Positions 1 through 32,000 of a DNA stretch of 32,000 nt are shown one piece after another. Within the stretch, counting starts at the first letter, position 1, and each line of letters opens with the position of its first letter. The position numbers and the translations under genes are program-made. Below the pieces are notes generated by a model. It was not told the origin of the DNA, did no database searches, and worked only from the letters and a program-made list of their open reading frames with translations. The DNA comes from Candidatus Methylomirabilis oxygeniifera (GTDB taxonomy: Bacteria > Methylomirabilota > Methylomirabilia > Methylomirabilales > Methylomirabilaceae), in assembly GCA_000091165.1 (NCBI GenBank), contig FP565575.1, positions 630,001 to 662,000 of the forward strand. Reading direction: 5' to 3'.

Positions 1-775
1 CATGCACCACCATTGCCCGTCCGGTCTTCTTGACCGAGGAGGCGATCGTGGACATATCCATCGGCTGAAGTGTCCGGAGGTCCACCACCTCCAGGTCGAT
101 CCCTTCAGGTAGGAGCCGCTCCGCCGCTGCGAGTGCGTGCTGGAGCATGGCGCCGTAGGTGATGACACTGATGGTACTGCCTGATCTTTTGACCTCCGCC
201 TGGCCGATCGGCACGATCGAATCTCCCTCCGGCACCTCCCCTTTGATGTGGCGATAGAGGTACTTGTGCTCGAAGTAGATCACGGGATTGGGATCGCGGA
301 TGGCAGCTTTCAGGAGTCCCTTCGCATCGGCAGGAGTAGAGGGGGCCACCAGCTTCAGCCCGGCCACATGAAAGAACCACGCCTCCGGACATTGGGAATG
401 GAACGGCCCCGCGTGGAGTCCGCCGCCGTAAGGGGCCCGAATGACCATGGGGACCGGTTCGCCGAGGCGGTAGTGATGTTTGGCCGCCATATTGACGATC
501 TGGTCAAAGGCGCAGGCGATGAAGTCGGCGAACTGCATCTCGACGACGGGCCGCATCCCCATGAGGGCCGCGCCGATTGCGGCCCCGACGAATGCCGACT
601 CGGACAACGGCGTATCGATCACGCGCTCCGATCCGAACTTATCTAGGAACCCCTTCGTCACCTTGAAAGCACCGCCGTAGACCCCGATGTCTTCTCCCAG
701 CATGAAGACGCGCTCATCCCGGTCCATTTCCTCCCACAAGGCTTGGCGGATCGCTTCAAGATAGGTGATTTCCAT
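1..775 (-). CDS. 2-oxoacid (pyruvate/acetoin/branched-chain) dehydrogenase E1 component, beta subunit; 3' end runs off the window
   Basis: Own translation of the minus strand from ATG at 775 gives MEITYLEAIRQALWEEMDRDERVFMLGEDIGVYGGAFKVTKGFLDKFGSERVIDTPLSE..., a typical E1-beta N-terminus. A GAGGAG SD lies 5 nt upstream. It sits directly downstream of the E1 alpha gene. It is absent from the ORF track because no stop falls inside the window. Confidence 0.85.
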   Translation of the reverse strand, partial: MEITYLEAIRQALWEEMDRDERVFMLGEDIGVYGGAFKVTKGFLDKFGSERVIDTPLSESAFVGAAIGAALMGMRPVVEMQFADFIACAFDQIVNMAAKHHYRLGEPVPMVIRAPYGGGLHAGPFHSQCPEAWFFHVAGLKLVAPSTPADAKGLLKAAIRDPNPVIYFEHKYLYRHIKGEVPEGDSIVPIGQAEVKRSGSTISVITYGAMLQHALAAAERLLPEGIDLEVVDLRTLQPMDMSTIASSVKKTGRAMVVH

Positions 776-809
776 CCTGTCTCCTCACAATACAACGAAT
801 AGCTGCCGG

Positions 810-1781
810 CTAAGCGGCGTAGACTCCCTCAAGGAGTTCCTTCGCATCCGGAAGCGGGCTCGATTCTGCGAAGAGGACCGCTTCCTCGATCTCCTTCGCG
901 ATGCGGTCGTCGATCGTCTTGGCGGAGGCGTCATCAAGGATCTTCCGGTCACGCAGGCAGGCGGCGAATCGATCGATGGGGTCCCGCTTTCGCCACTCTT
1001 CGAGCAGGCCGGGCGGGACATACGAGGCGTCGTCATGCTCGGCATGACCGCGCATCCGCATCGTTTTGCCTTCCACGAGAGACGGGCCGTCGCCCGCTCT
1101 CGCGCGAGCGATCGCCTCAGCGACGGCATCGTGGACGGCCAGCACATCGTTGCCGTCCACGATGATGCCAGGCATCCCGTAGGCTTTGGCGCGATCGGCA
1201 ACATGCTCGATAGCCATCTGACGAGAAAGCGGGGTGGAGTAGGCGTACTGATTGTTGTGGCAGATGAAGACGACGGGCAGTTTGAGTACCGCCGCAAGGT
1301 TCAGCGCCTCATGGAAATCACCGCGGCTTGACGCGCCGTCGCCGAAGAATGCCGCCACCACTCGCCGCTCGCGCCGAAGCTTGAAGGTCAGGGCAACGCC
1401 TGCCGCCACCGGCAGCAGGTCGGCCATCGGACTGATGAATCCGATGATGCCGCGCGTGATATCGCCGAAATGCACATTGCCGTCCCGCCCCCTGGTCAAC
1501 CCGGTCTGCCTGGCGAGGTAGTGGGTCATGTACTCCTTCGGCGTGATCCCTTTCACGAGGTTGGCGCCAAGATCCCGATGGGTAGGGGCGATAACGTCAT
1601 CGCGTTCCAGCGCTGATGCGCTTCCCACCGCGATGGCCTCTTCGCCGTTACCGAGGTAGACGCCGCCGACGATCTTTCCCTGTCGGTAGAGCGTAATCAC
1701 CCGCTGTTCCATCCCGCGGGTGAGCTTGAGGTAGTAATAGATATTCAGCAACTCGTCCGGTGCGGGCTTCCGAACCCCCAT
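810..1781 (-). CDS. 2-oxoacid dehydrogenase E1 component, alpha subunit (TPP-dependent)
   Basis: 323-aa ORF. Segments such as YRQGKIVGGVYLGNGEEAIAVG, THRDLGANLVKG, FFGDGASSRGDFHEALNLAAVLKLPVVFICHNNQYA (TPP-binding GDG...NN motif) and MRGHAEHDD are characteristic of E1 alpha. It is followed 35 nt later by E1 beta. Confidence 0.9.
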   Translation of the reverse strand: MGVRKPAPDELLNIYYYLKLTRGMEQRVITLYRQGKIVGGVYLGNGEEAIAVGSASALERDDVIAPTHRDLGANLVKGITPKEYMTHYLARQTGLTRGRDGNVHFGDITRGIIGFISPMADLLPVAAGVALTFKLRRERRVVAAFFGDGASSRGDFHEALNLAAVLKLPVVFICHNNQYAYSTPLSRQMAIEHVADRAKAYGMPGIIVDGNDVLAVHDAVAEAIARARAGDGPSLVEGKTMRMRGHAEHDDASYVPPGLLEEWRKRDPIDRFAACLRDRKILDDASAKTIDDRIAKEIEEAVLFAESSPLPDAKELLEGVYAA

Positions 1782-1925
1782 CGCGCCACCTCTCCCCTGT
1801 GTGGTACAAAGCGGCTTCGCCTTAACGGGCCGTAGTATAGTCTGTCCAAACTGTGTTTGTAAATCATTTCATCATGCACGCGAACATCTTCCGCCGTCTG
1901 CTGAACAGGCTGTCCCGTGGTATTC

Positions 1926-2039
1926 TCAGCGTCCCATCGCGAACATCATCACGATGATCAAAGCAATAGCGACAGCCGCCACAATCAGTAGTAGGCGAGT
2001 AGCCCTTCGTGTATATTTGTCTATACGTCGATGTGGCAT
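1926..2039 (-). CDS. Possible 37-aa single-pass membrane peptide (hypothetical)
   Basis: Own translation gives MPHRRIDKYTRRATRLLLIVAAVAIALIIVMMFAMGR*: a basic N-terminus followed by about 20 hydrophobic residues. GGAG lies about 6 nt upstream of the ATG. It is co-directional with and upstream of the E1 alpha gene. It is below the ORF-track size cutoff and has no homology support. Confidence 0.2.
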   Translation of the reverse strand: MPHRRIDKYTRRATRLLLIVAAVAIALIIVMMFAMGR

Positions 2040-2371
2040 CTCTTACTCCACCGCGGTAGTCTTCGCCTCTTAGGGCCCGCTCAGAAACCATTCTCACCAT
2101 AGCATACGGCCCTCAGCCTCCGCTATAGCAGTTCACTTCCAGACTCCCCTTCGCCATCCTTTTGAAAGGGGGAGAGCTGAGATTGCCGCACGGCCTTCGG
2201 TCGCTCGCAATGACAAACATACGAGCGAGTTGCGCGATCGATCTCCATTCTTAGGCACTCCAACGCGATGCGGTCGCAGGACCCGCGCTGACAGGAGTCG
2301 TGTGATAAGCATCTGAAAGCTAAAGATGGGCTATGGAAGCGGATTTTCCGGAATAGCCTTCAGGAAAAAAC

Positions 2372-2399
2372 TTGACAGTCCCGGAATCGTCAGTAATAT
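2372..2399 (+). promoter_or_regulatory. Candidate sigma70-type promoter for the arc-dop-prcBA operon
   Basis: TTGACA (2372-2377), a 16-nt spacer, then TAATAT (2394-2399). An A-rich tract (caggaaaaaa) precedes it. It lies about 90 nt upstream of the arc start. Confidence 0.35.
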
Positions 2400-2486
2400 A
2401 AAAGTTAGATCCTGTAGTGTGCGGCCCTTGGATTGCGTGATGCGACGACCGGCGACAGAACCAAGGGGCAAGGAGGTCAGGCGATC

Positions 2487-4316
2487 ATGAGTGATCCTGA
2501 GAAGGGCTCGGCGAAGTTAAGCTCTTTTAGAAAGACCATGCGGAAGCTTTCTGAACAGCTTCCGGGGAGCGAGACCACGTACACCCGTAAGCTTTCTCGG
2601 TATGAGGGTGAGATCGAGGCGCTTCAAGCGCAGGTGAAGACGCTCGAAGAGGAGGTCTATCACCTTCAGCGACGACTGGATCAGACTCCCAAAGAGTTCG
2701 AGTTTCTCCGATCCAAGCTCGACCAGTCCCGCGAGCAGTTGGGTCAGGCGCATAATCAGAATCAGCGGATGGTCGAGGCCCTACAGCAGGCGAAGGAGCA
2801 GATAGAGAGCCTTCGTGAGGAAGTAGAGAAGCTCTCCGCCCCGCCGAGCCCGTATGGGATCTTTGCGTCGATGAACTCCGACCAGACGGCAAACATCTAT
2901 ACGGGCGGCCGGAAGATGAAGGTCAATCTTCACCCTTCAGTACGTCCGGATACGTTGCGTAAGGGCCAGGAGCTCATCCTGAATGAAGCGTTCAATGTCA
3001 TTGAGGCGGCAGGCTTCGATGAGCAGGGCGAGGTTGTGACCCTGAAAGACCTGCTCGATGAAGGTCGCGCTGTGGTCACACTGCGCGCCGATGAGATGCG
3101 AGTGGTTGAGCTGGCCGATCCGCTGCGGCAACTCTCCCTCAAAGCGGGTGACCATCTGCTCCTCGATCCGCGATCGGGGCACATTCTGGAGAAGTTACCC
3201 AAGACCGATGCCCAGGAGCTGTTCCTCGAGGAGGTTCCGAGTATCGGCTATGAGGCCATCGGCGGGCTCGGTCCTCAGATCGAGATGATCAGGGATGCCA
3301 TCGAGCTGCCGCATCTGTACGTTGACTATTTCAGAGAACACCAGCTCCAGCCCCCGAAGGGGGTGTTGCTCTATGGGCCGCCGGGTTGCGGCAAGACCCT
3401 GATCGCGAAGGCGGTCGCGCACTCGCTGGCCGAGCAACTGGCAAAGAAGACGGGACAGGCAGTCAAAGGCTACTTCTTGAACGTCAAGGGTCCTGAGTTG
3501 CTGAACAAATATGTCGGCGAGACGGAACGGCAGATACGGGAGATCTTCGGCAGGGCCAAGGAGAAGGCCACCGAGGGATCGCCGGTCGTTATCTTTTTTG
3601 ATGAGATGGACTCTCTCTTCCGGACTCGTGGTTCGGGCATCTCCTCGGATATAGAGTCTACGATCGTTCCGCAGTTCCTGGCGGAGCTGGATGGTGTAGA
3701 GGGGCTCAAGCACGTGATCGTCATCGGGGCTACGAACCGGCAGGATCTCATCGACCCGGCTGTCCTGCGTCCTGGACGTTTCGATGTCAAGATTAAAATC
3801 GACCGGCCCGATCAGAGTGCGGCTCATGAGATCTTCGCAAAGTATCTGACGGCCGAACTGCCGTTTGCAGCGACTGAACTCAAGACGCATGGGACGCGTG
3901 AAAAGGCGGCGGCAGCCATGATTGCGGCGGCCATTGAGCTTCTGTACGCCACAGTCCCTGAGCACCGCTTTCTGGAGGTCACGTACGCCTCCGGCCAGCA
4001 GGAAACGCTGTACTTCAAGGATTTCGCTTCGGGCGCCATGATCGAATCGGTCTGTACAAGGGCCAAGAAGCGGGCGGTCAAGCGGATGATCGCGACAGGC
4101 GTCAAGGGCCTGACGGTGGAAGACCTGCTCGATGCGGTCCGGACCGAGTTCAGGGAGAATGAAGATCTGCCGAATACCACCAATCCGGACGACTGGGCCA
4201 AGATTGCCGGTCGGCGAAGCGAGCGCATCGTGAATGTGCGGACAGTCTTCGACCGTGAAGAGAAAGAGAAGAAGTCCCGCAAGGTTGAAACCATCTCCAC
4301 CGGCCACTATCTATGA
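2487..4316 (+). CDS. arc: Proteasome-associated AAA+ ATPase ARC/Mpa
   Basis: Start moved to ATG 2487, with AGGAGG at 2471-2476 and a 10-nt spacer, giving 609 aa. It has a long N-terminal coiled coil (EIEALQAQVKTLEEEVYHLQRRLDQ...), Walker A GPPGCGKT, Walker B VVIFFDEMD and ATNRQDLIDPAVLRPGRFD. The C-terminus ends ...TGHYL, resembling the Mpa GQYL proteasome-docking tail as I recall it. Confidence 0.93.
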   Translation: MSDPEKGSAKLSSFRKTMRKLSEQLPGSETTYTRKLSRYEGEIEALQAQVKTLEEEVYHLQRRLDQTPKEFEFLRSKLDQSREQLGQAHNQNQRMVEALQQAKEQIESLREEVEKLSAPPSPYGIFASMNSDQTANIYTGGRKMKVNLHPSVRPDTLRKGQELILNEAFNVIEAAGFDEQGEVVTLKDLLDEGRAVVTLRADEMRVVELADPLRQLSLKAGDHLLLDPRSGHILEKLPKTDAQELFLEEVPSIGYEAIGGLGPQIEMIRDAIELPHLYVDYFREHQLQPPKGVLLYGPPGCGKTLIAKAVAHSLAEQLAKKTGQAVKGYFLNVKGPELLNKYVGETERQIREIFGRAKEKATEGSPVVIFFDEMDSLFRTRGSGISSDIESTIVPQFLAELDGVEGLKHVIVIGATNRQDLIDPAVLRPGRFDVKIKIDRPDQSAAHEIFAKYLTAELPFAATELKTHGTREKAAAAMIAAAIELLYATVPEHRFLEVTYASGQQETLYFKDFASGAMIESVCTRAKKRAVKRMIATGVKGLTVEDLLDAVRTEFRENEDLPNTTNPDDWAKIAGRRSERIVNVRTVFDREEKEKKSRKVETISTGHYL

Positions 4317-4504
4317 TGAGGCGTAATTGCGCAGGTAGATAGACCGAAGACTGTAGGTTTTTAATTGAGAGATTTGCACTACCGACTAAATTCAGCGAAG
4401 CGTTCGGGTTTCTTGCCCAACGGGAATTCATCACGTGAACCAAGAGCCGTAGAAACCAAGAAGGTCTTGAATGGCTTGATGCCTCGTCTTGCGATAATGT
4501 ATAA

Positions 4505-4536
4505 CCTTCAGCCTTCAGCCTAAACACCTGAGTAGC
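4505..4536. repeat. Isolated C-arm copy of the REP-like element just upstream of dop
   Basis: CCTTCAGCCTTCAGCCTAAACACCTGAGTAG. The tail CCTAAACACCTGAGTAG matches CCTTAACACCTGAGTAG at 16557-16573, upstream of ankyrin paralog 5. Confidence 0.55.
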
Positions 4537-4541
4537 TACAC

Positions 4542-6026
4542 ATGGCGATCGAAAAGATCATGGGGACCGAGACCGAGTTAGGGATCAGCGCTAAGGATCC
4601 CCGCGGGTTCGATCCCGTGTCCGGCTCCATCCTGTTGATTAACAGTCATCGTCCCATCGCTGAGGTGAAGGCGATATGGGATTATACCAGTGAGAACCCG
4701 CTCCTCGATGCCCGCGGATTCGAGGTGAGCGGGGAGCGCGAAAGGCCGAGTCAACAGGATAACCGCACCATCAATAAGCTGCTTCGAAACGGGGGCCGCC
4801 TCTATGTCGATGGGGCCCATCCCGAATACTCGACGCCGGAGTGCGCGGCCGCCCGGGACGTCGTTTGTTACGAGAAGGCGGGCGAGCGGATCTTCGAGCT
4901 GTGCCTGGCCTCAGCCAACCTGACCTTGCCGGAGCGGCAACGGATCGTTGTCTACAAGAATAATAGTGACGGGAAGGGGAACAGCTACGGCCACCATGAA
5001 AACTACCTGATGGAACGGCGGGTTCCATTTGACCGGATTGTCCAGGGGCTCGCTCCGTTTCTGGCGACCCGTCAGATCTTTGCGGGCTCGGGGAAGGTCG
5101 GGGCCGAAAACGGCGGCGAGTGTTGCGACTTTCAGATCTCTCAACGGGCCGACTTCTTCGAAACTTTTATCGGTCTCGACACCATGGCCAAGCGTCCCAT
5201 CATCAACACCCGCGATGAGCCCCACGCCGACGAGGAGAAGTACCGCCGCCTGCACGTCATTGTCGGCGACTCCAACATGTCGGAGGTCGCGACCTATCTG
5301 AAGGTCGGCACCACCGCCATCGTCCTCGCCATGGTCGAGGACGGCGTCATCACACGCGACCTCGCCCTCGAGGACCCCGTCCGGGCCATCAAGGAGATCT
5401 CCCACGACATCACCTGCCGCCGCCGGGTGCGCCTGAAGCGCGGCAAGGAGTTCTCCGCCGTTGAGATTCAGCGGGAGTACCTCGACCTGGCCCTCGAGTA
5501 CTACCAGGGCCGCGAACGCAGCCCCCAGGTGGCCGACCTTCTCGAGAAGTGGCAGTACGTCCTGGACAAGCTGGCGGAGGACCCGATGACGCTCAACCGC
5601 GAGCTCGACTGGGTCATCAAACACGGACTCATCACCTCCTACATCGCCCGCAAGGGTTGCTCCTTCGACGACCAGCGCGTCTTCATGCTGGACCTGCAGT
5701 ATCATGATCTCCGTCGGGACAAGGGACTCTACTTTACTCTGGAGCGCCAGGGATATGTTGAGCGGATCGTGACTGACGAAGAGATTCTTATGGCCATGAA
5801 GACGCCTCCAGCGGATACACGGGCCTACTTCCGCGGAATGTGCCTCGAGAAGTATCCTGACGAGGTCTACGGGGCGAGTTGGAGTTCGGTGCTCTTCGAT
5901 ACCGGCGAGGCCGCGGTGAAACGGATTCCCATGACCGATCCGTTGAGGGGTACGCAGAAATTGGCGAGCGAACTGCTGGATCGCTCCGACACCGCCGCGG
6001 AGTTGTTGGAGAATATCGCGGTCTAG
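4542..6026 (+). CDS. dop: Pup deamidase/depupylase Dop (Dop/PafA carboxylate-amine ligase family)
   Basis: 494 aa with family motifs MGTETELG, HPEYSTPEC, NSYGHHENY, INTRDEPHADEEKYRRLHVIVGDSNMSE. It carries about 30 more residues than the downstream paralog between the N-terminal GxExE strand and HPEYxTPEC, which matches my recollection of the Dop-specific loop. Its position right after arc and before prcB is the canonical dop position. Residues about 220-389 lie in the block shared with pafA, so only the flanks discriminate the two genes. Confidence 0.85.
   Translation: MAIEKIMGTETELGISAKDPRGFDPVSGSILLINSHRPIAEVKAIWDYTSENPLLDARGFEVSGERERPSQQDNRTINKLLRNGGRLYVDGAHPEYSTPECAAARDVVCYEKAGERIFELCLASANLTLPERQRIVVYKNNSDGKGNSYGHHENYLMERRVPFDRIVQGLAPFLATRQIFAGSGKVGAENGGECCDFQISQRADFFETFIGLDTMAKRPIINTRDEPHADEEKYRRLHVIVGDSNMSEVATYLKVGTTAIVLAMVEDGVITRDLALEDPVRAIKEISHDITCRRRVRLKRGKEFSAVEIQREYLDLALEYYQGRERSPQVADLLEKWQYVLDKLAEDPMTLNRELDWVIKHGLITSYIARKGCSFDDQRVFMLDLQYHDLRRDKGLYFTLERQGYVERIVTDEEILMAMKTPPADTRAYFRGMCLEKYPDEVYGASWSSVLFDTGEAAVKRIPMTDPLRGTQKLASELLDRSDTAAELLENIAV
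5198..5707 (+). repeat. Copy A of a 510-bp perfect direct repeat (inside dop)
   Basis: Base-by-base comparison of 5198-5707 with 8280-8789 (offset 3082) found no mismatch. The flanking bases differ on both sides (c5197/g8279, t5708/c8790). The block is in frame in both genes. Confidence 0.97.
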
Positions 6027-6055
6027 CGCATACGCGCTCCATTCGGGATACCTAT

Positions 6056-6907
6056 ATGCACTCGTTGTTCGATTCCATAGTTCCAGGTTCGAGTTTTTTT
6101 GACCTGCTCCGGCAGTGTCGCTCGGACCTGCTGCCGCAGATGCCGATCAAGCCGGAAGGCCTGTCGCAGGTCGAGATCCGGGAGTTGATGGAGCAACCTC
6201 ATGGGACCACCATTCTCGCGATGAGGTTCCGAGATGGAGCCCTCATCGCGGGCGATCGGCAGGCGACTGAGGGTTATCAGATCTCGTCACGGCGAATCGA
6301 AAAGGTCTACAAGGCGGATCAGTACTCGGCCATCGCTATTGCCGGCGTCGCCGGTCCGTGCATCGAGATGGCCAAGCTGTTTGAAGTGGAGCTGACTCAC
6401 TACGAGAAGCTGGAAGGAATGTCGCTCTCGTTGGAGGGAAAGGCGAACAAGTTGTCTCAGATGGTCAAGGCCAATCTCCCGATGGCGATGCAGGGATTGG
6501 TGGTGATCCCGATCTTTGTCGGCTACGACGTCAGAAGCGGTGACGGTAAGATTTTCAAGTACGATGTCACCGGCGGCAGGTACGAGGAAACGGATTACTA
6601 CGCGACAGGCTCCGGCGGGAAGGACGCCCGCTCCACGATGAAAAAGCTGTATCGCGATCGTATGACTGAGGACGAGGCGATAGCAGTCGGGCTGGAGGCG
6701 CTGATTGACGCGGCGGAGGAGGACGTAGGGACCGGAGGCCCCGACTTTATTCGCGGAGTCTTTCCTACTGTCAAGCTGGCTGCTAAGGCGGGTCTGCAGG
6801 ATGTGCCGGAGATCCGCGTCAGAGAACTCTGCCAGGCTATTATCGATCGCCGCAAGCTGGTTGAGAGAGGGGCGAAGGGTGAGACCGGGGTGGGTGAGGT
6901 GAGCTGA
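6056..6907 (+). CDS. prcB: 20S proteasome beta subunit PrcB with propeptide
   Basis: Start taken at ATG 6056; the track start at 5879 overlaps dop. The sequence ...EQPHG/TTILAMRFRDGALIAGDRQATEG... carries the G/T autoprocessing site exposing Thr1. VELTHYEKLEG resembles mycobacterial PrcB from memory. The stop overlaps the prcA start (TGATG). Confidence 0.93.
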   Translation: MHSLFDSIVPGSSFFDLLRQCRSDLLPQMPIKPEGLSQVEIRELMEQPHGTTILAMRFRDGALIAGDRQATEGYQISSRRIEKVYKADQYSAIAIAGVAGPCIEMAKLFEVELTHYEKLEGMSLSLEGKANKLSQMVKANLPMAMQGLVVIPIFVGYDVRSGDGKIFKYDVTGGRYEETDYYATGSGGKDARSTMKKLYRDRMTEDEAIAVGLEALIDAAEEDVGTGGPDFIRGVFPTVKLAAKAGLQDVPEIRVRELCQAIIDRRKLVERGAKGETGVGEVS

Positions 6908-7602
6908 TGGCGCTTCCGTATTACGTGTCACCAGAGCAGATGATGCAGGATAAGGCGGAGTATGCCCGGAAGGGGATCGCCAGAGGAAAATCGATCATCG
7001 TTCTGGAATATGCTGACGGAATGATGCTGGTGGCTGAGAATCCCAGCGCGTCACTCAATAAGATCTCAGAGATTTACGACCGGATCGCCTTTGCCGGCGC
7101 CGGGCGGTACAGCGAGTTCGAAAATCTCCGGAAGGCGGGGATTCGGTATGCGGACCTGAAGGGGTTTGCGTATGACCGGGAAGACGTGACGGCCAAGTCG
7201 CTCGCCAATGCCTACTCTCAGACCATCGGCAATATTTTCAGCGAGGCGATGAAGCCGCTGGAGGTAGATATTTTAGTGGTAGAAGTGGCCGATGGCGGAG
7301 GACTGCCTAATGAGGTATATCGGATTGCCTTTGACGGCAGCATCTACGACGAGAAGGGGTTTGCTGCAATCGGCGGGCAGGCTGAAGAGATCAGGCAGCA
7401 CCTGAAGGACAAATACCAGACGGGACTTGATCGGAAGGCGGCTCTCAGGCTGGCTATACAGGCGCTGGAAGCCGTGAGCAGTACGAAGATCGAATCGAGA
7501 AGCCTGGAGGTGGCGATCCTGGAGCGCAGTCGCACGGGCCGGAAGTTCCGCCGCCTTTCCCAGGATGATCTCACGACAATTCTCACCGATACAGAGTCAT
7601 AG
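6907..7602 (+). CDS. prcA: 20S proteasome alpha subunit PrcA
   Basis: 231 aa. MALPYYVSPEQMMQDKAEYARKGIARGKSIIVLEYADGMMLVAENPSASLNKISEIYDRIAFAGAG closely parallels actinobacterial PrcA as I recall it. It is translationally coupled to prcB. Confidence 0.93.
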   Translation: MALPYYVSPEQMMQDKAEYARKGIARGKSIIVLEYADGMMLVAENPSASLNKISEIYDRIAFAGAGRYSEFENLRKAGIRYADLKGFAYDREDVTAKSLANAYSQTIGNIFSEAMKPLEVDILVVEVADGGGLPNEVYRIAFDGSIYDEKGFAAIGGQAEEIRQHLKDKYQTGLDRKAALRLAIQALEAVSSTKIESRSLEVAILERSRTGRKFRRLSQDDLTTILTDTES

Positions 7603-7666
7603 CTCCGCACGATTCTCCAGCCCCGCACCACGTACCTTAGACCTCGCACATATCTACGGAATTCCA

Positions 7667-7695
7667 TTGACCGTCACAGGGCCTTCCGGTACGAT
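7667..7695 (+). promoter_or_regulatory. Candidate internal promoter upstream of pafA
   Basis: TTGACC (7667-7672), a 17-nt spacer, then TACGAT (7690-7695). It lies in the 111-nt prcA-pafA gap, 18 nt upstream of ATG 7714. Confidence 0.35.
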
Positions 7696-7713
7696 GATAA
7701 TGGAGTCGTTGCC

Positions 7714-9072
7714 ATGCAGGAGCGTATCCTTGGACTGGAAAGCGAATACGGTCTGATCTCGTCCTCGGTCGGCGGGCGGGTGAACCTGTCGGTCGAAAGC
7801 GCACTGGGCTATCTCTTTGAAAAGGTGGTCTCGCGCCAGCGCGGGACCAACGACTTTCTGCGAAATGGCGCGCGCCTCTATCAGGATACCGGTTGTCATC
7901 CAGAGTATGCGACCCCCGAGTGCGATAACCCTCGGGACGTGGTCATCCACGACAAGGCGGGCGAGCGGATCGTGGAGGAGTTGCTCCTGAGCGCCGAGCA
8001 GAAGCTTCACGAGAATGGCATCTACTGCGACATCTACATCTTCAAGAACAATACGGACTCCGTCGGGAACACGTACGGCTGCCACGAGAACTATCTGGTG
8101 CAGCGCGGCGTGAATTTCCACAAGCTGGCAGAGCAGTTGATTCCCTTCTTCGTCACGCGTCAGGTTTTTGCGGGTGCAGGCAAGGTACTTCGGACGAGGA
8201 TGGGGAATCATTACTATATTTCACAGCGGGCGCAACATATCTACCAGGAGATCTCCGGCGCGACGACCAGCTCGCGCGGCATCATCAACACCCGCGATGA
8301 GCCCCACGCCGACGAGGAGAAGTACCGCCGCCTGCACGTCATTGTCGGCGACTCCAACATGTCGGAGGTCGCGACCTATCTGAAGGTCGGCACCACCGCC
8401 ATCGTCCTCGCCATGGTCGAGGACGGCGTCATCACACGCGACCTCGCCCTCGAGGACCCCGTCCGGGCCATCAAGGAGATCTCCCACGACATCACCTGCC
8501 GCCGCCGGGTGCGCCTGAAGCGCGGCAAGGAGTTCTCCGCCGTTGAGATTCAGCGGGAGTACCTCGACCTGGCCCTCGAGTACTACCAGGGCCGCGAACG
8601 CAGCCCCCAGGTGGCCGACCTTCTCGAGAAGTGGCAGTACGTCCTGGACAAGCTGGCGGAGGACCCGATGACGCTCAACCGCGAGCTCGACTGGGTCATC
8701 AAACACGGACTCATCACCTCCTACATCGCCCGCAAGGGTTGCTCCTTCGACGACCAGCGCGTCTTCATGCTGGACCTGCAGTATCATGACATCAAGCGAA
8801 CCCGCGGACTGTACTATCTCATGCTGCATGGTGACCTGATCGATCGGGTCATCACGGACGATGAGATCGAGACGGCCATGACGACGCCGCCGCAAACGAC
8901 GCGGGCCAAAGTACGAAGCGACTTTATCAGGTACGCGAATGAGAAGAATAAGTCGTACGATGTGGGCTGGAGCTACCTGAAGCTGAACGACCGGTATCAG
9001 CGAACCATCCTCTGTAAGGATCCGTTCAAACCCTGGGATCCGCGCGTGGATGAGTTGATCGGTCTGTCGTAG
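7714..9072 (+). CDS. pafA: Pup--protein ligase PafA (Dop/PafA family)
   Basis: 452 aa with motifs LGLESEYG, HPEYATPEC, NTYGCHENY, INTRDEPHADEEKYRRLHVIVGDSNMSE. It lacks the N-terminal insertion seen in the upstream paralog. Its position after prcA is canonical for pafA. Residues about 190-359 are encoded by the block identical to dop. Confidence 0.85.
   Translation: MQERILGLESEYGLISSSVGGRVNLSVESALGYLFEKVVSRQRGTNDFLRNGARLYQDTGCHPEYATPECDNPRDVVIHDKAGERIVEELLLSAEQKLHENGIYCDIYIFKNNTDSVGNTYGCHENYLVQRGVNFHKLAEQLIPFFVTRQVFAGAGKVLRTRMGNHYYISQRAQHIYQEISGATTSSRGIINTRDEPHADEEKYRRLHVIVGDSNMSEVATYLKVGTTAIVLAMVEDGVITRDLALEDPVRAIKEISHDITCRRRVRLKRGKEFSAVEIQREYLDLALEYYQGRERSPQVADLLEKWQYVLDKLAEDPMTLNRELDWVIKHGLITSYIARKGCSFDDQRVFMLDLQYHDIKRTRGLYYLMLHGDLIDRVITDDEIETAMTTPPQTTRAKVRSDFIRYANEKNKSYDVGWSYLKLNDRYQRTILCKDPFKPWDPRVDELIGLS
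8280..8789 (+). repeat. Copy B of the 510-bp perfect direct repeat (inside pafA)
   Basis: Identical to 5198-5707; see copy A. Confidence 0.97.
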
Positions 9073-9097
9073 AGATCGTGCCGTGGGTTAAGTGTTT

Positions 9098-9163
9098 AGC
9101 GGTCAGCCCCTTGAACCGTCAGCGTCCGACCGCTGAGAGCTGATCGCTGAACGCTGACAGCCG
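9098..9163. repeat. Palindromic intergenic element of the GCTGAC/GTCAGC type downstream of pafA
   Basis: CCGTCAGCGT (9116-9125) is nearly complementary to ACGCTGACAG (9151-9160). The inner segment GCTGAGAGCTGATCGCT (9132-9148) recurs at 15526-15542 with 16/17 identity. Confidence 0.5.
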
Positions 9164-9170
9164 TATTACA

Positions 9171-9204
9171 AGAGAGGGGTGGCGGTCGCCATCCCTCTCT
9201 TTTT
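9171..9204 (+). terminator. Rho-independent terminator closing the proteasome operon
   Basis: AGAGAGGGGTGG (9171-9182) pairs with CCATCCCTCTCT (9189-9200) as a 12-bp stem with one G-U pair and a 6-nt loop. TTTT follows immediately (9201-9204). Confidence 0.7.
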
Positions 9205-9245
9205 GCGCCCCGAATGTGGGCGGAGCCGTTGAAAGGAGTGATCGA

Positions 9246-10766
9246 GTGAAGATAGAGCTCAAGGTGCAGGATTTGCTGTCCTACGAGGGAGATGCGCTTA
9301 TTGTGAATCTGTTCGAAGGGGTGCAGCGCCCGGACGGGGCGACCGGGGCGGTGGACCAGGCGCTCGGCGAGTCGATTACCGCCGCCATCCGTCGGCGGGA
9401 GTTCAAGGGCAAACTCCACGAGCGACTCCTGCTGCATACTTCCGGGCAGCTTCCGGTGACTCGGCTACTGGTGATTGGACTCGGCAAGCAGGACGAGTTA
9501 TCTCTTGAGCGGGTGCGCTCAGCCTCGGCAGAGGCAATGCGTCATCTGCGCGGAGTGGGGGTACGGACGGTGGGCTCTATCGTTCATGGCGCCGGTATCG
9601 GGGGACTGGATGCCGGCCAGGCGGCATGCGCTGTGACCGAGGGGGCATCATTGGGCCTCTATCGATTTGACAAATATAAAAAGCCGGAGGAGAACGGGGA
9701 AAAGGTCGTTCAAAAGCTGACGTTGCTGGAGCGCGACCGAGCCAAGGCGTCTGCAATGCAAGGGGGGATATGTCGTGGCCGGATCCTGTCTGAGGCTGTG
9801 AGTTTCGCCCGTGATTTAGTGAATGAGCCGGCGAATACGCTGACCCCTTCGGAACTGGCGGCACGGGCTAGGAGGATGACGAGCGGGTTGGGTCTCACCG
9901 TCAAGATACTGGAGCGCGCCGACATGAAGAGGCTCGGCATGGGGGCGTTGTTGGGGGTGGCTCAGGGCAGCCAGGAGCCCCCGAAGCTCATTGAAGTAAG
10001 CTATAAGGGGAGGAAAGGGAAAGGGGCCGGTCCACGCCTTGGTCTGGTAGGCAAAGGGCTTACGTTCGACTCCGGAGGAATCTCCATCAAGCCGAGCGAG
10101 GGGATGGAGGCGATGAAGGGTGATATGGCCGGCGGAGCGGTGGTCCTCGCAGCGATCAAAGGGATTGCGGAGCTGAAGCTGCCGGTAGATGTGACGGCGA
10201 TCGTACCCGCGACCGAGAATCTACCGAGCGGGACGGCCCAGCGCCCGGGCGACATCGTCACAGCCATGAACGGAAAGACGATTGAGGTTATCAATACCGA
10301 CGCCGAAGGACGACTGATCCTGGCCGATGCCCTCTGTTACGCATGCGACAAGGGACTCACGCATCTTGTCGACGTCGCGACATTGACGGGCGCGTGCGTG
10401 ATCGCGCTCGGCTCGGTCCGGACGGGCGCCTTTACGAATAATCCGGAGCTGATGGGGCAGGTGAAGCAGGCCAGCGAGGCGGCCGGTGAGAAAATCTGGG
10501 AACTGCCTATGGATCACGAGTACGGCGAACAGATCAAGAGCGACTACGCCGATATGAAGAATATTGGAGGCAGGAAGGCCGGGCCGATCACAGGTGCGAA
10601 GCTCCTGGCCAACTTCGTCGAGAAAACTCCGTGGGTTCACCTGGATATCGCCGGGACCGCGCAAACTGAAAAGGAGTACGGATACCAGATAAAAGGGGCG
10701 ACGGGGGCTATGGTCCGTACTCTGATCTATCTGGCGATGAGCTTCGATAGCTCGAAGAAGAAATGA
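9246..10766 (+). CDS. pepA: Leucyl aminopeptidase (M17 family)
   Basis: M17 signature NTDAEGRLILADAL plus VGKGLTFDSGGISIKP. The preferred start is GTG 9246, with AAGGAG at 9233-9238 and a 7-nt spacer. The track start GTG 9216 is an alternative. Confidence 0.9.
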   Translation: MKIELKVQDLLSYEGDALIVNLFEGVQRPDGATGAVDQALGESITAAIRRREFKGKLHERLLLHTSGQLPVTRLLVIGLGKQDELSLERVRSASAEAMRHLRGVGVRTVGSIVHGAGIGGLDAGQAACAVTEGASLGLYRFDKYKKPEENGEKVVQKLTLLERDRAKASAMQGGICRGRILSEAVSFARDLVNEPANTLTPSELAARARRMTSGLGLTVKILERADMKRLGMGALLGVAQGSQEPPKLIEVSYKGRKGKGAGPRLGLVGKGLTFDSGGISIKPSEGMEAMKGDMAGGAVVLAAIKGIAELKLPVDVTAIVPATENLPSGTAQRPGDIVTAMNGKTIEVINTDAEGRLILADALCYACDKGLTHLVDVATLTGACVIALGSVRTGAFTNNPELMGQVKQASEAAGEKIWELPMDHEYGEQIKSDYADMKNIGGRKAGPITGAKLLANFVEKTPWVHLDIAGTAQTEKEYGYQIKGATGAMVRTLIYLAMSFDSSKKK

Positions 10767-10776
10767 CGCGACTGTC

Positions 10777-11007
10777 CTAGACGGCGACGCATGTCACGGT
10801 TCGCATGACGCCTTTCAAGGTGCGAATTTTCGAGAGGACGACTGATCCGACCGTGCCGACATCAGTGGCCTCAACGCACGCGATGACGTCGTAGGGCCCG
10901 GTGACGGCATGCGCCGACTTTACTCCTTTGATCTTCTGTAACGCTTTTACGATGTTGGCCGTCTGATCCGACGCGCCTTCGATCAGGACATACGCCGTGG
11001 TTGTCAT
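10777..11007 (-). CDS. Stand-alone Lrp/AsnC ligand-binding (RAM) domain protein
   Basis: 76 aa. MTTTAYVLIEGASDQTANIVKALQKIKGVKSAHAVTGPYDVIACVEATDVGTVGSVVLSKIRTLKGVMRTVTCVAV follows the beta-alpha-beta-beta-alpha-beta pattern typical of the AsnC-type effector domain. It has no DNA-binding HTH. Confidence 0.7.
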   Translation of the reverse strand: MTTTAYVLIEGASDQTANIVKALQKIKGVKSAHAVTGPYDVIACVEATDVGTVGSVVLSKIRTLKGVMRTVTCVAV

Positions 11008-11099
11008 CGCGCATCCCTCCTTTTGGGTAACCGGCCGGCTGTGCGTCTCTGGTCATCCTTGTGCCCTGGTCAGTGACTGACGCGGGCGAATGAACGGTC

Positions 11100-11127
11100 T
11101 TGACTCGACGTATGTATACGATATATT
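11100..11127 (+). promoter_or_regulatory. Candidate sigma70-type promoter upstream of the MFS gene
   Basis: TTGACT (11100-11105), a 16-nt spacer, then TATATT (11122-11127). Confidence 0.35.
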
Positions 11128-11171
11128 TCAGTGATGCACAAGGAGAAAGACAGGGGGCTGACGGTACATAG

Positions 11172-12395
11172 ATGGATCGATCAGGCAAGAGTCACCTTGT
11201 AATGTTGTCGAGCCCGACCCGTGAGGCGCCGGATCGCTCTATTGACGACACGATTCCCAGCTTCAACTTTTTTGTGGCCTCTCTTTCGAATTTTTTCTTT
11301 TTCACGAATCTTAATGCCTTCAGTCTGCTTCCCCTGTATATCAAGACGCTTGGGGGAACCGAATCGCAGATCGGTTGGATCATGGGTAGCTACAGTCTGA
11401 CGGCCATTCTTGGACAGCCCGTAGCCGGGGTCCTTATTGACCGGTTCGGACGCAAACGATTCCTGCTGGTAGGATCGGCATTGGGGATGCTGGCCGCGAT
11501 CGGCTTTGCGTTCTCGACCTACCTGGATGCGCGATTCGTACTCTTTCGTATCCTGCAGGGCATCGGGTACTCCACCTTCTATATCGCGAATCTGACGCTG
11601 GTGTCTGAAATGGTTCCGTCGAGCCGTCGCGGGGAGGCGGTGGGCCTTTTCGGGATCTCCGGACTTATTACGATCGCGCTCTCTCCGGCGATCGGAGAGC
11701 AGGTCATCCATCGAGCCGGATATCCAACGTTCTTTTTGGCTGCCGCTGTCGCGGCGGCGGCCTGTCTGCTGACAAGTCTGGCGTTCCGCAATCTCCCATC
11801 GACATCCCGAGGCACTATCTCGTCGGGCTTCGCTTTCCTGATTCCATCCGCGCGCATCCTGCCGCCGATTCTCCTCTCGATGGTATTCGGCTTGGCCTCC
11901 GGGGCGGTGTTCGTATTTTTGCCGACTTACGCGATGCAGACGGGGTTGTCGCGGATCGGCGGGTTCTACATTGCATACAGCGTAGCGGCCGTCGGTATCC
12001 GATTAACCTGCGGTAAGCTGTCTGATCAATGGGGACGTCAGCGCGTGATTCTTCCCGCCCTGCTGCTTATGGCATCCGGCACCCTGGGTCTTGTCTGGCT
12101 CATTTCTCCGGTTGGTCTGCTGTTAATCGGAACGCTGACCGGAATGGCGCACGGCTTGCTGTTCCCGGCCCTGAGCGCCTATACAATCGATCTGGCGGAG
12201 TCGGATGGGCGCGGACGCGCCTTGGGTGCTTTCAGCACCGCTATGTTGCTGGGTCATGCGCTTGCAGCGTTCACATTCGGGATTGTCGCGGAGCAGTTCG
12301 GCTACCGGGCGATCTATCTTCTGGCTTCGGCCATTGCGATGACCACCTTCTGTGTATTATTGTGTGTCCGAAACAGGGCTCAGATAGTGCGATAG
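11172..12395 (+). CDS. MFS transporter
   Basis: 407 aa with about 12 hydrophobic segments. The MFS loop 2-3 motif is present as GVLIDRFGRKRFLL. The start could also be ATG 11202. Confidence 0.85.
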   Translation: MDRSGKSHLVMLSSPTREAPDRSIDDTIPSFNFFVASLSNFFFFTNLNAFSLLPLYIKTLGGTESQIGWIMGSYSLTAILGQPVAGVLIDRFGRKRFLLVGSALGMLAAIGFAFSTYLDARFVLFRILQGIGYSTFYIANLTLVSEMVPSSRRGEAVGLFGISGLITIALSPAIGEQVIHRAGYPTFFLAAAVAAAACLLTSLAFRNLPSTSRGTISSGFAFLIPSARILPPILLSMVFGLASGAVFVFLPTYAMQTGLSRIGGFYIAYSVAAVGIRLTCGKLSDQWGRQRVILPALLLMASGTLGLVWLISPVGLLLIGTLTGMAHGLLFPALSAYTIDLAESDGRGRALGAFSTAMLLGHALAAFTFGIVAEQFGYRAIYLLASAIAMTTFCVLLCVRNRAQIVR

Positions 12396-12529
12396 CCCGC
12401 GGTGTCGGAAGCGATAGATGAACGTGTTCATACTCGATATTCTCGATGTCCACGAGAGGCGGGCGCCACGGCGGGACGCTTCGGCAAGAGGGTGGACGGA
12501 CAGATGTGAGGAAGTGAAAGGGAGGGCAT

Positions 12530-13441
12530 ATGGGTTGGTTCAGCGCATTATGTGAGGGCGGCGGGAAATCCGGTAAAAGGCTCATCGAGGCCTCTAAATC
12601 AGGAACTGCGGAAACGGTCACGCGCCTGTTGACTGAAGGCGTTGATGCAAATGCGGGTGATCAACATGGCTGGACGGCACTGATGTATGCGTCCTGGCAT
12701 GGACGTTCCGGAATAGTGGAGCTGCTGCTCAAGCACGGCGTCGACGTACACGCAAAGGATCATAATGGCTGGACAGCCCTGATGCGTGCAGCGTGGAAAG
12801 GGTACGCCGGGATTGTAGAGCTGCTGCTCAAGCACGGCGCCGACGTACACGCAAAGGATCATAATGGCTGGACAGCCCTGATGCATGCCTCTTGGAGAGG
12901 GCATTCCGGGGCGGTAGAGCTGCTGCTTAAGCACGGCGCCGACGTACAGGTCAGAGATAAAGACGGCTGGACGTCGCTGATGCATGCGTCCGGTCATGGG
13001 CGCTCCAGGGCGGTAGAGCTGCTGCTTAAGCACGGCGCCGACGTACAGGTCAGAGATAAAGACGGCTGGACGGCGCTGATGCGTGCATCCTGGAACGGAC
13101 ATGCCGGGGTGGTCGCGATGCTGCTGAAGCATGACGCAGATCCGAACGTGAAGGATCAGAGCGGCTGGACGGCGCTGATGCGTGCGTCCTGGCGAGGACA
13201 TTCCGGGGTGGTCGCGATGCTGCTGAAGCATGACGCAGATCCGAACGTGAAGGATCAGAAGGATGGGACGGCCCTGACACACGCGTCCGAGAGAGGGCGT
13301 TTTAGAATTGTCGCGCTCCTGCTTCAGTACGGCGCCGATATGCACGTGAAGGATTATAAACGTCAGACGGCCCTGATGTACGCGTCTTTGCATGGGCATT
13401 CGAGAGTTGCAGAGCTGCTGCAGAGACACGCCGCGTCCTGA
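12530..13441 (+). CDS. Ankyrin-repeat protein, paralog 1 (303 aa, about 9 ANK modules)
   Basis: 33-aa periodicity of DxxGWTALMxASWxGHxxxVELLLKHGADV. N-terminus is MGWFSALCEGGGKSGKRLIEASKSG. SD GGGAGGG lies 4 nt upstream of the ATG. Confidence 0.9.
   Translation: MGWFSALCEGGGKSGKRLIEASKSGTAETVTRLLTEGVDANAGDQHGWTALMYASWHGRSGIVELLLKHGVDVHAKDHNGWTALMRAAWKGYAGIVELLLKHGADVHAKDHNGWTALMHASWRGHSGAVELLLKHGADVQVRDKDGWTSLMHASGHGRSRAVELLLKHGADVQVRDKDGWTALMRASWNGHAGVVAMLLKHDADPNVKDQSGWTALMRASWRGHSGVVAMLLKHDADPNVKDQKDGTALTHASERGRFRIVALLLQYGADMHVKDYKRQTALMYASLHGHSRVAELLQRHAAS
12719..13259 (+). repeat. Three adjacent pairs of near-identical 99-bp ANK-module duplications inside paralog 1
   Basis: 12719-12785 vs 12818-12884 is 66/67 identical. 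12909-12983 vs 13008-13082 is 74/75 identical. 13104-13160 vs 13203-13259 is 57/57 identical. All three pairs are offset by exactly 99 nt. Confidence 0.9.
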
Positions 13442-13625
13442 GAGCACGGCGCCGGATTTCACACATTGGAAATGTCTTGCTAAGCTGTATACTTGATTTG
13501 TATGGACCCTTTTGTAGGGTCTCGGAGTATGGGGGCGGCCGTCTCGAATCCGGCGTCCTGATCGGGGATCGACCGCAGCCGTGTGCGGGATGGGATAGAT
13601 GGGCTAGATGTGATAGGAGGGGGGT

Positions 13626-14339
13626 ATGGGTTTCTTTAGCGCATTATTTGAAAGTGATGAGAAGCCTGTTGATAAGCTTATTGAGGCGTCCAAATCCGGA
13701 GATATTGAAAAGGTGAAAAGGCTGCTGGCTGAAGGCGCTGACGTGCATGTGATTGATAAAGATGGCGTGACCGCTCTGATGCACGCGTCTGAGAATGGGC
13801 ATACTGAGGTTATGGAGCTACTGCTCAACAAAGGCGCTGATGTGAACGCCAGAGATAAACTTGGCTGGACGGCCTTGATGCAAGCGGCCTGGCATGGACA
13901 AGCCAAGGTGGCAGAGCTGCTGCTCAATCAGGGCGCCGATGTCAATGCGCAGGCCGTGAGTGGCGCGACCGCCTTGATACGCGCGTCCGAGAAAGGACAT
14001 GCCGGGGTTGTCGGACTGCTGCTCATTCGAGGTGTTGATGTGGACGCAAAGGCGGGAGACGGCGCGACCGCCCTGATACGCGCGGCCTGGCATGGACATG
14101 CCGGGGTTGTCGGACTCCTGCTCAATCACGGCGCTGATGTGGATGCGAGAGACAACAACCGTGCGACCGCCCTGATACGCGCGGCCTGGCATGGACATGC
14201 CAAGGTGGCGGAGCTGCTGCTCAATAAAGGCGCTGATGTGAGCGCGAAGGATAATATGAATGCGACGGCCTGGATGTATGCCTCCCAGAATAAACTTTCT
14301 AAGATTGCTGAACTGCTGGACAGACACGGCGCGCGCTAA
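13626..14339 (+). CDS. Ankyrin-repeat protein, paralog 2 (237 aa, about 7 modules)
   Basis: N-terminus MGFFSALFESDEKPVDKLIEASKSGDIEKVKRLLAEGADV, followed by ANK modules. SD AGGAGGGG lies just upstream. Confidence 0.9.
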   Translation: MGFFSALFESDEKPVDKLIEASKSGDIEKVKRLLAEGADVHVIDKDGVTALMHASENGHTEVMELLLNKGADVNARDKLGWTALMQAAWHGQAKVAELLLNQGADVNAQAVSGATALIRASEKGHAGVVGLLLIRGVDVDAKAGDGATALIRAAWHGHAGVVGLLLNHGADVDARDNNRATALIRAAWHGHAKVAELLLNKGADVSAKDNMNATAWMYASQNKLSKIAELLDRHGAR

Positions 14340-14383
14340 GATGCAAAGAAGCGATCGGCGTTCGGCGATTAAGGGATAGGAGT

Positions 14384-14457
14384 ATAGGCTGAAGACCGAA
14401 GGCTGAAGGATCCTCACAATCTTCCACCTTCAGCCTATTTACCTTCAGCCTTCAGTC
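14384..14457. repeat. REP-like palindromic spacer (AGGCTGAAGG / CCTTCAGCCT arms) between paralogs 2 and 3
   Basis: G-arms ATAGGCTGAAG (14384-14394) and AAGGCTGAAGGA (14399-14410) face C-arms CCTTCAGCCTAT (14427-14438) and ACCTTCAGCCTTCAG (14441-14455). Confidence 0.6.
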
Positions 14458-14505
14458 TGGTACTGACCCCTGACAGCTTTGTTTTCGAAGGAAGAGGGAG
14501 GTTGT

Positions 14506-15417
14506 ATGGGTTTCCTGAGCTCATTATTTGGGAGTGGTGGGAAGCGTGGTAAAAGGCTGATCGAGGCGTCCAAATCCGGAGAAACCGGAAAAGTTAAGAG
14601 CCTGTTGGCCGAAGGCGCCGATGTGAATGCGATAGATGGGGACGGCTGGACAGCCCTGATGCATGCATCGTGGGTCGGACATCTTACGGTTGTCGAAGCG
14701 CTGCTCGATCGTGGCGCTGATGTGAACGTGCAGGATAAGAATGGGGGGACGGCACTGATCCGGGCGGCCTGGAAAGAACACGCCCGTGTGGTGGAGAGGC
14801 TTCTCGCGAAAGGCGCTGAGGTTGACGTAAAGGATAAAGATAGCTTTAGCGCGCTGATGCGTGCGGCATGGAATGGCCGTTTCGGAGTGATAGAGATACT
14901 CCTCAATAACGGAGCAGTTGTGGATGCGAGGGACAAATTTGGTTGTACGGCCCTCATACGCGCGTCGTTGAATGGCCATACCAGGATTGCGGAACTCCTG
15001 CTCGATCGAGGCGCGGACCTGAACGCGCTGGATCAACATGGCGGGACGGCGCTGATACATGCCGCCGCGCAGGGCCATACCGGGGTTGCGGAGCTCCTGC
15101 TCGATCGAGGCGCGGACCTGAACGTACGGGATCAATACAGCAGGACGGCGCTGATACGGGCCGCCGCGCATGGCCATACCGGGGTTGCAGAACTCCTGAT
15201 CAATCGAGGCGCGGACCTGAACGTACGGGATCAACATGGCGGGACGGCGCTGATACGGGCCGCCGCGCATGGCCATACCGGGGTTGCGGAACTCCTGCTC
15301 GATCGAGGCGCGGACCTGAACATGTGGGATGCCGATGGCGGGACGGCTTTGGAGCGCGCATCTTTGAATGGACACCTTAAGATGTTGGAACTGTTGAAGA
15401 AGTATGGGGCACAGTAA
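14506..15417 (+). CDS. Ankyrin-repeat protein, paralog 3 (303 aa)
   Basis: Start moved to ATG 14506 (GAGGGAGG SD 5 nt upstream), so the N-terminus is MGFLSSLFGSGGKRGKRLIEASKSG as in the other paralogs. ANK periodicity runs throughout. Confidence 0.9.
   Translation: MGFLSSLFGSGGKRGKRLIEASKSGETGKVKSLLAEGADVNAIDGDGWTALMHASWVGHLTVVEALLDRGADVNVQDKNGGTALIRAAWKEHARVVERLLAKGAEVDVKDKDSFSALMRAAWNGRFGVIEILLNNGAVVDARDKFGCTALIRASLNGHTRIAELLLDRGADLNALDQHGGTALIHAAAQGHTGVAELLLDRGADLNVRDQYSRTALIRAAAHGHTGVAELLINRGADLNVRDQHGGTALIRAAAHGHTGVAELLLDRGADLNMWDADGGTALERASLNGHLKMLELLKKYGAQ
14974..15370 (+). repeat. Four consecutive highly similar 99-bp ANK modules inside paralog 3
   Basis: GGCCATACC recurs at 14974, 15073, 15172 and 15271. 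GHTGVAELLLDRGADLNVRDQ-type units share long identical runs. Confidence 0.85.
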
Positions 15418-15437
15418 GATTAAAAAAAGTGATCAGC

Positions 15438-15500
15438 TATAGGCGGAAGAGGCTGAAGGCAGATAGACTGAAGGCGTTGAGTATTCTTCAGTCTTCAGCG
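15438..15500. repeat. REP-like palindromic spacer between paralogs 3 and 4
   Basis: G-arms AGGCGGAAG, AGGCTGAAGG and AGACTGAAGG face C-arms CTTCAGTCTTCAGCG. A GCTGAGCGCTGATCGCT motif follows at 15526-15542. Confidence 0.6.
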
Positions 15501-15564
15501 TAACCCTTTGCTTTTGTGGCTGACGGCTGAGCGCTGATCGCTATGCTCTCAGAAAGGAGGGTAT

Positions 15565-16476
15565 ATGGGTTTATTTGGGTCACTATTTGAGGGTGGTGGA
15601 AAGCATGGCGCAAAGCTCATCGCGGCGTCTCAATCCGGAGAGACCGATAAAGTCAAGAGCCTGTTGGCTGACGGCGCCGATGTCAATGCGAAGGATCGCG
15701 AGGGCTGGACGGCTCTGATGCATGCGTCCTGGCATGGACATGCCGAGGCGGCAGCGGCACTGCTCGATCGTGGCGCTGACGTGGGGACGACGGATAACAA
15801 TGGTGGGACCGCTCTGATACGCGCGTCCTGGCATGGGCATGTCGAGATTGCGGAGCGACTGATCGCGAAAGGCGCCGATGTCAACGTGAGCGACAAAGAC
15901 AGCTTTACGTCCCTCATGTATGCGTCCGAGAATGGGCACGTGAAGGTCGTAGAGCTGCTGCTCACGCACGGCGCCGCTATCGACGCCAGGGCCGGTAATG
16001 GCCGGACGGTTCTGATGATGGCGTCTGCGGAAGGATATACTGAGGTGGTAGACCTGCTGATCAGTAAGGGCGCCGACGTCAATGTCTGGGACAAGACCGG
16101 CTGGACGGTCCTGATGTATGCATCCGGGAAGGGGCATACCGGGATTGCAGAGCGGCTGCTCGCGAAAGGCGCCGATCCGAATGCGAAGGATAGTAATAGT
16201 GTCACAGCCCTGATGCGTGCGGCTGTGAATGGGCGTTTCGGGGTCGCAGAACTGCTGCTCAAACACGGCGCCGATCTGAATGCGAAGGATAGTAATAGCG
16301 TCACAGCCCTGATGTATGCGGCCGGGAAAGGACATGCGAAGGTTGTAGAGTTACTGCTCACGCAAGGCGCGGACGTGAACGTCAAGGCGAATGATGGCGG
16401 GACGGCCCTGGAGTATGCGCATTGGCATGGGTATGATGACGTTACGGAGCTGCTTGAGAAACACGGGGCGCACTGA
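15565..16476 (+). CDS. Ankyrin-repeat protein, paralog 4 (303 aa)
   Basis: N-terminus MGLFGSLFEGGGKHGAKLIAASQSGETDKVKSLLADGADV, followed by ANK modules. SD AAAGGAGGG lies upstream. Confidence 0.9.
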   Translation: MGLFGSLFEGGGKHGAKLIAASQSGETDKVKSLLADGADVNAKDREGWTALMHASWHGHAEAAAALLDRGADVGTTDNNGGTALIRASWHGHVEIAERLIAKGADVNVSDKDSFTSLMYASENGHVKVVELLLTHGAAIDARAGNGRTVLMMASAEGYTEVVDLLISKGADVNVWDKTGWTVLMYASGKGHTGIAERLLAKGADPNAKDSNSVTALMRAAVNGRFGVAELLLKHGADLNAKDSNSVTALMYAAGKGHAKVVELLLTQGADVNVKANDGGTALEYAHWHGYDDVTELLEKHGAH

Positions 16477-16483
16477 GTGGGAG

Positions 16484-16575
16484 TAAGGCTGAAGGGATTT
16501 AGGCTGAAGGAGGATAGGCTTCAAGGCGCTATTCCTAAAAGCCTAACAGCCTACAGCCTTAACACCTGAGTAGTT
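16484..16575. repeat. REP-like palindromic spacer between paralogs 4 and 5
   Basis: Tandem G-arms TAAGGCTGAAGGGATT, TAGGCTGAAGGAGGAT and AGGCTTCAAGG occupy 16484-16526. A degenerate C-arm GCCTAACAGCCTACAGCCTTAACACCTGAGTAG follows. Confidence 0.6.
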
Positions 16576-16590
16576 GCGAAAGGAGGCACT

Positions 16591-17502
16591 ATGGGTTTCC
16601 TTAGCTCATTATTTGGGGATAGTGGGAAGCCTGTCGATAGGCTCATCGAGGCGTCGAAGTCCGGAGACATCGAAAAAGTCAAGCGCCTGCTGGCCGAAGG
16701 CGCCGATGTGAACGAGAGAGATGCGGATGGCTGGACGGCCCTGACACATGCGTCCTGGCATGGCCATGCCCCGGTTGTCGAGCTGCTGCTGAATAAAGGC
16801 GCCGATGTGCATGTGAGAGACAATAAAGGCTTTTTGGTTTTGATTCATGCGTCTTGGAGGGGGCATGTGGAGGTTGTCGAGCTGCTGCTGAATAAAGGCG
16901 CCGATGTGCATGTGAGGAATGAAGACGGCGGGATAGCCCTGATGCGTGCGTCCGAGAAAGGGCATACCCCGGTGGTCGAGTTACTGTTGAATAAAGGCGC
17001 CGATGTCAACATGAGGGATCAGAATGGTTGGACTTCCCTGATGCGAGCGTCCTGGTATGGGCATGCCCCGGTGGTCGAGCTACTGTTGAATAAAGGCGCC
17101 GATGTCAACGTGAGAGATCAGAATAGCGGAACGCCCCTGATGCATGCGTCCAAACATGGATATGCCCCAGTAGTCGAGCTGCTCCTGACTCAAAGCGCTG
17201 ATGTGAATGCCAAGGCGGGTAGTGGCGTGACCGCCCTGATGTATGCATCTGAGTATGGATATGCCGGGATTGTCGAGCTGCTCCTGGCTCAAAGCGCTGA
17301 TGTGAATGCCAAGGCGGATAATGGCGCGACCGCCCTGATGCTGGCGTCTGGGAACGGGCATACCGGGTGTGTGGAGCGGCTCCTGACTCAAGGCGCTGAT
17401 GTGAAGGCGAAGGATTATAATCGTCGGACGGCCCTGATGTATGCCACGTCTAACGGGCATACTCAGGTAGCTGAGCTGTTGCAGAAGCACGATACACACT
17501 GA
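16591..17502 (+). CDS. Ankyrin-repeat protein, paralog 5 (303 aa)
   Basis: N-terminus MGFLSSLFGDSGKPVDRLIEASKSGDIEKVKRLLAEGADV, followed by ANK modules. SD AAAGGAGG lies upstream. Confidence 0.9.
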   Translation: MGFLSSLFGDSGKPVDRLIEASKSGDIEKVKRLLAEGADVNERDADGWTALTHASWHGHAPVVELLLNKGADVHVRDNKGFLVLIHASWRGHVEVVELLLNKGADVHVRNEDGGIALMRASEKGHTPVVELLLNKGADVNMRDQNGWTSLMRASWYGHAPVVELLLNKGADVNVRDQNSGTPLMHASKHGYAPVVELLLTQSADVNAKAGSGVTALMYASEYGYAGIVELLLAQSADVNAKADNGATALMLASGNGHTGCVERLLTQGADVKAKDYNRRTALMYATSNGHTQVAELLQKHDTH

Positions 17503-17508
17503 GTCGGA

Positions 17509-17592
17509 GTATAGGCTGAGGACTGTTAGCCTTCTAGGGGTCGCACCTTGAAGTCTATCCTCCTTCAGCCTAAATCCCTTCAGCCTATTTAC
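17509..17592. repeat. REP-like palindromic spacer between paralogs 5 and 6
   Basis: 17546-17588 is the reverse complement of 16484-16526 (40/43 identical by my alignment). CCTTCAGCCTATTTACCTT is also present at 14427-14445. Confidence 0.65.
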
Positions 17593-17608
17593 CTTGAAAG
17601 GAGGCACT

Positions 17609-18427
17609 ATGGGTCTTTTCGGACAATTATTTGGCGGGGGAGGTGACAAGCCTGCCGGCAACCTTATCGATGCAGCTAAATATGGAGAGGTAGAAAAAGT
17701 TAAGAGCCTGTTAGCTGAAGGCGCCGACGTGAACGCGAAGGATCTGGATGGGTGGACGGCCCTGATGCGCGCGGCCTGGCGTGGAGATATCGGGATTGCA
17801 GAGCTGCTGCTCAACAAGAGCGCCGACGTGAACGCGGGTGATAAACAGAACTGGACAGCCCTGATGCATGCGTCCGAGAATGGGCATCCGGAGATTGCAA
17901 AGCTGTTGCTCAGTAAGAACGCCGATGTGAATGTCAGGGCGACCAATGGCGCAACGACCCTGATCATCGCGTCTGCCAACGGGCATACCGAGATCGTCAA
18001 ACTTCTGCTCGAGAAGGGGCCCGAAGTGAACGTGCAGGCGAATGATGGCGGGACGGCTCTGATGCGTTCGGCTGCGAACGGGCATACCGAGATCGTCACC
18101 CTGCTGCTCGATAAAGGTGCGGATGTCAACATCAGGGATCGAAAAGGCGAAACGCCGCTGATGCGTACGTCTGCGGAAGGGCAGTTGGGGCTCGTCACGA
18201 TGCTGCTGGAGAAGGGGGCTGATGTGAACGCGCAGGCGATTAAAGGCGAGACCGCCCTGATGTATGCGGCGTGGTATGGGCGTATGGGGGTTGTCAAGCT
18301 GCTACTCAGTCACGGCGCTGATGTGTATCTTAAGGATAGCAACAAAGGTGAGAACGCCAGAGGATATGCGTACGGGAACGGACATGAGGACATCGCCCTG
18401 CTGCTGGAGAAGCACGCGGCGCAGTGA
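17609..18427 (+). CDS. Ankyrin-repeat protein, paralog 6 (272 aa, about 8 modules)
   Basis: Start moved to ATG 17609 (AAAGGAGG SD), giving MGLFGQLFGGGGDKPAGNLIDAAKYGEVEKVKSLLAEGADV. ANK modules run throughout. Confidence 0.9.
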   Translation: MGLFGQLFGGGGDKPAGNLIDAAKYGEVEKVKSLLAEGADVNAKDLDGWTALMRAAWRGDIGIAELLLNKSADVNAGDKQNWTALMHASENGHPEIAKLLLSKNADVNVRATNGATTLIIASANGHTEIVKLLLEKGPEVNVQANDGGTALMRSAANGHTEIVTLLLDKGADVNIRDRKGETPLMRTSAEGQLGLVTMLLEKGADVNAQAIKGETALMYAAWYGRMGVVKLLLSHGADVYLKDSNKGENARGYAYGNGHEDIALLLEKHAAQ

Positions 18428-18857
18428 GACGACGCTGCAGAATGTCACATATAGCCCCCTCTATCGAGAGCCTGTTCCGGACTCAACCTGGGGGGTGAGC
18501 GTGGGTTTTCCCTTGAACTCAGCGTAATCTCTCTGATAAGTGTGTCAGCCATTTCTGCCACCATCTCCCGCTTGATGCCCTCTTCGGTTCTGGCGTCGTG
18601 AAATACCAGAGAGGGCCGAGCCGGGTGCGACGCACGCGGTCATGTCGCGCATCGCGCTCAAGGGGTTCCCGGAAAGACCGGGCAGGAGGAAACCGTGGTT
18701 GCACCTGGGCTGGATACGTTCCGGGTGGCCCGCTTCAAAGTCGCGCCTGAAGCGAGGGGCCGGCTCCGCCTTCTCGATCACACGGGTTCCGTCCTCTGCC
18801 TCTCGCACATCGGCCCGCGCGGTGACGGCGCGCGCCGGACGCGCCGGAGTGCGGGAC

Positions 18858-20855
18858 ATGTCTGAGGATCTTAGCCCGAAGTATCAGATCACCACCCCGG
18901 ACGATGCCTACTGGCGCCAACAGATCAAGTGCCAGGACGCCTGCCCCGTACACACGGATGCCCGCGGCTACGTGAACGCGATCGCCGACGGCGATCCCGA
19001 GCGCGCGTACATCATTGCCCGCGAGCCGAATCCTTTCGCCTCGATTTGCGGCCGGGTGTGCGCCGCGCCCTGCGAAGCCGCCTGCCGCCGGGGCGATCTT
19101 GACGCGCCTATCGCCATCCGCGCCCTTAAGCGCTTCGTGACCGAGCGCTACGGCGTGGAGGCCCCGCTGCGGGCCGACCGGGCCCGCCCGTCGATCGAGG
19201 CGACGGGTCTCCACCTGGTGGAGGCAAGCCCGATCGTCCGGGAGATCCGAAACGTCGAGGACGCCACCGCCCTGCGGCGGGTCGGCCTGGCCGAGCACGC
19301 GGGGACGGGCAAGCGCGTGGCCGTGGTCGGCTCCGGCGTGGCGGGCCTGACCTGCGCGCACGACCTGGCCCTGCTCGGGTATCGGGTGACGGTCTTCGAG
19401 AAGCAGACGGTCCCTGGCGGGATGCTCATGCTCGGCGTCCCCGAGTACCGCCTCCCCCGGGACCTGGTGCGGGCAGAGATCCAGGCCATCCTCGACCTGG
19501 GCGTGGAGCTGAAGACGAACGCAGCCATCGGGCGGGACTTCGCGCTGGCCGACCTGCGGGCCCAGGGCTTTGAGGCAACGTTCCTGGCCATCGGGTGTCA
19601 CAAGGCGCGTGGGCTCCCGATCGAGGGAACCGAACTGGACGGCGTCTTCCGGGCGGTGGAGTTCCTCCTCAATATCAACCTCGGCTTCAAGGTCGACCTG
19701 GGCCGGCGCGTGATCGTGGTGGGCGGCGGGGACGTGGCGATGGACGCGGCCCGCACTGCCGCCCGCGAGATGGCCGGGGTGGATCCCGTCGCGGCCATGC
19801 GCGAGGCCATGGACGTCGCCCGCGAGGCAGTCCGCGCGGGCGCCCGCGAGGTGCGGGTCGTCTGTCTCGAGTCCTGGGACGAGATGCCGGCCCAGCGCTT
19901 CGAGATCGAGGAGGCCCTGGCGGAGGGGCTCGCTATCTTCCCGCGCCTCGGACCGAAGCGCATTGTGGGTCAGGAGGGCAGGGCGGTCGGCCTGGAGACG
20001 ATCCGCGTGAGCCGCGTCTTCGACGAGCAGCGACGCTTCAGCCCCCGGTTCGTGGAAGGGACGGAGCAGGTGATGGCCGCCGACTCGATCATCCTGGCTA
20101 TCGGGCAGGCGCCGGACCTGGCGTTCCTCGGTCCAGAGGATGGCGTTGCGATCACCCCCCGCCAGACGATCCAGGTAGACTCGGCCACGCTGGCTACCAC
20201 CGCGCCCGGGGTGTACGCCGGCGGCGATGTGGCGTTCGGCCCGCGCATTTTCATCGAGGGTGTCGCCAACGGGCACCGCGCAGCCCGCTCCATCCACGAA
20301 TATCTGAGCGACCGGCGCTTTGCCCTCTCGACCAGGGCGGAGTGGGTCCGCCTCGATCACGACCGCCAGGTCCTGCAGGGAGAGGCCGGAACCGAGCCGG
20401 CCTTGCCGCGCGTGTATCCCGGCTATCGGGCGACGCCGCGCCGCGAGCCGCCTGGACTGCCCATCGACCGGCGCATCGGAATCGCCGAAGTGGAACTGAA
20501 GTACCCGGACACCCAGGCCCAGGCCCAGGCCCAGCGCTGCGTCCGGTGCGGGATCCACACGATCTTCGACGGCACAACGTGTATCCTGTGCGGCGGGTGC
20601 GTGGATGTCTGCCCCGAGTACTGCCTGCGTATGGTTCCCATCGACCAACTCGCCGGCGACGATGCCGTGACGTCCCTCGTTGAATCGCTCACCGGTTCCC
20701 CGCAATCCGCAACCCCCGTCGCGGCCTCAGCCGCCACCGCGATGCTCATGGATGCGACCCGCTGTATCCGCTGCGCCCTGTGCGCGATGCGGTGTCCCAC
20801 GGGCGCCATCAGCATGGAGGCGTTTCGCTATGTCGAAACCTGGGTCCTCGCCTGA
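18858..20855 (+). CDS. GltD-like (glutamate synthase small-subunit family) NAD(P)H:acceptor oxidoreductase with C-terminal 2x[4Fe-4S] ferredoxin domain
   Basis: Start taken at ATG 18858 (MSEDLSPKYQ...); the track's upstream extension looks like noncoding read-through. An N-terminal Cys cluster (CQDACPVHTD...ICGRVCAAPCEAACRRG) is followed by a dinucleotide fold VAVVGSGVAGLTCAHDLALLGYRVTVFEKQTVPGGMLMLGVPEYRLPR and a second fold VIVVGGGDVAMDAART. The C-terminus carries CVRCG...CILCGGCVDVCP and CIRCALCAMRCP. Confidence 0.85.
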   Translation: MSEDLSPKYQITTPDDAYWRQQIKCQDACPVHTDARGYVNAIADGDPERAYIIAREPNPFASICGRVCAAPCEAACRRGDLDAPIAIRALKRFVTERYGVEAPLRADRARPSIEATGLHLVEASPIVREIRNVEDATALRRVGLAEHAGTGKRVAVVGSGVAGLTCAHDLALLGYRVTVFEKQTVPGGMLMLGVPEYRLPRDLVRAEIQAILDLGVELKTNAAIGRDFALADLRAQGFEATFLAIGCHKARGLPIEGTELDGVFRAVEFLLNINLGFKVDLGRRVIVVGGGDVAMDAARTAAREMAGVDPVAAMREAMDVAREAVRAGAREVRVVCLESWDEMPAQRFEIEEALAEGLAIFPRLGPKRIVGQEGRAVGLETIRVSRVFDEQRRFSPRFVEGTEQVMAADSIILAIGQAPDLAFLGPEDGVAITPRQTIQVDSATLATTAPGVYAGGDVAFGPRIFIEGVANGHRAARSIHEYLSDRRFALSTRAEWVRLDHDRQVLQGEAGTEPALPRVYPGYRATPRREPPGLPIDRRIGIAEVELKYPDTQAQAQAQRCVRCGIHTIFDGTTCILCGGCVDVCPEYCLRMVPIDQLAGDDAVTSLVESLTGSPQSATPVAASAATAMLMDATRCIRCALCAMRCPTGAISMEAFRYVETWVLA

Positions 20856-21348
20856 GTCGATCGACAACAGTCCGGACAAGGGACGGATCTCGCGCCGCGT
20901 CCTGCTGGGGACAGGCTGGTGCGGGTTCCTGCTCTCCATCGTGGGCCCCGCCCTGGCCAACATCCGCTTCCTCTTCCCCAACGTCGTGTACGAGGGCCCC
21001 ACACTGCTCAAGGTAGGACGCCCGGAGGACTACGCGTCGGGAACGATCACGTTCCTGGATGAGCAACGGCTCTTCATCATGCGGGACCCCGAGGGGCTCC
21101 GGGCGCTGTCGGCCATCTGCACGCACCTGCGGTGCACCACCGGACCCTTTGTGCCGCCGACCGCCGAGTGGAAGGAGGCCCACTCGCGCTGCCCGTGCCA
21201 TGGCAGCATCTTTGCTAAGGACGGCCGGGTCCTCCAGGGACCGGCCCCACGGCCCCTCGATTTCTATCGGGTCAGCCTCGCCCCGGATGGCCGCCTCGTG
21301 GTCGACACGGCTGCCGTCGTAGACAAGGGGGATGTCCTGAAGGTGTAG
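20830..21348 (+). CDS. Rieske [2Fe-2S] protein with twin-arginine-like signal anchor
   Basis: Start at ATG 20830 (MSKPGSS...) overlaps the upstream stop by 26 nt. SRRVLLGTG is followed by a hydrophobic segment. Rieske boxes CTHLRC and CPCHGS are present. Confidence 0.9.
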
Positions 21349-21437
21349 GCAAGAGGCCGAAGGCAAGTGCGAGGCCATCATCGCTTCGGCTGATCGCCGT
21401 CGGGAGACGGCTCCTGCCCGGACCACTGGAAGCCCAG

Positions 21438-22934
21438 GTGTGCTTGGGAGCCATGATGACAGACGGACGGACGAGCGGGATCATCAATCGCGTGACTGCG
21501 AGCCGGCTGTGGAAGTCGGTCTTTCGGCACGGCTATCCGGCCACGGATCTGGACCGGATGTCCGCCATGTTTACCAACTTCTTCCTCCACCTCCTCCCGG
21601 CCAAGGTCCATCCGAACAGCCTGCGCCTTACCTACACCTGGGCCCTGGGGATGGTCACCTTCTACCTCATGGTCATCCAGTTCGTGACCGGCTTCCTCCT
21701 GATGTTCTTTTACATCCCGGTCACGGACCTGGCCTACCACAACATGAAGGATCTCCAGTTCGCCGTCTCCTTCGGCCTCCTCCTCCGCAACATGCACCGC
21801 TGGGCGGCCCACGGAATGGTGGCGCTGGTGTTCCTCCACATGGGCCGCGTCTTCTACACAGCCTCGTATCGCCCGCCCCGCGAGTTCAACTGGACCATGG
21901 GCGTTCTCCTCTGGCTGGTGACGCTGTTCCTCAGTTTCACGGGGTACCTCCTCCCGTGGGATCAGCTTGCCTTCTGGGCCATCACGGTGGGTACGAGCAT
22001 TGCCGGCTACCCGCCCTGGATCGGGGAGACCATCCGGACGCTGATGCTCGGCGGCCATCAGGTCGGGCAGGGCGCCCTGCTGCGCTTCTACGTGCTCCAC
22101 GTTGCGATCCTTCCCGCGATGCTCTGCCTCCTGGTGGCGATCCACTTCTGGCGGGTGCGGAAAGACGGCGGCCTCTCTCGGCCGGAGGGCCCGTCGCCCA
22201 AGCGCACCGCCATCCCGGTCGCCGGGGGGCGGTTCGTTCCCGGGCCGCAGAAGACCTATACCCTGATGGAGGTTGTGCGCGGAACCTCGCCGATGGTGGG
22301 GGCGCAGAGGCCGGAGGACGAGGTTCCCGCCTGGCCCCACCTCCTCTTCCGGTTGGTCGTCCTCTTCCAGGTCGTGCTGGGTGTTGTCGTCCTCCTGGCC
22401 ATCGTGTTTGACGCCCCCCTGGAAGAGCTGGCCAACCCCACGCACCCGCCGAACCCGGCCAAGGCGCCCTGGTACTTCCTGGGCCTGCAGGAGTTGGTGA
22501 GCTACTCGGCCCTGGTGGGGGGCGTGGTGATCCCCGGCCTCCTGGTCCTGGGTCTGATGGGTATCCCGTACATCGATCGCACGCGGGAGGGGGAGGGGAT
22601 ATGGTTCACGTCGGCCCTGGGGAAGCGGATCGCGGCATGGTCATTCGTGGGGACGATCCCGTACACCATGGGCCTCCTATTCCTGAACGCTCGCTTCGGC
22701 GTGCGGCAATTCGCCCCCGAGGCCCCGCAGGGGGTCGTGGACCTGCTCAACCCGGCCACGCTGCTCCTGGCTGCCATCGTTGCCTTCTCGGTCATCGTCG
22801 GCTGGCGCACCGGCTCGCGCCGGATGGCGGCCATCGCCCTCTTCTCGGCCTTTGTCTCGGCCTACGTGCTCCTGATGATCATCGGGACGTACTTTCGCGG
22901 TCCCAACTGGGACTGGGCGCTGCCATGGCGTTGA
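21438..22934 (+). CDS. Cytochrome b (long, fused b6 plus subunit-IV-like form)
   Basis: Up to 498 aa. Heme-ligand His pairs occur in [20 protein letters not shown] and [37 protein letters not shown] and the PEWY-equivalent region [16 protein letters not shown] are present. The start is ambiguous between GTG 21438 and ATG 21453/21456. Confidence 0.9.
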
Positions 22935-22986
22935 AAGCCGGGATTGGGGGTTGGGCGTTGGGGGTTAGCGGGAAGAGAGGCAGGGG

Positions 22987-23778
22987 ATGAGTCGGCGATG
23001 GGTGTGGGCATTCGCTGTGTTGGGCGTCTTCAACGGGCTCCTCTTCCTGGTTGCCCTCTGGCGCGACTATGACCGGGAGTGGAAGCGCTACCAGACGGCC
23101 TTTTTCGCCCTCGAGGGCCGCAAGGCGCGGACGGCCCGGGAGGAAGAGGCCGTGAAGGCCCGCCGGCACGAGTTCATCCAGGTCGCCGTAGCGGGGACGG
23201 CCAGGGTGGACCGGTGCATGATGTGCCACCTCGGCATCGAGGATCAGCGGTTTGCCGACGCGCCGCAGCCGTTCCGGAGCCACCCGGAGATCCCGAGACA
23301 TCCCTTCGAACGCTTCGGGTGTACCGTCTGCCACGGGGGGCAGGACATGGCCACGACGAAGGCCGATGCCCACGGGCGTGTCCCGTTCTGGGAGGAGCCG
23401 CTGCTGGAGGGGGAGTACCGCCAGGCTGCCTGCGGCGGCTGCCACCTCGGCGGCGACGTACCGGGCGCGCCGCTGCTGGCCCAGGGGCGGCAACTCTACC
23501 TCCAGCGGGGCTGCGTCGCGTGTCACCGGATCCGCGGCATGGGCGGGATGGTTGGGCCGGACCTGACGTTCGTGGGGAGCCGCAAGCACGATCCTGAATG
23601 GTACATACGACACTTCAAGGACCCGCAGGCCACGGTGCCCGGCTCGACCATGCCCCCCTTCAAACACCTGCCGGAGGCGGAGCTGAAGGCGTTGACGGTC
23701 TATATGCTGAGTCTGCGCGAGATGCCGTCGGCCCTCCTCCCGGCACCCCGAACGGCGGCAGCCTCAGGAACGCAATAA
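22987..23778 (+). CDS. Membrane-anchored tetraheme c-type cytochrome
   Basis: 263 aa with an N-terminal hydrophobic anchor WVWAFAVLGVFNGLLFLVALW. It has four CxxCH motifs: CMMCH, CTVCH, CGGCH, CVACH. Confidence 0.85.
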   Translation: MSRRWVWAFAVLGVFNGLLFLVALWRDYDREWKRYQTAFFALEGRKARTAREEEAVKARRHEFIQVAVAGTARVDRCMMCHLGIEDQRFADAPQPFRSHPEIPRHPFERFGCTVCHGGQDMATTKADAHGRVPFWEEPLLEGEYRQAACGGCHLGGDVPGAPLLAQGRQLYLQRGCVACHRIRGMGGMVGPDLTFVGSRKHDPEWYIRHFKDPQATVPGSTMPPFKHLPEAELKALTVYMLSLREMPSALLPAPRTAAASGTQ

Positions 23779-23830
23779 CGCAGCGGCAAACGTCCGGCTC
23801 TGTGCGGCCGGCCCTCCGGAAGAACCCTGA

Positions 23831-24145
23831 AAGAAGGAGGGCGAACCACCCGTCGCCAGGATACGGGCGCCTCACCGTCCATCGTGCTTTCTGACTCCAG
23901 GAAGAGATGTGTGGCGATCCGTCATTGTGGTTCCCGTTTCCACAGCCGACTCCCAGGCGCGACGTGGACCGACCGCCGTACCGCTCCCGGCAGGAACAGG
24001 CGGCTTGAAGAAAGATAGCGTCGCGCTTTGCCACCAAGTCACGACACTTGATCGAAGCAAGTTGACCTCGCTCGCCGGGGTACTTCCACCTGAACTCCTC
24101 GCCAAGGTTGGTGACGGTTTAAGAATCGCGCAGGATCTGTCGTAG
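23831..24145 (+). pseudogene. MazF/PemK-family toxin remnant (5'-degraded, frameshifted)
   Basis: The intact C-terminal ORF at 23909-24145 reads ...VIVVPVST...PTAVPLPAGTGGLKKDSVALCHQVTTLDRSKLTSLAGVLPPELLAKVGDGLRIAQDLS, which fits the MazF/PemK core. Upstream N-terminal-like pieces (PSIVLSDSRKR in another frame, RPSCFLTPGRD in frame) are interrupted by a TGA at 23828 and a frame change near 23905. No antitoxin gene lies upstream. Confidence 0.55.
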
Positions 24146-24167
24146 CCAATCCCAAGACGATCTCCGG

Positions 24168-24290
24168 TCATACAACGATGTGGGCGAGCCGCCCGAGGCA
24201 GCGCACCCGCCGACCTTCCTGTTCGAGCCGCCGCCAGAGTCGTCCCCCGACATAGCCGGTGGCACCCGTGACGAGAACGAGACCGTTCAT
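24168..24290 (-). pseudogene. Truncated N-terminal fragment of an NAD(P)-binding SDR/epimerase-type gene
   Basis: Own translation gives MNGLVLVTGATGYVGGRLWRRLEQEGRRVRCLGRLAHIVV*. It has the Rossmann TGxxGxxG motif and stops after 40 codons, with no room for the rest of the protein. Confidence 0.5.
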
Positions 24291-24472
24291 GCTGATCCCG
24301 TGGACCTCAGAATGTCGTCCTCAGTATCTGTATGCAGGTGACCGCTCGTTGATGCTTAAGGAGGAATCTTACAGCCCGTCGGCCCAATCATGGAGGTAAC
24401 CGGCCTGCGCGGCCTTTTGTGCGGGTCCGTTTGAGCACAGGGTTCGACCGCACGTGCAGGTGGCGCGATAGC

Positions 24473-24748
24473 TTACGCCGGAGAATGATTCTTGAGCCAC
24501 TCGCGTAAAGCGGCATCAACGCGAGTTTGCCAACCCTCTCCACTTTCGCGGAAACGTTCCACCACTTCCCGCGATAACCGAATGGTGATGCGTTCTTTTG
24601 TTGGAGTTTTCTGAGGGCCACGCACACCCAGTTTCTTTCTGAGCGATGCCGGTAATACCTCAGCGGCCGGCTTGAATTTCGTCATATCTTCGGCGGTGAG
24701 TTCACGAACTTCGCCGTCTGCGCTAATCAGTGGCTTGCGGCTTGCCAT
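24473..24748 (-). CDS. brnA: BrnA-type antitoxin (ribbon-helix-helix)
   Basis: 91 aa. The C-terminus ERITIRLSREVVERFRESGEGWQTRVDAALREWL matches the BrnA pattern I recall (IxIRLdxdvlexFkaxGkGYQTrIN). It overlaps brnT by 26 nt. Confidence 0.8.
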   Translation of the reverse strand: MASRKPLISADGEVRELTAEDMTKFKPAAEVLPASLRKKLGVRGPQKTPTKERITIRLSREVVERFRESGEGWQTRVDAALREWLKNHSPA

Positions 24749-25001
24749 ATCGAATTACCTCTCTTGCGTTGGCCTTACGAAAGCTGATTACCCGGATGCC
24801 GGTTTCAGTTTCGGTGAAACATAGCACATGCAGCCTGCGATCCAGATAACAAAGCGCAATGTAACGGGTTTCGCCGTATGTCTTTCGAGTGTCTGGGAAC
24901 ACCAGCGCAGTATTGAAATCGACCTCCGCGGCTCGCTCGAACGAGAGTTGGCGCTCTTTGATGTTTCTCTCGTTCTTGATCGGATCGAAGTCGACTTTCA
25001 T
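24723..25001 (-). CDS. brnT: BrnT-type toxin (DUF497)
   Basis: 92 aa. MKVDFDPIKNERNIKERQLSFERAAEV...RYIALCYLDRRLHVLCFTETETGIRVISFRKANAREVIRY fits the DUF497/BrnT pattern. The toxin-first gene order is typical for BrnTA. Confidence 0.8.
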   Translation of the reverse strand: MKVDFDPIKNERNIKERQLSFERAAEVDFNTALVFPDTRKTYGETRYIALCYLDRRLHVLCFTETETGIRVISFRKANAREVIRYGKPQATD

Positions 25002-25008
25002 GTACTAC

Positions 25009-25037
25009 ATCGTATGCACAAATAAGTGGTACGTCAA
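25009..25037 (-). promoter_or_regulatory. Candidate promoter for brnTA, probably producing a leaderless or near-leaderless mRNA
   Basis: On the minus strand: TTGACG (25037-25032), a 17-nt spacer, TACGAT (25014-25009), then 7 nt to the brnT ATG at 25001. The -35 overlaps the stop codon of the upstream channel gene. GTATGCACA occurs twice as a direct repeat (25012-25020 and 25045-25053), which could be an operator. Confidence 0.4.
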
Positions 25038-26104
25038 GTGTTTTGTATGCACAGACACCTGCTGAGCTGGTGCATGAGCCCGATGAAGACGGCCGCCCAT
25101 GCGCCGAAGGCCACGTAGACGAAGTAGTGGGGGATCATCATGAGGATCGGCAATTCCGTTACCTCTGCCAATCGGAATGTGCAGACCGTGTACATGCCCA
25201 AAGGGAAGACAGCCCCCCAGTACAACGGGTCGTATGCCAGCGGGAACCTCCGCATGACGTGTCTCCACACCCCCACCGTGACGAGCATCGGGATCCACCA
25301 CGTCGCAGTCGCCCAAAAGAGCAGGGTCATCCCGTAGAGAAACGGCAGCATGCGTTGCAACAGGTCGAAATCCGGGGCTTTACCGATCAGCACCGTACCG
25401 GCCAGCGTCGAGATAGCCATCGCTCCCATGTTGATCCAGTAGGGGGGTGTGAGGTCGGCCGGTGAGAACGGAAAGAAGAGGTAACGGTAAAAGACCAGAG
25501 AGATGATCCAGATATAGAGCATGCCGCCGAACAGCCACATGACCAGCGCGAAGAACAGGGTCACCTCACGGTATAGTTCCGATTGCTGGGCGATCAGCCC
25601 GCCGAGAACGGCAATCGCCTGCGTCGCGACAACACTGAGGAGCCATCCGCCATTGATACCCTCCCTGAGAGAGGGTTTCGCCCGCTTTGTCACAAAGCCG
25701 GTAAACATCCCGTAGGTCAAACCCGCATACAGCACCACCGCCAGAAACCATAGCGCCACCGCTGCCTGCTGACTTTTGCCTGCCAGGAACAGTTGAGTGC
25801 CGAGTACACCACACGCGGCGACGGTAGTAAAAAAGCCCGGTCCGCGGCTGTGATTCAAGAGATCTGCGGTGAAACGCCGCGGGAATCGGATAATCCGCAG
25901 ACCCGTCAACAGCCAGAGCACCGCGAAGGCGATCACGTTGAGCCAGAGCAGCGCTTCGGCGATCACCTCCATCCCCTGGAGGCGGGCTGCAATCGAGATG
26001 ATGCCGGTCGCCATGACGAGTCCGAAGTAGGCGGGGTGCAGACCCCTGATACCCTTCCGGACCGCTGCCGGCCCCCCCAACGATGCTCCTGGCTTTCGCG
26101 TCAC
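25034..26104 (-). CDS. TehA/SLAC1 (TDT) family anion channel/transporter
   Basis: 356 aa with about 10 TM segments. N-terminal HPAYFGLVMATGIISIA and the general layout are typical of the tellurite-resistance/dicarboxylate transporter family. It has a GTG start with GAGGA 4 nt upstream. Confidence 0.75.
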   Translation of the reverse strand: MTRKPGASLGGPAAVRKGIRGLHPAYFGLVMATGIISIAARLQGMEVIAEALLWLNVIAFAVLWLLTGLRIIRFPRRFTADLLNHSRGPGFFTTVAACGVLGTQLFLAGKSQQAAVALWFLAVVLYAGLTYGMFTGFVTKRAKPSLREGINGGWLLSVVATQAIAVLGGLIAQQSELYREVTLFFALVMWLFGGMLYIWIISLVFYRYLFFPFSPADLTPPYWINMGAMAISTLAGTVLIGKAPDFDLLQRMLPFLYGMTLLFWATATWWIPMLVTVGVWRHVMRRFPLAYDPLYWGAVFPLGMYTVCTFRLAEVTELPILMMIPHYFVYVAFGAWAAVFIGLMHQLSRCLCIQNT

Positions 26105-26174
26105 CTATTCCTCGGGCGTTCGTCATAGCCCCATAGCCACCCATGTATCATGGTTTCATGGGAATCCTGTCTTC

Positions 26175-26858
26175 CTATACCTTCCCCATGTGCCGGTTCC
26201 ATATGACGACCTGCAGGGGGCGCCAGAGATACCGAAGTGGAAATGAGATGATGTGTACCAGCCTGGTGAACGGAAACAGGCCGATGATGCCGAACCCTAA
26301 CAGCATATGGAGTTTCGCGATGAAGGGGAGGTCGACGACGTACTCGATCTTGGGCTGGAATGTGAAGAGCGAGCCGATCCACGGGACCGACGTGTCCATG
26401 TACCAGTCCGCGCCCCAGCGGTAGTTCAGCGCGACCCAGAATCCGAGAACGACTTGCGTGATGAGCAGAGGCAATAACACCCAATCCATCACGCTGGAGG
26501 TCGCGCGAACCCGCGGGTTCGTCAAACGCCGCCAGGTGAGCGTGAGAATTCCTATGATCGCAAATACGGCGAGGGCCAGGCCGATCACTTCCAGTGTCGT
26601 GAGGATATGGATATTGGACAGCAATCGCCTCCAGGGGCCGGGGAACAGAAAGGCAATCAGGTGGGCCAGTAAGATGATAATGATCCCGAAGTGCCAGGGG
26701 ACGGAACCCCAGAACAGCCTCCGGTTCTCCAGGAACTGGGACGAGATGCTGGAAAACGAAAACCGGTCGCGATTGAACCGCCAGACAGTTCCCACCACCG
26801 CGTTGAAGAGCGCCAGGTAAGGAAACGCCGCAAACAGCACGAAGTTCAGCGAGTTCAT
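26175..26858 (-). CDS. narI: Respiratory nitrate reductase gamma subunit (diheme cytochrome b)
   Basis: 227 aa with 5 TM segments. MNSLNFVLFAAFPYLALF... and WHFGIIIILLAHL are typical NarI features. It is the last gene of the nar cluster. Confidence 0.9.
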   Translation of the reverse strand: MNSLNFVLFAAFPYLALFNAVVGTVWRFNRDRFSFSSISSQFLENRRLFWGSVPWHFGIIIILLAHLIAFLFPGPWRRLLSNIHILTTLEVIGLALAVFAIIGILTLTWRRLTNPRVRATSSVMDWVLLPLLITQVVLGFWVALNYRWGADWYMDTSVPWIGSLFTFQPKIEYVVDLPFIAKLHMLLGFGIIGLFPFTRLVHIISFPLRYLWRPLQVVIWNRHMGKV

Positions 26859-26867
26859 GGGAACCCC

Positions 26868-27767
26868 CTACGCCTTTCCCCCCAATACCTGTTCCAATGC
26901 GCGCAGGACATGCGCATACGGGTGCGACAGCCGCTCCTCCTCGCCCTTTCGCACCTCTTCTTTCCGCATATCCTTTTCCTTCTCGTGCTCGGGAACGCCC
27001 TTGAGCTGCGTCCCGAGATCGCCCGTCAACGGTCCCGTCGCGAGCGGGCACGGACCACAGGACGGCCGATCAAATTCATGACCTTCCATCGATTGAGTAC
27101 CGAAGGGAGGGTGGTCCGTGTGTGGCACGTCTTTCAACCCTTCAGTGATGACGCCCTGTCCGAAGGCTTCCGGATGCCACGACGCGGCAATCTCATCAGG
27201 TTGATAGAATTGACGCTGCTCGGCGCGAATGGCATCCTGGAGGGATCGTACTGTCGTGTGCTGCGCCGCGAGATCCTCTCCGCGGTCGGTCGTGGCGCTT
27301 TTGCCGAGCATGTTTTTGATCGACGGAACGATCCCCTCCAGAATCAGCCCTTCCCGGAACTCCTCATGGTCGCAATGCGGCAGGAACCGAAGAGCCACCG
27401 CCAGATGATCGGGCAGTTCCGGTCTGCAATCGTACTCATGTGCGCAGTAATGTTCGTTCAGCTTCACCAGAAAATGACTGCGCTTATACGTCTCGCCGAA
27501 CAGGTGGTAGCCGATGTAGATCTTGAACAGGGGGTCGAGGTCGAAGGCGTCGGTATAGACCTGCCTCCAGTATGCCAGGTCGTGGGTGTTCACGAACGTG
27601 TCGAAGAAAGCCAGTTCGTTATCGGCCGCAGGGATCATGGATCGGATCTGTTGACGGGCGTCCCGCACGTACACAGGCAGATTCTCGTCGGGGTACTGCA
27701 GCAGTCGTCCGAGTTGATCCAACGCCTGGCACACGACGGTTGACCCGATGGAGATCATGGCTACCAT
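26868..27767 (-). CDS. narJ: Nitrate reductase assembly chaperone NarJ (TorD family) with an unusual C-terminal extension
   Basis: The N-terminal roughly 170 aa (LGRLLQYPDE...YTDAFDLDPLFKIYIGYHLFGETYKRSHFLVKL...ELPDHLAVALRFL) fit NarJ. A further roughly 120 aa are charged or low-complexity and contain CGPCP. Its start overlaps the narH stop (ATGGTAG); ATG 27758 is an alternative start. Confidence 0.75.
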   Translation of the reverse strand: MVAMISIGSTVVCQALDQLGRLLQYPDENLPVYVRDARQQIRSMIPAADNELAFFDTFVNTHDLAYWRQVYTDAFDLDPLFKIYIGYHLFGETYKRSHFLVKLNEHYCAHEYDCRPELPDHLAVALRFLPHCDHEEFREGLILEGIVPSIKNMLGKSATTDRGEDLAAQHTTVRSLQDAIRAEQRQFYQPDEIAASWHPEAFGQGVITEGLKDVPHTDHPPFGTQSMEGHEFDRPSCGPCPLATGPLTGDLGTQLKGVPEHEKEKDMRKEEVRKGEEERLSHPYAHVLRALEQVLGGKA

Positions 27768-29290
27768 CCCCGTGCCGGTTCTTTCTGACTGCCGGGAAAA
27801 CGAGTGAACCCCGCCTCGCGTTTCTGTGTGAGAGGATCGCGGGTCGATTCGATAGACTGCTCACGTTTGAGCGGCGGCACAACGAACCGTTCCTCATACG
27901 TGGGCAGCGAGGTGAGTCGGAAAATAGCCTCGGCCTCCTCCGGTGTCATATCGGCATCGGCCAGGGCTCGCGCGACATCCGCGTCGTTGAGATCGACGAC
28001 GGTTTGCCACCGCTTAAACATCCGCACTGTAATCAGCCGTTTCATCACGTCTTCGATCAACCGTTCGTTGCCCGCCGCAAACAGGCTTGCCAGATACTTG
28101 ATGGGGACGCGGGCCTTCTCCAGGATCAGGTTGAACTGAGGCGCCATCCCCTCCGCGCCTGTCCCATCGATCTCGTAGGCCCCGGTCGCTTCCCGGATCG
28201 TCGCCTGAAGCGGCTGAAGCGGCGGCACGTAAAACAGCATCGGCAGCGTGCGAAACTCCGGATGGAGGGGTAGCGCGATCCTCCATTGCTTGAAGAATTT
28301 ATAGACGGGAGAGTTTCTGGCAGCCTCGATCATATCGTCGCCGATGCCGTTGCGCTTGGCCGCCGCCACGACCTGTTCGTCGTGCGGATTAAGCACCATC
28401 TCCCGCTGAGCGTCAACCAGGCGATCATCGGGGACGCCGGCCGCCGATCGGATCTGATCCGCATCGTACAGCAGCACACCCAGATAGCGAATCCGGCCCA
28501 CGCACGAATGAAAACAGGCGGGGGGCTGTCCGCTTTCCAGCCTGGGGTAACACAGAATGCACTTCTCGGACTTCCCGGTCTTCCAGTTGAAGTACGGTTT
28601 CTTGTAGGGGCAGCCCGAGATGCACATCCTCCAGGCGCGGCATTTGTCCTGGCCGATGAGCACGATCCCGTCCTCTCCCCGTTTATAAATGGCGCCGGCC
28701 GGACAGGCGGCCACGCATCCGGGATTTGCGCAGTGGTTGCAGATCCGGGGCAGATAGAAGAAGACCATCCGCTCGATTTCGTTCAGCGACGCTCGCTCCG
28801 CCTCAGTGAGGTTCTTCAGGTTGGGATCGTTCTTCGCGTAGACGGGGGAACCGCCTAGATCATCGTCCCAGTTGGGGCCGGCCTCGATCTCCATGTATTC
28901 GCCGGAGATCATCGATTTGGCCCGGACCGCGGGCTGATCGTCCCCCTCGGGCGCCGAAAACAGTTTCTCGTAATCGTAATCGAACGGCTCGTAATACTCG
29001 TCGACCGTAGGCAGGTAGGGATTGAAGAAGATGTTGGCCAGCGCACCGAGTCGGCCCTGTAATCGGAGTCTCAGCTCATCCCCATTCTGCTCGAATCCGC
29101 CTTTATACCGTTCCTGATCCTCCCAGCGGGTCGGGTAGCCGGTACCGGGTTTGGTCTCCACATTGTTCCACCACATGTATTCGGCCCCTTCCCGGTCGGT
29201 CCAGATGTTCTTGCAGGCCACGCTACACGTGTGGCACCCGATACATTTGTCCAGGTGGAAGACCATTGATACCTGCGCACGAGGATCCAT
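27761..29290 (-). CDS. narH: Respiratory nitrate reductase beta subunit (Fe-S)
   Basis: 509 aa with CIGCHTCSVACK, CNHCANPGCVAACP, CRAWRMCISGCPYKKPYFNW and CILCYPRLESGQPPACFHSCVGRIRYLG. The N-terminus MVFHLDKCIGCHTC is canonical NarH. Confidence 0.95.
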   Translation of the reverse strand: MDPRAQVSMVFHLDKCIGCHTCSVACKNIWTDREGAEYMWWNNVETKPGTGYPTRWEDQERYKGGFEQNGDELRLRLQGRLGALANIFFNPYLPTVDEYYEPFDYDYEKLFSAPEGDDQPAVRAKSMISGEYMEIEAGPNWDDDLGGSPVYAKNDPNLKNLTEAERASLNEIERMVFFYLPRICNHCANPGCVAACPAGAIYKRGEDGIVLIGQDKCRAWRMCISGCPYKKPYFNWKTGKSEKCILCYPRLESGQPPACFHSCVGRIRYLGVLLYDADQIRSAAGVPDDRLVDAQREMVLNPHDEQVVAAAKRNGIGDDMIEAARNSPVYKFFKQWRIALPLHPEFRTLPMLFYVPPLQPLQATIREATGAYEIDGTGAEGMAPQFNLILEKARVPIKYLASLFAAGNERLIEDVMKRLITVRMFKRWQTVVDLNDADVARALADADMTPEEAEAIFRLTSLPTYEERFVVPPLKREQSIESTRDPLTQKREAGFTRFPGSQKEPARGW

Positions 29291-29314
29291 CAGGTTACCC
29301 TCCGGAATCGCTCT

Positions 29315-29896
29315 TTAGCCACGAATGTCTTTGTCCCATTCATACAGATCTTTTCCCTCGACCAGGGCGCGCTCGCGGGCCTGCAGGATCCGAATCAATG
29401 CATCCTGCGGCAGGGTTTCAATCAGCAGTGTCAGACCTGCCGTGCAGGCCACCTGCATCAGCAACGCGTGGATCAGCATTCGACCCTGCTCAATCTGTTC
29501 TTCTCCGCCTGGAGACGTTGAGAGCAGTCCCTCCAGTCTGCGAACGTGCCGAATCACCAGATCGTGGGCTGCTGTCAGTTCACGAAGCTGTTCACTGCCG
29601 ATGTGATGATCGAGCGCAGGCAGGACCGCATCCTCCTCATAGCGAAACGACGTCCCGCAAAATCTCTTGATCTGCAGGAGGAGCGACCGGGCCTGCTCAC
29701 GATTGCCCTGCAGCATGGCGTCTTCCAGCTCCGTCAGGCAATCCCGCATCTTGCGGTAGCCATGCCAGAGGTGGACGAGCAGGGCGGCCAGGATCGCCTG
29801 ACGATCCTTTGACTCTATGGTGCCGATGGGATTATCCATCGGGACTGACATCGGATTCAGCGTCTGCTCCATCTGCTCAACCCAGGCGTCTTGCAT
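29315..29896 (-). CDS. 193-aa all-helical protein inserted between narG and narH; tentatively hemerythrin-like (HHE) four-helix bundle
   Basis: It is tightly packed: 7 nt after the narG stop and 24 nt before the narH start (GGAGGG SD). Helical segments carry His/Glu patterns: LLVHLWHGYRK, FRYEEDAVLPALDHH (resembles HxxxEExxLFPxL), LTAAHDLVIRHVRRLE, MLIHALL. The functional call is weak. Confidence 0.65.
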   Translation of the reverse strand: MQDAWVEQMEQTLNPMSVPMDNPIGTIESKDRQAILAALLVHLWHGYRKMRDCLTELEDAMLQGNREQARSLLLQIKRFCGTSFRYEEDAVLPALDHHIGSEQLRELTAAHDLVIRHVRRLEGLLSTSPGGEEQIEQGRMLIHALLMQVACTAGLTLLIETLPQDALIRILQARERALVEGKDLYEWDKDIRG

Positions 29897-29903
29897 CAGC
29901 GCG

Positions 29904-32000
29904 TTAATCCCATTGTAGTTTGTCCATTTTGCGCACCAGACAGTAGGTGTTGCGCGTCATGATCCCGATCGGTCCTAGTGAGTTGAATCCGTACGACCAC
30001 TGGCCGTATCCCCCGGCGAGCTGGACCGGGTTCACCCGCGTGCGGGTCAGGCTGTTGTGGCCACCGGCCCGCCGTCCGCGAAGCTGTGACTTCGGCACGT
30101 AGATCGTCCGTTCGACCGCGTGATAATACAGGCAGGTGCCGGACTGGACACGGGAGCTGACATTGGCCCGGGTGACCACCACGCCGTTGTCGTTGTAGAC
30201 CTCTACCCAGTCGTTATCCTTGAGGCCCACGCGGGCGGCGTCTTTATCGTTGATCCAGATCGGATCCATGCCCCGCGACAAGGTGAGCATGCGGTGATTA
30301 TCTTTGTAGGTGGAGTGGATGTTCCACTTGCCGTGGGGCGTAATGTAGTTCAGGAGCAGCGCGCGTTCATCCTGTCCGCTTTCGGTGATGTCATGGATCA
30401 GGACCGGGTCGAGTTTTGGCTTGTAGGTCGGCAGGTTCTCGCCGAAGTCGATGAAATAGGGGTGATCAAGATACAGATGCTGGCGGCCGGTCAGCGTGCG
30501 CCAGGGCACAAGCCGCTCCACCATCATCGTCCAGGCGGAGTAGGCGCGTCCGTCGTTGGTCATCCCGCTCCAGCAGGGAGAGATCAGCGTGCGCCTGGGC
30601 TGCCGTTTCAGATCGCCGAAGTTCAGCCGCAGGCTGCGGTGGCCTTCGGCCATGTCCGCAAGCTCCACCCCGACCAGTTCCCCTTTGGCCTTGAAGCCTT
30701 CGTAGCAGATTTCGCCGTTGGTTTCCGGCGACAGGTGCAGGATCAGGTTGGCGGCATCCAGCGCCGTTTCGAGCGAGGGGTACTTCTGCCCGCCCCATGA
30801 GACCGTCCGCTTGTGGCGGGGGTCCGGAGATCCTCCCTCTGGGTACTCCAGCAGTTCGTCGTAGAATTTCCCGATGGGAATGGGGCCCCAATTGTGGCCG
30901 GTCAGCCCGTCCTCGCGCACCTTCCGCCCGAACGAGATGAATTTCTGATAGAGCTTCGAGTAATCGCGTTCGACGATCTTCAGATGGGGAAAATTGCGAC
31001 CGGGTTCGAGCGGATCGTTCTGACCCTTCCAGTCCACGACCTCCCGCTGAGCCATCTCGTCCGGGCAATTGGCGCTGAGCGGGGCGGCGACCAGGTCCTT
31101 CACGGGACCGTCAAATGCATACCCGGCCATCTCCGAGACTCGCTTGGCCAACGCCTTGAAGATGTCGAAATCACTCCTGGCCTCCCAGGGCGGATCGACG
31201 GCCTTCCCGAGGTTGTGAATGAACGAGTGCAGGTCGGTCGTGTTCAGGTCGTCTTTCTCGTACCAGAAGGCGGTGGGAAGGACGATGTCGGAATAGACGG
31301 CCGAGGTATCCATGCGGAAGTTGATGTCCACCACCAGGTCCATCTTGCCTTCCGGGGCCTTCCCTGTCGCCTTGACGTCCTTGGCGGTTCCATTCACCCG
31401 TTCCTGGGCGATCAGGTTGTGATGGGTGCCCAGGTAGTGGCGCAGAAAGAACTCGTGACCCTTGGCGCTGGATTGAATGGCGTTTCCACGCCAGATCAGC
31501 CAGACCCTCGGCCAGTTCTCCGGAGCATCCGGGTTCTCGACGGAGAGTTCGAGCGTGCCCGTCCTGATCGCGTCGAGTACGTATTGCACGATCTCCTCCG
31601 CACTCTTTGCGCCGGCCTGCTCCGCCTCACGAATGACCTCGATCGGATTCCTGTTGAACTGCGGGTAAAACGGCATCCAGCCAAGGCGAACGGAGCGGGC
31701 CACATGATCTGCGGCATGCCCCTTTGCCCACTTGACGTCATTCGGCAGCGGGGCGTATTCCGTAAACTCCCCCTCGTACCGCCACTGATCGCTCATAATG
31801 TAATGCCACAAGGGGGTCTGCTGGAGGCGCGGGGGTTTCAACCAGTCGTTCGCGAAGGCGACAGGTTTCCATGCTGCGGCCAGTGTCAGTTTCTCCTGTC
31901 CGACGTAATGGTTGAGTCCCCCGCCGTTCACGCCGCAGCAGCCGCACAGGATCAGCGCGGTGGACGGCCCACGGTAGACAAGGTTGTTGTTGTACCAGTG
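29904..32000 (-). CDS. narG: Respiratory nitrate reductase alpha subunit (Mo-bisMGD), 5' end outside the window
   Basis: The reading frame is open to the window edge (own translation HWYNNNLVYRGPSTALILCGCCGVNGGGLNHYVGQEKL...). This long C-terminal region is NarG-like, including the GGGxxHYVGQEK motif. A narH-narJ-narI context follows downstream. Confidence 0.95.
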   Translation of the reverse strand, partial: HWYNNNLVYRGPSTALILCGCCGVNGGGLNHYVGQEKLTLAAAWKPVAFANDWLKPPRLQQTPLWHYIMSDQWRYEGEFTEYAPLPNDVKWAKGHAADHVARSVRLGWMPFYPQFNRNPIEVIREAEQAGAKSAEEIVQYVLDAIRTGTLELSVENPDAPENWPRVWLIWRGNAIQSSAKGHEFFLRHYLGTHHNLIAQERVNGTAKDVKATGKAPEGKMDLVVDINFRMDTSAVYSDIVLPTAFWYEKDDLNTTDLHSFIHNLGKAVDPPWEARSDFDIFKALAKRVSEMAGYAFDGPVKDLVAAPLSANCPDEMAQREVVDWKGQNDPLEPGRNFPHLKIVERDYSKLYQKFISFGRKVREDGLTGHNWGPIPIGKFYDELLEYPEGGSPDPRHKRTVSWGGQKYPSLETALDAANLILHLSPETNGEICYEGFKAKGELVGVELADMAEGHRSLRLNFGDLKRQPRRTLISPCWSGMTNDGRAYSAWTMMVERLVPWRTLTGRQHLYLDHPYFIDFGENLPTYKPKLDPVLIHDITESGQDERALLLNYITPHGKWNIHSTYKDNHRMLTLSRGMDPIWINDKDAARVGLKDNDWVEVYNDNGVVVTRANVSSRVQSGTCLYYHAVERTIYVPKSQLRGRRAGGHNSLTRTRVNPVQLAGGYGQWSYGFNSLGPIGIMTRNTYCLVRKMDKLQWD

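Follow-up and report, generated by a model that had tools for sequence, protein, structure and literature searches.

Recurrent gene conversion as the probable cause of an identical central segment in the dop and pafA genes of Candidatus Methylomirabilis oxygeniifera

The genes dop and pafA of Candidatus Methylomirabilis oxygeniifera carry the same 510-bp block in the middle of otherwise dissimilar sequences, and very probably the two copies form a genuine direct repeat that recurring gene conversion (non-reciprocal homologous recombination) between the two genes keeps identical. Dop and PafA do opposite jobs, the one removing and the other adding the bacterial degradation tag Pup. The identity pattern, its recurrence, the conflict between block and flank trees, the step in GC3, and the substitution spectrum are direct observations; this is long-running concerted evolution, not an artefact or a one-off event.

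Both genes belong to a cluster with the order arc-dop-prcB-prcA-pafA, all on the forward strand of the window (the whole 32,000-nucleotide stretch analyzed here), in which the block copies form direct repeats; no pup gene was found in the window. The first gene, arc/mpa (2538..4316), encodes a proteasome-associated AAA ATPase with the Pfam domains AAA, Prot_ATP_ID_OB_N, and Prot_ATP_ID_OB_C; gene calls in public records give it 592, 609, and 607 aa, and longer ORF variants begin at 2433. It is followed by dop (depupylase/deamidase, 494 aa; 4542..6026), prcB (20S proteasome beta subunit, from Pfam Proteasome and gene calls; 6056..6907), prcA (20S proteasome alpha subunit, Pfam Proteasome; 6907..7602), and pafA (Pup ligase, 452 aa; 7714..9072), with prcB and prcA lying inside the 3082-bp repeat interval. 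Dop scores 576.5 bits against TIGR03688 (cutoff 492.3) and PafA 575.9 bits against TIGR03686 (cutoff 551.3), in agreement with the gene identities proposed in a first-pass annotation of this DNA. Exact protein matches are CBE67817.1 and KAB2960714.1 for Dop, and CBE67820.1 and KAB2960717.1 for PafA.

Positions 5198..5707 in dop and 8280..8789 in pafA agree without exception (510 of 510 bases); the offset is 3082 throughout, and no longer exact run occurs at it. The copies stand in the same codon register, dop codons 220-389 (5199-5708) corresponding to pafA codons 190-359 (8281-8790), and both give one and the same protein sequence of 170 residues, IINTRDEPHAD...FMLDLQYHD. The exact base match is one base off the codon frame, with the final codon reading GAT in dop but GAC in pafA. 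The edges are sharp on both sides and lie within motifs conserved by both enzymes (IINTRDEPHAD at the 5' edge, LDLQYHD at the 3' edge). Outside the block, ungapped identity between the genes is 18-41% in 100-nt bins, apart from 57% in bin 5701-5800, which still includes the last seven block bases. The Dop-specific N-terminal part (residues 1-219, with the Dop-loop; 4542..5197) is not common to pafA, with 18-38% identity per 100-nt bin at the block offset, and the Dop-specific C-terminal part (residues 390-494 and the stop codon; 5708..6026) has 30-37% amino acid identity to the C-terminal part of PafA. The first-pass annotation had thus been accurate as to the coordinates, offset, and abrupt ends of the identity and the roughly 170 shared in-frame residues. 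Chance cannot have produced the 510-bp identity: in outgroups from other phyla (Myxococcota and Poribacteria), the two paralogs share only 54-68% of bases across the segment and 47-56% of amino acids.

The same segment, with the same codon bounds and with dop and pafA copies at least 99% identical per genome, recurs at no fewer than 13 loci that represent distinct lineages of NC10/Methylomirabilota, a set that includes Nanopore MAGs and a 1.43-Mb contig; several intact loci are short-read co-assemblies, and not all are independent species. The copies match at 510/510 positions in L005, L006, and MAG nzgw240 (split over L004 and L037), and show no mismatches in L075, L076, and L079, one each in L009, L011, and L067, one plus one indel in L050, two in L065 (the 1.43-Mb contig, GCA_040960765.1), and five each in L068 and L070; those of L055 are approximately 97% identical. 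L009, L011, L050, and L055, in which the copies differ by 0.2-3%, are MFD MAGs, a series derived from deep Nanopore sequencing (PMC12313526). In long-read relatives the differences between copies number 1-2.

Between lineages, the block differs at 6.5-38% of third codon positions, as against 0-1% between the copies within a genome, and other lineages' blocks have 75-83% amino acid identity to that of the window. The blocks of the window and L065 differ at 6.5% of third positions, with copies at most two bases apart within each genome; each genome thus has its own homogenized version, so that homogenization postdates their split. Among homogenized lineages, up to 50% of third positions in the flanks are different. 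The flanks are under purifying selection; in the N-terminal part of pafA, the window and L065 differ by 0.5% at codon positions 1 and 2 versus 16.4% at position 3. Separate trees of block and flanks with relatives, an analysis the first-pass annotation had suggested, divide in the manner that conversion implies: the N-flank and C-flank trees separate Dop from PafA, whereas the block tree pairs, for each NC10 genome, its two copies as sisters. NC10 lineages branch in the block as they do in the flanks.

The block is also distinguished by its composition. GC3 is 0.918 in the dop copy and 0.924 in the pafA copy, 0.92 against 0.72-0.77 in the flanks (156/170 versus 454/606 over the four flanks, Fisher p = 5e-7), and of the 170 codons, 14 end in A or T in the dop copy and 13 in the pafA copy, compared with 29 of 105 in the dop C-flank, close to the counts of the first-pass annotation (about 13 of 170 and roughly 30 of about 105). 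Within the window, block GC3 falls in the top 1.7% of 170-codon windows, still inside the range of some local genes (0.86-0.89 at 18.6-23.8 kb). The excess of block over flanks is 0.15-0.17 in two converting genomes of ~60% GC and 0.04-0.09 in converting genomes of ~67% GC, where GC3 is near saturation; in L008, a 60%-GC relative with copies only 74% identical, it is ~0.02. Parsimony counts from this one locus, in which the block counts of dop and pafA are interdependent, give 0.79-0.84 GC-to-AT synonymous changes per GC site in the flanks and 0.38-0.43 in the block, versus 0.40 and 0.38-0.49 for G/C interchanges (pooled contrast, Fisher p = 7e-5); per-site rates of G+C-to-A+T relative to A+T-to-G+C change are poorly estimable. 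A halving of GC-to-AT change with no such reduction in G/C interchanges fits GC-biased conversion, and we infer that GC3 was raised as a side effect of GC-biased repair in the course of conversion and that it does not point to foreign origin. Selection on codon usage specific to the block may be another source of the raised GC3.

The first-pass annotation had put forward very recent conversion between the paralogs, replacement of both segments by a third, higher-GC donor, and a chimeric or collapsed assembly. Its mechanism of paralog conversion is borne out, though not as a single recent event in one genome, given a recurrent process with the same boundaries in many NC10 lineages. The complete lack of differences over 510 bp would suit one very recent conversion, restricted to this genome and without a longer past, but alone it shows only that the last event was recent; with equally bounded tracts homogenized at all those loci amid strongly diverged flanks, a block tree that groups by genome across the clade, and separate homogenized versions in the window and L065, we judge this reading very unlikely. 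Nor do we find support for a collapsed assembly, in which the real middle segments differ and one sequence was copied into both genes. The window does come from a metagenome-type assembly, relatives' short-read assemblies are visibly disturbed at this locus, with many contigs breaking in the block, and bubble-popping or polishing could have erased a few real differences between the copies here. However, both the 2.75-Mb reference genome and a second record, the MAG GCA_009026205.1, contain the same protein pair, long-contig and Nanopore assemblies of other lineages keep both copies placed and near-identical (0-2 differences) over the same 510 bp, and assemblers do not turn segments of 55-75% identity into identical ones. 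The breaks and loop contigs are instead products of a real repeat that exceeds the k-mer in length: contigs in many short-read metagenomes stop 24-47 codons into the block, loop contigs run from the block 3' end through dopC, prcBA, and pafN to the block 5' end, and all four junction types are present among the contigs, which is the signature of a true two-copy repeat. An artefact is accordingly highly improbable.

Horizontal transfer of the block into both genes from a third, higher-GC donor, the origin suggested by the seemingly foreign codons, would account for the GC3 step, and other NC10 genomes have suitable compositions (65-69% GC, with GC3 of 0.96-0.99 in the block). Yet close matches are absent from the lineages sampled outside the Methylomirabilis group, with 27-38% of third positions differing even in the nearest high-GC relatives (L005, L009, and L011); the block branches as the flanks do; raised GC3 is common to all low-GC Methylomirabilis relatives (0.90 in L065; 0.85-0.92 in L067, L068, and L070); and the spectrum is a specific GC-to-AT deficit, not that of imported sequence. 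The donor is therefore extremely improbable. The chance that extreme purifying selection at the nucleotide level, for example on an embedded RNA or DNA element, maintains the identity with no recombination is practically negligible: third-position divergence between species is indeed only ~0.5-0.7 times as high in the block as in the flanks, but it far exceeds that within genomes, G/C interchanges accumulate as fast as in the flanks, and selection for a fixed sequence cannot yield identical pairs that are specific to each genome.

Gene conversion between dop and pafA most likely began in an ancestor of most sampled NC10/Methylomirabilota, and would have continued in many descendant lineages and decayed in a few; homogenization presumably depends on RecA. 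The fixed edges may reflect the collapse of homology at both ends, which would limit conversion, and may also be held by selection, since actinobacterial mutagenesis suggests that the adjoining sequence sets ligase versus depupylase activity. The same edges would also arise, with no selection involved, from a single founder tract whose flanks lack homology.

Segmental conversion in which selection keeps 'islands' of divergence is familiar from the primate red/green opsin, RHD/RHCE, and globin genes. Those pairs and dop/pafA alike have a homogenized tract beside diverged functional segments, common to related species, but the former are eukaryotic and meiotic, whereas dop/pafA is a bacterial ligase/hydrolase pair whose edges are codon-exact and constant across a deep clade. 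GC-biased conversion in bacteria has reportedly been studied as a genome-wide correlation involving recombination between strains; the contrast here lies within two genes, arises from paralog recombination, and has the flanks as an internal control, with repair bias as its probable cause. Recombining bacterial sequence is likewise described as richer in synonymous-site G+C than non-recombining sequence (PMC4450053). A close bacterial parallel, tufA/tufB of Salmonella and E. coli, also consists of paralogs on one chromosome kept near-identical over the long term by non-reciprocal recombination (PMC5485169). In the Salmonella tuf genes, conversion extends no further than homology does (PMC5485169), and the collapse of homology at the dop/pafA edges fits this behavior. 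The tuf copies, however, have the same function and are homogenized over the whole gene by RecA-type conversion, whereas dop and pafA are homogenized only in the central third, encode enzymes of opposite reactions, and carry the homogenized tract as direct repeats within a single cluster, separated by 3 kb and by two genes that look essential.

Alignment to solved structures places the conserved-arginine loop (Dop R227, PafA R207) in the block, together with strand beta7 and the peripheral helices, the dop copy aligning to residues 223-395 of A. cellulolyticus Dop and the pafA copy to residues 203-380 of C. glutamicum PafA. The Dop alpha-loop equivalent (residues 205-217; 5154..5192), matching A. 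cellulolyticus F208-K220, and the corresponding PafA alpha-helix (residues 175-187; 8236..8274), matching C. glutamicum H188-S200, both stop three residues 5' of the block, whose first residue maps to I223 and I203, respectively. The alpha-loop helps to decide between ligase and depupylase (PMC8599861, PMC7947786). Hecht et al. (PMC7947786) engineered Dop into a Pup ligase with 20 mutations at A. cellulolyticus positions 27-220 and 452, none of which (0/20) falls inside the block, and located the determinants in the alpha-loop, the Dop-loop, positions close to the catalytic Asp, and one amino acid in the C-terminal domain. Uniquely conserved positions (48) are distributed as 33 in residues 1-220, ten in the block, and five after it, and paralog-diagnostic columns in outgroups as 15/184 in the N-flank, 3/170 in the block, and 3/88 in the C-flank. 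By analogy with the actinobacterial mutagenesis, the ligase/depupylase determinants would lie just outside the block: upstream in the alpha-loop and Dop-loop, downstream in the C-terminal domain. Their work places the determinants outside the segment that is shared in NC10, but it is laboratory mutagenesis of the M. smegmatis enzyme, and the NC10 proteins are natural chimeras with presumed activities; the sole reference of that paper (PMC7947786) to NC10 is as a phylum where homologs occur sporadically, and it is silent on recombination. An earlier impression that the block is Dop-like holds against actinobacterial structures (187 and 153 bits for Dop, 111 bits for C. glutamicum PafA) and at the three outgroup-diagnostic columns among its 170, all in the Dop state, but not against non-actinobacterial outgroups, from which it is equidistant (identity 0.578/0.558 to Dop, 0.585/0.557 to PafA), nor at the ten actinobacterial signature positions within it, where Dop and PafA states are mixed. 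A Dop-type central region in PafA, as proposed in the first-pass annotation, is thus no more than one possible reading.

The repeat fragments and misjoins NC10 assemblies and has seeded databases with hybrid proteins of 482 and 464 aa; among the 120 best Dop-like database clusters, 43 are hybrids. The case adds a clean instance to a process already known. Both Methylomirabilis enzymes are probably active, and the retention of an identical block in both suggests that this third of the protein is functionally interchangeable between a ligase and a depupylase.

The cluster in the window runs in the order arc-dop-prcB-prcA-pafA and is followed by a gene for an M17 aminopeptidase. Its dop gene (4542-6026, 494 amino acids) and pafA gene (7714-9072, 452 amino acids) share a block (5198-5707 in dop, 8280-8789 in pafA) that matches at 510 of 510 bases at a constant offset of 3082, as the first-pass annotation had stated, and that is the longest exact run at this offset in the window. 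The abrupt ends described there were likewise borne out: ungapped identity beyond the block is 18-41% per 100-nt bin, apart from 57% in bin 5701-5800, which includes the final seven block bases. Both copies are read in the same codon register (dop codons 220-389, pafA codons 190-359), with no third-position difference over the 170 codons save in the last (GAT versus GAC). Synonymous sites are thus homogenized, and protein-level selection is therefore unable to explain the identity. In outgroup genomes, dop and pafA differ at about 40-45% of all bases over the same region. Upstream, the start of arc (2433-2600) varies among public records (592, 609, or 607 amino acids), and the open reading frame reaches a TTG at 2433 (627 amino acids).

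The two genes keep the signatures of their separate families. In whole-protein scores judged against NCBI equivalog cutoffs, Dop reaches 576.5 bits with TIGR03688 (cutoff 492.3) and 420 bits with the PafA model, under that model's cutoff, and PafA reaches 575.9 bits with TIGR03686 (cutoff 551.3) and 418 bits with the Dop model, again under the cutoff. The N-terminal part of Dop is 30 residues longer than that of PafA, with an IWDY-type tryptophan segment and the Dop-loop insertion before strand beta2; its alpha-loop, FFETFIGLDTMAK, is of the loop type and pairs without gaps with FFEVEVGLETTLK of A. cellulolyticus Dop. The position of His95 in that protein is occupied by Gly. PafA has no Dop-loop and carries, in YQDTGCHPEY, a one-residue insertion after the catalytic Asp (the corresponding C. 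glutamicum segment is L-D-V-G-S; PMC7947786, Table 1), and its segment HIYQEISGATTSS, of the PafA alpha-helix type, matches C. glutamicum H188-S200 with S194, A196, T197, T198, and S200 retained. From these family features, Dop is predicted to be a depupylase/deamidase and PafA a Pup ligase.

Among relatives, dop was compared with pafA in each of 61 loci taken from species-representative genomes and 79 metagenomic loci (designated by L-numbers; several may be one species sampled twice). The copies are identical at 510 of 510 bases in L005, L006, L075, L076, and L079, and in MAG nzgw240, where the locus is split over L004 and L037. They differ by one mismatch in L009, L011, and L067, by one mismatch and one indel in L050, by two mismatches in L065 (a 1.43-Mb contig, GCA_040960765.1), and by five in L068 and L070, and are about 97% identical in L055. 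Identity is 82-85% in the mosaic copies of L010, L090, and L093, 74% in L008 and L020, 58-68% in Myxococcota, and 54-58% in Poribacteria. The bounding codons are the same across loci, the 5' edge falling between KRP (dop) or SRG (pafA) and IINTR, and the 3' edge between QYHD and L (dop) or I/V (pafA).

Several of these loci show internal structure. In L010 (1076-1588 versus 4246-4755), the dop copy has a 3-nt insertion, and only the first ~145 nt are identical, the remainder being about 85% so; L090 and L093 share this insertion, with an overall identity of 82-83%. The tract seems either to have shrunk or to be blocked from conversion beyond the indel. Copy differences are clustered within about 100 nt in L068 (block positions 93-177) and L070 (block positions 54-156), a pattern suggestive of a short import in the recent past or of conversion over less than the full block. 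Single-base indels that break the dop frame within the block in two Nanopore MAGs (L050, about 8726-8728; L055, 8954-8962) are probably sequencing errors, not pseudogenes.

Within genomes the block copies are 99-100% identical, and between genomes the block is 62-94% identical at third positions; compared with the window, other lineages share 75-83% of block amino acids. The window and L065 blocks differ at 11 of 170 third positions (6.5%), and within each of these genomes the copies are 0-2 bases apart, each genome having its own version; homogenization must therefore postdate the split of these lineages. Neighbor-joining trees of these short segments, built separately for block and flanks as the first-pass annotation had proposed, place all Dop apart from all PafA in both the N-flank and the C-flank, with matching lineage groups, whereas in the block tree the two copies are sisters in every genome of the Methylomirabilota (NC10). 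This includes L008, whose copies are 70% identical in amino acids over the block (outgroup copies, 47-56%). In its tract, its flanks, its synonymous sites, and its recurrence, the block shows concerted evolution by gene conversion between paralogs. The earlier proposal of a very recent conversion thus holds as to conversion between the paralogs and fails as to a single event, since the process recurs across NC10 lineages. The most economical reading would be a shared onset followed by decay in L008 and L020 and, in part, in L010, L090, and L093.

The process is the same as the classical gene conversion of tufA and tufB, and by that likeness would depend on the RecA, RecBCD, or RecFOR recombination machinery. 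Eukaryotic genes such as those for opsins show a similar mosaic, with flanks held by functional constraint. In a full-text literature search we found no report of dop/pafA gene conversion, concerted evolution, or recombination; Hecht et al., who engineered Dop toward Pup ligation, refer to NC10 only in passing (PMC7947786). What is new here is that the pair consists of a ligase and its antagonist hydrolase, that codon-exact edges last across a deep bacterial clade, and that the flanks supply an internally controlled GC-bias signal.

An origin of the identity in chimeric or collapsed assembly, which the first-pass annotation had considered, does not agree with the distribution of the feature. 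The same two proteins, exact at every residue, occur in the 2.75-Mb M. oxyfera reference (CBE67817.1 and CBE67820.1), in GCA_009026205.1 (WBTX01000003.1, 239 kb), and in the ENA contig Methylomirabilis_oxyfera_contig_159. Residual mismatches in L065, L009, and L011 imply that the two copies were assembled separately; beyond the reference genome and the 1.43-Mb contig, both copies are in place in four long-read assemblies (L009, L011, L050, and L055) of the MFD MAG series, which derives from deep Nanopore sequencing (PMC12313526). The repeat does break assemblies: many contigs of Methylomirabilis relatives end 24-47 codons into the block, a length corresponding to k-mer overlap, and three loop contigs (L057, L059, and L124) run from the 3' end of the block through the dop C-part, prcB, prcA, and the pafA N-part to the 5' end of the block, all four junction types being present among the contigs of the sampled loci. 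The best 120 Dop matches among database clusters comprise 77 of Dop type, 38 that join a dop N-part and the block to a pafA C-part (33 of the 38 are exactly 482 amino acids, 219+170+93), and five of the reciprocal form (464 amino acids, 189+170+105). These hybrids (clusters P0016-P0110; L007, L046, L074, L083, L087, L088, L095-L103, L105-L110, and L113) are annotated as PafA2 or Dop; MDE2059969.1 is an example of the first form. On the simplest account they probably result from misjoining at a true repeat that exceeds reads or inserts in length, but they could be real recombinants, that is, deletion or duplication alleles. The 44.9-kb contig L070 (JGI1356J14229_10000378; locus 6001-13423) reads dopN-block-dopC, then pafN-block-dopC, then pafN-block, passing through the dopC-prcBA-pafN loop twice; either unequal exchange within the block produced a tandem duplication, or the assembler unrolled a cycle.

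Codon usage in the block is indeed unusual. The earlier count of A/T-ending codons was reproduced (13-14 of 170 in the block versus 29 of 105 in the dop C-flank), and GC at third positions (GC3) is 156 of 170 in the block versus 454 of 606 over the four flanks (p = 5e-7). The block falls in the top 1.7% of 170-codon windows in the window, where some local genes reach 0.86-0.89; the only other place with 170-codon windows attaining block GC3 is a gene run at 18642-23778 (GC3 0.79-0.89, clearly exceeding the mean of 0.76 for the window). A third, higher-GC donor replacing both copies is an unlikely source of this composition: in the closest lineages of high GC, 27-38% of third positions are different, the branching of the block agrees with that of the flanks, and raised GC3 is common to all low-GC relatives. 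The excess of block over flank GC3 is +0.15 to +0.17 in two converting genomes of ~60% GC (the window and L065), 0.04-0.09 in converting genomes of ~67% GC, where GC3 is near saturation, and +0.02 in L008, a 60%-GC relative in which conversion has ceased; 30 outgroup genomes average about +0.03. In parsimony counts of synonymous third-position changes at this single locus in the Methylomirabilis group, GC-to-AT changes per GC site fall from 0.84 in the flanks to 0.43 within the block for dop and from 0.79 to 0.38 for pafA (Fisher p = 3e-4 and 6e-3; pooled 7e-5). G/C interchanges are as common in the block (dop 0.49, pafA 0.38) as in the flanks (0.40 for both genes). In theory, unbiased conversion leaves the neutral substitution rate unaltered, so a bias is required for the block spectrum. 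The pattern fits GC-biased conversion (PMC4450053) resisting AT-ward drift in the Methylomirabilis lineage.

The suggestion that the block is Dop-like met with mixed results. Against actinobacterial structures it scores 187 and 153 bits with Dop and 111 bits with C. glutamicum PafA, which has 8 extra residues, and it has the Dop state in three of three columns that are diagnostic in the non-actinobacterial outgroups. It is, however, barely Dop-like by NCBIfam models (211.7 versus 201.7 bits), equidistant from the Dop and PafA of the relevant outgroups (identity 0.578/0.558 to Dop and 0.585/0.557 to PafA), and mixed at ten actinobacterial signature positions. After long two-way conversion, the question of which gene was the donor may have no answer.

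Aligned to the solved structures, the block corresponds to A. cellulolyticus Dop 223-395 and C. glutamicum PafA 203-380. Its fifth residue is a conserved arginine (R227 in Dop, R207 in PafA), and in C. glutamicum numbering it comprises the loop before beta7 (205-215), beta7 (216-222), and peripheral helices (260-343), ending ahead of the C-terminal domain (408 onward). One part of the Pup-binding groove (the S126 loop and R185 of C. glutamicum PafA) lies outside it. The alpha-loop (A. cellulolyticus F208-K220, C. glutamicum H188-S200), which is a Pup-contacting loop in Dop and a helix in PafA, lies directly upstream and ends three residues before the block; altering the activity of Dop required its replacement (PMC7947786; PMC8599861). 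All 20 substitutions that turn M. smegmatis Dop into a ligase (PMC7947786) map to A. cellulolyticus 27-220 and 452, none within 223-395. The 48 uniquely conserved positions are distributed as 33 ahead of the block, five past it, and ten inside it, the ten being mostly conservative changes; paralog-diagnostic columns among the non-actinobacterial outgroups sampled number 15 of 184 in the N-flank, 3 of 170 in the block, and 3 of 88 in the C-flank. The flanks are under purifying selection: between the window and L065, the pafA N-part changes at 0.5% of codon positions 1 and 2 and at 16.4% of position 3. Both edges lie within motifs conserved in Dop and PafA, and the longest exact dop/pafA matches in outgroups fall on the IINTRDEPHAD or LQYHD motif. 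In the tuf model, the extent of homology sets the limits of conversion (PMC5485169). We infer that the edges were originally set by a founder tract and would since have been kept by the lack of homology in the flanks and by purifying selection acting on the motifs at the edges, with spreading tracts purged by selection on the flanking determinants.

No pup gene was found in the window (open reading frames ending in GGQ or GGE are chance matches, and tblastn with NC10 Pup gave none), in any locus of the M. oxyfera group, or in the window intervals 4317-4541 and 6027-6055; a literature search for Methylomirabilis with Pup returned nothing relevant. Placement was compared over loci that included L008, L009, L011, L013, L018, and L133, and all Pups found end in GGQ or GGE. 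The gene lies directly downstream of dop in Myxococcota, Poribacteria, and NC10 loci L008, L020, L048, L081, L082, L115, and L133, and ahead of arc, some 2.45-2.5 kb upstream of dop, in L009, L011, L050, L055, L076, L080, and other NC10 loci. Where upstream sequence is available, lineages that convert carry pup ahead of arc, and the non-converting L008 and L020 have dop-pup-prcB. Relocation of pup as a mark of the onset of conversion was rejected: L133 retains dop-pup, yet its block ends are 97.1% identical.

Elsewhere in the window, six adjoining paralogous genes (12516-18300) are built of 99-nt (33-amino-acid) units, which match Pfam ankyrin repeats (Ank_2, 276 bits) in both genes that were scanned. 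Genes of the group also share their N-terminal 186 nt (family D3), and an 81-nt inverted repeat (16486-16566 and 17506-17586, 84% complementary) connects oppositely oriented members.

Short-read assemblies of NC10 bacteria come out broken or misjoined at the proteasome locus because of the block repeat, and about a third of the closest "PafA2/Dop" database clusters are hybrid, which would mislead Dop/PafA annotation and phylogenies. The block is a clear-cut example, from bacteria, of concerted evolution limited to a gene segment, with paralogs of opposing function and codon-exact edges conserved across a deep clade, and it lends itself to testing GC-biased gene conversion under internal control, offering tract and flanks in the same genes and genome as well as relatives in which conversion has ceased. 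It is rather improbable, to our minds, that the identity is itself selected for, homogenization keeping ligase and depupylase fitted to the same partners (Pup, nucleotide, and perhaps each other). If it is, the shared module would evolve as one unit while the flanks bear the opposing chemistry, and as a side effect the 510-bp direct repeat would yield real alleles segregating in NC10 populations, deletions encoding the 482-amino-acid Dop-PafA hybrid without the 20S genes and duplications encoding the 464-amino-acid reciprocal hybrid with a tandem copy of the L070 type. In the Pup-proteasome system, the arrangement amounts to a natural domain swap. Provided that both enzymes are active, the 170 residues at the center, with the R227/R207 loop, beta7, and the peripheral helices, decide nothing on ligation versus hydrolysis, and a block dispensable for that choice would agree with and extend the mutagenesis of Hecht et al. 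(PMC7947786).

Follow-up and report, generated by a model that had tools for sequence, protein, structure and literature searches.

A genus-conserved array of six ankyrin-repeat genes with a shared N-terminal tail in Candidatus Methylomirabilis oxygeniifera

A 32,000-nucleotide stretch from the methane-oxidising NC10 bacterium Candidatus Methylomirabilis oxygeniifera (contig FP565575.1, positions 630,001 to 662,000; the window hereafter) contains at positions 12530-18427 six ankyrin-repeat (ANK) genes on the plus strand, which belong to a family whose architecture, conservation, selection pattern and synteny the analysis establishes. The reading that we favour, with a probability of about 0.4, is that the products are genus-conserved cytoplasmic ANK adaptors that have one tether in common and a groove particular to each paralogue; the location, the function of the tether and the nature of the ligands are the parts of this reading that we infer.

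The six ORFs encode products of 303, 237, 303, 303, 303 and 272 aa. From the ORFs, the Pfam ANK matches and the repeat register, each product parses into an N-terminal peptide of 13-14 aa (the tail) followed by whole units of 33 aa, with no indels in any of them. A1 (12530..13441; 303 aa) has the tail MGWFSALCEGGGK and nine repeats and is the most tryptophan-rich paralogue (12 Trp); A2 (13626..14339; 237 aa) has the tail MGFFSALFESDEK and seven repeats. A3 (14506..15417), A4 (15565..16476) and A5 (16591..17502), all of 303 aa, have the tails MGFLSSLFGSGGK, MGLFGSLFEGGGK and MGFLSSLFGDSGK respectively, each with nine repeats, and A6 (17609..18427; 272 aa), which diverges most, has the tail MGLFGQLFGGGGDK and eight repeats. 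This bears out the original prediction, made from the sequence alone, of six co-oriented genes of these sizes built from 33-aa modules: all six ORFs lie at the predicted coordinates and in exact register. The strong Shine-Dalgarno sequence (SD) predicted for each gene was likewise found, with AAGGAGG or GGGAGG lying 5-8 nt before every ATG. In a mechanical ORF list A3 and A6 begin at in-frame TTG codons further upstream, but the SD-preceded ATG of both is kept across all relatives. Pfam matches only ANK families on A1-A6, with E-values from 1e-50 to 1e-98, and to this extent the prediction that no other domain would be recognisable holds; it had missed the conserved N-terminal peptide that all six proteins share.

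The gaps between the genes measure 106-184 nt. Hairpins composed of AGGCTGAAGG and CCTTCAGCCT units, assigned to neither strand, lie between A2 and A3 (14386..14458; MFE -55 kcal/mol, z = -2.3), A3 and A4 (15450..15500; z = -4.5), A4 and A5 (16484..16561; z = -4.8) and A5 and A6 (17512..17586; z = -3.5). The unit motif occurs 20 times in the window against 2.0 expected. Such units are present in the arrays of the related loci L003, L007 and L009 and were not found in those of L004, L008 and L011.

Related metagenome loci were retrieved with A4 as the query. About 0.6 Mb of related sequence was covered, and the family set comprises 40 members from nine sources, the window included. All 40 are intact and have six, seven, eight or nine repeats, their lengths corresponding to whole repeat numbers. 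Orthologue groups are stable and gene order is unchanged. A1 has orthologues in L003 (L003_1) and L004 (L004_1), A2 in L003, L007, L008, L009 and L011, A3 and A4 both in L003, L007, L008 and L009, and A5 in L007, L008 and L009; the exact A5 protein is also encoded on WBTX01000003.1 (GCA_009026205.1) and on the ENA contig Methylomirabilis_oxyfera_contig_159. Over the end regions identity is 75-88% for the A3 orthologues and 89% for the A6 orthologue L007_5. Repeat number differs among A2-type copies, with eight repeats (270 aa) in L008, L009 and L011 and six (204 aa) in L023_1, and repeats 2-7 of A1 are closer to the neighbouring repeat of the same gene than to the orthologous repeat. Orthologue dN/dS is 0.15-0.34 overall (A2 0.15-0.19, A3 0.19, A4 0.34), compared with 0.15-0.16 for the neighbouring MFS gene. 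It had been argued from a comparison of A2 and A5 that the proteins are expressed and under purifying selection. The comparison itself is reproduced: over codons 13-40 (84 nt), synonymous changes affect 14 codons (15 nt) and one change is non-synonymous (K to R). The orthologue dN/dS values together with the 40 intact relatives support the view that the genes are functional, under purifying selection and not decaying; no expression or experimental records on the array were found. The further claim that such an expansion is unusual outside host-associated bacteria stands in part. Host-associated bacteria are enriched in ANK proteins, yet bacteria of every lifestyle have them, and among species with four or more of them 28% of the free-living ones have six (PMC3932732). 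The seven to nine repeats of each window protein do exceed the free-living mean of 4.6.

The AlphaFold model of A1 (pLDDT 93.9) leaves residues 1-11 disordered and not docked on the domain. Among solved structures, comparison with the PDB ranks designed consensus ANK proteins (DARPins; 40-44% identity, TM up to 0.92) first; these share with the window proteins idealised, insertion-free 33-aa repeats, N- and C-terminal capping repeats and a variability focused on the same surface positions. Unlike DARPins, the window proteins occur in nature and are longer (7-9 repeats), with TALM/TALI in place of TPLH, unusually frequent Trp at two groove positions and the additional N-terminal tail. The best natural matches are the membrane-binding domains of ankyrin-1 and AnkB (TM 0.85-0.91, 32-33% identity). 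In these adaptors the inner groove holds extended stretches of membrane proteins, an arrangement proposed as the working model for the window proteins. Eukaryotic ankyrins nevertheless continue after their 24 repeats into spectrin-binding and death domains and lack an N-terminal hydrophobic tail, and no homology can be claimed past the repeat fold. Trp dominates repeat positions 2 (37% of repeats) and 10 (41%), the corresponding figures for a set of 120 generic ANK proteins being 14% and under 6%; position 7 is dominated by Arg, His and Tyr. At the DARPin-type binding positions orthologue dN/dS is 0.17, compared with 0.24 in the framework, and at positions 2, 7, 10 and 11 pN is 0.07-0.09 between orthologues as against 0.37-0.45 between paralogues. 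Since the grooves are kept between orthologues and differ between paralogues, a stable ligand specific to each paralogue is most likely, and this pattern of substitution suggests that an arms race is not at work.

The family consensus of the tail is M-G-[FL]-[FLI]-[SG]-[SA]-L-F-x-G-G-G-K, and all six window proteins share the pattern MG[FLW][FL][SG]xL[FC]xxxxK. Across the 40 members Met and Gly are invariant (40/40 each), followed by F, L or W at position 3, F, L or I at position 4, the conserved Leu and Phe (39/40 each), and then GGG and Lys (33/40). Positions 3 and 4 are encoded by 5-8 different codons, yet the residue is always F, L, I or W, which points to constraint on the peptide. The helical hydrophobic moment of the tail is modest (0.17-0.30) and the AlphaFold model has no helix there. 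The first ANK helix begins at residue 10 of the model and so leaves no room for a signal peptide, as had been predicted; a secretion signal is absent from the family, unlike many generic bacterial ANK hits, which have signal-peptide-like N-termini. At the extreme N-terminus and in its paired bulky hydrophobics the tail resembles the ANCHR motif of CHMP4B/Snf7 and the anchors of Arf/Arl proteins. Of the 13 residues of CHMP4B(1-13), MSVFGKLFGAGGG, family tails match 7-8; A4 shares 7/13 and A6, MGLFGQLFGGGGD, shares 8/13, including the same F-G-x-L-F-G-x-G-G run. ARL1 begins MGGFFSSIFSSL and ARF4 MGLTISSLFSRL (PMC2063696). A membrane-anchoring role is ascribed to the ANCHR motif (PMC4720517; PMC8970359), and the CHMP4B peptide is regarded as both membrane anchor and curvature sensor, although in isolation it formed no helix and did not remodel membranes in vitro (PMC5357790). 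The window tail differs in being joined to an ANK solenoid and not to a Snf7 or GTPase domain. The organism, moreover, is bacterial and has no N-myristoyltransferase targets, and just 5/40 tails match the PROSITE N-myristoylation pattern. The likeness spans only 13 residues of low complexity, and convergence or chance may account for it.

It is also conceivable, if rather unlikely, that the proteins are soluble cytosolic ANK binders without a tether and that the gene starts are mainly an RNA-level element, such as an AU-rich, weakly structured initiation region, a rare-codon ramp or a regulator or small RNA site that co-controls the paralogues. The translation-start block, comprising the SD and the first 13 codons of A1 (12518..12568, plus strand) and the SD and tail codons of the other paralogues (13614-13664, 14494-14544, 15553-15603, 16579-16629 and 17597-17650, all plus strand), has the consensus AAAGGAGGtt.T ATGGGTTTC.TT.GCTCATTATTTGagGGtGGtGGgAAG (n = 40), with information content close to maximal from the SD through +39. 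Rare codons are fixed at synonymous sites of the tail (GGT 38/40, TCA 30/31, TTA 32/39), those three accounting for 7%, 2% and 2% of use in the remainder of the genes; TTT is found in 39/39, GC3 is 0.38 in codons 2-9 compared with 0.63 elsewhere, and position 6 retains xCA while the amino acid switches between S and A. Part of the tail's conservation thus falls at synonymous sites and may stem from a constraint that acts on the mRNA instead of the peptide. Against this RNA-level view stand the varied codons behind constant hydrophobics at positions 3 and 4, the absence of any Rfam family match, and a deficit of synonymous differences among the window paralogues (26% in codons 2-12 versus 38%) that is not significant (p = 0.12). 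The composition of the grooves raises a different idea, that they bind a non-protein ligand (an oligonucleotide, polyphosphate or lipid head group). Trp with Arg, His and Tyr provides a stacking-plus-cationic chemistry, and the ANK domain of RNase L, which binds 2-5A, is among the structural matches (TM 0.82). The argument is compositional alone, protein-binding ANK surfaces are typically aromatic and cationic too, and six differing grooves suit diverse protein targets better; we consider it highly improbable. Eukaryote-directed effectors, delivered into or taken up by protist grazers or hosts, would use the repeats to mimic host proteins and the MG start as a lipidation or Arf-like targeting signal. 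The ANK proteins of Legionella and Coxiella (Dot/Icm), Wolbachia and sponge symbionts are similarly bacterial, built largely of ANK repeats and often in multi-copy families, and Legionella Dot/Icm Ank effectors are among the best-scoring NCBIfam models. Besides the host-associated enrichment, the eukaryotic look of the tail accords with this proposal, but the myristoylation pattern is rare and every NCBIfam effector score falls far under its cut-off (for example 125 against 600 bits). Such effectors usually have fewer repeats together with other domains and secretion signals, whereas the window genes are ANK-only, have no signal peptide, lie in a genus-wide syntenic core with a GC content that matches their upstream neighbours, and are under purifying selection with no replacement excess at the binding positions between orthologues; neither the 32-kb window nor the related loci examined contain a secretion-system gene. 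An effector role is accordingly improbable.

The genomic setting speaks to two further proposals. Upstream of the array the window encodes Mpa, Dop/PafA and PrcB/PrcA, and the array begins 3.46 kb past the end of pafA (9072), close to the 3.5 kb predicted. The same succession of pafA, M17 aminopeptidase gene, MFS gene and ANK array recurs in L003, L004, L008, L009 and L011, so that at least five other Methylomirabilis-type contigs have this upstream context. On this basis the proteins could be accessory factors of the Pup-proteasome, acting as substrate adaptors or assembly chaperones for Mpa/ARC or the 20S particle in the manner of gankyrin/PSMD10 (Nas6), which is a small ANK-only protein of seven repeats and a chaperone of the eukaryotic proteasome ATPase ring; this link had been offered from the outset as speculation. 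Alternatively they could be conditional substrates whose tail becomes an N-degron after Met/Gly trimming, perhaps by the neighbouring M17 aminopeptidase: loss of Met and Gly would expose Phe or Leu, classical bacterial N-degron residues. The synteny is however confined to one genus in which almost everything is syntenic, and the M17 gene, a minus-strand gene and the MFS gene intervene. The minus-strand gene (10777..11007; 76 aa), an ORF with an AsnC-type ligand-binding domain (Pfam AsnC_trans_reg, on a called gene in L001/L002, the window's own contig), parts the proteasome and M17 genes from the MFS-ANK block. A promoter-like site (11100-11127) precedes the MFS gene (11172..12395, plus strand; Pfam MFS_1), the invariant upstream neighbour of the array at a gap of 134 nt. 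Beyond the ANK fold no specific sequence relationship to gankyrin is demonstrable for repeat proteins, and to our knowledge actinobacterial and Nitrospira proteasome clusters lack ANK genes; we give the proteasome proposal little credence. Downstream the genes vary, with a PIN gene, a type III-B CRISPR-Cas cluster or a LysR gene following the array in relatives. These contexts speak against a link to the respiratory genes downstream of the array. The same variable border (CRISPR-Cas in L008, a PIN toxin in L009, toxin-antitoxin genes downstream in the window's own contig) might suggest that the array belongs to a phage-defence locus related to the ANK-containing PADLOC candidates PDC-M72 and MZA, and the PDC-M72A (E 1e-45 to 1e-73), 'Ankyrin' and MzaA profiles match all six proteins. 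These matches span the ANK repeats only, MzaA is a 726-aa sigma-factor protein whose NCBIfam score here is 162 against a cut-off of 800, and the array contains no effector-type domain (nuclease, protease, NTPase, TIR or similar). Stable, syntenic orthologue groups under purifying selection are also unlike typical defence islands, and viral contigs gave one distant relative only (40% identity), making a defence role very improbable. A connection with the proteasome, the bc complex, secreted effectors or phage defence is not supported by the analysis.

Under the favoured reading, of tethered cytoplasmic adaptors, each protein would be a rigid, consensus-like solenoid of 7-9 repeats whose concave groove abounds in Trp, Arg, His and Tyr, differs from paralogue to paralogue and is kept between species; it would bind a stable cellular ligand of its own, probably a protein or extended peptide. 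The flexible 13-residue tail common to all paralogues (M-G-hydrophobic-hydrophobic-x-x-L-F and then G-G-G-K) would take them to one common place or partner, most likely the inner face of the cytoplasmic membrane, into which the Phe/Leu cluster would insert shallowly in the manner of the N-terminal anchors of CHMP4B/Snf7 and Arf/Arl. On this reading the family grew by tandem gene duplication before the split of the sampled lineages and is still changing through gain and loss of genes and repeats and local homogenisation of adjacent repeats. The protein type is a very common one, and the array makes up an unusual subfamily of it, not a new kind of system.

The array of ankyrin-repeat (ANK) genes at positions 12530-18427 of the window comprises six tandem ORFs on the forward strand, A1 to A6, of 303, 237, 303, 303, 303 and 272 aa, which bears out the original prediction of a tandem array. 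These proteins had been described as almost pure ANK modules, and Pfam does report solely ankyrin families in A1-A6 (E-values 1e-50 to 1e-98), with scores of 167-322 bits for Ank_2 (cut-off 27.3) and 155-226 bits for Ank (cut-off 21.1). All six therefore belong to the ankyrin superfamily by sequence, membership being defined as tandem 33-residue repeats above the Pfam gathering thresholds (Ank, Ank_2, Ank_3, Ank_4, Ank_5). When cut every 33 residues they resolve, with zero indels, into an N-terminal peptide of 13-14 residues (the tail), an N-cap repeat, internal repeats and a C-cap, giving 9, 7, 9, 9, 9 and 8 repeat units respectively. The genes are separated by 106-184 nt and each of the six has the Shine-Dalgarno (SD) sequence that had been claimed for it, AAGGAGG or GGGAGG, 5-8 nt 5' of the ATG. 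Codons 13-40 of A2 and A5 differ by 14 synonymous codons and one K/R replacement, as previously counted, and the earlier observation of the array is confirmed in full.

An AlphaFold model of A1 (pLDDT 93.9, pTM 0.89) contains 18 helices in pairs and shows the helix-loop-helix and beta-hairpin solenoid that characterises the superfamily. In a Foldseek search this model aligned with DARPins and ankyrin-1 at TM-scores reaching 0.92; among solved structures it comes nearest to consensus-designed ANK proteins (40-44% identity), and among natural ones to the membrane-binding domains of ankyrin-1 and AnkB. A5 is present, identical residue for residue, on WBTX01000003.1 (GCA_009026205.1), where the array occupies about 31.8-37.7 kb, and on the ENA contig Methylomirabilis_oxyfera_contig_159, which assigns the window to a Candidatus Methylomirabilis oxyfera-like member of the NC10 lineage. 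At least the one relative checked is named 'ankyrin repeat domain-containing protein' by NCBI. Long antisense ORFs on the minus strand (12599-13462, 14524-15375, 15583-16385 and, reaching 405 aa, 17080-18297) were rejected as genes because the conserved frames, the SD sites and the dN/dS values all lie on the forward strand; they look like by-products of repetitive, stop-poor composition. The GC skew of the array is strongly positive (0.14-0.24).

Upstream of the array lie genes for the proteasomal ATPase, two Pup-ligase family proteins, both proteasome subunits and an M17 leucyl aminopeptidase, then a 76-aa AsnC-type ligand-binding protein on the minus strand (10777-11007) and an MFS transporter (11172-12395). 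The product of the minus-strand gene between the M17 and MFS genes is a stand-alone AsnC-type (RAM) domain without a DNA-binding domain. Between dop and prcB (4317-4541 and 6026-6200) no clear candidate for pup was seen; the prcB ORF as listed begins at a TTG overlapping dop, and its true start is therefore probably later. Downstream of the array are genes for an NAD(P)-binding iron-sulfur flavoprotein, a Rieske protein, cytochrome b and cytochrome c.

Searches with the MFS protein against species-representative genomes and with A4 against metagenomes identified eight further contigs carrying the ANK family (L003, L004, L007, L008, L009, L010, L011 and L023). In five of these (L003, L004, L008, L009 and L011) the array is directly 3' of orthologous PafA-M17-MFS genes. 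The bc-complex genes that adjoin the array in the window come, in L009, after an inserted PIN-domain gene (12073-12474); the array is followed in L008 by a type III-B CRISPR-Cas cluster at 13316-20735 (Cas6, Cmr2/Cas10, Cmr3, RAMPs), in L011 by a LysR regulator gene (11031-11945) and in L007 by a 251-aa ORF without a Pfam match and then a LysR-like ORF. This variation places the array at the edge of a conserved block, beside a variable region, and it has no stable association with respiratory genes. A functional tie to the downstream NAD(P)-oxidoreductase, Rieske and cytochrome b genes was rejected given the other neighbours in L007, L008 and L011 and the intervening PIN-domain gene in L009. 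The oxidoreductase/Rieske/cytochrome b/cytochrome c cluster itself (19000-24000) has a GC content of 64-72% (68-72% in four of five 1-kb windows), higher than the 56-61% of the rest of the window, and shares 94-96% protein identity with L009 as against 80-86% for the flanking M17 and MFS proteins. It may represent a recent acquisition or exchange, or be under unusual constraint.

In total 40 family members were collected, all intact except two cut by contig ends, with lengths of 204, 237-239, 270-272 or 303-304 aa corresponding to 6, 7, 8 or 9 repeats. A neighbour-joining tree built on the ends of the proteins, which are less repeat-prone, resolves clear orthologue groups A1 to A6 in the same gene order, and one extra group without a member in the window (L004 5141-6052, L009 6832-7743 and L011 5403-6314; genes L004_2, L009_1 and L011_2). 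Gene content varies between lineages, four of which have six genes; L011 seems to carry two A4-like copies. This grouping implies that the duplications happened before the sampled lineages diverged and that some genes were gained or lost afterwards. Between orthologues dN/dS is 0.15-0.34 (Nei-Gojobori), compared with 0.15-0.16 for the adjacent MFS gene. The suggestion that these genes are under purifying selection is thus upheld and that of decaying copies rejected, since all copies are intact and dN/dS is far below 1; the genes are functional. At the level of single repeats, 36 of the 45 in the window are closest to the same-numbered repeat of an orthologue. A1 repeats 2-7 and A5 repeats 4-6 are closer to an adjacent repeat within their own gene, which points to local duplication or conversion and explains the higher dS of A1. 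Within A1 repeats 2-7 (12629-13222) the pairs 2/3, 4/5 and 6/7 share 82-93% DNA identity, compared with 73-82% to the orthologous repeats, and this similarity between adjacent repeats indicates recent internal duplication or gene conversion.

Other ANK loci from the metagenome scan (L012 onward) lack the N-terminal tail motif, which L023 has. Full-length A5 as a query brought up nothing but long generic ANK proteins, at most 53% identical and all without the tail, and when the first 60 residues were used in a profile search of 1.84 billion representatives, giant multi-repeat proteins overwhelmed the output. A 40-residue N-terminal query recovered four short fragments only, one of them named Methylomirabilis by source. 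None of the six array proteins was found by exact cluster look-up, and a phage origin was rejected as just one distant viral relative was found. Four supplementary data sets contain no 'ankyrin' entry and so gave no evidence of expression, and a literature search for 'Methylomirabilis' together with 'ankyrin' returned an unrelated review only; no paper discussing these proteins in Methylomirabilis was found.

The spaces between the genes contain a repeated element, AGGCTGAAGG, which with its complement occurs 20 times in the window (at most one mismatch) against 2.0 expected, including a copy at 4505-4521. Its units lie at spacings of 7 or 15 nt and build long, imperfect hairpins in all but one of the five array gaps (14386-14458, 15450-15500, 16484-16561 and 17512-17586; z = -2.3 to -4.8). 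They also fill the array gaps in L003 and L007 and partly in L009, and are absent from those of L004, L008 and L011. The repeat resembles a lineage-specific element of the REP type, or an RNA stem between cistrons; Rfam gave no match in the window.

Evidence that the paralogues may differ in what they bind comes from the groove, the concave ANK surface, which was defined a priori as the positions randomised in designed ANK binders (2, 10, 11, 30, 32 and 33 in our register). Between orthologues, groove dN/dS is 0.17, below the 0.24 obtained for the other positions of the repeat. Positions 2, 7, 10 and 11 have pN values of 0.07-0.09 between orthologues and 0.37-0.45 between paralogues; the outer-helix positions 14, 15, 22 and 23 are variable among orthologues and paralogues alike. 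This steadiness across orthologues and divergence across paralogues shows that each paralogue keeps its own groove. Such a pattern would be expected if the ligands are distinct and stable; an arms race would not be expected to produce it and was rejected, given that the binding positions are conserved between orthologues. The groove is also rich in tryptophan, with Trp at position 2 in 37% of family repeats (14% in 120 generic ANK proteins) and at position 10 in 41% (less than 6% in the same set). Position 7 is mostly Arg, His or Tyr.

The tail is far more uniform across the paralogues than are the grooves. All 40 members start with M-G-[F/L/W]-[F/L/I]-[S/G]-[S/A]-L-F-[E/G]-G-G-G-K, in which Met1, Gly2, Leu7 and Phe8 are essentially invariant (position 8 is Phe in 39 of 40, with Cys only in A1) and a hydrophobic cluster of F/L/W 3, F/L/I 4, L7 and F8, present in 39-40 of 40 members, is followed by GGGK. 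In the A1 model residues 1-11 are disordered and undocked (pLDDT <50). The absence of a signal peptide, as originally proposed, holds: only 13-14 residues precede the N-cap and the first ANK helix starts at residue 10, whereas a Sec/Tat signal, with its hydrophobic core and cleavage site, is some 20 residues long or longer. A signal peptide or lipoprotein was rejected on this insufficient length and the lack of a lipobox. N-myristoylation was likewise rejected, as the PROSITE pattern PS00008, G-{EDRKHPFYW}-x(2)-[STAGCN]-{P}, tested directly after the initiator Met, fits Gly2 in only 5 of 40 members, Phe being the usual residue after Gly2.

The tail bears a close likeness to short eukaryotic peptides that are regarded as membrane anchors. 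These include CHMP4B(1-13), MSVFGKLFGAGGG (PMC5357790), and the N-terminal peptides of ARF1, which starts MGNIFANLFKGL (PMC5357790, PMC2063696), and of ARL1 and ARF4, which start MGGFFSSIFSSL and MGLTISSLFSRL (PMC2063696). The ESCRT-III ANCHR motif has been described as anchoring to membranes and sensing their curvature (PMC4720517, PMC8970359). The family tails have 7-8 of 13 residues in common with CHMP4B(1-13) (A6 8/13, A4 7/13) and show the bulky hydrophobic N-terminal cluster and flexible link to a folded domain of ESCRT-III ANCHR/Arf-type peptides, which are a functional class and not a homology family. Here the tail is carried by an ANK domain, so that the proteins are not members of the ESCRT-III (Snf7) or Arf GTPase families, and resemblance to CHMP4B, Arf and ARL over 13 residues is not evidence of homology; membrane binding is putative. 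A 20-residue tail query found no match among PDB sequences, and the motif was found on no non-ANK ORF in 0.62 Mb, a single L043 match being weak and on an unrelated contig.

The simplest account of these observations is a two-part model in which the tail common to all paralogues would bring them to one place or partner, and a rigid, paralogue-specific groove would hold a different ligand in each. The favoured role for the tail would be shallow membrane insertion of its Phe/Leu cluster. We put the probability of the model as a whole at roughly 0.4; that the proteins are functional intracellular binders with distinct specificities is held with more confidence than this, and the membrane tether with less.

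The strongest rival, although we consider it unlikely, is that the conserved gene start is explained at the RNA level. The codons GGT, TCA and TTA are fixed at synonymous sites of the tail across the 40 members though rare elsewhere in the same genes: GGT encodes Gly2 in 38/40 (7% of Gly codons in the rest of the genes), TCA Ser6 in 30/31 (2% of Ser codons) and TTA Leu7 in 32/39 (2% of Leu codons), while TTT encodes Phe8 in 39/39 (51% of Phe codons). GC3 in tail codons 2-9 is 0.38, compared with 0.63 elsewhere. This conservation covers the synonymous sites of the first 13 codons (12530-12568 in A1 and the corresponding 39 nt of A2-A6), and could stem from a constraint on translation initiation, a ramp of rare codons or a regulatory site common to the genes. 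The fixed rare codons imply that RNA-level constraint overlaps peptide-level constraint; the latter can still be discerned at positions 3 and 4, where many codons are used but the encoded residue is hydrophobic throughout.

Other roles fare less well. Eukaryote-directed effectors are disfavoured and quite improbable: the best score against the NCBIfam models T4SS_AnkH, AnkY, AnkG, AnkX, AnkF, AnkI and AnkC is 125.5 bits against a cut-off of 600, all family scores fall short of the Dot/Icm equivalog cut-off, the window and the related loci examined contain no secretion genes, the array occupies a core, syntenic location, and its grooves have been conserved. A similarly low likelihood attaches to an accessory role at the proteasome like that of gankyrin/Nas6, chaperones defined by specific binding to the C-terminal domain of a proteasomal AAA ATPase; the sole support for it is the same gene order in five related contigs, all from one genus; three genes (M17, the minus-strand gene and MFS) intervene, and sequence comparison between ANK proteins is uninformative here. 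Anti-phage defence is very improbable. The array proteins match PADLOC PDC-M72A (E 1e-45 to 1e-73) over part of the profile, but such matches are explained by the repeats themselves and expected for any ANK protein, and the array contains no non-ANK partner gene for PDC-M72. With regard to MZA, whose MzaA is a sigma-70 family protein of about 726 aa, the array proteins score 162.5 bits against 800 and align with no more than the ANK portion of the model (positions 21-90). Groove chemistry alone suggests a non-protein ligand, to which we assign an equally slight chance.

An extension of the two-part model, which we regard as improbable, is that these proteins are bacterial ankyrins in the functional sense, that is, membrane-tethered adaptors with an ESCRT-III/Arf-like tail and Trp-lined grooves that would each hold a different membrane or envelope complex and so give Methylomirabilis a protein-based organisation of the cytoplasmic membrane. 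Methane monooxygenase, respiratory complexes and shape-determining structures would be candidates for such complexes. Proteins with ANK repeats are common, and neither a mechanism nor an unusual genetic system is implied by the array; the novelty lies in the architecture of the subfamily, namely the conserved tandem array, the shared anchor-like tail with its fixed rare codons and the paralogue-specific, Trp-lined grooves.

If none of these readings is true, the array is merely another lineage-specific expansion of a common repeat protein. As natural, highly regular and consensus-like ANK scaffolds the proteins may be of interest for protein engineering. Should the tail prove to be a membrane anchor, the family would illustrate in a bacterium the adaptor principle of eukaryotic ankyrins, with a CHMP4B/Arf-like anchor peptide put to use independently. 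In anoxic waters, methane and nitrite are removed by Methylomirabilis bacteria, which to our knowledge have not yet been grown in pure culture, so that little of their cell biology has been described. A genus-conserved family with six or more members, one tail and paralogue-specific grooves provides testable handles on how the interior of these cells is organised.

Follow-up and report, generated by a model that had tools for sequence, protein, structure and literature searches.

A conserved N-terminal tag begins each of the six tandem ankyrin-repeat (ANK) proteins encoded in one region of the Candidatus Methylomirabilis oxyfera (NC10) genome. The reading that we favor, with a probability of roughly 60% and on the basis of sequence and model comparisons, is that the tag serves as a weak, reversible amphipathic membrane anchor placing ANK adaptors at the cytoplasmic membrane. 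The six proteins probably function as scaffolds attached to the cell membrane from its inner side. Such a device is already known from MinD, FtsY, MreB, SecA, and EIIA-Glc; what would be new is a further example, in an uncharged variant.

The ANK array and its start codons

M. oxyfera is a methane-oxidizing bacterium, a free-living methanotroph grown in enrichment culture. In the 32,000-nucleotide stretch analyzed (the window), the six ANK genes lie in tandem on the plus strand from 12530 to 18427:

12530 to 13441, plus strand, A1: 303 aa, ~9 repeats (ORF, Pfam, public gene calls)
13626 to 14339, plus strand, A2: 237 aa, ~7 repeats (ORF, Pfam, public gene calls)
14506 to 15417, plus strand, A3: 303 aa (Pfam, public gene calls; AlphaFold 9-repeat solenoid, mean pLDDT 95)
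15565 to 16476, plus strand, A4: 303 aa (ORF, Pfam, public gene calls)
16591 to 17502, plus strand, A5: 303 aa (ORF, Pfam, public gene calls)
17609 to 18427, plus strand, A6: 272 aa, ~8 repeats (Pfam, public gene calls)

All six are preceded by a GGAGG located 4–5 nt from the ATG:

12521 to 12525, plus strand, Shine-Dalgarno GGAGG of A1 (read from the sequence)
13616 to 13620, 14497 to 14501, 15556 to 15560, 16582 to 16586, and 17600 to 17604, plus strand, Shine-Dalgarno GGAGG of A2 to A6

The ATGs are identical in two independent public gene calls. For comparison, 45 ANK genes with the tag were assembled from 10 loci, including syntenic arrays with ANK bodies at 52–64% identity, and all 45 share an ATG GGT start. 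The mechanical ORFs of A3 and A6 reach further 5′, to TTG codons at 14479 and 17594; the ATGs were preferred because the GGAGG, the public gene calls, and the relatives agree. A reading of the DNA made from the sequence alone (the sequence-only reading) had warned that the tag would lose its meaning if the true starts lay elsewhere or if orthologs lacked the motif. The annotated starts proved sound on these three grounds, and the tag is kept in the related genes at all 10 loci.

Pfam matched the six proteins to ANK families only (Ank_2 E-values 1e-49 to 8e-98), with tandem 33-residue helix-turn-helix repeats above Pfam thresholds and the first match beginning at residue 15–19. In the AlphaFold model of A3, residues 1–10 have a pLDDT below 50 and lack secondary structure, and no docking of the tag in cis onto its own solenoid is seen. 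The tag is thus at the extreme terminus, outside the ANK fold as originally claimed, and linker-joined, as expected of membrane-targeting sequences. The flexible linker proposed earlier holds for approximately residues 9–12 only, because the first ANK helix of the model begins at residue 13. LIEASKSG was also said to follow the tag peptides directly, which is not the case: four or five residues (e.g. SGKR) separate it from K13.

Several other genes flank the array. A Pup-proteasome operon (Mpa, Dop, PrcB, PrcA, PafA) lies ~3.5 kb upstream and an M17 leucyl aminopeptidase gene adjoins the array, a neighborhood that is kept in relatives. Genes for a bc-type respiratory complex are also adjacent.

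Conservation of an amphipathic pattern

Translation confirmed the six N-termini as quoted in the sequence-only reading, and with them the conserved tag and Gly-rich linker on all six paralogs. The tags have the form MG-Φ-Φ-(S/G)-x-L-(F/C)-(E/G), followed by a Gly-rich turn of 3–4 residues, and within the window the motif is restricted to the six ANK gene starts:

12530 to 12568, plus strand, A1 tag with Gly turn, MGWFSALCEGGGK: most divergent copy (W3, C8)
13626 to 13664, plus strand, A2 tag, MGFFSALFESDEK (translation and 45-gene alignment)
14506 to 14544, plus strand, A3 tag, MGFLSSLFGSGGK: GFLSSLFGSGG, compare MinD GFLKRLFGG
15565 to 15603, plus strand, A4 tag, MGLFGSLFEGGGK: sole window copy matching PROSITE PS00008
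16591 to 16629, plus strand, A5 tag, MGFLSSLFGDSGK (translation and 45-gene alignment)
17609 to 17650, plus strand, A6 tag, MGLFGQLFGGGGDK: one residue longer than the other copies

Orthologs of the divergent A1 tag read MGFFSALFEGGGK and MGLFDALFEGGGK at two related loci (L124 and L123, respectively). M1 and G2 showed no variation among the 45 genes. Positions 3, 4, 7, and 8 were hydrophobic in every gene and positions 5, 6, and 9 in none, a strict i, i+1, i+4, i+5 pattern that corresponds to helical periodicity with a clear hydrophobic face. At the hydrophobic positions F, L, I, W, and V swap freely, and the 8 and 6 different codons found at positions 3 and 4 leave hydrophobicity unbroken. 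The amphipathicity prediction called for in the sequence-only reading gave a hydrophobic moment of 0.53–0.61, in the top 5–9% relative to shuffles of the same residues, at a hydrophobicity of 0.79–0.86. Spacing from the tag to the N-cap is also fixed (18 in 39 genes, 19 in 6).

Distant pairs among 43 relatives are 71% identical in the tag, compared with 60% in the ANK body and 46% in the linker. Every gene retained the tag in syntenic arrays where the MFS gene is ~81% identical and the identity of the ANK bodies falls as low as 52–64%. A metagenome scan keyed on the N-cap LIEASKSG alone, with the tag left out of the query, yielded 14 prokaryotic genes whose N-terminus could be read, every one of them tagged; a fifteenth, at locus L130, was cut off upstream. 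Judged from these alignments, the tag appears to be under purifying selection.

Part of this conservation acts at the nucleotide level, because rare A/T-ending codons are used in the tag: GGT in 44/45 cases (8% in the ANK body), TCA in 32/34 (1%), TTA in 34/43 (2%), and TTT in 44/44. Native 5′ regions were also less stably folded than synonymous recodings in five of the six genes, although some recoding frequencies were rough guesses. Both observations would fit selection acting mainly on the mRNA, with an A/U-rich, weakly structured coding start aiding translation initiation and the peptide itself functionless. We nevertheless consider this very unlikely as the main cause, given that positions 3 and 4 vary freely in codon and residue yet are hydrophobic in 45/45 genes, that synonymous conservation is equally high through the first ANK repeat, and that other phyla encode the same peptide motif with different codons, the motif being 20–35 times as frequent as scrambled orders.

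Known anchors and other carriers of the motif

The suggested likeness to membrane-binding amphipathic N-termini was borne out by the i, i+1, i+4, i+5 pattern, the model disorder, and near-identity to MinD and FtsY sequences. The membrane-targeting sequence of Escherichia coli MinD, KGFLKRLFGG (PMC5471200), has a G-F-L-x-x-L-F-G-G core almost the same as the GFLSSLFGSGG of A3 and A5 and, like the tag, is terminal, ~8–10 residues long, amphipathic, and Gly-ended. However, the MinD anchor is C-terminal rather than N-terminal, its polar face bears K/R at the places that S/A/Q take in the NC10 tag, and its binding is switched by ATP-dependent dimerization, whereas the ANK proteins have no evident switch. 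A single MinD copy binds too weakly, so that avidity is required. Residues 1–18 of E. coli FtsY (MAKEKKRGFFSWLGFGQK) are listed as lipid-binding (PMC3189734), and the RGFFSWLGFG within them is near-identical to the NC10 tag. In MreB, a helix of nine residues is required for membrane binding and also suffices for it, with GFP needing two copies (PMC3163269); the N-terminal helix of SecA binds lipid (PMC9418451); and the helix of EIIA-Glc acts as a membrane anchor that is required only for integral-membrane partners (PMC6123446). These four anchors, experimentally validated in E. coli and V. cholerae, share the position of the tag, a similar length, and the linker-then-domain layout, and in other bacteria the same proteins themselves bear the MG[FL][FL][SG]xLFG form. 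They differ in that they belong to cytoskeletal proteins or enzymes whose membrane partners are known, while the NC10 cargo is a pure ANK solenoid and its helix is uncharged.

In charge, length, and hydrophobic moment, the tag fits an anchor less well. Bacterial anchors typically have a cationic polar face, which is missing from the NC10 tag: K/R is absent from residues 1–8 in 43/45 genes and from position 6 in all 45, compared with K/R at position 6 in 67% of generic tags, and net charge over residues 1–9 is -0.5 versus +0.4 for generic tags. Past the Gly turn there is a basic patch in most genes, net charge over residues 10–18 being at least +1 in 33/45 but negative in 9/45. The segment is just ~8 residues long and contains helix-breaking Gly, and the hydrophobic moments of the classical anchors used for comparison are higher (0.69–0.87 versus 0.53–0.61).

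A parallel is offered by the influenza HA2 fusion peptide (GLFGAIAGFIE...), which can be set beside A4 after Met removal (GLFGSLFEGGG). Each is an amphipathic N-terminal segment rich in Gly, with Gly first and an uncharged or acidic character, an analogy that does not imply homology. The HA2 peptide is extracellular, longer (~23 residues), and pH-triggered.

A search for other proteins with this start, as the sequence-only reading had proposed, returned SecA, FtsY, MreB, EIIA-Glc, and others. The implication that the tag is special to these paralogs did not survive it, the same octapeptide being widespread in bacteria and phage. N-termini of the form MG[FL][FL][SG]x[LF]F[GED] occur in unrelated bacteria on SecA (8), PTS EIIA-Glc (9), MreB (3), and FtsY (2), and also begin SPFH (4), DUF4428 (21), and TPR/Sel1 proteins; on phage contigs, the motif starts portal and virion proteins. 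In IMG/VR there were 110 matches versus 3 and 5 for two order-scrambled controls, making the motif 20–35 times commoner than such controls. The tag therefore behaves as a transplantable module across unrelated cargo and, judged by these matches, is widespread at the N-termini of bacterial and phage proteins, being limited neither to ANK proteins nor to NC10. We know of no membrane binding by phage portal proteins; these carry the motif, and the motif alone is therefore no proof of membrane binding.

A proposed membrane tether and its alternatives

As a membrane anchor, residues 2–9 would form a short terminal amphipathic targeting sequence that is unstructured in solution and becomes helical, for roughly two turns, once it meets the inner membrane from the cytoplasmic side. 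F/L3, F/L4, L7, and F8 would insert into the bilayer, with S/G5, S/A6, and E/G9 facing solvent. The Gly9–12 turn would terminate the helix and join it, over a fixed 4–5 residues, to the N-terminal capping repeat with its usually basic start (K13, K/R16–17), so that each solenoid would be tethered via its N-terminal end near the membrane surface. By analogy with single MinD and MreB copies, binding through one 8-residue helix would be weak and reversible, and stable localization would need avidity, either from oligomers or from the ANK groove engaging an integral membrane partner. The ANK proteins may in this way act as membrane-proximal adaptors, much as EIIA-Glc reaches membrane partners via its helix.

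The tag could instead be a short linear motif recognized by another protein and not by lipid. Candidates are a shared docking site, an assembly factor or chaperone, or, in head-to-tail oligomers, a neighboring paralog's ANK groove. Extended peptides are known ligands of ANK grooves, the tag is exposed and disordered in the AlphaFold model and uncharged unlike most lipid-binding bacterial helices, and the generic motif also occurs on phage portal and virion proteins, which assemble with partners. We consider this unlikely, though, since what is conserved is a binary hydrophobic/polar pattern with free F/L/I/W/V exchange, typical of lipid insertion and not of specific recognition; dozens of unrelated families in many phyla speak against one dedicated receptor, and the model shows no cis docking of the tag.

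The sequence-only reading also saw a eukaryotic N-myristoylation pattern in three paralogs. Ser6 is indeed present in three, but PROSITE PS00008, G-{EDRKHPFYW}-x(2)-[STAGCN]-{P}, bars F/W/Y at position 3 and is passed by one of the six window tags and 7 of the 45 related tags. Gly2 is invariant in all 45, and Arf/Arl myristoylated helices (ARF1 MGNIFANLFKGLFGKKE) resemble the tag in starting with MG, in their aromatic/Leu amphipathic pattern, and in containing LFG. Arf, however, needs N-myristoylation and a GTP switch, whereas NC10 tags mostly break NMT rules, and NMT is to our knowledge absent from bacteria. That the tag marks host-delivered effectors of the Arf or AvrPto type is barely credible: the 32 kb window holds no secretion signal or secretion-system gene, M. 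oxyfera is free-living, and the motif sits on the housekeeping cytoplasmic proteins SecA, FtsY, and MreB. Legionella Dot/Icm Ank proteins and the defense protein MzaA have ANK repeats in common with the NC10 proteins, but NCBIfam model scores, arising from the repeats alone, are 5 to >30 times under the curated equivalog cut-offs (best 240 bits versus 800 for MzaA and 157 versus 600 for AnkY), and membership was rejected; the same comparison identified no effector-specific domain or translocation signal.

The suggestions of a secretion signal and of a degradation signal gained no support either, and an export signal (Sec, Tat, lipoprotein, or other) or a degron tied to the Pup-proteasome and M17 genes is highly improbable. 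The hydrophobic N-terminus does resemble part of a signal peptide, defined here by a basic n-region, at least ~10 residues of hydrophobic core, and either a lipobox or a cleavage site. Across the 45 sequences, though, the hydrophobic run is only ~7 residues, lacks a basic n-region, and is followed by acidic or Gly residues; AxA site, twin arginine, and lipobox are all absent, and C8 occurs in one gene. Sec, Tat, and lipoprotein signal peptides were rejected accordingly. The retained Pup-proteasome and M17 neighborhood would suit a degron, but synteny inside one genus is weak evidence, Met removal would expose Gly, a residue that is not known to act as an N-degron in bacteria, and pupylation targets lysines rather than N-terminal motifs.

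It is quite unlikely that the NC10 tag is a distinct uncharged, Gly-rich, fusion-peptide-like variant tethering ANK adaptors to one particular receptor or membrane environment, with the motif more broadly a sorting code. The tethered set may then comprise six or more rapidly diversifying ANK adaptors in Methylomirabilis, and its targets may be the adjacent bc-type respiratory complex or the polygonal-cell-shape machinery. MG-Φ-Φ-(S/G)-x-L-F-G may be an under-recognized N-terminal sorting code common to many bacterial families and phage proteins, in which case peripheral membrane proteins might be predicted from it. Its carriers include uncharacterized bacterial families (DUF4428, HlyU-like proteins, and a cyanobacterial protein of 111 aa) as well as the portal and DNA-ejection proteins of phages.

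An N-terminal tag on six ankyrin-repeat paralogs

The six ankyrin-repeat (ANK) genes A1-A6 lie in tandem, and an AsnC regulator and an MFS transporter are also encoded upstream of the array.

2433-10766, upstream of the array: Pup-proteasome operon (Mpa-like AAA ATPase, Dop, PrcB, PrcA, PafA), then an M17 aminopeptidase
12530-13441, + strand: ANK gene A1
13626-14339, + strand: ANK gene A2
14506-15417, + strand: ANK gene A3
15565-16476, + strand: ANK gene A4
16591-17502, + strand: ANK gene A5
17609-18427, + strand: ANK gene A6
18642-23778, downstream of the array: Fe-S/flavin oxidoreductase, Rieske protein, cytochrome b, FixO-like cytochrome c

The translated products of A1-A6 begin exactly as the sequence-only reading had quoted them, and the assigned starts appear sound: GGAGG stands 4-5 nt before each of the six ATGs, and the same ATGs are used in the NCBI and ENA gene calls for the matching 239 kb Candidatus Methylomirabilis oxyfera contig (GCA_009026205.1). 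Two mechanical ORFs of the array extend upstream to TTG codons. Pfam found ANK families only, with the first match from residue 15-19, and NCBIfam and PADLOC returned sub-threshold ANK-repeat matches alone. The paralogs are 48-54% identical to A1, with M1, G2, L7 and K13 invariant across all six, and even in relaxed form the nine-residue tag starts no other ORF in the window.

Relatives carry the tag as well, and residue counts were compiled from 45 tagged ANK genes at 10 loci. The hydrophobic positions are 3, 4, 7 and 8 (45/45 genes), whereas none of the 45 has a hydrophobic residue at position 5, 6 or 9. The Leu that opens the N-terminal capping repeat (N-cap, LIEASKSG) is residue 18 in 39 genes and lies one residue later in the other 6. 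A net basic charge over residues 10-18 is seen in 33 of the 45.

Residues at and after the tag in 45 tagged ANK genes from 10 loci
Position 1: M 45
Position 2: G 45
Position 3: F 34, L 9, W 1, V 1
Position 4: F 21, L 21, I 3
Position 5: S 22, G 20, R 2, D 1
Position 6: S 34, A 8, Q 3
Position 7: L 43, I 1, F 1
Position 8: F 44, C 1
Position 9: E 26, G 16, K 2, A 1
Positions 10-12: mostly G
Position 13: K 36

Conservation of the tag among relatives

A profile of the first 46 residues, searched against an index of 5.8 billion proteins, recovered eight tagged fragments from related metagenomes; all matches were ≤83 aa, lengths that suggest a length filter. Sampling was made independent of the tag by scanning metagenome contigs for nothing but the N-cap motif LIEASKSG..LL..G.D. 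Fourteen prokaryotic genes had this motif as N-terminal cap together with a readable N-terminus, and all 14 carried the tag; a fifteenth, at locus L130, is cut off upstream so that just the tail of the tag region is visible. The remaining matches lay in internal repeats, came from eukaryote-like sequences or had LIEASKTG as cap instead. Other searches reached different proteins: the best 120 of a full-length paralog search were longer multi-repeat ANK proteins that lack the tag, true orthologs not being among them, and a HMMER search with the 46-position profile, which ranks by summed repeat matches, returned giant ANK proteins as its best 150 and was uninformative on the tag.

Two metagenome loci, L123 and L124, are syntenic with the window, with MFS proteins 90-92% identical and one-to-one ANK orthologs 68-93% identical, all of them tagged. 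The A3 ortholog in L123 (3626-4490) is split into 61-aa and 231-aa ORFs, which is a frameshift, pseudogene or assembly error. Four further loci (L128, L131, L135 and L139) each have five or six consecutive ANK genes, every one tagged, in arrays whose paralog content is partly different from that of the window; best matches to window paralogs are just 54-64% identical in L139. MFS is ~81% identical in L128, L131 and L139, and PafA 92-95% in L128 and L139; L135 is without both genes. In the comparison of these six loci with the window, the array keeps its position between MFS and Fe-S oxidoreductase genes. Its paralog content varies between lineages, and the ANK genes diverge faster than their neighbours (A1 orthologs 57-77% identical versus 81-92% for MFS and 92-95% for PafA). 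Among distant pairs, identity is 71% in the tag, 46% in the linker and 60% in the ANK body, the value for the tag being near that of the ANK framework motifs (75-83%).

A probable membrane anchor

We consider it somewhat probable (about 60%) that the tag is a membrane anchor, membrane binding itself being deduced from the features that follow. This is the best-supported part of the earlier interpretation, given the amphipathic pattern and the likeness to the anchors of MinD and FtsY. As judged from sequence, the i, i+1, i+4, i+5 spacing of the hydrophobic residues is that of an amphipathic helix, and a check of helix periodicity agreed (mean hydrophobicity 0.79-0.86; hydrophobic moment 0.53-0.61, within the top 5-9% of same-residue shuffles). 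In an AlphaFold2 model of A3, a nine-repeat solenoid with a mean pLDDT of 95, residues 1-10 have pLDDT <50 and lack secondary structure, the first helix beginning at residue 13, so the tag is predicted to be free rather than packed on the ANK fold. The flexible linker proposed earlier does lie outside the fold in this model, but it is short, with only about residues 9-12 flexible.

The membrane-targeting sequence of E. coli MinD, KGFLKRLFGG (PMC5471200), resembles GFLSSLFGSGG of A3 and A5, and residues 1-18 of E. coli FtsY (MAKEKKRGFFSWLGFGQK), listed as lipid-binding (PMC3189734), are comparable to GFFSALFES of A2. E. coli MreB needs its nine-residue N-terminal helix to bind the membrane, and the helix suffices for this binding, with two copies required on GFP (PMC3163269); a single MinD sequence is too weak and gains the needed affinity by dimerisation (PMC8155659), and the SecA N-terminal helix binds lipid (PMC9418451). 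This class of peptide anchor is already well known, and the tag of NC10, the group to which Methylomirabilis belongs, adds an uncharged variant. Unlike the known class, it has GGG inserted ahead of the basic residues, and the cargo that it carries, in a free-living bacterium, is a pure ANK solenoid. In composition it may be likened to uncharged Gly-rich segments such as those of Arl1 and of HA2, where GLFGAIAGFIE acts as fusion peptide.

If the tag is an anchor, residues 2-9 would fold into two helical turns on the inner leaflet, with F/L3, F/L4, L7 and F8 inserted and the helix capped by the Gly turn, and the fixed short tether together with the basic start of the N-cap would keep the solenoid's N-terminal end on the membrane surface. 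Binding would be weak and reversible, and stable recruitment would depend on avidity or on an ANK groove occupied by a membrane partner. The six conserved genes would then provide M. oxyfera and its relatives with ANK scaffolds located at the inner membrane; their repeat surfaces change more quickly than the adjacent genes, with the anchor staying constant, as would fit adaptors recruiting different partners to one place. The tag would also give a handle on proteins otherwise annotated just as "ankyrin repeat". Established concepts are left unchanged.

Binding of a protein partner by the tag is an unlikely alternative: the disorder of the tag, its lack of charge and its presence on phage portal proteins would allow it, whereas the binary hydrophobic code and the spread over many families favour lipid. 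Selection at the mRNA level only, which we regard as improbable, draws on codon usage in codons 2-8 of the six window genes (e.g. 14509-14529) and 39 related genes. Here rare A/T-ending codons prevail (GGT 44/45, TCA 32/34, TTA 34/43, TTT 44/44, compared with 8%, 1%, 2% and 54% in ANK bodies), and in 5/6 genes the native 5' region has less structure than its recoded version, some recoding frequencies being rough guesses. The bias and the weak folding fit selection for an open translation-initiation region, but hydrophobicity is kept through residue-changing substitutions. Conservation at synonymous sites was not accepted as proof of such an element in the RNA, since it stays just as high across the first ANK repeat.

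The earlier suggestions of a secretion or degradation signal are now very improbable; the proteasome neighbourhood is the sole hint, and the tag has no n-region, cleavage site or lipobox. A lipobox at Cys8 of A1 was rejected since orthologs carry Phe there. N-myristoylation, for which three paralogs had been said to fit the pattern, can be given hardly any credence, as PS00008 fits just 1/6 window tags and 7/45 related tags. Literature searches on Methylomirabilis with ankyrin, or on printed strings such as MGLFSKLF, were without relevant results.

The motif on other proteins and minor features of the array

The tag is specific neither to ANK proteins nor to NC10. When 185,579 species genomes were scanned for GGAG-spacer-ATG followed by MG[FL][FL][SG]x[LF]F[GED], at least 120 matches were obtained. 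Among the matches listed, nearly all are starts of real ORFs, and the Pfam families seen in 115 of them are unrelated and include DUF4428 (21), PTS EIIA-Glc (9), SecA (8), SPFH/Band 7 (4), HlyU (4), MreB (3) and FtsY (2), besides TPR, Sel1, R3H and others. The DUF4428 proteins in this listed set are zinc-ribbon proteins of Clostridia, the HlyU-family members are 95-99 aa long and come from Kiloniellaceae and Pelagibius, and a conserved 111-aa cyanobacterial family with no Pfam match also bears the octapeptide. Relative to generic tags, NC10 tags differ in charge: K/R occupies position 6 in 0/45 versus 67%, and the net charge of residues 1-9 is -0.5 versus +0.4. Within the compiled NC10 loci, tagged non-ANK proteins were absent.

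In IMG/VR, the true motif order gave 110 matches versus 3 and 5 for two order-scrambled patterns of identical degeneracy. On these phage contigs (L143-L252) the motif starts portal proteins (several PHROGs), DNA-ejection, pilot and virion structural proteins, and a holin; for portal proteins, an N-terminus that binds membrane would not be expected. The nine-residue pattern picks out probable peripheral membrane proteins across many bacteria and phages, among them members of several families of unknown function.

A promoter and terminator scan of the array gave counts at chance level (promoter-like, 5 versus 3.2 +/- 1.6 expected). In three paralogs (13643-13672, 14523-14552 and 16608-16637), the minus strand of the tag DNA (..AAATAATGA..) yields sigma-70-like -10 boxes (AATAAT) at equivalent positions. 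Antisense ORFs of up to 405 aa lie opposite every ANK gene (12599-18297, minus strand), are in neither public annotation, and are most likely artefacts of repeat composition. Inverted copies of (T)AGGCTGAAGG form imperfect hairpins in four of the five inter-ANK spacers (14340-14505, 15418-15564, 16477-16590 and 17503-17608), the first spacer (13442-13625) being without them, and a further site listed with these copies lies at 4505-4520 on the minus strand. With up to one mismatch, GGCTGAAGG occurs 36 times in the window versus 9.9 +/- 3.2 in shuffles. The spacer hairpins look like a REP-like element or an mRNA-stabilising hairpin.

What the first reader, a model, noticed from the sequence alone, without database searches (positions are those of the whole stretch)
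18858..23778. Rieske/cytochrome b module with its start overlapped by a GltD-like NAD(P)H flavoprotein and followed by a tetraheme cytochrome c
There are four co-oriented genes. The first is a GltD-like FAD/NAD(P)H oxidoreductase with an N-terminal Cys cluster and a C-terminal 2x[4Fe-4S] domain. Its stop overlaps the Rieske start by 26 nt. A long cytochrome b and a membrane-anchored tetraheme c follow.

Canonical bc1/b6f operons have no NAD(P)-linked subunit. As I recall, comparable clusters were noted in anammox genomes (Kuenenia Rieske/cyt b complexes with an NAD(P) oxidoreductase subunit) and were proposed, without biochemical proof, to bifurcate quinol electrons toward NAD(P)+ and a high-potential acceptor.

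This locus would be a compact candidate for such a quinol:NAD(P)+/cytochrome c bifurcating complex, or for reverse electron transport.
Basis: partly seen in the sequence, partly recalled or inferred. Interest (0 to 1): 0.7.

Follow-up and report, generated by a model that had tools for sequence, protein, structure and literature searches.

The report
Flavoprotein-bearing Rieske/cytochrome b respiratory complex
These four genes of the methane-oxidising bacterium Methylomirabilis oxyfera encode a quinol-oxidising membrane complex with an NAD(H)-binding flavoprotein attached; this kind is already described in anammox bacteria, is widespread in other phyla, and its function has not been proven biochemically.

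Summary
There are four co-oriented genes:
- an FAD/FeS flavoprotein (18858-20855);
- a Rieske protein (20830-21348), whose start overlaps the flavoprotein stop by 26 nt;
- a fused cytochrome b (21453-22934);
- a membrane-anchored tetrahaem cytochrome c (22987-23778).

The window is Candidatus Methylomirabilis oxyfera, and the proteins are CBE67831-CBE67834. The cytochrome b is DAMO_0768, which published phylogenomics already used as a member of a cytochrome b subfamily noted for sitting next to NAD(P)-binding FeS oxidoreductases.

The linkage is not chance. In 59 of 59 genome loci with enough downstream DNA, from more than 12 phyla, relatives of the flavoprotein are followed by Rieske and cytochrome b genes.

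The module is homologous to the anammox NAD(P)-linked complexes. It shares their extra N-terminal histidine, proposed to bind an additional haem. That histidine is invariant in 76 of 76 family members.

It differs from the Kuenenia type in three ways: no haem cN cysteine, a fused cytochrome b, and Cys-Leu-Glu where NADPH-dependent relatives have Tyr-Arg-Arg.

The direction of electron flow cannot be settled from sequence. The locus is already known and of moderate interest.

The parts
18858..20855 (+). FAD/FeS flavoprotein, 665 aa (CBE67831), NfnB/GltD-like. No signal peptide or membrane helix, so it is cytoplasmic.
   Evidence: Pfam domains. PDB relatives are NfnA/NfnB/GltD/DPD. Exact match to CBE67831. 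GGAG at 18846-18849 lies 8 nt before the ATG.
18924..19148 (+). N-terminal FeS domain (Fer4_20) with invariant Cys25, 29, 64, 68, 72, 76 and Glu73
   Evidence: 82-83 of 84 sequences
19329..19346 (+). FAD-binding GSGVAG motif (residues 158-163)
19722..19871 (+). Nicotinamide-nucleotide Rossmann motif GGGDVAMD (residues 289-296), a partly duplicated helix, and Cys336-Leu337-Glu338 at the position where NADPH-dependent relatives have Tyr-Arg-Arg
   Evidence: Alignment to NfnB-type chains. [C/S]-L-E is found in 83 of 84 family members, and Y-R-R only in the Kuste4570-like protein. Internal repeat D1.
20538..20795 (+). C-terminal FeS domain: two CxxCxxCxxxCP motifs (Cys575-585, Cys636-646) plus three further invariant cysteines (561, 564, 589)
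20816..20855 (+). Gene junction: GGAGG at 20816-20820, Rieske ATG at 20830, flavoprotein stop at 20853-20855, giving a 26-nt overlap (likely translational coupling)
   Evidence: The same 26-nt overlap occurs in the 79%-identical relative L001.
20830..21348 (+). Rieske [2Fe-2S] protein, 172 aa (CBE67832). Tat motif SRRVLL at 20890-20907, one membrane helix, cluster boxes CTHLRC (21118-21135) and CPCHGSIF (21190-21213, Ser-Phe type).
21453..22934 (+). Fused cytochrome b, 493 aa (CBE67833 = DAMO_0768): a b6-like four-helix part plus a subunit-IV-like part with five hydrophobic segments
21588..21590 (+). His46 in the motif NFFLHLLP, N-terminal to the Pfam cytochrome b domain. It is the equivalent of His43 of Kuste4571, the proposed ligand of an extra haem b at the dimer interface.
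   Evidence: Invariant in 76 of 76 family members. Aligned to His43 of the anammox cytochrome b6. Proposal from PMC12954380.
21642..21653 (+). ALGM at the position of the CxGG motif of b6-type cytochromes: there is no cysteine for covalent haem cN
   Evidence: only 2 of 76 family members have CLGG
21795..22145 (+). Span holding the four canonical haem b ligands His115, His129, His216, His231 (codons start at 21795, 21837, 22098, 22143)
   Evidence: All four invariant in 76 of 76. Aligned to the b6 ligands. Coordinates.
22464..22475 (+). Qo-site motif APWY, in place of PEWY
   Evidence: APWY is present in every family member checked but one (AAWY in L021).
22987..23778 (+). Membrane-anchored tetrahaem cytochrome c, 263 aa (CBE67834). 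Anchor at 22996-23067. CxxCH motifs at 23215, 23320, 23431, 23512. The last haem lies in a class I / FixO-like domain.
18650..23900 (.). G+C-rich island that holds exactly the four genes (GC 0.68, GC3 0.86-0.90, against 0.58 and 0.63-0.81 for neighbouring genes)

Best explanation
The four genes encode one membrane complex. It is a Rieske/cytochrome b quinol oxidase of the 'APWY' / subfamily G type, and an NfnB-like flavoprotein docks on its cytoplasmic face.

The inferred wiring is as follows.
- At the outer quinol site (Qo), menaquinol gives one electron to a high-potential-type Rieske cluster. That electron passes to the tetrahaem cytochrome c and on to periplasmic acceptors, in M. oxyfera probably nitrite reductase or an oxidase.
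- The second electron crosses the membrane through the two b haems. It is not returned to quinone. It leaves through an extra haem held by His46 of both cytochrome b copies.
- From there it passes through the flavoprotein's FeS clusters to FAD, which reduces NAD+. The sequence favours NADH over NADPH.

The downhill electron therefore pays for the uphill one. This is quinone-based bifurcation producing NADH, as proposed for the anammox complexes.

The chain should be reversible. Its direction in the cell would depend on the redox state of the three pools and on the membrane potential.

What is shown: the gene content, the motifs, the homology to the anammox complexes, and the strict conservation of the gene linkage. 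What is inferred: physical association in this organism, the extra haem, nucleotide preference and direction.
For: Linkage:
- Rieske and cytochrome b genes sit next to the flavoprotein gene in 59 of 59 informative loci from more than 12 phyla and in metagenome relatives at 79%, 60% and 53% identity.
- In this window the flavoprotein and Rieske genes overlap by 26 nt, with no terminator between genes.

Homology to the anammox complexes. Native-gel co-migration of all their subunits is reported (citing de Almeida 2016).

Family-wide invariants that a canonical Q cycle does not need:
- His46, equivalent to Kuste4571 His43, in 76 of 76.
- 17-18 conserved cysteines in the flavoprotein.
- The APWY motif.
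- A Ser-Phe or Ser-Tyr Rieske box. Kuenenia's Ser-Phe protein measured +335 mV.

Loss of the haem cN cysteine in 74 of 76 members.

Terminal reductases are encoded next to the module:
- NosZ in 11 loci.
- An HAO-like protein in Kuenenia.
This fits outward flow of the high-potential electron.
Against: - No biochemistry exists for any member outside anammox bacteria, and none shows NAD(P)+ reduction even there.
- Energetics are tight once the membrane potential is counted. This is my estimate: about 370 mV gained against about 400 mV needed at standard potentials.
- M. oxyfera makes ample NAD(P)H from formaldehyde and formate oxidation, so it has no obvious need for this route (established pathway knowledge, not tested here).
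- NfnB, GltD and DPD relatives normally take electrons from NAD(P)H.
- The APWY clade was proposed to run in reverse.
- Some relatives sit directly after arsenite-oxidase-like or other periplasmic donor enzymes.
- The complexome study of Methylomirabilis could not be read.
Confidence: 0.5

Rival explanations
1. Same complex, opposite direction: the flavoprotein is an NADH entry module. There are two forms of this idea.
(a) NADH electrons reach the inner-side b haem and reduce quinone there, so the complex is an NADH dehydrogenase fused to a Q-cycle quinol:cytochrome c reductase.
(b) NADH electrons travel back through the b haems and meet electrons from reduced cytochrome c at the Qo site to make menaquinol (confurcation, a reversed Q cycle with NADH in place of inner-site quinol). 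In M. oxyfera this could feed methanol-dehydrogenase electrons into the quinol pool used by methane monooxygenase.
For: - The closest solved relatives (NfnB, GltD, DPD) oxidise NAD(P)H.
- The family is most common in heterotrophs that have no need to make NADH from quinol: Acidobacteriota, Bacteroidota, Verrucomicrobia, Geothrix.
- Kao and Hunte proposed reverse operation for APWY cytochromes b.
- The module sits directly downstream of an arsenite-oxidase-like pair plus cytochrome c in L003, and of a Mo-pterin / NrfD / cytochrome c set in L001.
- De Almeida 2016 is cited as proposing electron flow into menaquinone.
Against: - Form (a) gives no reason for a high-potential Rieske protein in menaquinone organisms or for the invariant APWY motif. 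Hauser et al. consider it wasteful.
- Form (b) needs reduced cytochrome c as a co-substrate, which fits poorly with NosZ or HAO-like terminal reductases encoded next to the module.
- Neither form has been tested.
Confidence: 0.33
2. The Rieske protein, cytochrome b and cytochrome c form an ordinary complex III. The flavoprotein is an independent soluble NAD(P)H:acceptor oxidoreductase that merely shares the operon.
For: - The flavoprotein has no membrane segment.
- Source databases annotate relatives as glutamate synthase beta or formate dehydrogenase beta subunits.
Against: - The 59 of 59 linkage across phyla, with changing gene order but constant partnership.
- The gene overlap.
- A cytochrome b histidine outside the canonical domain, invariant in every flavoprotein-linked cytochrome b checked (no unlinked cytochromes b were sampled).
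- Reported co-migration in Kuenenia.
- No partner for an Nfn-type or GltB-type enzyme in the window.
Confidence: 0.07
3. The module is a recently acquired, poorly expressed passenger island in Methylomirabilis with little role in its respiration. Other Rieske/cytochrome b complexes of the organism do the work.
For: - Sharp G+C and GC3 step at both ends, with gene remnants at the right edge.
- The literature places other cytochrome b genes in M. oxyfera.
Against: - All four reading frames are intact, with every cofactor ligand kept.
- The module is retained at about 90% or more identity in several Methylomirabilis species, with the same neighbours in at least one.
Confidence: 0.1

Closest known systems
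Kuenenia stuttgartiensis Rieske/cytochrome b complexes Kuste4569-4574 and Kustd1480-1485 (anammox R/b complexes with an NAD(P) oxidoreductase subunit)
   Same: - A homologous flavoprotein with an N-terminal FeS domain, FAD and nucleotide sites, and a C-terminal FeS domain (36% identity to a Kuste4570-like protein).
- A homologous Rieske protein (top PDB hits), of the Ser-Phe type like Kustd1480.
- A b6-like cytochrome b with the extra His43-equivalent histidine.
- A subunit-IV-like part with extra helices.
- A multihaem cytochrome c in place of c1 or f.
   Different: - Cytochrome b and subunit IV are fused.
- There is no haem cN cysteine (ALGM against CMGG).
- The cytochrome c has four haems rather than six or eight, and no HAO-like partner.
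- Gene order starts with the flavoprotein.
- The flavoprotein has Cys-Leu-Glu where the Kuste4570-like protein has Tyr-Arg-Arg.
- The host is a nitrite-dependent methanotroph without an anammoxosome.
Cytochrome b subfamily G (Dibrova et al. 2013/2017) and the 'APWY clade' (Kao and Hunte 2014)
   Same: - DAMO_0768 itself was a seed sequence for that analysis.
- APWY motif, with a Rieske protein of mid to high potential type.
- Published note that these cytochromes b sit next to large NAD(P)-binding FeS proteins.
   Different: Nothing essential: this locus is a member. Added here are the strict 59 of 59 linkage, the invariance of His46, and the observation that the APWY motif and the flavoprotein linkage coincide.
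Canonical cytochrome b6f and bc1 complexes
   Same: Rieske cluster boxes, four haem b ligands, a Qo-site loop, and a c-type cytochrome on the outer side. The best solved cytochrome b matches are b6 chains.
   Different: - A cytoplasmic flavoprotein subunit.
- An extra conserved histidine.
- APWY instead of PEWY.
- No haem cN.
- A five-helix subunit-IV part.
- A tetrahaem cytochrome.
NfnB / NfnABC (Bfu) large subunits, GltD, dihydropyrimidine dehydrogenase
   Same: The Fer4_20 FeS domain plus FAD and nicotinamide-nucleotide Rossmann domains (E 1e-82 to 1e-33).
   Different: - No NfnA or GltB partner gene.
- An added C-terminal dicluster domain with three extra cysteines.
- An inserted, partly duplicated helix.
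- Tyr-Arg-Arg replaced by Cys-Leu-Glu.

Membership tests
Rieske/cytochrome b (bc-type) complexes | Rieske protein with CxH...CxxH cluster boxes and a membrane or Tat anchor | tested here: met
   CTHLRC / [14 protein letters not shown] and one membrane helix
Rieske/cytochrome b (bc-type) complexes | Cytochrome b with two His pairs for haems bP and bN | tested here: met
   His115, 129, 216, 231, invariant in 76 of 76 and aligned to the b6 ligands
Rieske/cytochrome b (bc-type) complexes | Qo-site PEWY-type motif | tested here: met
   Present as the APWY variant, a recognised natural pattern
Rieske/cytochrome b (bc-type) complexes | Quinol:cytochrome c oxidoreductase activity | not testable with these tools
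   Needs enzyme assays
Anammox-type NAD(P)-oxidoreductase-bearing R/b complexes (Kartal 2013) | Flavoprotein gene in the same cluster, homologous to Kuste4570 / Kustd1483 | tested here: met
   36% identity, E 6e-117, full length, to the flavoprotein of a Kuste4569-4574-like locus. 44% identity to the Scalindua locus L038.
Anammox-type NAD(P)-oxidoreductase-bearing R/b complexes (Kartal 2013) | Extra N-terminal histidine of cytochrome b (Kuste4571 His43 / Kustd1481 His62) | tested here: met
   His46 aligns with His43 and is invariant in the family
Anammox-type NAD(P)-oxidoreductase-bearing R/b complexes (Kartal 2013) | Split b6 plus subunit IV, with haem cN (CxGG) | tested here: not met
   Fused 493-aa protein with ALGM at that site. 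This is the usual state in the wider family (74 of 76 lack the Cys).
Anammox-type NAD(P)-oxidoreductase-bearing R/b complexes (Kartal 2013) | Subunit-IV part with five rather than three helices | tested here: inconclusive
   A hydropathy scan gives five hydrophobic segments after the b6-like part. There is no structure.
Anammox-type NAD(P)-oxidoreductase-bearing R/b complexes (Kartal 2013) | High-potential Rieske cluster (above +300 mV) in a menaquinone organism | not testable with these tools
   Only the Ser-Phe sequence signature is seen. Kustd1480, with the same signature, measured +335 mV.
Anammox-type NAD(P)-oxidoreductase-bearing R/b complexes (Kartal 2013) | Flavoprotein co-migrates with the membrane subunits | not testable with these tools
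   Reported for Kuenenia. The Methylomirabilis complexome paper is not held.
Cytochrome b APWY clade / subfamily G | APWY motif with a Ser-Phe or Ser-Tyr Rieske partner, and a neighbouring NAD(P)-binding FeS protein | tested here: met
   DAMO_0768 is named in the source paper.
Nfn transhydrogenase (NfnAB) | NfnA partner with [2Fe-2S] and a second FAD | tested here: not met
   No such gene in the cluster or window
Nfn transhydrogenase (NfnAB) | Tyr-Arg-Arg after the second strand of the NADPH domain | tested here: not met
   Cys-Leu-Glu at that position
Glutamate synthase small subunit (GltD) | Adjacent GltB large subunit, with no extra C-terminal ferredoxin domain | tested here: not met
   No gltB in the window. 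A C-terminal dicluster domain is present.

The most novel reading that the evidence does not exclude
The flavoprotein-bearing Rieske/cytochrome b complex may be a general, so far uncharacterised respiratory device rather than an anammox oddity. It is present in hundreds of species across more than a dozen phyla, including cultured heterotrophs such as Geothrix campi. On this reading it splits menaquinol electrons between a very oxidising acceptor (nitrite, N2O via an adjacent NosZ, or O2) and NAD+, through a fifth haem held by an invariant histidine. The recycled electron can then pass through complex I again, which would raise the energy yield per electron respired.
Probability: 0.3. Interest if true: 0.7.

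Novelty: already known. Interest (0 to 1): 0.33.

Why it matters
If the complex links the quinone pool directly to NAD(H), published electron budgets change for nitrite-dependent methane oxidation, anammox and clade II N2O respiration. Each assumes an ordinary complex III.

The practical gain from this check is a route to a test. The same module, with the same invariant ligands, occurs in cultivable heterotrophs such as Geothrix campi and other Acidobacteriota. The hypothesis could be tested there instead of in slow enrichment cultures.

The locus itself is not a discovery. It lies in a genome published in 2010, and its cytochrome b has already been classified.

Tried and rejected
- Exact look-up of the cytochrome b from the mechanical GTG start (21438) found nothing. 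The ATG at 21453 gave the exact database protein.
- The Methylomirabilis and Kuenenia complexome papers are not in the held library. A search for the DAMO locus tags found only Dibrova 2017, and its supplements are not held.
- Literature searches for the module outside anammox bacteria, through NfnB or glutamate synthase wording, gave nothing specific. The Parcubacterium paper describes only an ordinary PetAB complex.
- A search with the Kuste4569 crystal sequence did not return the exact Kuenenia protein, so I used an 84%-identical orthologue and its locus L087 instead. A second locus, L088, is broken by frameshifts and was not used.
- Promoter, terminator and RNA-fold scans between the genes gave only chance-level results. 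There are no Rfam matches and no tRNA genes. No convincing flanking direct repeats mark the G+C island.
- My first regular-expression tallies of the CxGG and Tyr-Arg-Arg positions failed on divergent sequences, so I replaced them with alignment-based counts.
- The literature search on clade II nos clusters gave no description of the flavoprotein.
- I did not run structure prediction. Single-chain models would not show docking or cofactors.

Full report
**What is there**

The region 18858-23778 holds four co-oriented genes.

The first encodes a 665-aa cytoplasmic flavoprotein.
- Pfam finds an N-terminal Fer4_20 iron-sulfur domain, FAD and nicotinamide-nucleotide Rossmann domains, and a C-terminal two-cluster ferredoxin domain.
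- The cysteines lie at 25, 29, 64, 68, 72, 76 and at 561-646.

The second encodes a 172-aa Rieske protein with a twin-arginine motif, one membrane helix, and the boxes CTHLRC and CPCHGSIF. Its ATG at 20830 overlaps the flavoprotein stop (20853-20855) by 26 nt and is preceded by GGAGG.

The third encodes a 493-aa cytochrome b. Its N-terminal half resembles cytochrome b6, and a longer hydrophobic C-terminal half follows.

The fourth encodes a 263-aa cytochrome c with an N-terminal anchor and four CxxCH motifs.

Scans for promoters, terminators and stable RNA structure between the genes gave only what shuffled sequence gives.

**Where it comes from**

Seven of the proteins looked up, including all four of the module, match database entries of Candidatus Methylomirabilis oxyfera (oxygeniifera) exactly. 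They lie on a 2.75-Mb contig.
- CBE67831 is the flavoprotein.
- CBE67832 is the Rieske protein.
- CBE67833 is the cytochrome b.
- CBE67834 is annotated 'hypothetical tetrahaem c type cytochrome, part of bc1 complex'.

CBE67833 is DAMO_0768. Dibrova and colleagues used it as a seed for their cytochrome b subfamilies. [quoted passage not shown] So the locus is in the literature, although only as one entry in a phylogenomic survey.

**Is the linkage real**

The flavoprotein has thousands of relatives.
- Metagenome contigs carrying relatives at 79%, 60% and 53% identity all show the same order: flavoprotein, Rieske protein, cytochrome b, cytochrome c.
- A scan of one genome per species returned 457 relatives among the first 600 candidates, and 80 loci were kept.
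- These come from Acidobacteriota, Bacteroidota, Ignavibacteria, Verrucomicrobia, Planctomycetia, Scalindua, Zixibacteria, Chloroflexi, Binatota, Kryptoniota, Calditrichaceae, Acidimicrobiia and others. They include the isolate Geothrix campi.
- All 59 loci with at least 4.5 kb of downstream DNA have Rieske and cytochrome b genes beside the flavoprotein gene. 56 also have a homologous multihaem cytochrome c. In three loci the order is changed but the partnership is kept.

Such constancy over this phylogenetic distance is what one expects of subunits of one enzyme.

**Relation to the anammox complexes**

- The two best solved-structure matches of the Rieske protein are 9rk4 and 9rk3. These are Kuste4569 and Kustd1480, the Rieske subunits of the two Kuenenia complexes that carry an NAD(P) oxidoreductase.
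- I recovered a locus orthologous to Kuste4569-4574 (L087).
- Its cytochrome b6 is 50% identical to the N-terminal half of the window's cytochrome b.
- Its subunit IV matches the C-terminal half, including the APWY loop.
- Its flavoprotein aligns over the full length at 36% identity.
- A Scalindua locus (L038) has the same gene order as the window.

**Family-wide features**

I aligned 76 cytochromes b that sit next to the flavoprotein.
- The four canonical haem ligands are invariant, and so is a fifth histidine: His46 in the motif NFFLHLLP.
- His46 lies N-terminal to the Pfam cytochrome b domain, outside the stretch that aligns with b6.
- It aligns with residue His43 of the anammox cytochrome b6.
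- Hauser and colleagues, from AlphaFold3 models, proposed His43 of Kuste4571 as the ligand of a new haem b at the dimer interface, bridging the membrane haems and the flavoprotein's FeS clusters.
- Their paper does not report how widely the residue is conserved. Its invariance here is independent support for their proposal.

Other features are just as regular.
- The Qo motif is APWY in every member checked but one. This identifies the group with the 'APWY clade' of Kao and Hunte.
- The Rieske box is of the Ser-Phe or Ser-Tyr type, which those authors class as mid to high potential. Kuenenia's Ser-Phe protein measured +335 mV.
- Only 2 of 76 keep the cysteine that binds haem cN. The window has ALGM.
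- In the flavoprotein, 17-18 cysteines are conserved in 82-84 of 84 sequences. Three of them (561, 564, 589) are not needed for the two ferredoxin-type clusters.

**A difference from Kuenenia**

NfnB-type proteins and the Kuste4570-like flavoprotein have Tyr-Arg-Arg after the second strand of the nucleotide domain. 83 of 84 members of the window's group have Cys/Ser-Leu-Glu at that position.

By the general rule for Rossmann folds, arginines there bind the 2'-phosphate of NADPH and an acidic residue favours NADH. This points to NADH. It is an inference and has not been tested.

**How it probably works**

The parts form a plausible wire from a cytoplasmic nucleotide site to the outer quinol site:
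- FAD;
- N-terminal FeS clusters;
- C-terminal FeS clusters;
- a haem at His46;
- haem bN;
- haem bP.

The Rieske protein and tetrahaem cytochrome form the second branch.

The published hypothesis is that quinol oxidation sends one electron downhill to a strong oxidant, and this pays for the other electron to reduce NAD(P)+. Three things fit that view:
- the high-potential-type Rieske protein in what are mostly menaquinone organisms;
- the loss of haem cN;
- terminal reductases encoded beside the module: an HAO-like protein in Kuenenia, and NosZ in 11 of the loci examined here.

A possible physiological reason that would also hold for heterotrophs is that the recycled electron re-enters through complex I. 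That is my inference.

Several points count against the hypothesis.
- The energetics are tight once the membrane potential is counted.
- M. oxyfera is not short of NAD(P)H.
- Relatives of the flavoprotein usually oxidise NAD(P)H.
- The APWY clade was proposed to work in reverse.
- In some relatives the module follows periplasmic donor enzymes.

I therefore give about 0.5 to bifurcation toward NAD+, about 0.33 to NADH-consuming modes, and little to an independent flavoprotein.

**Setting in the genome**

The four genes form a G+C island: GC 0.68 and GC3 0.86-0.90, against 0.58 and 0.63-0.81 for the neighbouring genes.

In a 79%-identical relative from a G+C-rich NC10-like contig, the module matches its surroundings. 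This suggests transfer into the Methylomirabilis lineage.

The island's right edge abuts an N-terminally truncated mazF/pemK-like remnant and a 40-codon fragment of an epimerase-like gene.

The convergent narGHJI cluster downstream is separated from the module by a BrnT/BrnA pair and a SLAC1/TehA-like channel gene. Nothing links it to the module.

**Verdict**

- New here, in a modest way, are the strictness of the gene linkage, the invariance of the extra histidine, the coincidence of the APWY clade with the flavoprotein, the NADH-like signature, the link to NosZ in some lineages, and the presence of the module in cultivable bacteria.

Noticed in passing
window 18650-23900: The four genes form a sharp G+C island (GC 0.68, GC3 0.86-0.90, against 0.58 and 0.63-0.81 in neighbours). 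A 79%-identical relative on a G+C-rich NC10-like contig (L001) matches its own flanks. This suggests lateral acquisition by the Methylomirabilis lineage.
   Followed up: partly
window 23921-24145 (+) and 24168-24290 (-): There are gene remnants at the right edge of the island. One is an N-terminally truncated MazF/PemK-like toxin reading frame. The other is a 40-codon fragment beginning MNGLVLVTGATGYVGG, the N-terminus of an NAD-dependent epimerase-like protein. A BrnT/BrnA pair follows at 24473-25001 (-).
   Followed up: partly
window 12530-18427 (+): Six tandem paralogous ankyrin-repeat genes of 237-312 aa share an N-terminus of the form MG[FLW]F..LF followed by a loosely conserved K/R-L-I-E/A-A-S/A-K/Q stretch. 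The strand shows strong positive GC skew. Their function is unknown.
   Followed up: no
window 2433-9072 (+): A complete Pup-proteasome gene set: a proteasomal AAA ATPase, two Pup-ligase family genes, and proteasome beta and alpha subunits. This system is best known from Actinobacteria and is present here in an NC10 bacterium.
   Followed up: no
window 25034-31931 (-): A SLAC1/TehA-like anion channel gene is followed by narI, narJ, narH and the 3' part of narG. The database name for NarH says it 'may be more similar to nitrite oxidoreductase'. The cluster converges on the module, but no evidence links them.
   Followed up: no
L027, L035, L037, L041, L044, L046, L047, L052, L062, L068, L079 (about 400 nt to 1.2 kb after the cytochrome c homologue match): In 11 loci from Acidobacteriota, Ignavibacteriales, Kryptoniota, Bacteroidota and Calditrichaceae, a NosZ gene (nos_propeller plus cupredoxin) follows the flavoprotein / Rieske / cytochrome b / pentahaem module. 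The module therefore appears to be part of clade-II-like N2O reductase clusters. I found no paper that mentions the flavoprotein in that context.
   Followed up: partly
L003/L007 4340-7990; L001 1-7986: In a 4.27-Mb MAG, the module follows within about 10 nt an arsenite-oxidase-like pair (small Rieske protein plus Rieske_3 / molybdopterin subunit), a monohaem cytochrome c and two MauG/CCP peroxidases. In the NC10-like relative it follows a molybdopterin / 4Fe-4S / NrfD set with several cytochromes c.
   Followed up: no
about 30 loci, e.g. L005 5979-7986, L065 4775-6346: In the octahaem subtype (mostly Acidobacteriota, also Geothrix), two further co-oriented genes precede the flavoprotein gene. 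One encodes a protein of about 450 aa with no Pfam match (30 loci). The other encodes a CarboxypepD_reg-like protein of about 200 aa (25 loci). A small cytochrome c gene follows the module (25 loci).
   Followed up: partly
window 19730-19853: There is an internal partial duplication in the flavoprotein's nucleotide-binding domain (GDVAMDAARTAAREM / REAMDVAREAVRAGAREV). It makes HMMER split the alignment to NfnB-type proteins into two pieces. The inserted stretch varies in length among relatives.
   Followed up: no
window 20538-20546 and 20622-20624 (Cys561, Cys564, Cys589): Three cysteines beyond the eight needed for two ferredoxin-type clusters are conserved in 83-84 of 84 flavoproteins. They may bind a further cluster, or a cluster shared with another subunit.
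   Followed up: no

Follow-up and report, generated by a model that had tools for sequence, protein, structure and literature searches.

Between narG and narH of the Methylomirabilis oxyfera nar operon lies an additional open reading frame, here called X, whose product we regard with moderate confidence as an accessory protein of the Nitrobacter-type cytoplasmic Nar/Nxr, a former member of a di-iron family that would have lost its metal site and would act by protein contact. X encodes 193 residues from an ATG on the minus strand of the window, the whole 32,000-nucleotide stretch of DNA that was analysed, and sits inside the order narG-X-narH-narJ-narI (Table 1). It is a real gene and no chance reading frame.

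Organization of the nar operon around X

The portion of narG contained in the window matches TIGR01580 over its C-terminal 675 residues (6.2e-206) as well as the Molybdopterin and Molydop_binding domains, and its product is 91% identical to NarG from M. lanthanidiphila. The initial annotation placed the ATG of X 7 nt past the narG stop and the end of X 24 nt ahead of narH, and both spacers are confirmed. X is preceded by a weak Shine-Dalgarno-like GGGAT about 11 nt 5' of its ATG, within the end of narG, whereas narH has a strong GGAGGG 7 nt 5' of its ATG (at 29290). Promoter-like and terminator-like sites are absent from both junctions of X, narG-X and X-narH; with spacers of only 7 and 24 nt and no terminator-like sites, X is very likely co-transcribed with narG and narH, in line with what had been proposed as almost certain. 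The 7-nt narG-X spacing is identical in M. lanthanidiphila (L001), and in two further loci (L004 and L073) the narG stop is overlapped by the start of X or of a family gene, an arrangement that suggests translational coupling with narG.

Downstream, the narJ product comprises (i) a NarJ domain at residues ~20-150 and (ii) a C-terminal extension of ~150 residues, such a long extension being common only to L001 and L004. The published nar cluster spans Damo_0774-0779, with NarG as Damo_0778 (PMC6094997), which fits the earlier remark that a gene number is skipped between narG and narH. A search of the literature on hemerythrin together with Methylomirabilis or nitrite oxidoreductase returned nothing on gene X (DAMO_0777).

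Table 1. Coordinates of the nar genes, of gene X and its parts, and of the codons at the metal-ligand positions, in window numbering.
Feature	Position	Strand	Remarks
narG, 3' part	29904..32000	-	runs past the window end; stop codon 29904-29906
narG-X spacer, 7 nt, CGCGCTG	29897..29903	-	
X, degenerate hemerythrin-like protein	29315..29896	-	stop codon 29315-29317
X residues 1-45, N-terminal extension	29762..29896	-	canonical family alignment begins at residue 46 or 47
X residues 46-159, four-helix hemerythrin-like core	29420..29761	-	
X position 47, Y	29756-29758	-	H in 143/154 canonical members
X position 83, S	29648-29650	-	H in 142/154 canonical members
X position 87, E	29636-29638	-	E in 145/154 canonical members
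X position 111, H	29564-29566	-	H in 144/154 canonical members
X position 148, Q	29453-29455	-	H in 130/154 canonical members
X position 153, A	29438-29440	-	D/E in 145/154 canonical members
X residues 160-193 and stop, two C-terminal helices (E160 TLP...ILQARERALVEGKDLYEW..R)	29315..29419	-	
X-narH spacer, 24 nt	29291..29314	-	Shine-Dalgarno GGAGGG at 29298-29303
narH, 509 aa	27761..29290	-	TIGR01660 1.3e-190
narJ-like chaperone, 299 aa	26868..27767	-	PF02613, TIGR00684
narI, 227 aa	26175..26858	-	PF02665 3e-68

Conservation and selection

Other Methylomirabilis-type assemblies carry X at 66-93% identity, and its frame is intact in every full-length orthologue. About 50 columns are invariant in the X subfamily, even counting a distant orthologue only 42% identical to X (P0130), in which the start of narH follows on the same 982-bp contig. 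The synteny narG-X-narH-narJ-narI is kept in M. lanthanidiphila (L001-L003) and in a MAG labelled 'Gammaproteobacteria' (GCA_046757565.1; L004/L015). The initial annotation had made its proposal depend on the ORF being present in closely related nar operons; X occurs in the closest of them and is absent from two of the next-closest ones inspected (70-72% NarH identity). A metagenome scan for the extended subfamily brought up a single close copy and no more than two or three distant copies, so the Methylomirabilis-type X subfamily is rare. Three plus-strand ORFs in the same region (29266-29670, 29325-29606 and 29546-29812) were judged to be shadows of the minus-strand gene.

At dS values of 0.8-1.8, the dN/dS ratio is 0.17-0.32 for X, compared with 0.055-0.093 for NarH and 0.15-0.30 for NarJ. 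X is thus under purifying selection in the range of NarJ, evolving 4-5 times faster than NarH and NarI and at a rate that matches the chaperone.

Family membership and predicted structure

By descent, X belongs to the hemerythrin/HHE superfamily (PF01814), a placement that the profile comparisons render secure and that bears out the hemerythrin-like character first suspected. The Pfam check proposed at that stage yields 24.4 bits for X (E 4.4e-5), slightly below the gathering cutoff of 25.3, a cutoff that its orthologues all pass (28.2, 30.5 and 26.8 bits), with canonical relatives scoring 44.8-50.6 bits (E 2e-11 to 3.5e-13). Hemerythrin is the sole Pfam match of X, and the sole NCBIfam match is a weak one to bacteriohemerythrin (E 0.14). 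A profile search gathered 106 relatives, and the homology with a canonical family of ~165 residues spans residues 46-193 of X. A 41-member HMM of that family, the X subfamily left out, matches X at E 1.8e-38 (127.6 bits), and hhalign aligns X with the intact hemerythrin-like family at 99.9% (E 1.4e-32, 148 columns, 36% identity). The canonical family profile in turn matches DcrH-Hr at 2.7e-5, over the helix-1 His and the helix-2 HxxxE; X alone, in a single-sequence search against PDB chains, gave no match. A rough NJ tree sets X and its subfamily apart as a clade, and in it the canonical copies sited after narG do not cluster; the tree is poorly resolved, and one ancestral insertion after narG and several are not told apart by it.

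The AlphaFold2 model computed from a 58-sequence alignment (pLDDT 88, pTM 0.81) is all-helical, as the initial annotation had it, and predicts a four-helix bundle (helices 32-62, 66-99, 101-126 and 132-159) followed by two C-terminal helices. It supersedes an earlier run with only 8 close orthologues (pLDDT 78), in which helices 2 and 3 were fused into one 61-residue helix and the Foldseek matches were generic bundles. Foldseek with the 58-sequence model found no match at E<=0.001, the best natural matches being hemerythrin-like (6q09, 3cax and DcrH). Helical bundles are generic folds. The hemerythrin case therefore rests on the profiles, since a generic bundle with no Foldseek match at E<=0.001 is no proof by its fold.

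Judging from the alignments, the N-terminal extension of ~45 residues is specific to the nar-embedded Methylomirabilis-type subfamily and conserved there, with the motif WVEQME..NPM..PMDNP......KDR..ILA..LvH.WH; H42, W44 and H45 do not vary within the subfamily, and residues 1-30 are modelled at low confidence (pLDDT 50-68). The C-terminal two-helix block is the best conserved part between the X subfamily and the canonical family, both sharing GL..l.E.LP...iL.ARE.A...dLl.W..vR.

Metal-ligand positions

Canonical family members keep the ligands H, HxxxE, H and HxxxxD/E, plus a conserved Cys152, and have no N-terminal extension. The ligands were identified by alignment to His23, His59 and Glu63 of DcrH-Hr and to a helix-3 His of bacteriohemerythrin 4xpx. 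M. oxyfera X keeps two of the six positions (E87 and H111), Y47, S83, Q148 and A153 standing in place of H, H, H and D, respectively. The initial annotation, which had noted a single replaced His, thus understated the change. Such a loss, four ligands out of six, makes a working di-iron O2/NO site unlikely in X, contrary to the O2/NO-binding di-iron protein first envisaged.

Y47 and A153 are invariant throughout the Methylomirabilis-type subfamily. Elsewhere the site varies, position 148 being Q, H or R among close orthologues, H111 missing in P0130 and H83 retained only in L004 and P0130, a pattern that implies relaxed constraint on the remaining ligands. E87, H111 and E160 are nevertheless kept in almost all members and could represent a residual mononuclear site. 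The subfamily has no conserved Cys at all, Cys152, found in 140 of 154 canonical members, being T or M throughout it, and X reads QVACTAG where the canonical sequence is HVSDC(D/E)G. The stretch FRYEEDAVLPALDHH, residues 84-98 of X, whose His/Glu spacing had been taken as reminiscent of a di-iron domain, ends in ALDHH; H97 and H98 are unconserved and were rejected as ligands.

The canonical family and its genomic neighbours

The canonical ~165-residue family is unnamed, carries the motifs EHR...GPHFRYEEE...HD...HVSDCDG, and has members that public records call 'hemerythrin domain-containing protein' or 'hypothetical protein' and nothing more specific. It occurs in Anaerolineae, Actinomycetota (Nonomuraea, Streptosporangium), Acidobacteriota, Ca. 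Jettenia, Nitrospinae and Haloferax, and its members, unlike X, each come with a strong ribosome-binding site. The family often accompanies nar operons across many phyla: of 80 family loci, 14 have narG or narH no further than 8 kb away, as do 9 of the 33 whose flanks both reach 6 kb or more. In Streptosporangium and Nonomuraea the order is narGHJI-X. The gene immediately follows narG in five of the 80 (L015, L029, L051, L061 and L073); four of these lie beyond the Methylomirabilis type, in Anaerolineae and Thermodesulfobacteriota, three with the gene between narG and narH (L029, L061 and L073) and one on a contig that stops before any narH (L051). Another copy (P0135) has an MFS gene directly 3' of it and a divergently oriented narG at a distance of 3.3 kb. 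Plasmid searches returned nar operons of Thermus, E. coli and similar, plus one Haloferax family member, which sits among NosL, a qNor-like gene, RIC, NifU and rhodanese. Of 150 immediate neighbours, the most frequent kind is a DsrE-like gene (10); the family is thus not exclusive to nar, and its ancestral function need not be Nar-specific.

Comparison with known systems

X shares with the hemerythrin/HHE proteins, including (i) DcrH-Hr (2awc, 2avk), (ii) the Methylococcus bacteriohemerythrin (4xpx) and (iii) Rv2633c-like proteins (6q09), both the profile and the predicted four-helix bundle, from which it departs by lacking four of the six family ligands and by displaying the ~45-residue N-terminal extension and two extra C-terminal helices. 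RIC/YtfE/ScdA/NorA/DnrN are hemerythrin-like di-iron proteins of N-oxide respiration clusters, and they have in common with X the theme of protecting Fe-S clusters beside an enzyme rich in them; X, compared with RIC/YtfE/ScdA/NorA, is devoid of the metal ligands. One paper on how NO is detoxified during denitrification includes NorA from R. solanacearum (PMC9045102). Neither X nor two canonical members match a RIC model or ScdA_N at E<=1 in Pfam and NCBIfam, and RIC and the ~165-residue family are distinct, since both coexist in one Haloferax gibbonsii locus.

Within the operon, X resembles NarJ in its relaxed purifying selection and all-helical make-up, and NarJ, as a non-catalytic partner of NarG, is the model that we propose for X. 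The two have no sequence relationship (PF02613 is unmatched by X), the true NarJ is encoded by the next-but-one gene, and every narGHJI operon has a NarJ, while X is confined to its clade.

In Nitrobacter, the gene between nxrA and nxrB (nwi_0775) encodes NxrX, which the literature presents as a peptidyl-prolyl isomerase with a proposed part in enzyme folding (PMC4786786). Its gene takes the slot of X in a cluster that encodes a related cytoplasmic enzyme and is collinear apart from this, and by its published description NxrX differs in fold and family. The parallel with nxrA-nxrX-nxrB drawn in the initial annotation consequently stands for position and very probably fails for kinship: the likeness would be positional and not one of homology, because NxrX is described as a PPIase (PMC4786786) and X carries no such domain.

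Functional interpretation

The proposed history starts from a di-iron hemerythrin-like ancestor recurrently encoded beside narGHJI, whose gene would have become fixed between narG and narH in the Methylomirabilis-type lineage. There, it would have acquired the conserved ~45-residue N-terminal extension and lost the di-iron site, with His47 to Tyr and Asp153 to Ala now invariant and the other ligands apparently decayed differently by lineage. X has most likely lost the ability to bind O2 or NO through a di-iron centre. We propose that it works through protein-protein contact, via the C-terminal helices and the N-terminal extension, as a holdase or an assembly/protection factor for NarG/NarH beside the unusually long NarJ; the absence of metal, the binding to NarG/NarH and the assembly role are what we infer for X. 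The protein is probably made at a low level through translational coupling to narG, since its ATG lies so close to the narG stop and its ribosome-binding site is weak.

A different view retains X as a metalloprotein, in which a mono- or binuclear site remodelled from the subfamily-invariant H42, H45 and Y47 and from E87/E88, H111/D112 and E160 senses or scavenges NO or O2 and protects or regulates Nar/Nxr. Such a role would carry weight in an organism believed to form NO and O2 internally. The ancestry from a di-iron family is secure, H42, W44, H45, G46, Y47, E87 and E160 do not change anywhere in the subfamily, P0130 included, and the genes around family members suggest N-oxide stress and Fe-S repair (the Haloferax RIC, NifU and qNor-like genes), with narK-like MFS and multicopper oxidase genes also among them. 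We nonetheless consider a remodelled site rather unlikely: the positions of the helix-1 and helix-2 His of solved hemerythrins, and of the helix-4 His and Asp/Glu of the family motif, are occupied by Tyr, Ser, Gln and Ala; the flips at position 148 among close orthologues and the loss of H111 in P0130 speak against it; and H45 and H42, two and five residues before the core-facing position 47, would by helix register probably not face the same core layer. The broader version, by which a rebuilt ligand site in X couples the assembly or activity of Nar/Nxr to intracellular NO or O2 and the whole family constitutes an unrecognised, widespread accessory of cytoplasmic nitrate reductases and nitrite oxidoreductases that protects or repairs Fe-S clusters, appears decidedly improbable.

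A stoichiometric extra subunit of the mature enzyme, as opposed to a transient maturation factor, biasing it for example to nitrite oxidation or to higher-order assemblies, would suit a gene placed between those of the alpha and beta subunits and strictly syntenic in the clade, whose NarG groups with Nitrobacter/Nitrococcus NxrA (PMC6094997). Its evolutionary rate, that of a chaperone and not of NarH or NarI, its weak ribosome-binding site compared with that of narH, and the two close NarGH relatives without X make this role quite improbable. That X is a decaying, functionless hemerythrin remnant or a spurious ORF is suggested by the lost ligands, by the PF01814 score below the gathering cutoff and by the Nar proteins reportedly undetected in the M. 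oxyfera proteome (PMC6094997), a report that also counts against the accessory role that we prefer. Intact frames, a dN/dS well below one at substantial dS, the invariant columns that extend to P0130, a newly gained yet conserved N-terminal extension and a confident fold prediction leave it with very little probability. Homology with NxrX, including a shared peptidyl-prolyl isomerase folding role, is hardly credible; the gene order cytochrome c, alpha, X, beta, narJ and gamma/nxrC is the same in nwi_0773-0778 (PMC4786786) and in L001, but X has no rotamase/PPIase domain at E<=1 in Pfam or NCBIfam and its placement as hemerythrin-like is firm.

Significance

The maturation of respiratory nitrate reductase is usually described with one dedicated chaperone, NarJ. 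If X is indeed an accessory protein acting by contact, Nar/Nxr assembly or protection would gain a second participant, recurrent and encoded in the operon itself: in Chloroflexi, Actinomycetota, haloarchaea and anammox bacteria a hemerythrin-like protein that is intact, in NC10 a ligand-less derivative. O2 or NO sensing inferred from the label 'hemerythrin domain-containing' in Methylomirabilis would probably be wrong, and the NC10 protein would cleanly exemplify a metalloprotein scaffold that persists, after the loss of its metal site, as a 'pseudo-hemerythrin'.

Gene organization of the nar operon

The minus strand of the window carries five consecutive ORFs, corresponding to narG, X (the 193-aa ORF wedged between narG and narH), narH, a narJ-like gene and narI. 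The narG stop codon and the ATG of X are separated by 7 nt, and the X stop codon and the narH ATG by 24 nt, with a GGAGGG element located 7 nt ahead of the narH start; the sole Shine-Dalgarno-like element upstream of X is a weak GGGAT, ~11 nt before the ATG and within narG. Promoter- or terminator-like patterns were found in neither the narG-X nor the X-narH junction, and X very probably shares a transcript with narG and narH. The initial annotation described the ORF position, the spacers and the peptide FRYEEDAVLPALDHH (X residues 84−98) correctly in every detail. The nar cluster of M. oxyfera comprises Damo_0774−0779, with NarG (Damo_0778) grouping with NxrA from Nitrobacter/Nitrococcus, and the Nar proteins were undetected in the proteome (PMC6094997). 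From the gene order, X would be Damo_0777, a tag for which the literature search returned no mention; public genomes carry an annotation for the gene, which has gone undiscussed.

Features of the window, with Pfam/NCBIfam matches and E-values
Feature	Position	Strand	Evidence
narG	29904 to beyond 32000	−	TIGR01580, 6e-206, C-terminal 675 aa
X, 193 aa	29315−29896	−	ORF, ATG start
narH	27761−29290	−	TIGR01660, 1e-190
narJ-like	26868−27767	−	TIGR00684, 6e-13
narI	26175−26858	−	PF02665, 3e-68
SLAC1/TDT-family anion channel, 356 aa	25034−26104	−	PF03595, 2e-52
BrnT toxin/BrnA antitoxin pair	24473−25001	−	PF04365, 2e-21; PF14384, 2e-23
GltD-like Pyr_redox_2/Fer4_20 protein (737 aa), cytochrome b (498 aa), c-type cytochrome (263 aa), in a row	18642−23778	+	
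Ankyrin-repeat paralogue, 303 aa	12530−13441	+	Ank_2
Ankyrin-repeat paralogue, 237 aa	13626−14339	+	Ank_2
Ankyrin-repeat paralogue, 303 aa	15565−16476	+	Ank_2
Ankyrin-repeat paralogue, 303 aa	16591−17502	+	Ank_2

The SLAC1/TDT protein is encoded immediately after narI, in the same orientation, and may function as a nitrite/nitrate channel and form part of the operon; a gene of this kind also comes after nar in the Rokubacteria locus L007, and Nitrobacter nwi_0780 is reported as a 'C4-dicarboxylate transporter' (PMC4786786). The BrnT/BrnA pair lies just downstream of this nar-SLAC1 block, and the GltD-like/cytochrome row may constitute an electron-transfer module close to the nar operon. The tandem ankyrin-repeat array (Ank_2 E-values from 1e-50 to 2e-84) is unusual in a bacterium; M. 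lanthanidiphila (L001) also displays three 303-aa genes close to its nar operon (13724−16582).

Family assignment and predicted structure

X matches PF01814 (Hemerythrin HHE) with an E-value of 4.4e-5 and 24.4 bits, just missing the gathering score of 25.3, a cutoff that its orthologues exceed (28.2, 30.5 and 26.8 bits) and that is clearly passed (44.8−50.6 bits) by the canonical family, an unnamed group of ~165-aa hemerythrin-like proteins with intact ligand motifs. A profile of eight sequences of the X subfamily, the Methylomirabilis-type, nar-embedded proteins with a conserved N-terminal extension of ~45 aa, was searched against 1.84 billion representatives (E ≤ 1e-3) and retrieved 106 proteins, mostly of ~160−170 aa, aligning to X residues ~46−192. 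The family is well delimited, and its canonical consensus reads F.EHR..RD ... GPHFRYEEEaLYPaL ... HD.aI ... l.HVsDCdGLsi.vE.LP....iL.ARe.a...dLl.Wa..vR. The hhalign comparison of the X subfamily with 41 canonical members gave 99.9% probability (E 1.4e-32, 148 columns), and an HMM built from canonical members only matched X at E 1.8e-38. The hemerythrin-like ancestry proposed initially is thereby upheld: judged by sequence, X belongs by ancestry to the hemerythrin/HHE superfamily, though failing on its metal ligands. It does not belong to the RIC/YtfE/NorA proteins; no specific NCBIfam model, RIC and ScdA included, matched X or the canonical members, the search giving only a weak similarity (26 bits) to the PA2171 family, and public entries are named 'hypothetical protein' or 'hemerythrin domain-containing protein'. 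The X subfamily makes up one clade of a rough NJ tree; a single origin for the placement after narG is not established, because the canonical post-narG copies are scattered.

The AlphaFold2 model of X (58 sequences; pLDDT 88, pTM 0.81) comprises four long helices (32−62, 66−99, 101−126 and 132−159) and two shorter C-terminal helices (164−180 and 184−192), preceded by a low-confidence N-terminus (residues 1−30, pLDDT 50−68). In a Foldseek search of the PDB nothing reached E ≤ 0.001; among natural proteins the hemerythrin-like 6q09 (Rv2633c-like), 3cax and DcrH-Hr matched best. The predicted fold is compatible with hemerythrin and not diagnostic, the assignment resting on the sequence profiles.

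The metal site

Alignment of the family profile with DcrH-Hr (E 2.7e-5) places the helix-1 His on the His of 'TQH' (residue 23 in a chain of 136) and the helix-2 H-F-x-Y-E on 'VEHFGYEE' (His59, Glu63), and the helix-3 HD aligns to 'EHD' of bacteriohemerythrin 4xpx; the helix-4 H-x4-D/E shows the spacing established for hemerythrin ligands.

Ligand columns and positions 152 and 160 in 154 canonical sequences (commonest residue) and in M. oxyfera X
Position (X numbering)	Canonical	X
47	H, 143/154	Y
83	H, 142/154	S
87	E, 145/154	E
111	H, 144/154	H
148	H, 130/154	Q
152	C, 140/154	T
153	D/E, 145/154	A
160	E, 133/154	E

X retains only two of the six ligand positions, and by textbook hemerythrin chemistry the equivalents of both His ligands of the O2-binding iron, plus one bridging carboxylate, are gone. 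Y47 and A153 are invariant throughout the subfamily; H83 is kept only by the protein from the MAG GCA_046757565.1 and by P0130, a distant member (42% identity) that has lost H111, and close orthologues carry Q, H or R at position 148. Such lineage-specific decay of the remaining ligands is the pattern expected from relaxed constraint after site inactivation. The residues H97/H98, which had drawn attention initially, are not conserved and were rejected as ligands. The earlier interpretation is half right, the ancestry standing and the working di-iron sensor probably not.

Conservation of X and genomic context of the family

The close homologues of X (n = 9) are all Methylomirabilis-like, eight of them full length (66−93% identity) and one a truncated fragment, and the 90% cluster includes proteins named Candidatus Methylomirabilis sp. 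and M. tolerans. M. lanthanidiphila preserves the order cytochrome c-narG-X-narH-narJ-narI, again with spacers of 7 and 24 nt. The closest NarH outside the genus (83% identical) comes from GCA_046757565.1, labelled Gammaproteobacteria, with a 223-aa X likewise between narG and narH. The Nar proteins of this MAG (L004/L015) are 66−86% identical to those of Methylomirabilis, far nearer than in other non-NC10 genomes seen here, a similarity that suggests either that narG-X-H-J-I was transferred horizontally as one block or that the contig was mis-binned. Its L004 locus also encodes a classical 142-aa bacteriohemerythrin (11756−12184, +), without a match to the family HMM, so that an intact hemerythrin and a degenerate X coexist in this MAG; this gene, a radical-SAM protein and a Crp/Fnr regulator all lie within ~5 kb downstream of narI. 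P0130 is encoded on a 982-bp contig that leads directly into a narH start, MDLRAQVSMVFHLDKCI. Two other inspected close NarH relatives (70−72% identity), Rokubacteria L007/L008 and L006, carry no such insert; the narG-narH gap of L006 holds an opposite-strand DUF433 gene (79 aa, 6676−6915, −) instead, and this junction is apparently tolerant of insertions.

A search covering a single genome for each GTDB species disclosed 128 relatives, from which 80 loci were fetched and searched by tblastn with the Nar proteins of the window, accepting narG/narH at ≥40% identity. Of the 80 loci, 14 have narG/narH no more than 8 kb from the family gene, as do 9/33 of those flanked by ≥6 kb at each end; by rough estimate, the chance of a random gene lying this near a nar operon is well under 1%. 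Ligand-intact canonical copies occur (i) between narG and narH in two Anaerolineae (L029, L061) and one Thermodesulfobacteriota (L073), and (ii) after narG in a further Anaerolineae locus (L051), where the contig end precedes any narH; in all four, either a strong Shine-Dalgarno is present or the start overlaps the stop of narG. In L061, a ~550-nt stretch (8454−8995) holds a small ORF between the hemerythrin-like gene and narH, with a hydrophobic translation from MYRWVVFMHIAATFGFLLAHG, so the junction can hold two inserted genes; a further small ORF apparently also follows the hemerythrin-like gene in L051 (8454−8910). Other arrangements include narGHJI-X in Streptosporangium (L044), X convergent with narI (L020, L024), and a Nonomuraea copy with a divergent narG 3.3 kb away, a multicopper oxidase gene in between and an MFS gene directly downstream.

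Immediate neighbours are heterogeneous overall, the commonest for the canonical family being a DsrE/DrsE_2-like protein (10 of 150 neighbours scanned), followed by NarG, NarH, NarI, other hemerythrins, MFS transporters and radical-SAM proteins. DsrE-like genes are found in L090 (1723−2136), L093 (8453−8866) and L080 (8474−8902), anammox (Jettenia) and Dehalococcoidia loci included. The Haloferax gibbonsii plasmid copy (L095) resides among NosL, a qNor-like oxidase, RIC, NifU and rhodanese; the rhodanese/NifU and DsrE neighbours hint that the family is connected with sulfur or Fe-S trafficking. Hemerythrin-like genes clustered with nitrate and NO reductases have been remarked on in passing for GAL08 Acidobacteria (PMC8787282). 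The family-nar association and the ligand-less subfamily otherwise appear undescribed in the searchable literature.

Proposed role of X

The dN/dS of X is 0.17−0.32 (dS 0.8−1.8; Nei-Gojobori), and X is therefore subject to purifying selection, evolving at the pace of the chaperone NarJ (0.15−0.30), not of the catalytic subunits (NarH, 0.055−0.093; NarI, 0.065−0.14); a decaying relic is accordingly most improbable, and a stoichiometric extra subunit, a role compatible with the location inside the operon, is unlikely. A remodelled metal or NO-O2 site, to be considered beside the two surviving ligand positions and the residues gained as subfamily invariants in or before helix 1 (M9, E10, P15, N22, P23, D31, R32, H42, W44, H45, G46 and Y47), is conceivable but doubtful in view of the decay of the site. 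Homology to NxrX (nwi_0775), prompted by the nxrA-nxrX-nxrB parallel of the initial annotation, is the least credible reading: the junction is the same and the cluster (nwi_0773−0780) collinear, but NxrX is described as a peptidyl-prolyl isomerase (PMC4786786), and relatedness is lacking on present evidence. X and NxrX look like independent occupants of one alpha-beta junction, of which the L006 DUF433 gene is a third kind.

On balance, X is more likely than not a factor that would assist NarG/NarH as a holdase or in assembly, acting by protein binding together with a long NarJ. The C-terminal block of X is its best-conserved part relative to the canonical family, and the 299-aa NarJ-like protein comprises a NarJ domain at residues ~20−150 only, followed by an apparently low-complexity C-terminal extension of ~150 aa. 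This extension is conserved (66−70%) only in loci carrying the extended X subfamily (L001, L004), the alignment with NarJ from other relatives (204−233 aa) ending at about residue 165−182. X is unrelated to NarJ by descent but may work alike, with a chaperone-like evolutionary rate.

The recurring context of the family is N-oxide respiration together with Fe-S and sulfur trafficking. The ancestor of X would have performed di-iron chemistry in Nar-containing cells, probably to shield Fe-S clusters from NO or O2 or to repair the damage; the Methylomirabilis-type lineage would then have retained the protein-binding function alone and elaborated it, so that present-day X may serve NarG/NarH assembly in partnership with an unusually long NarJ.
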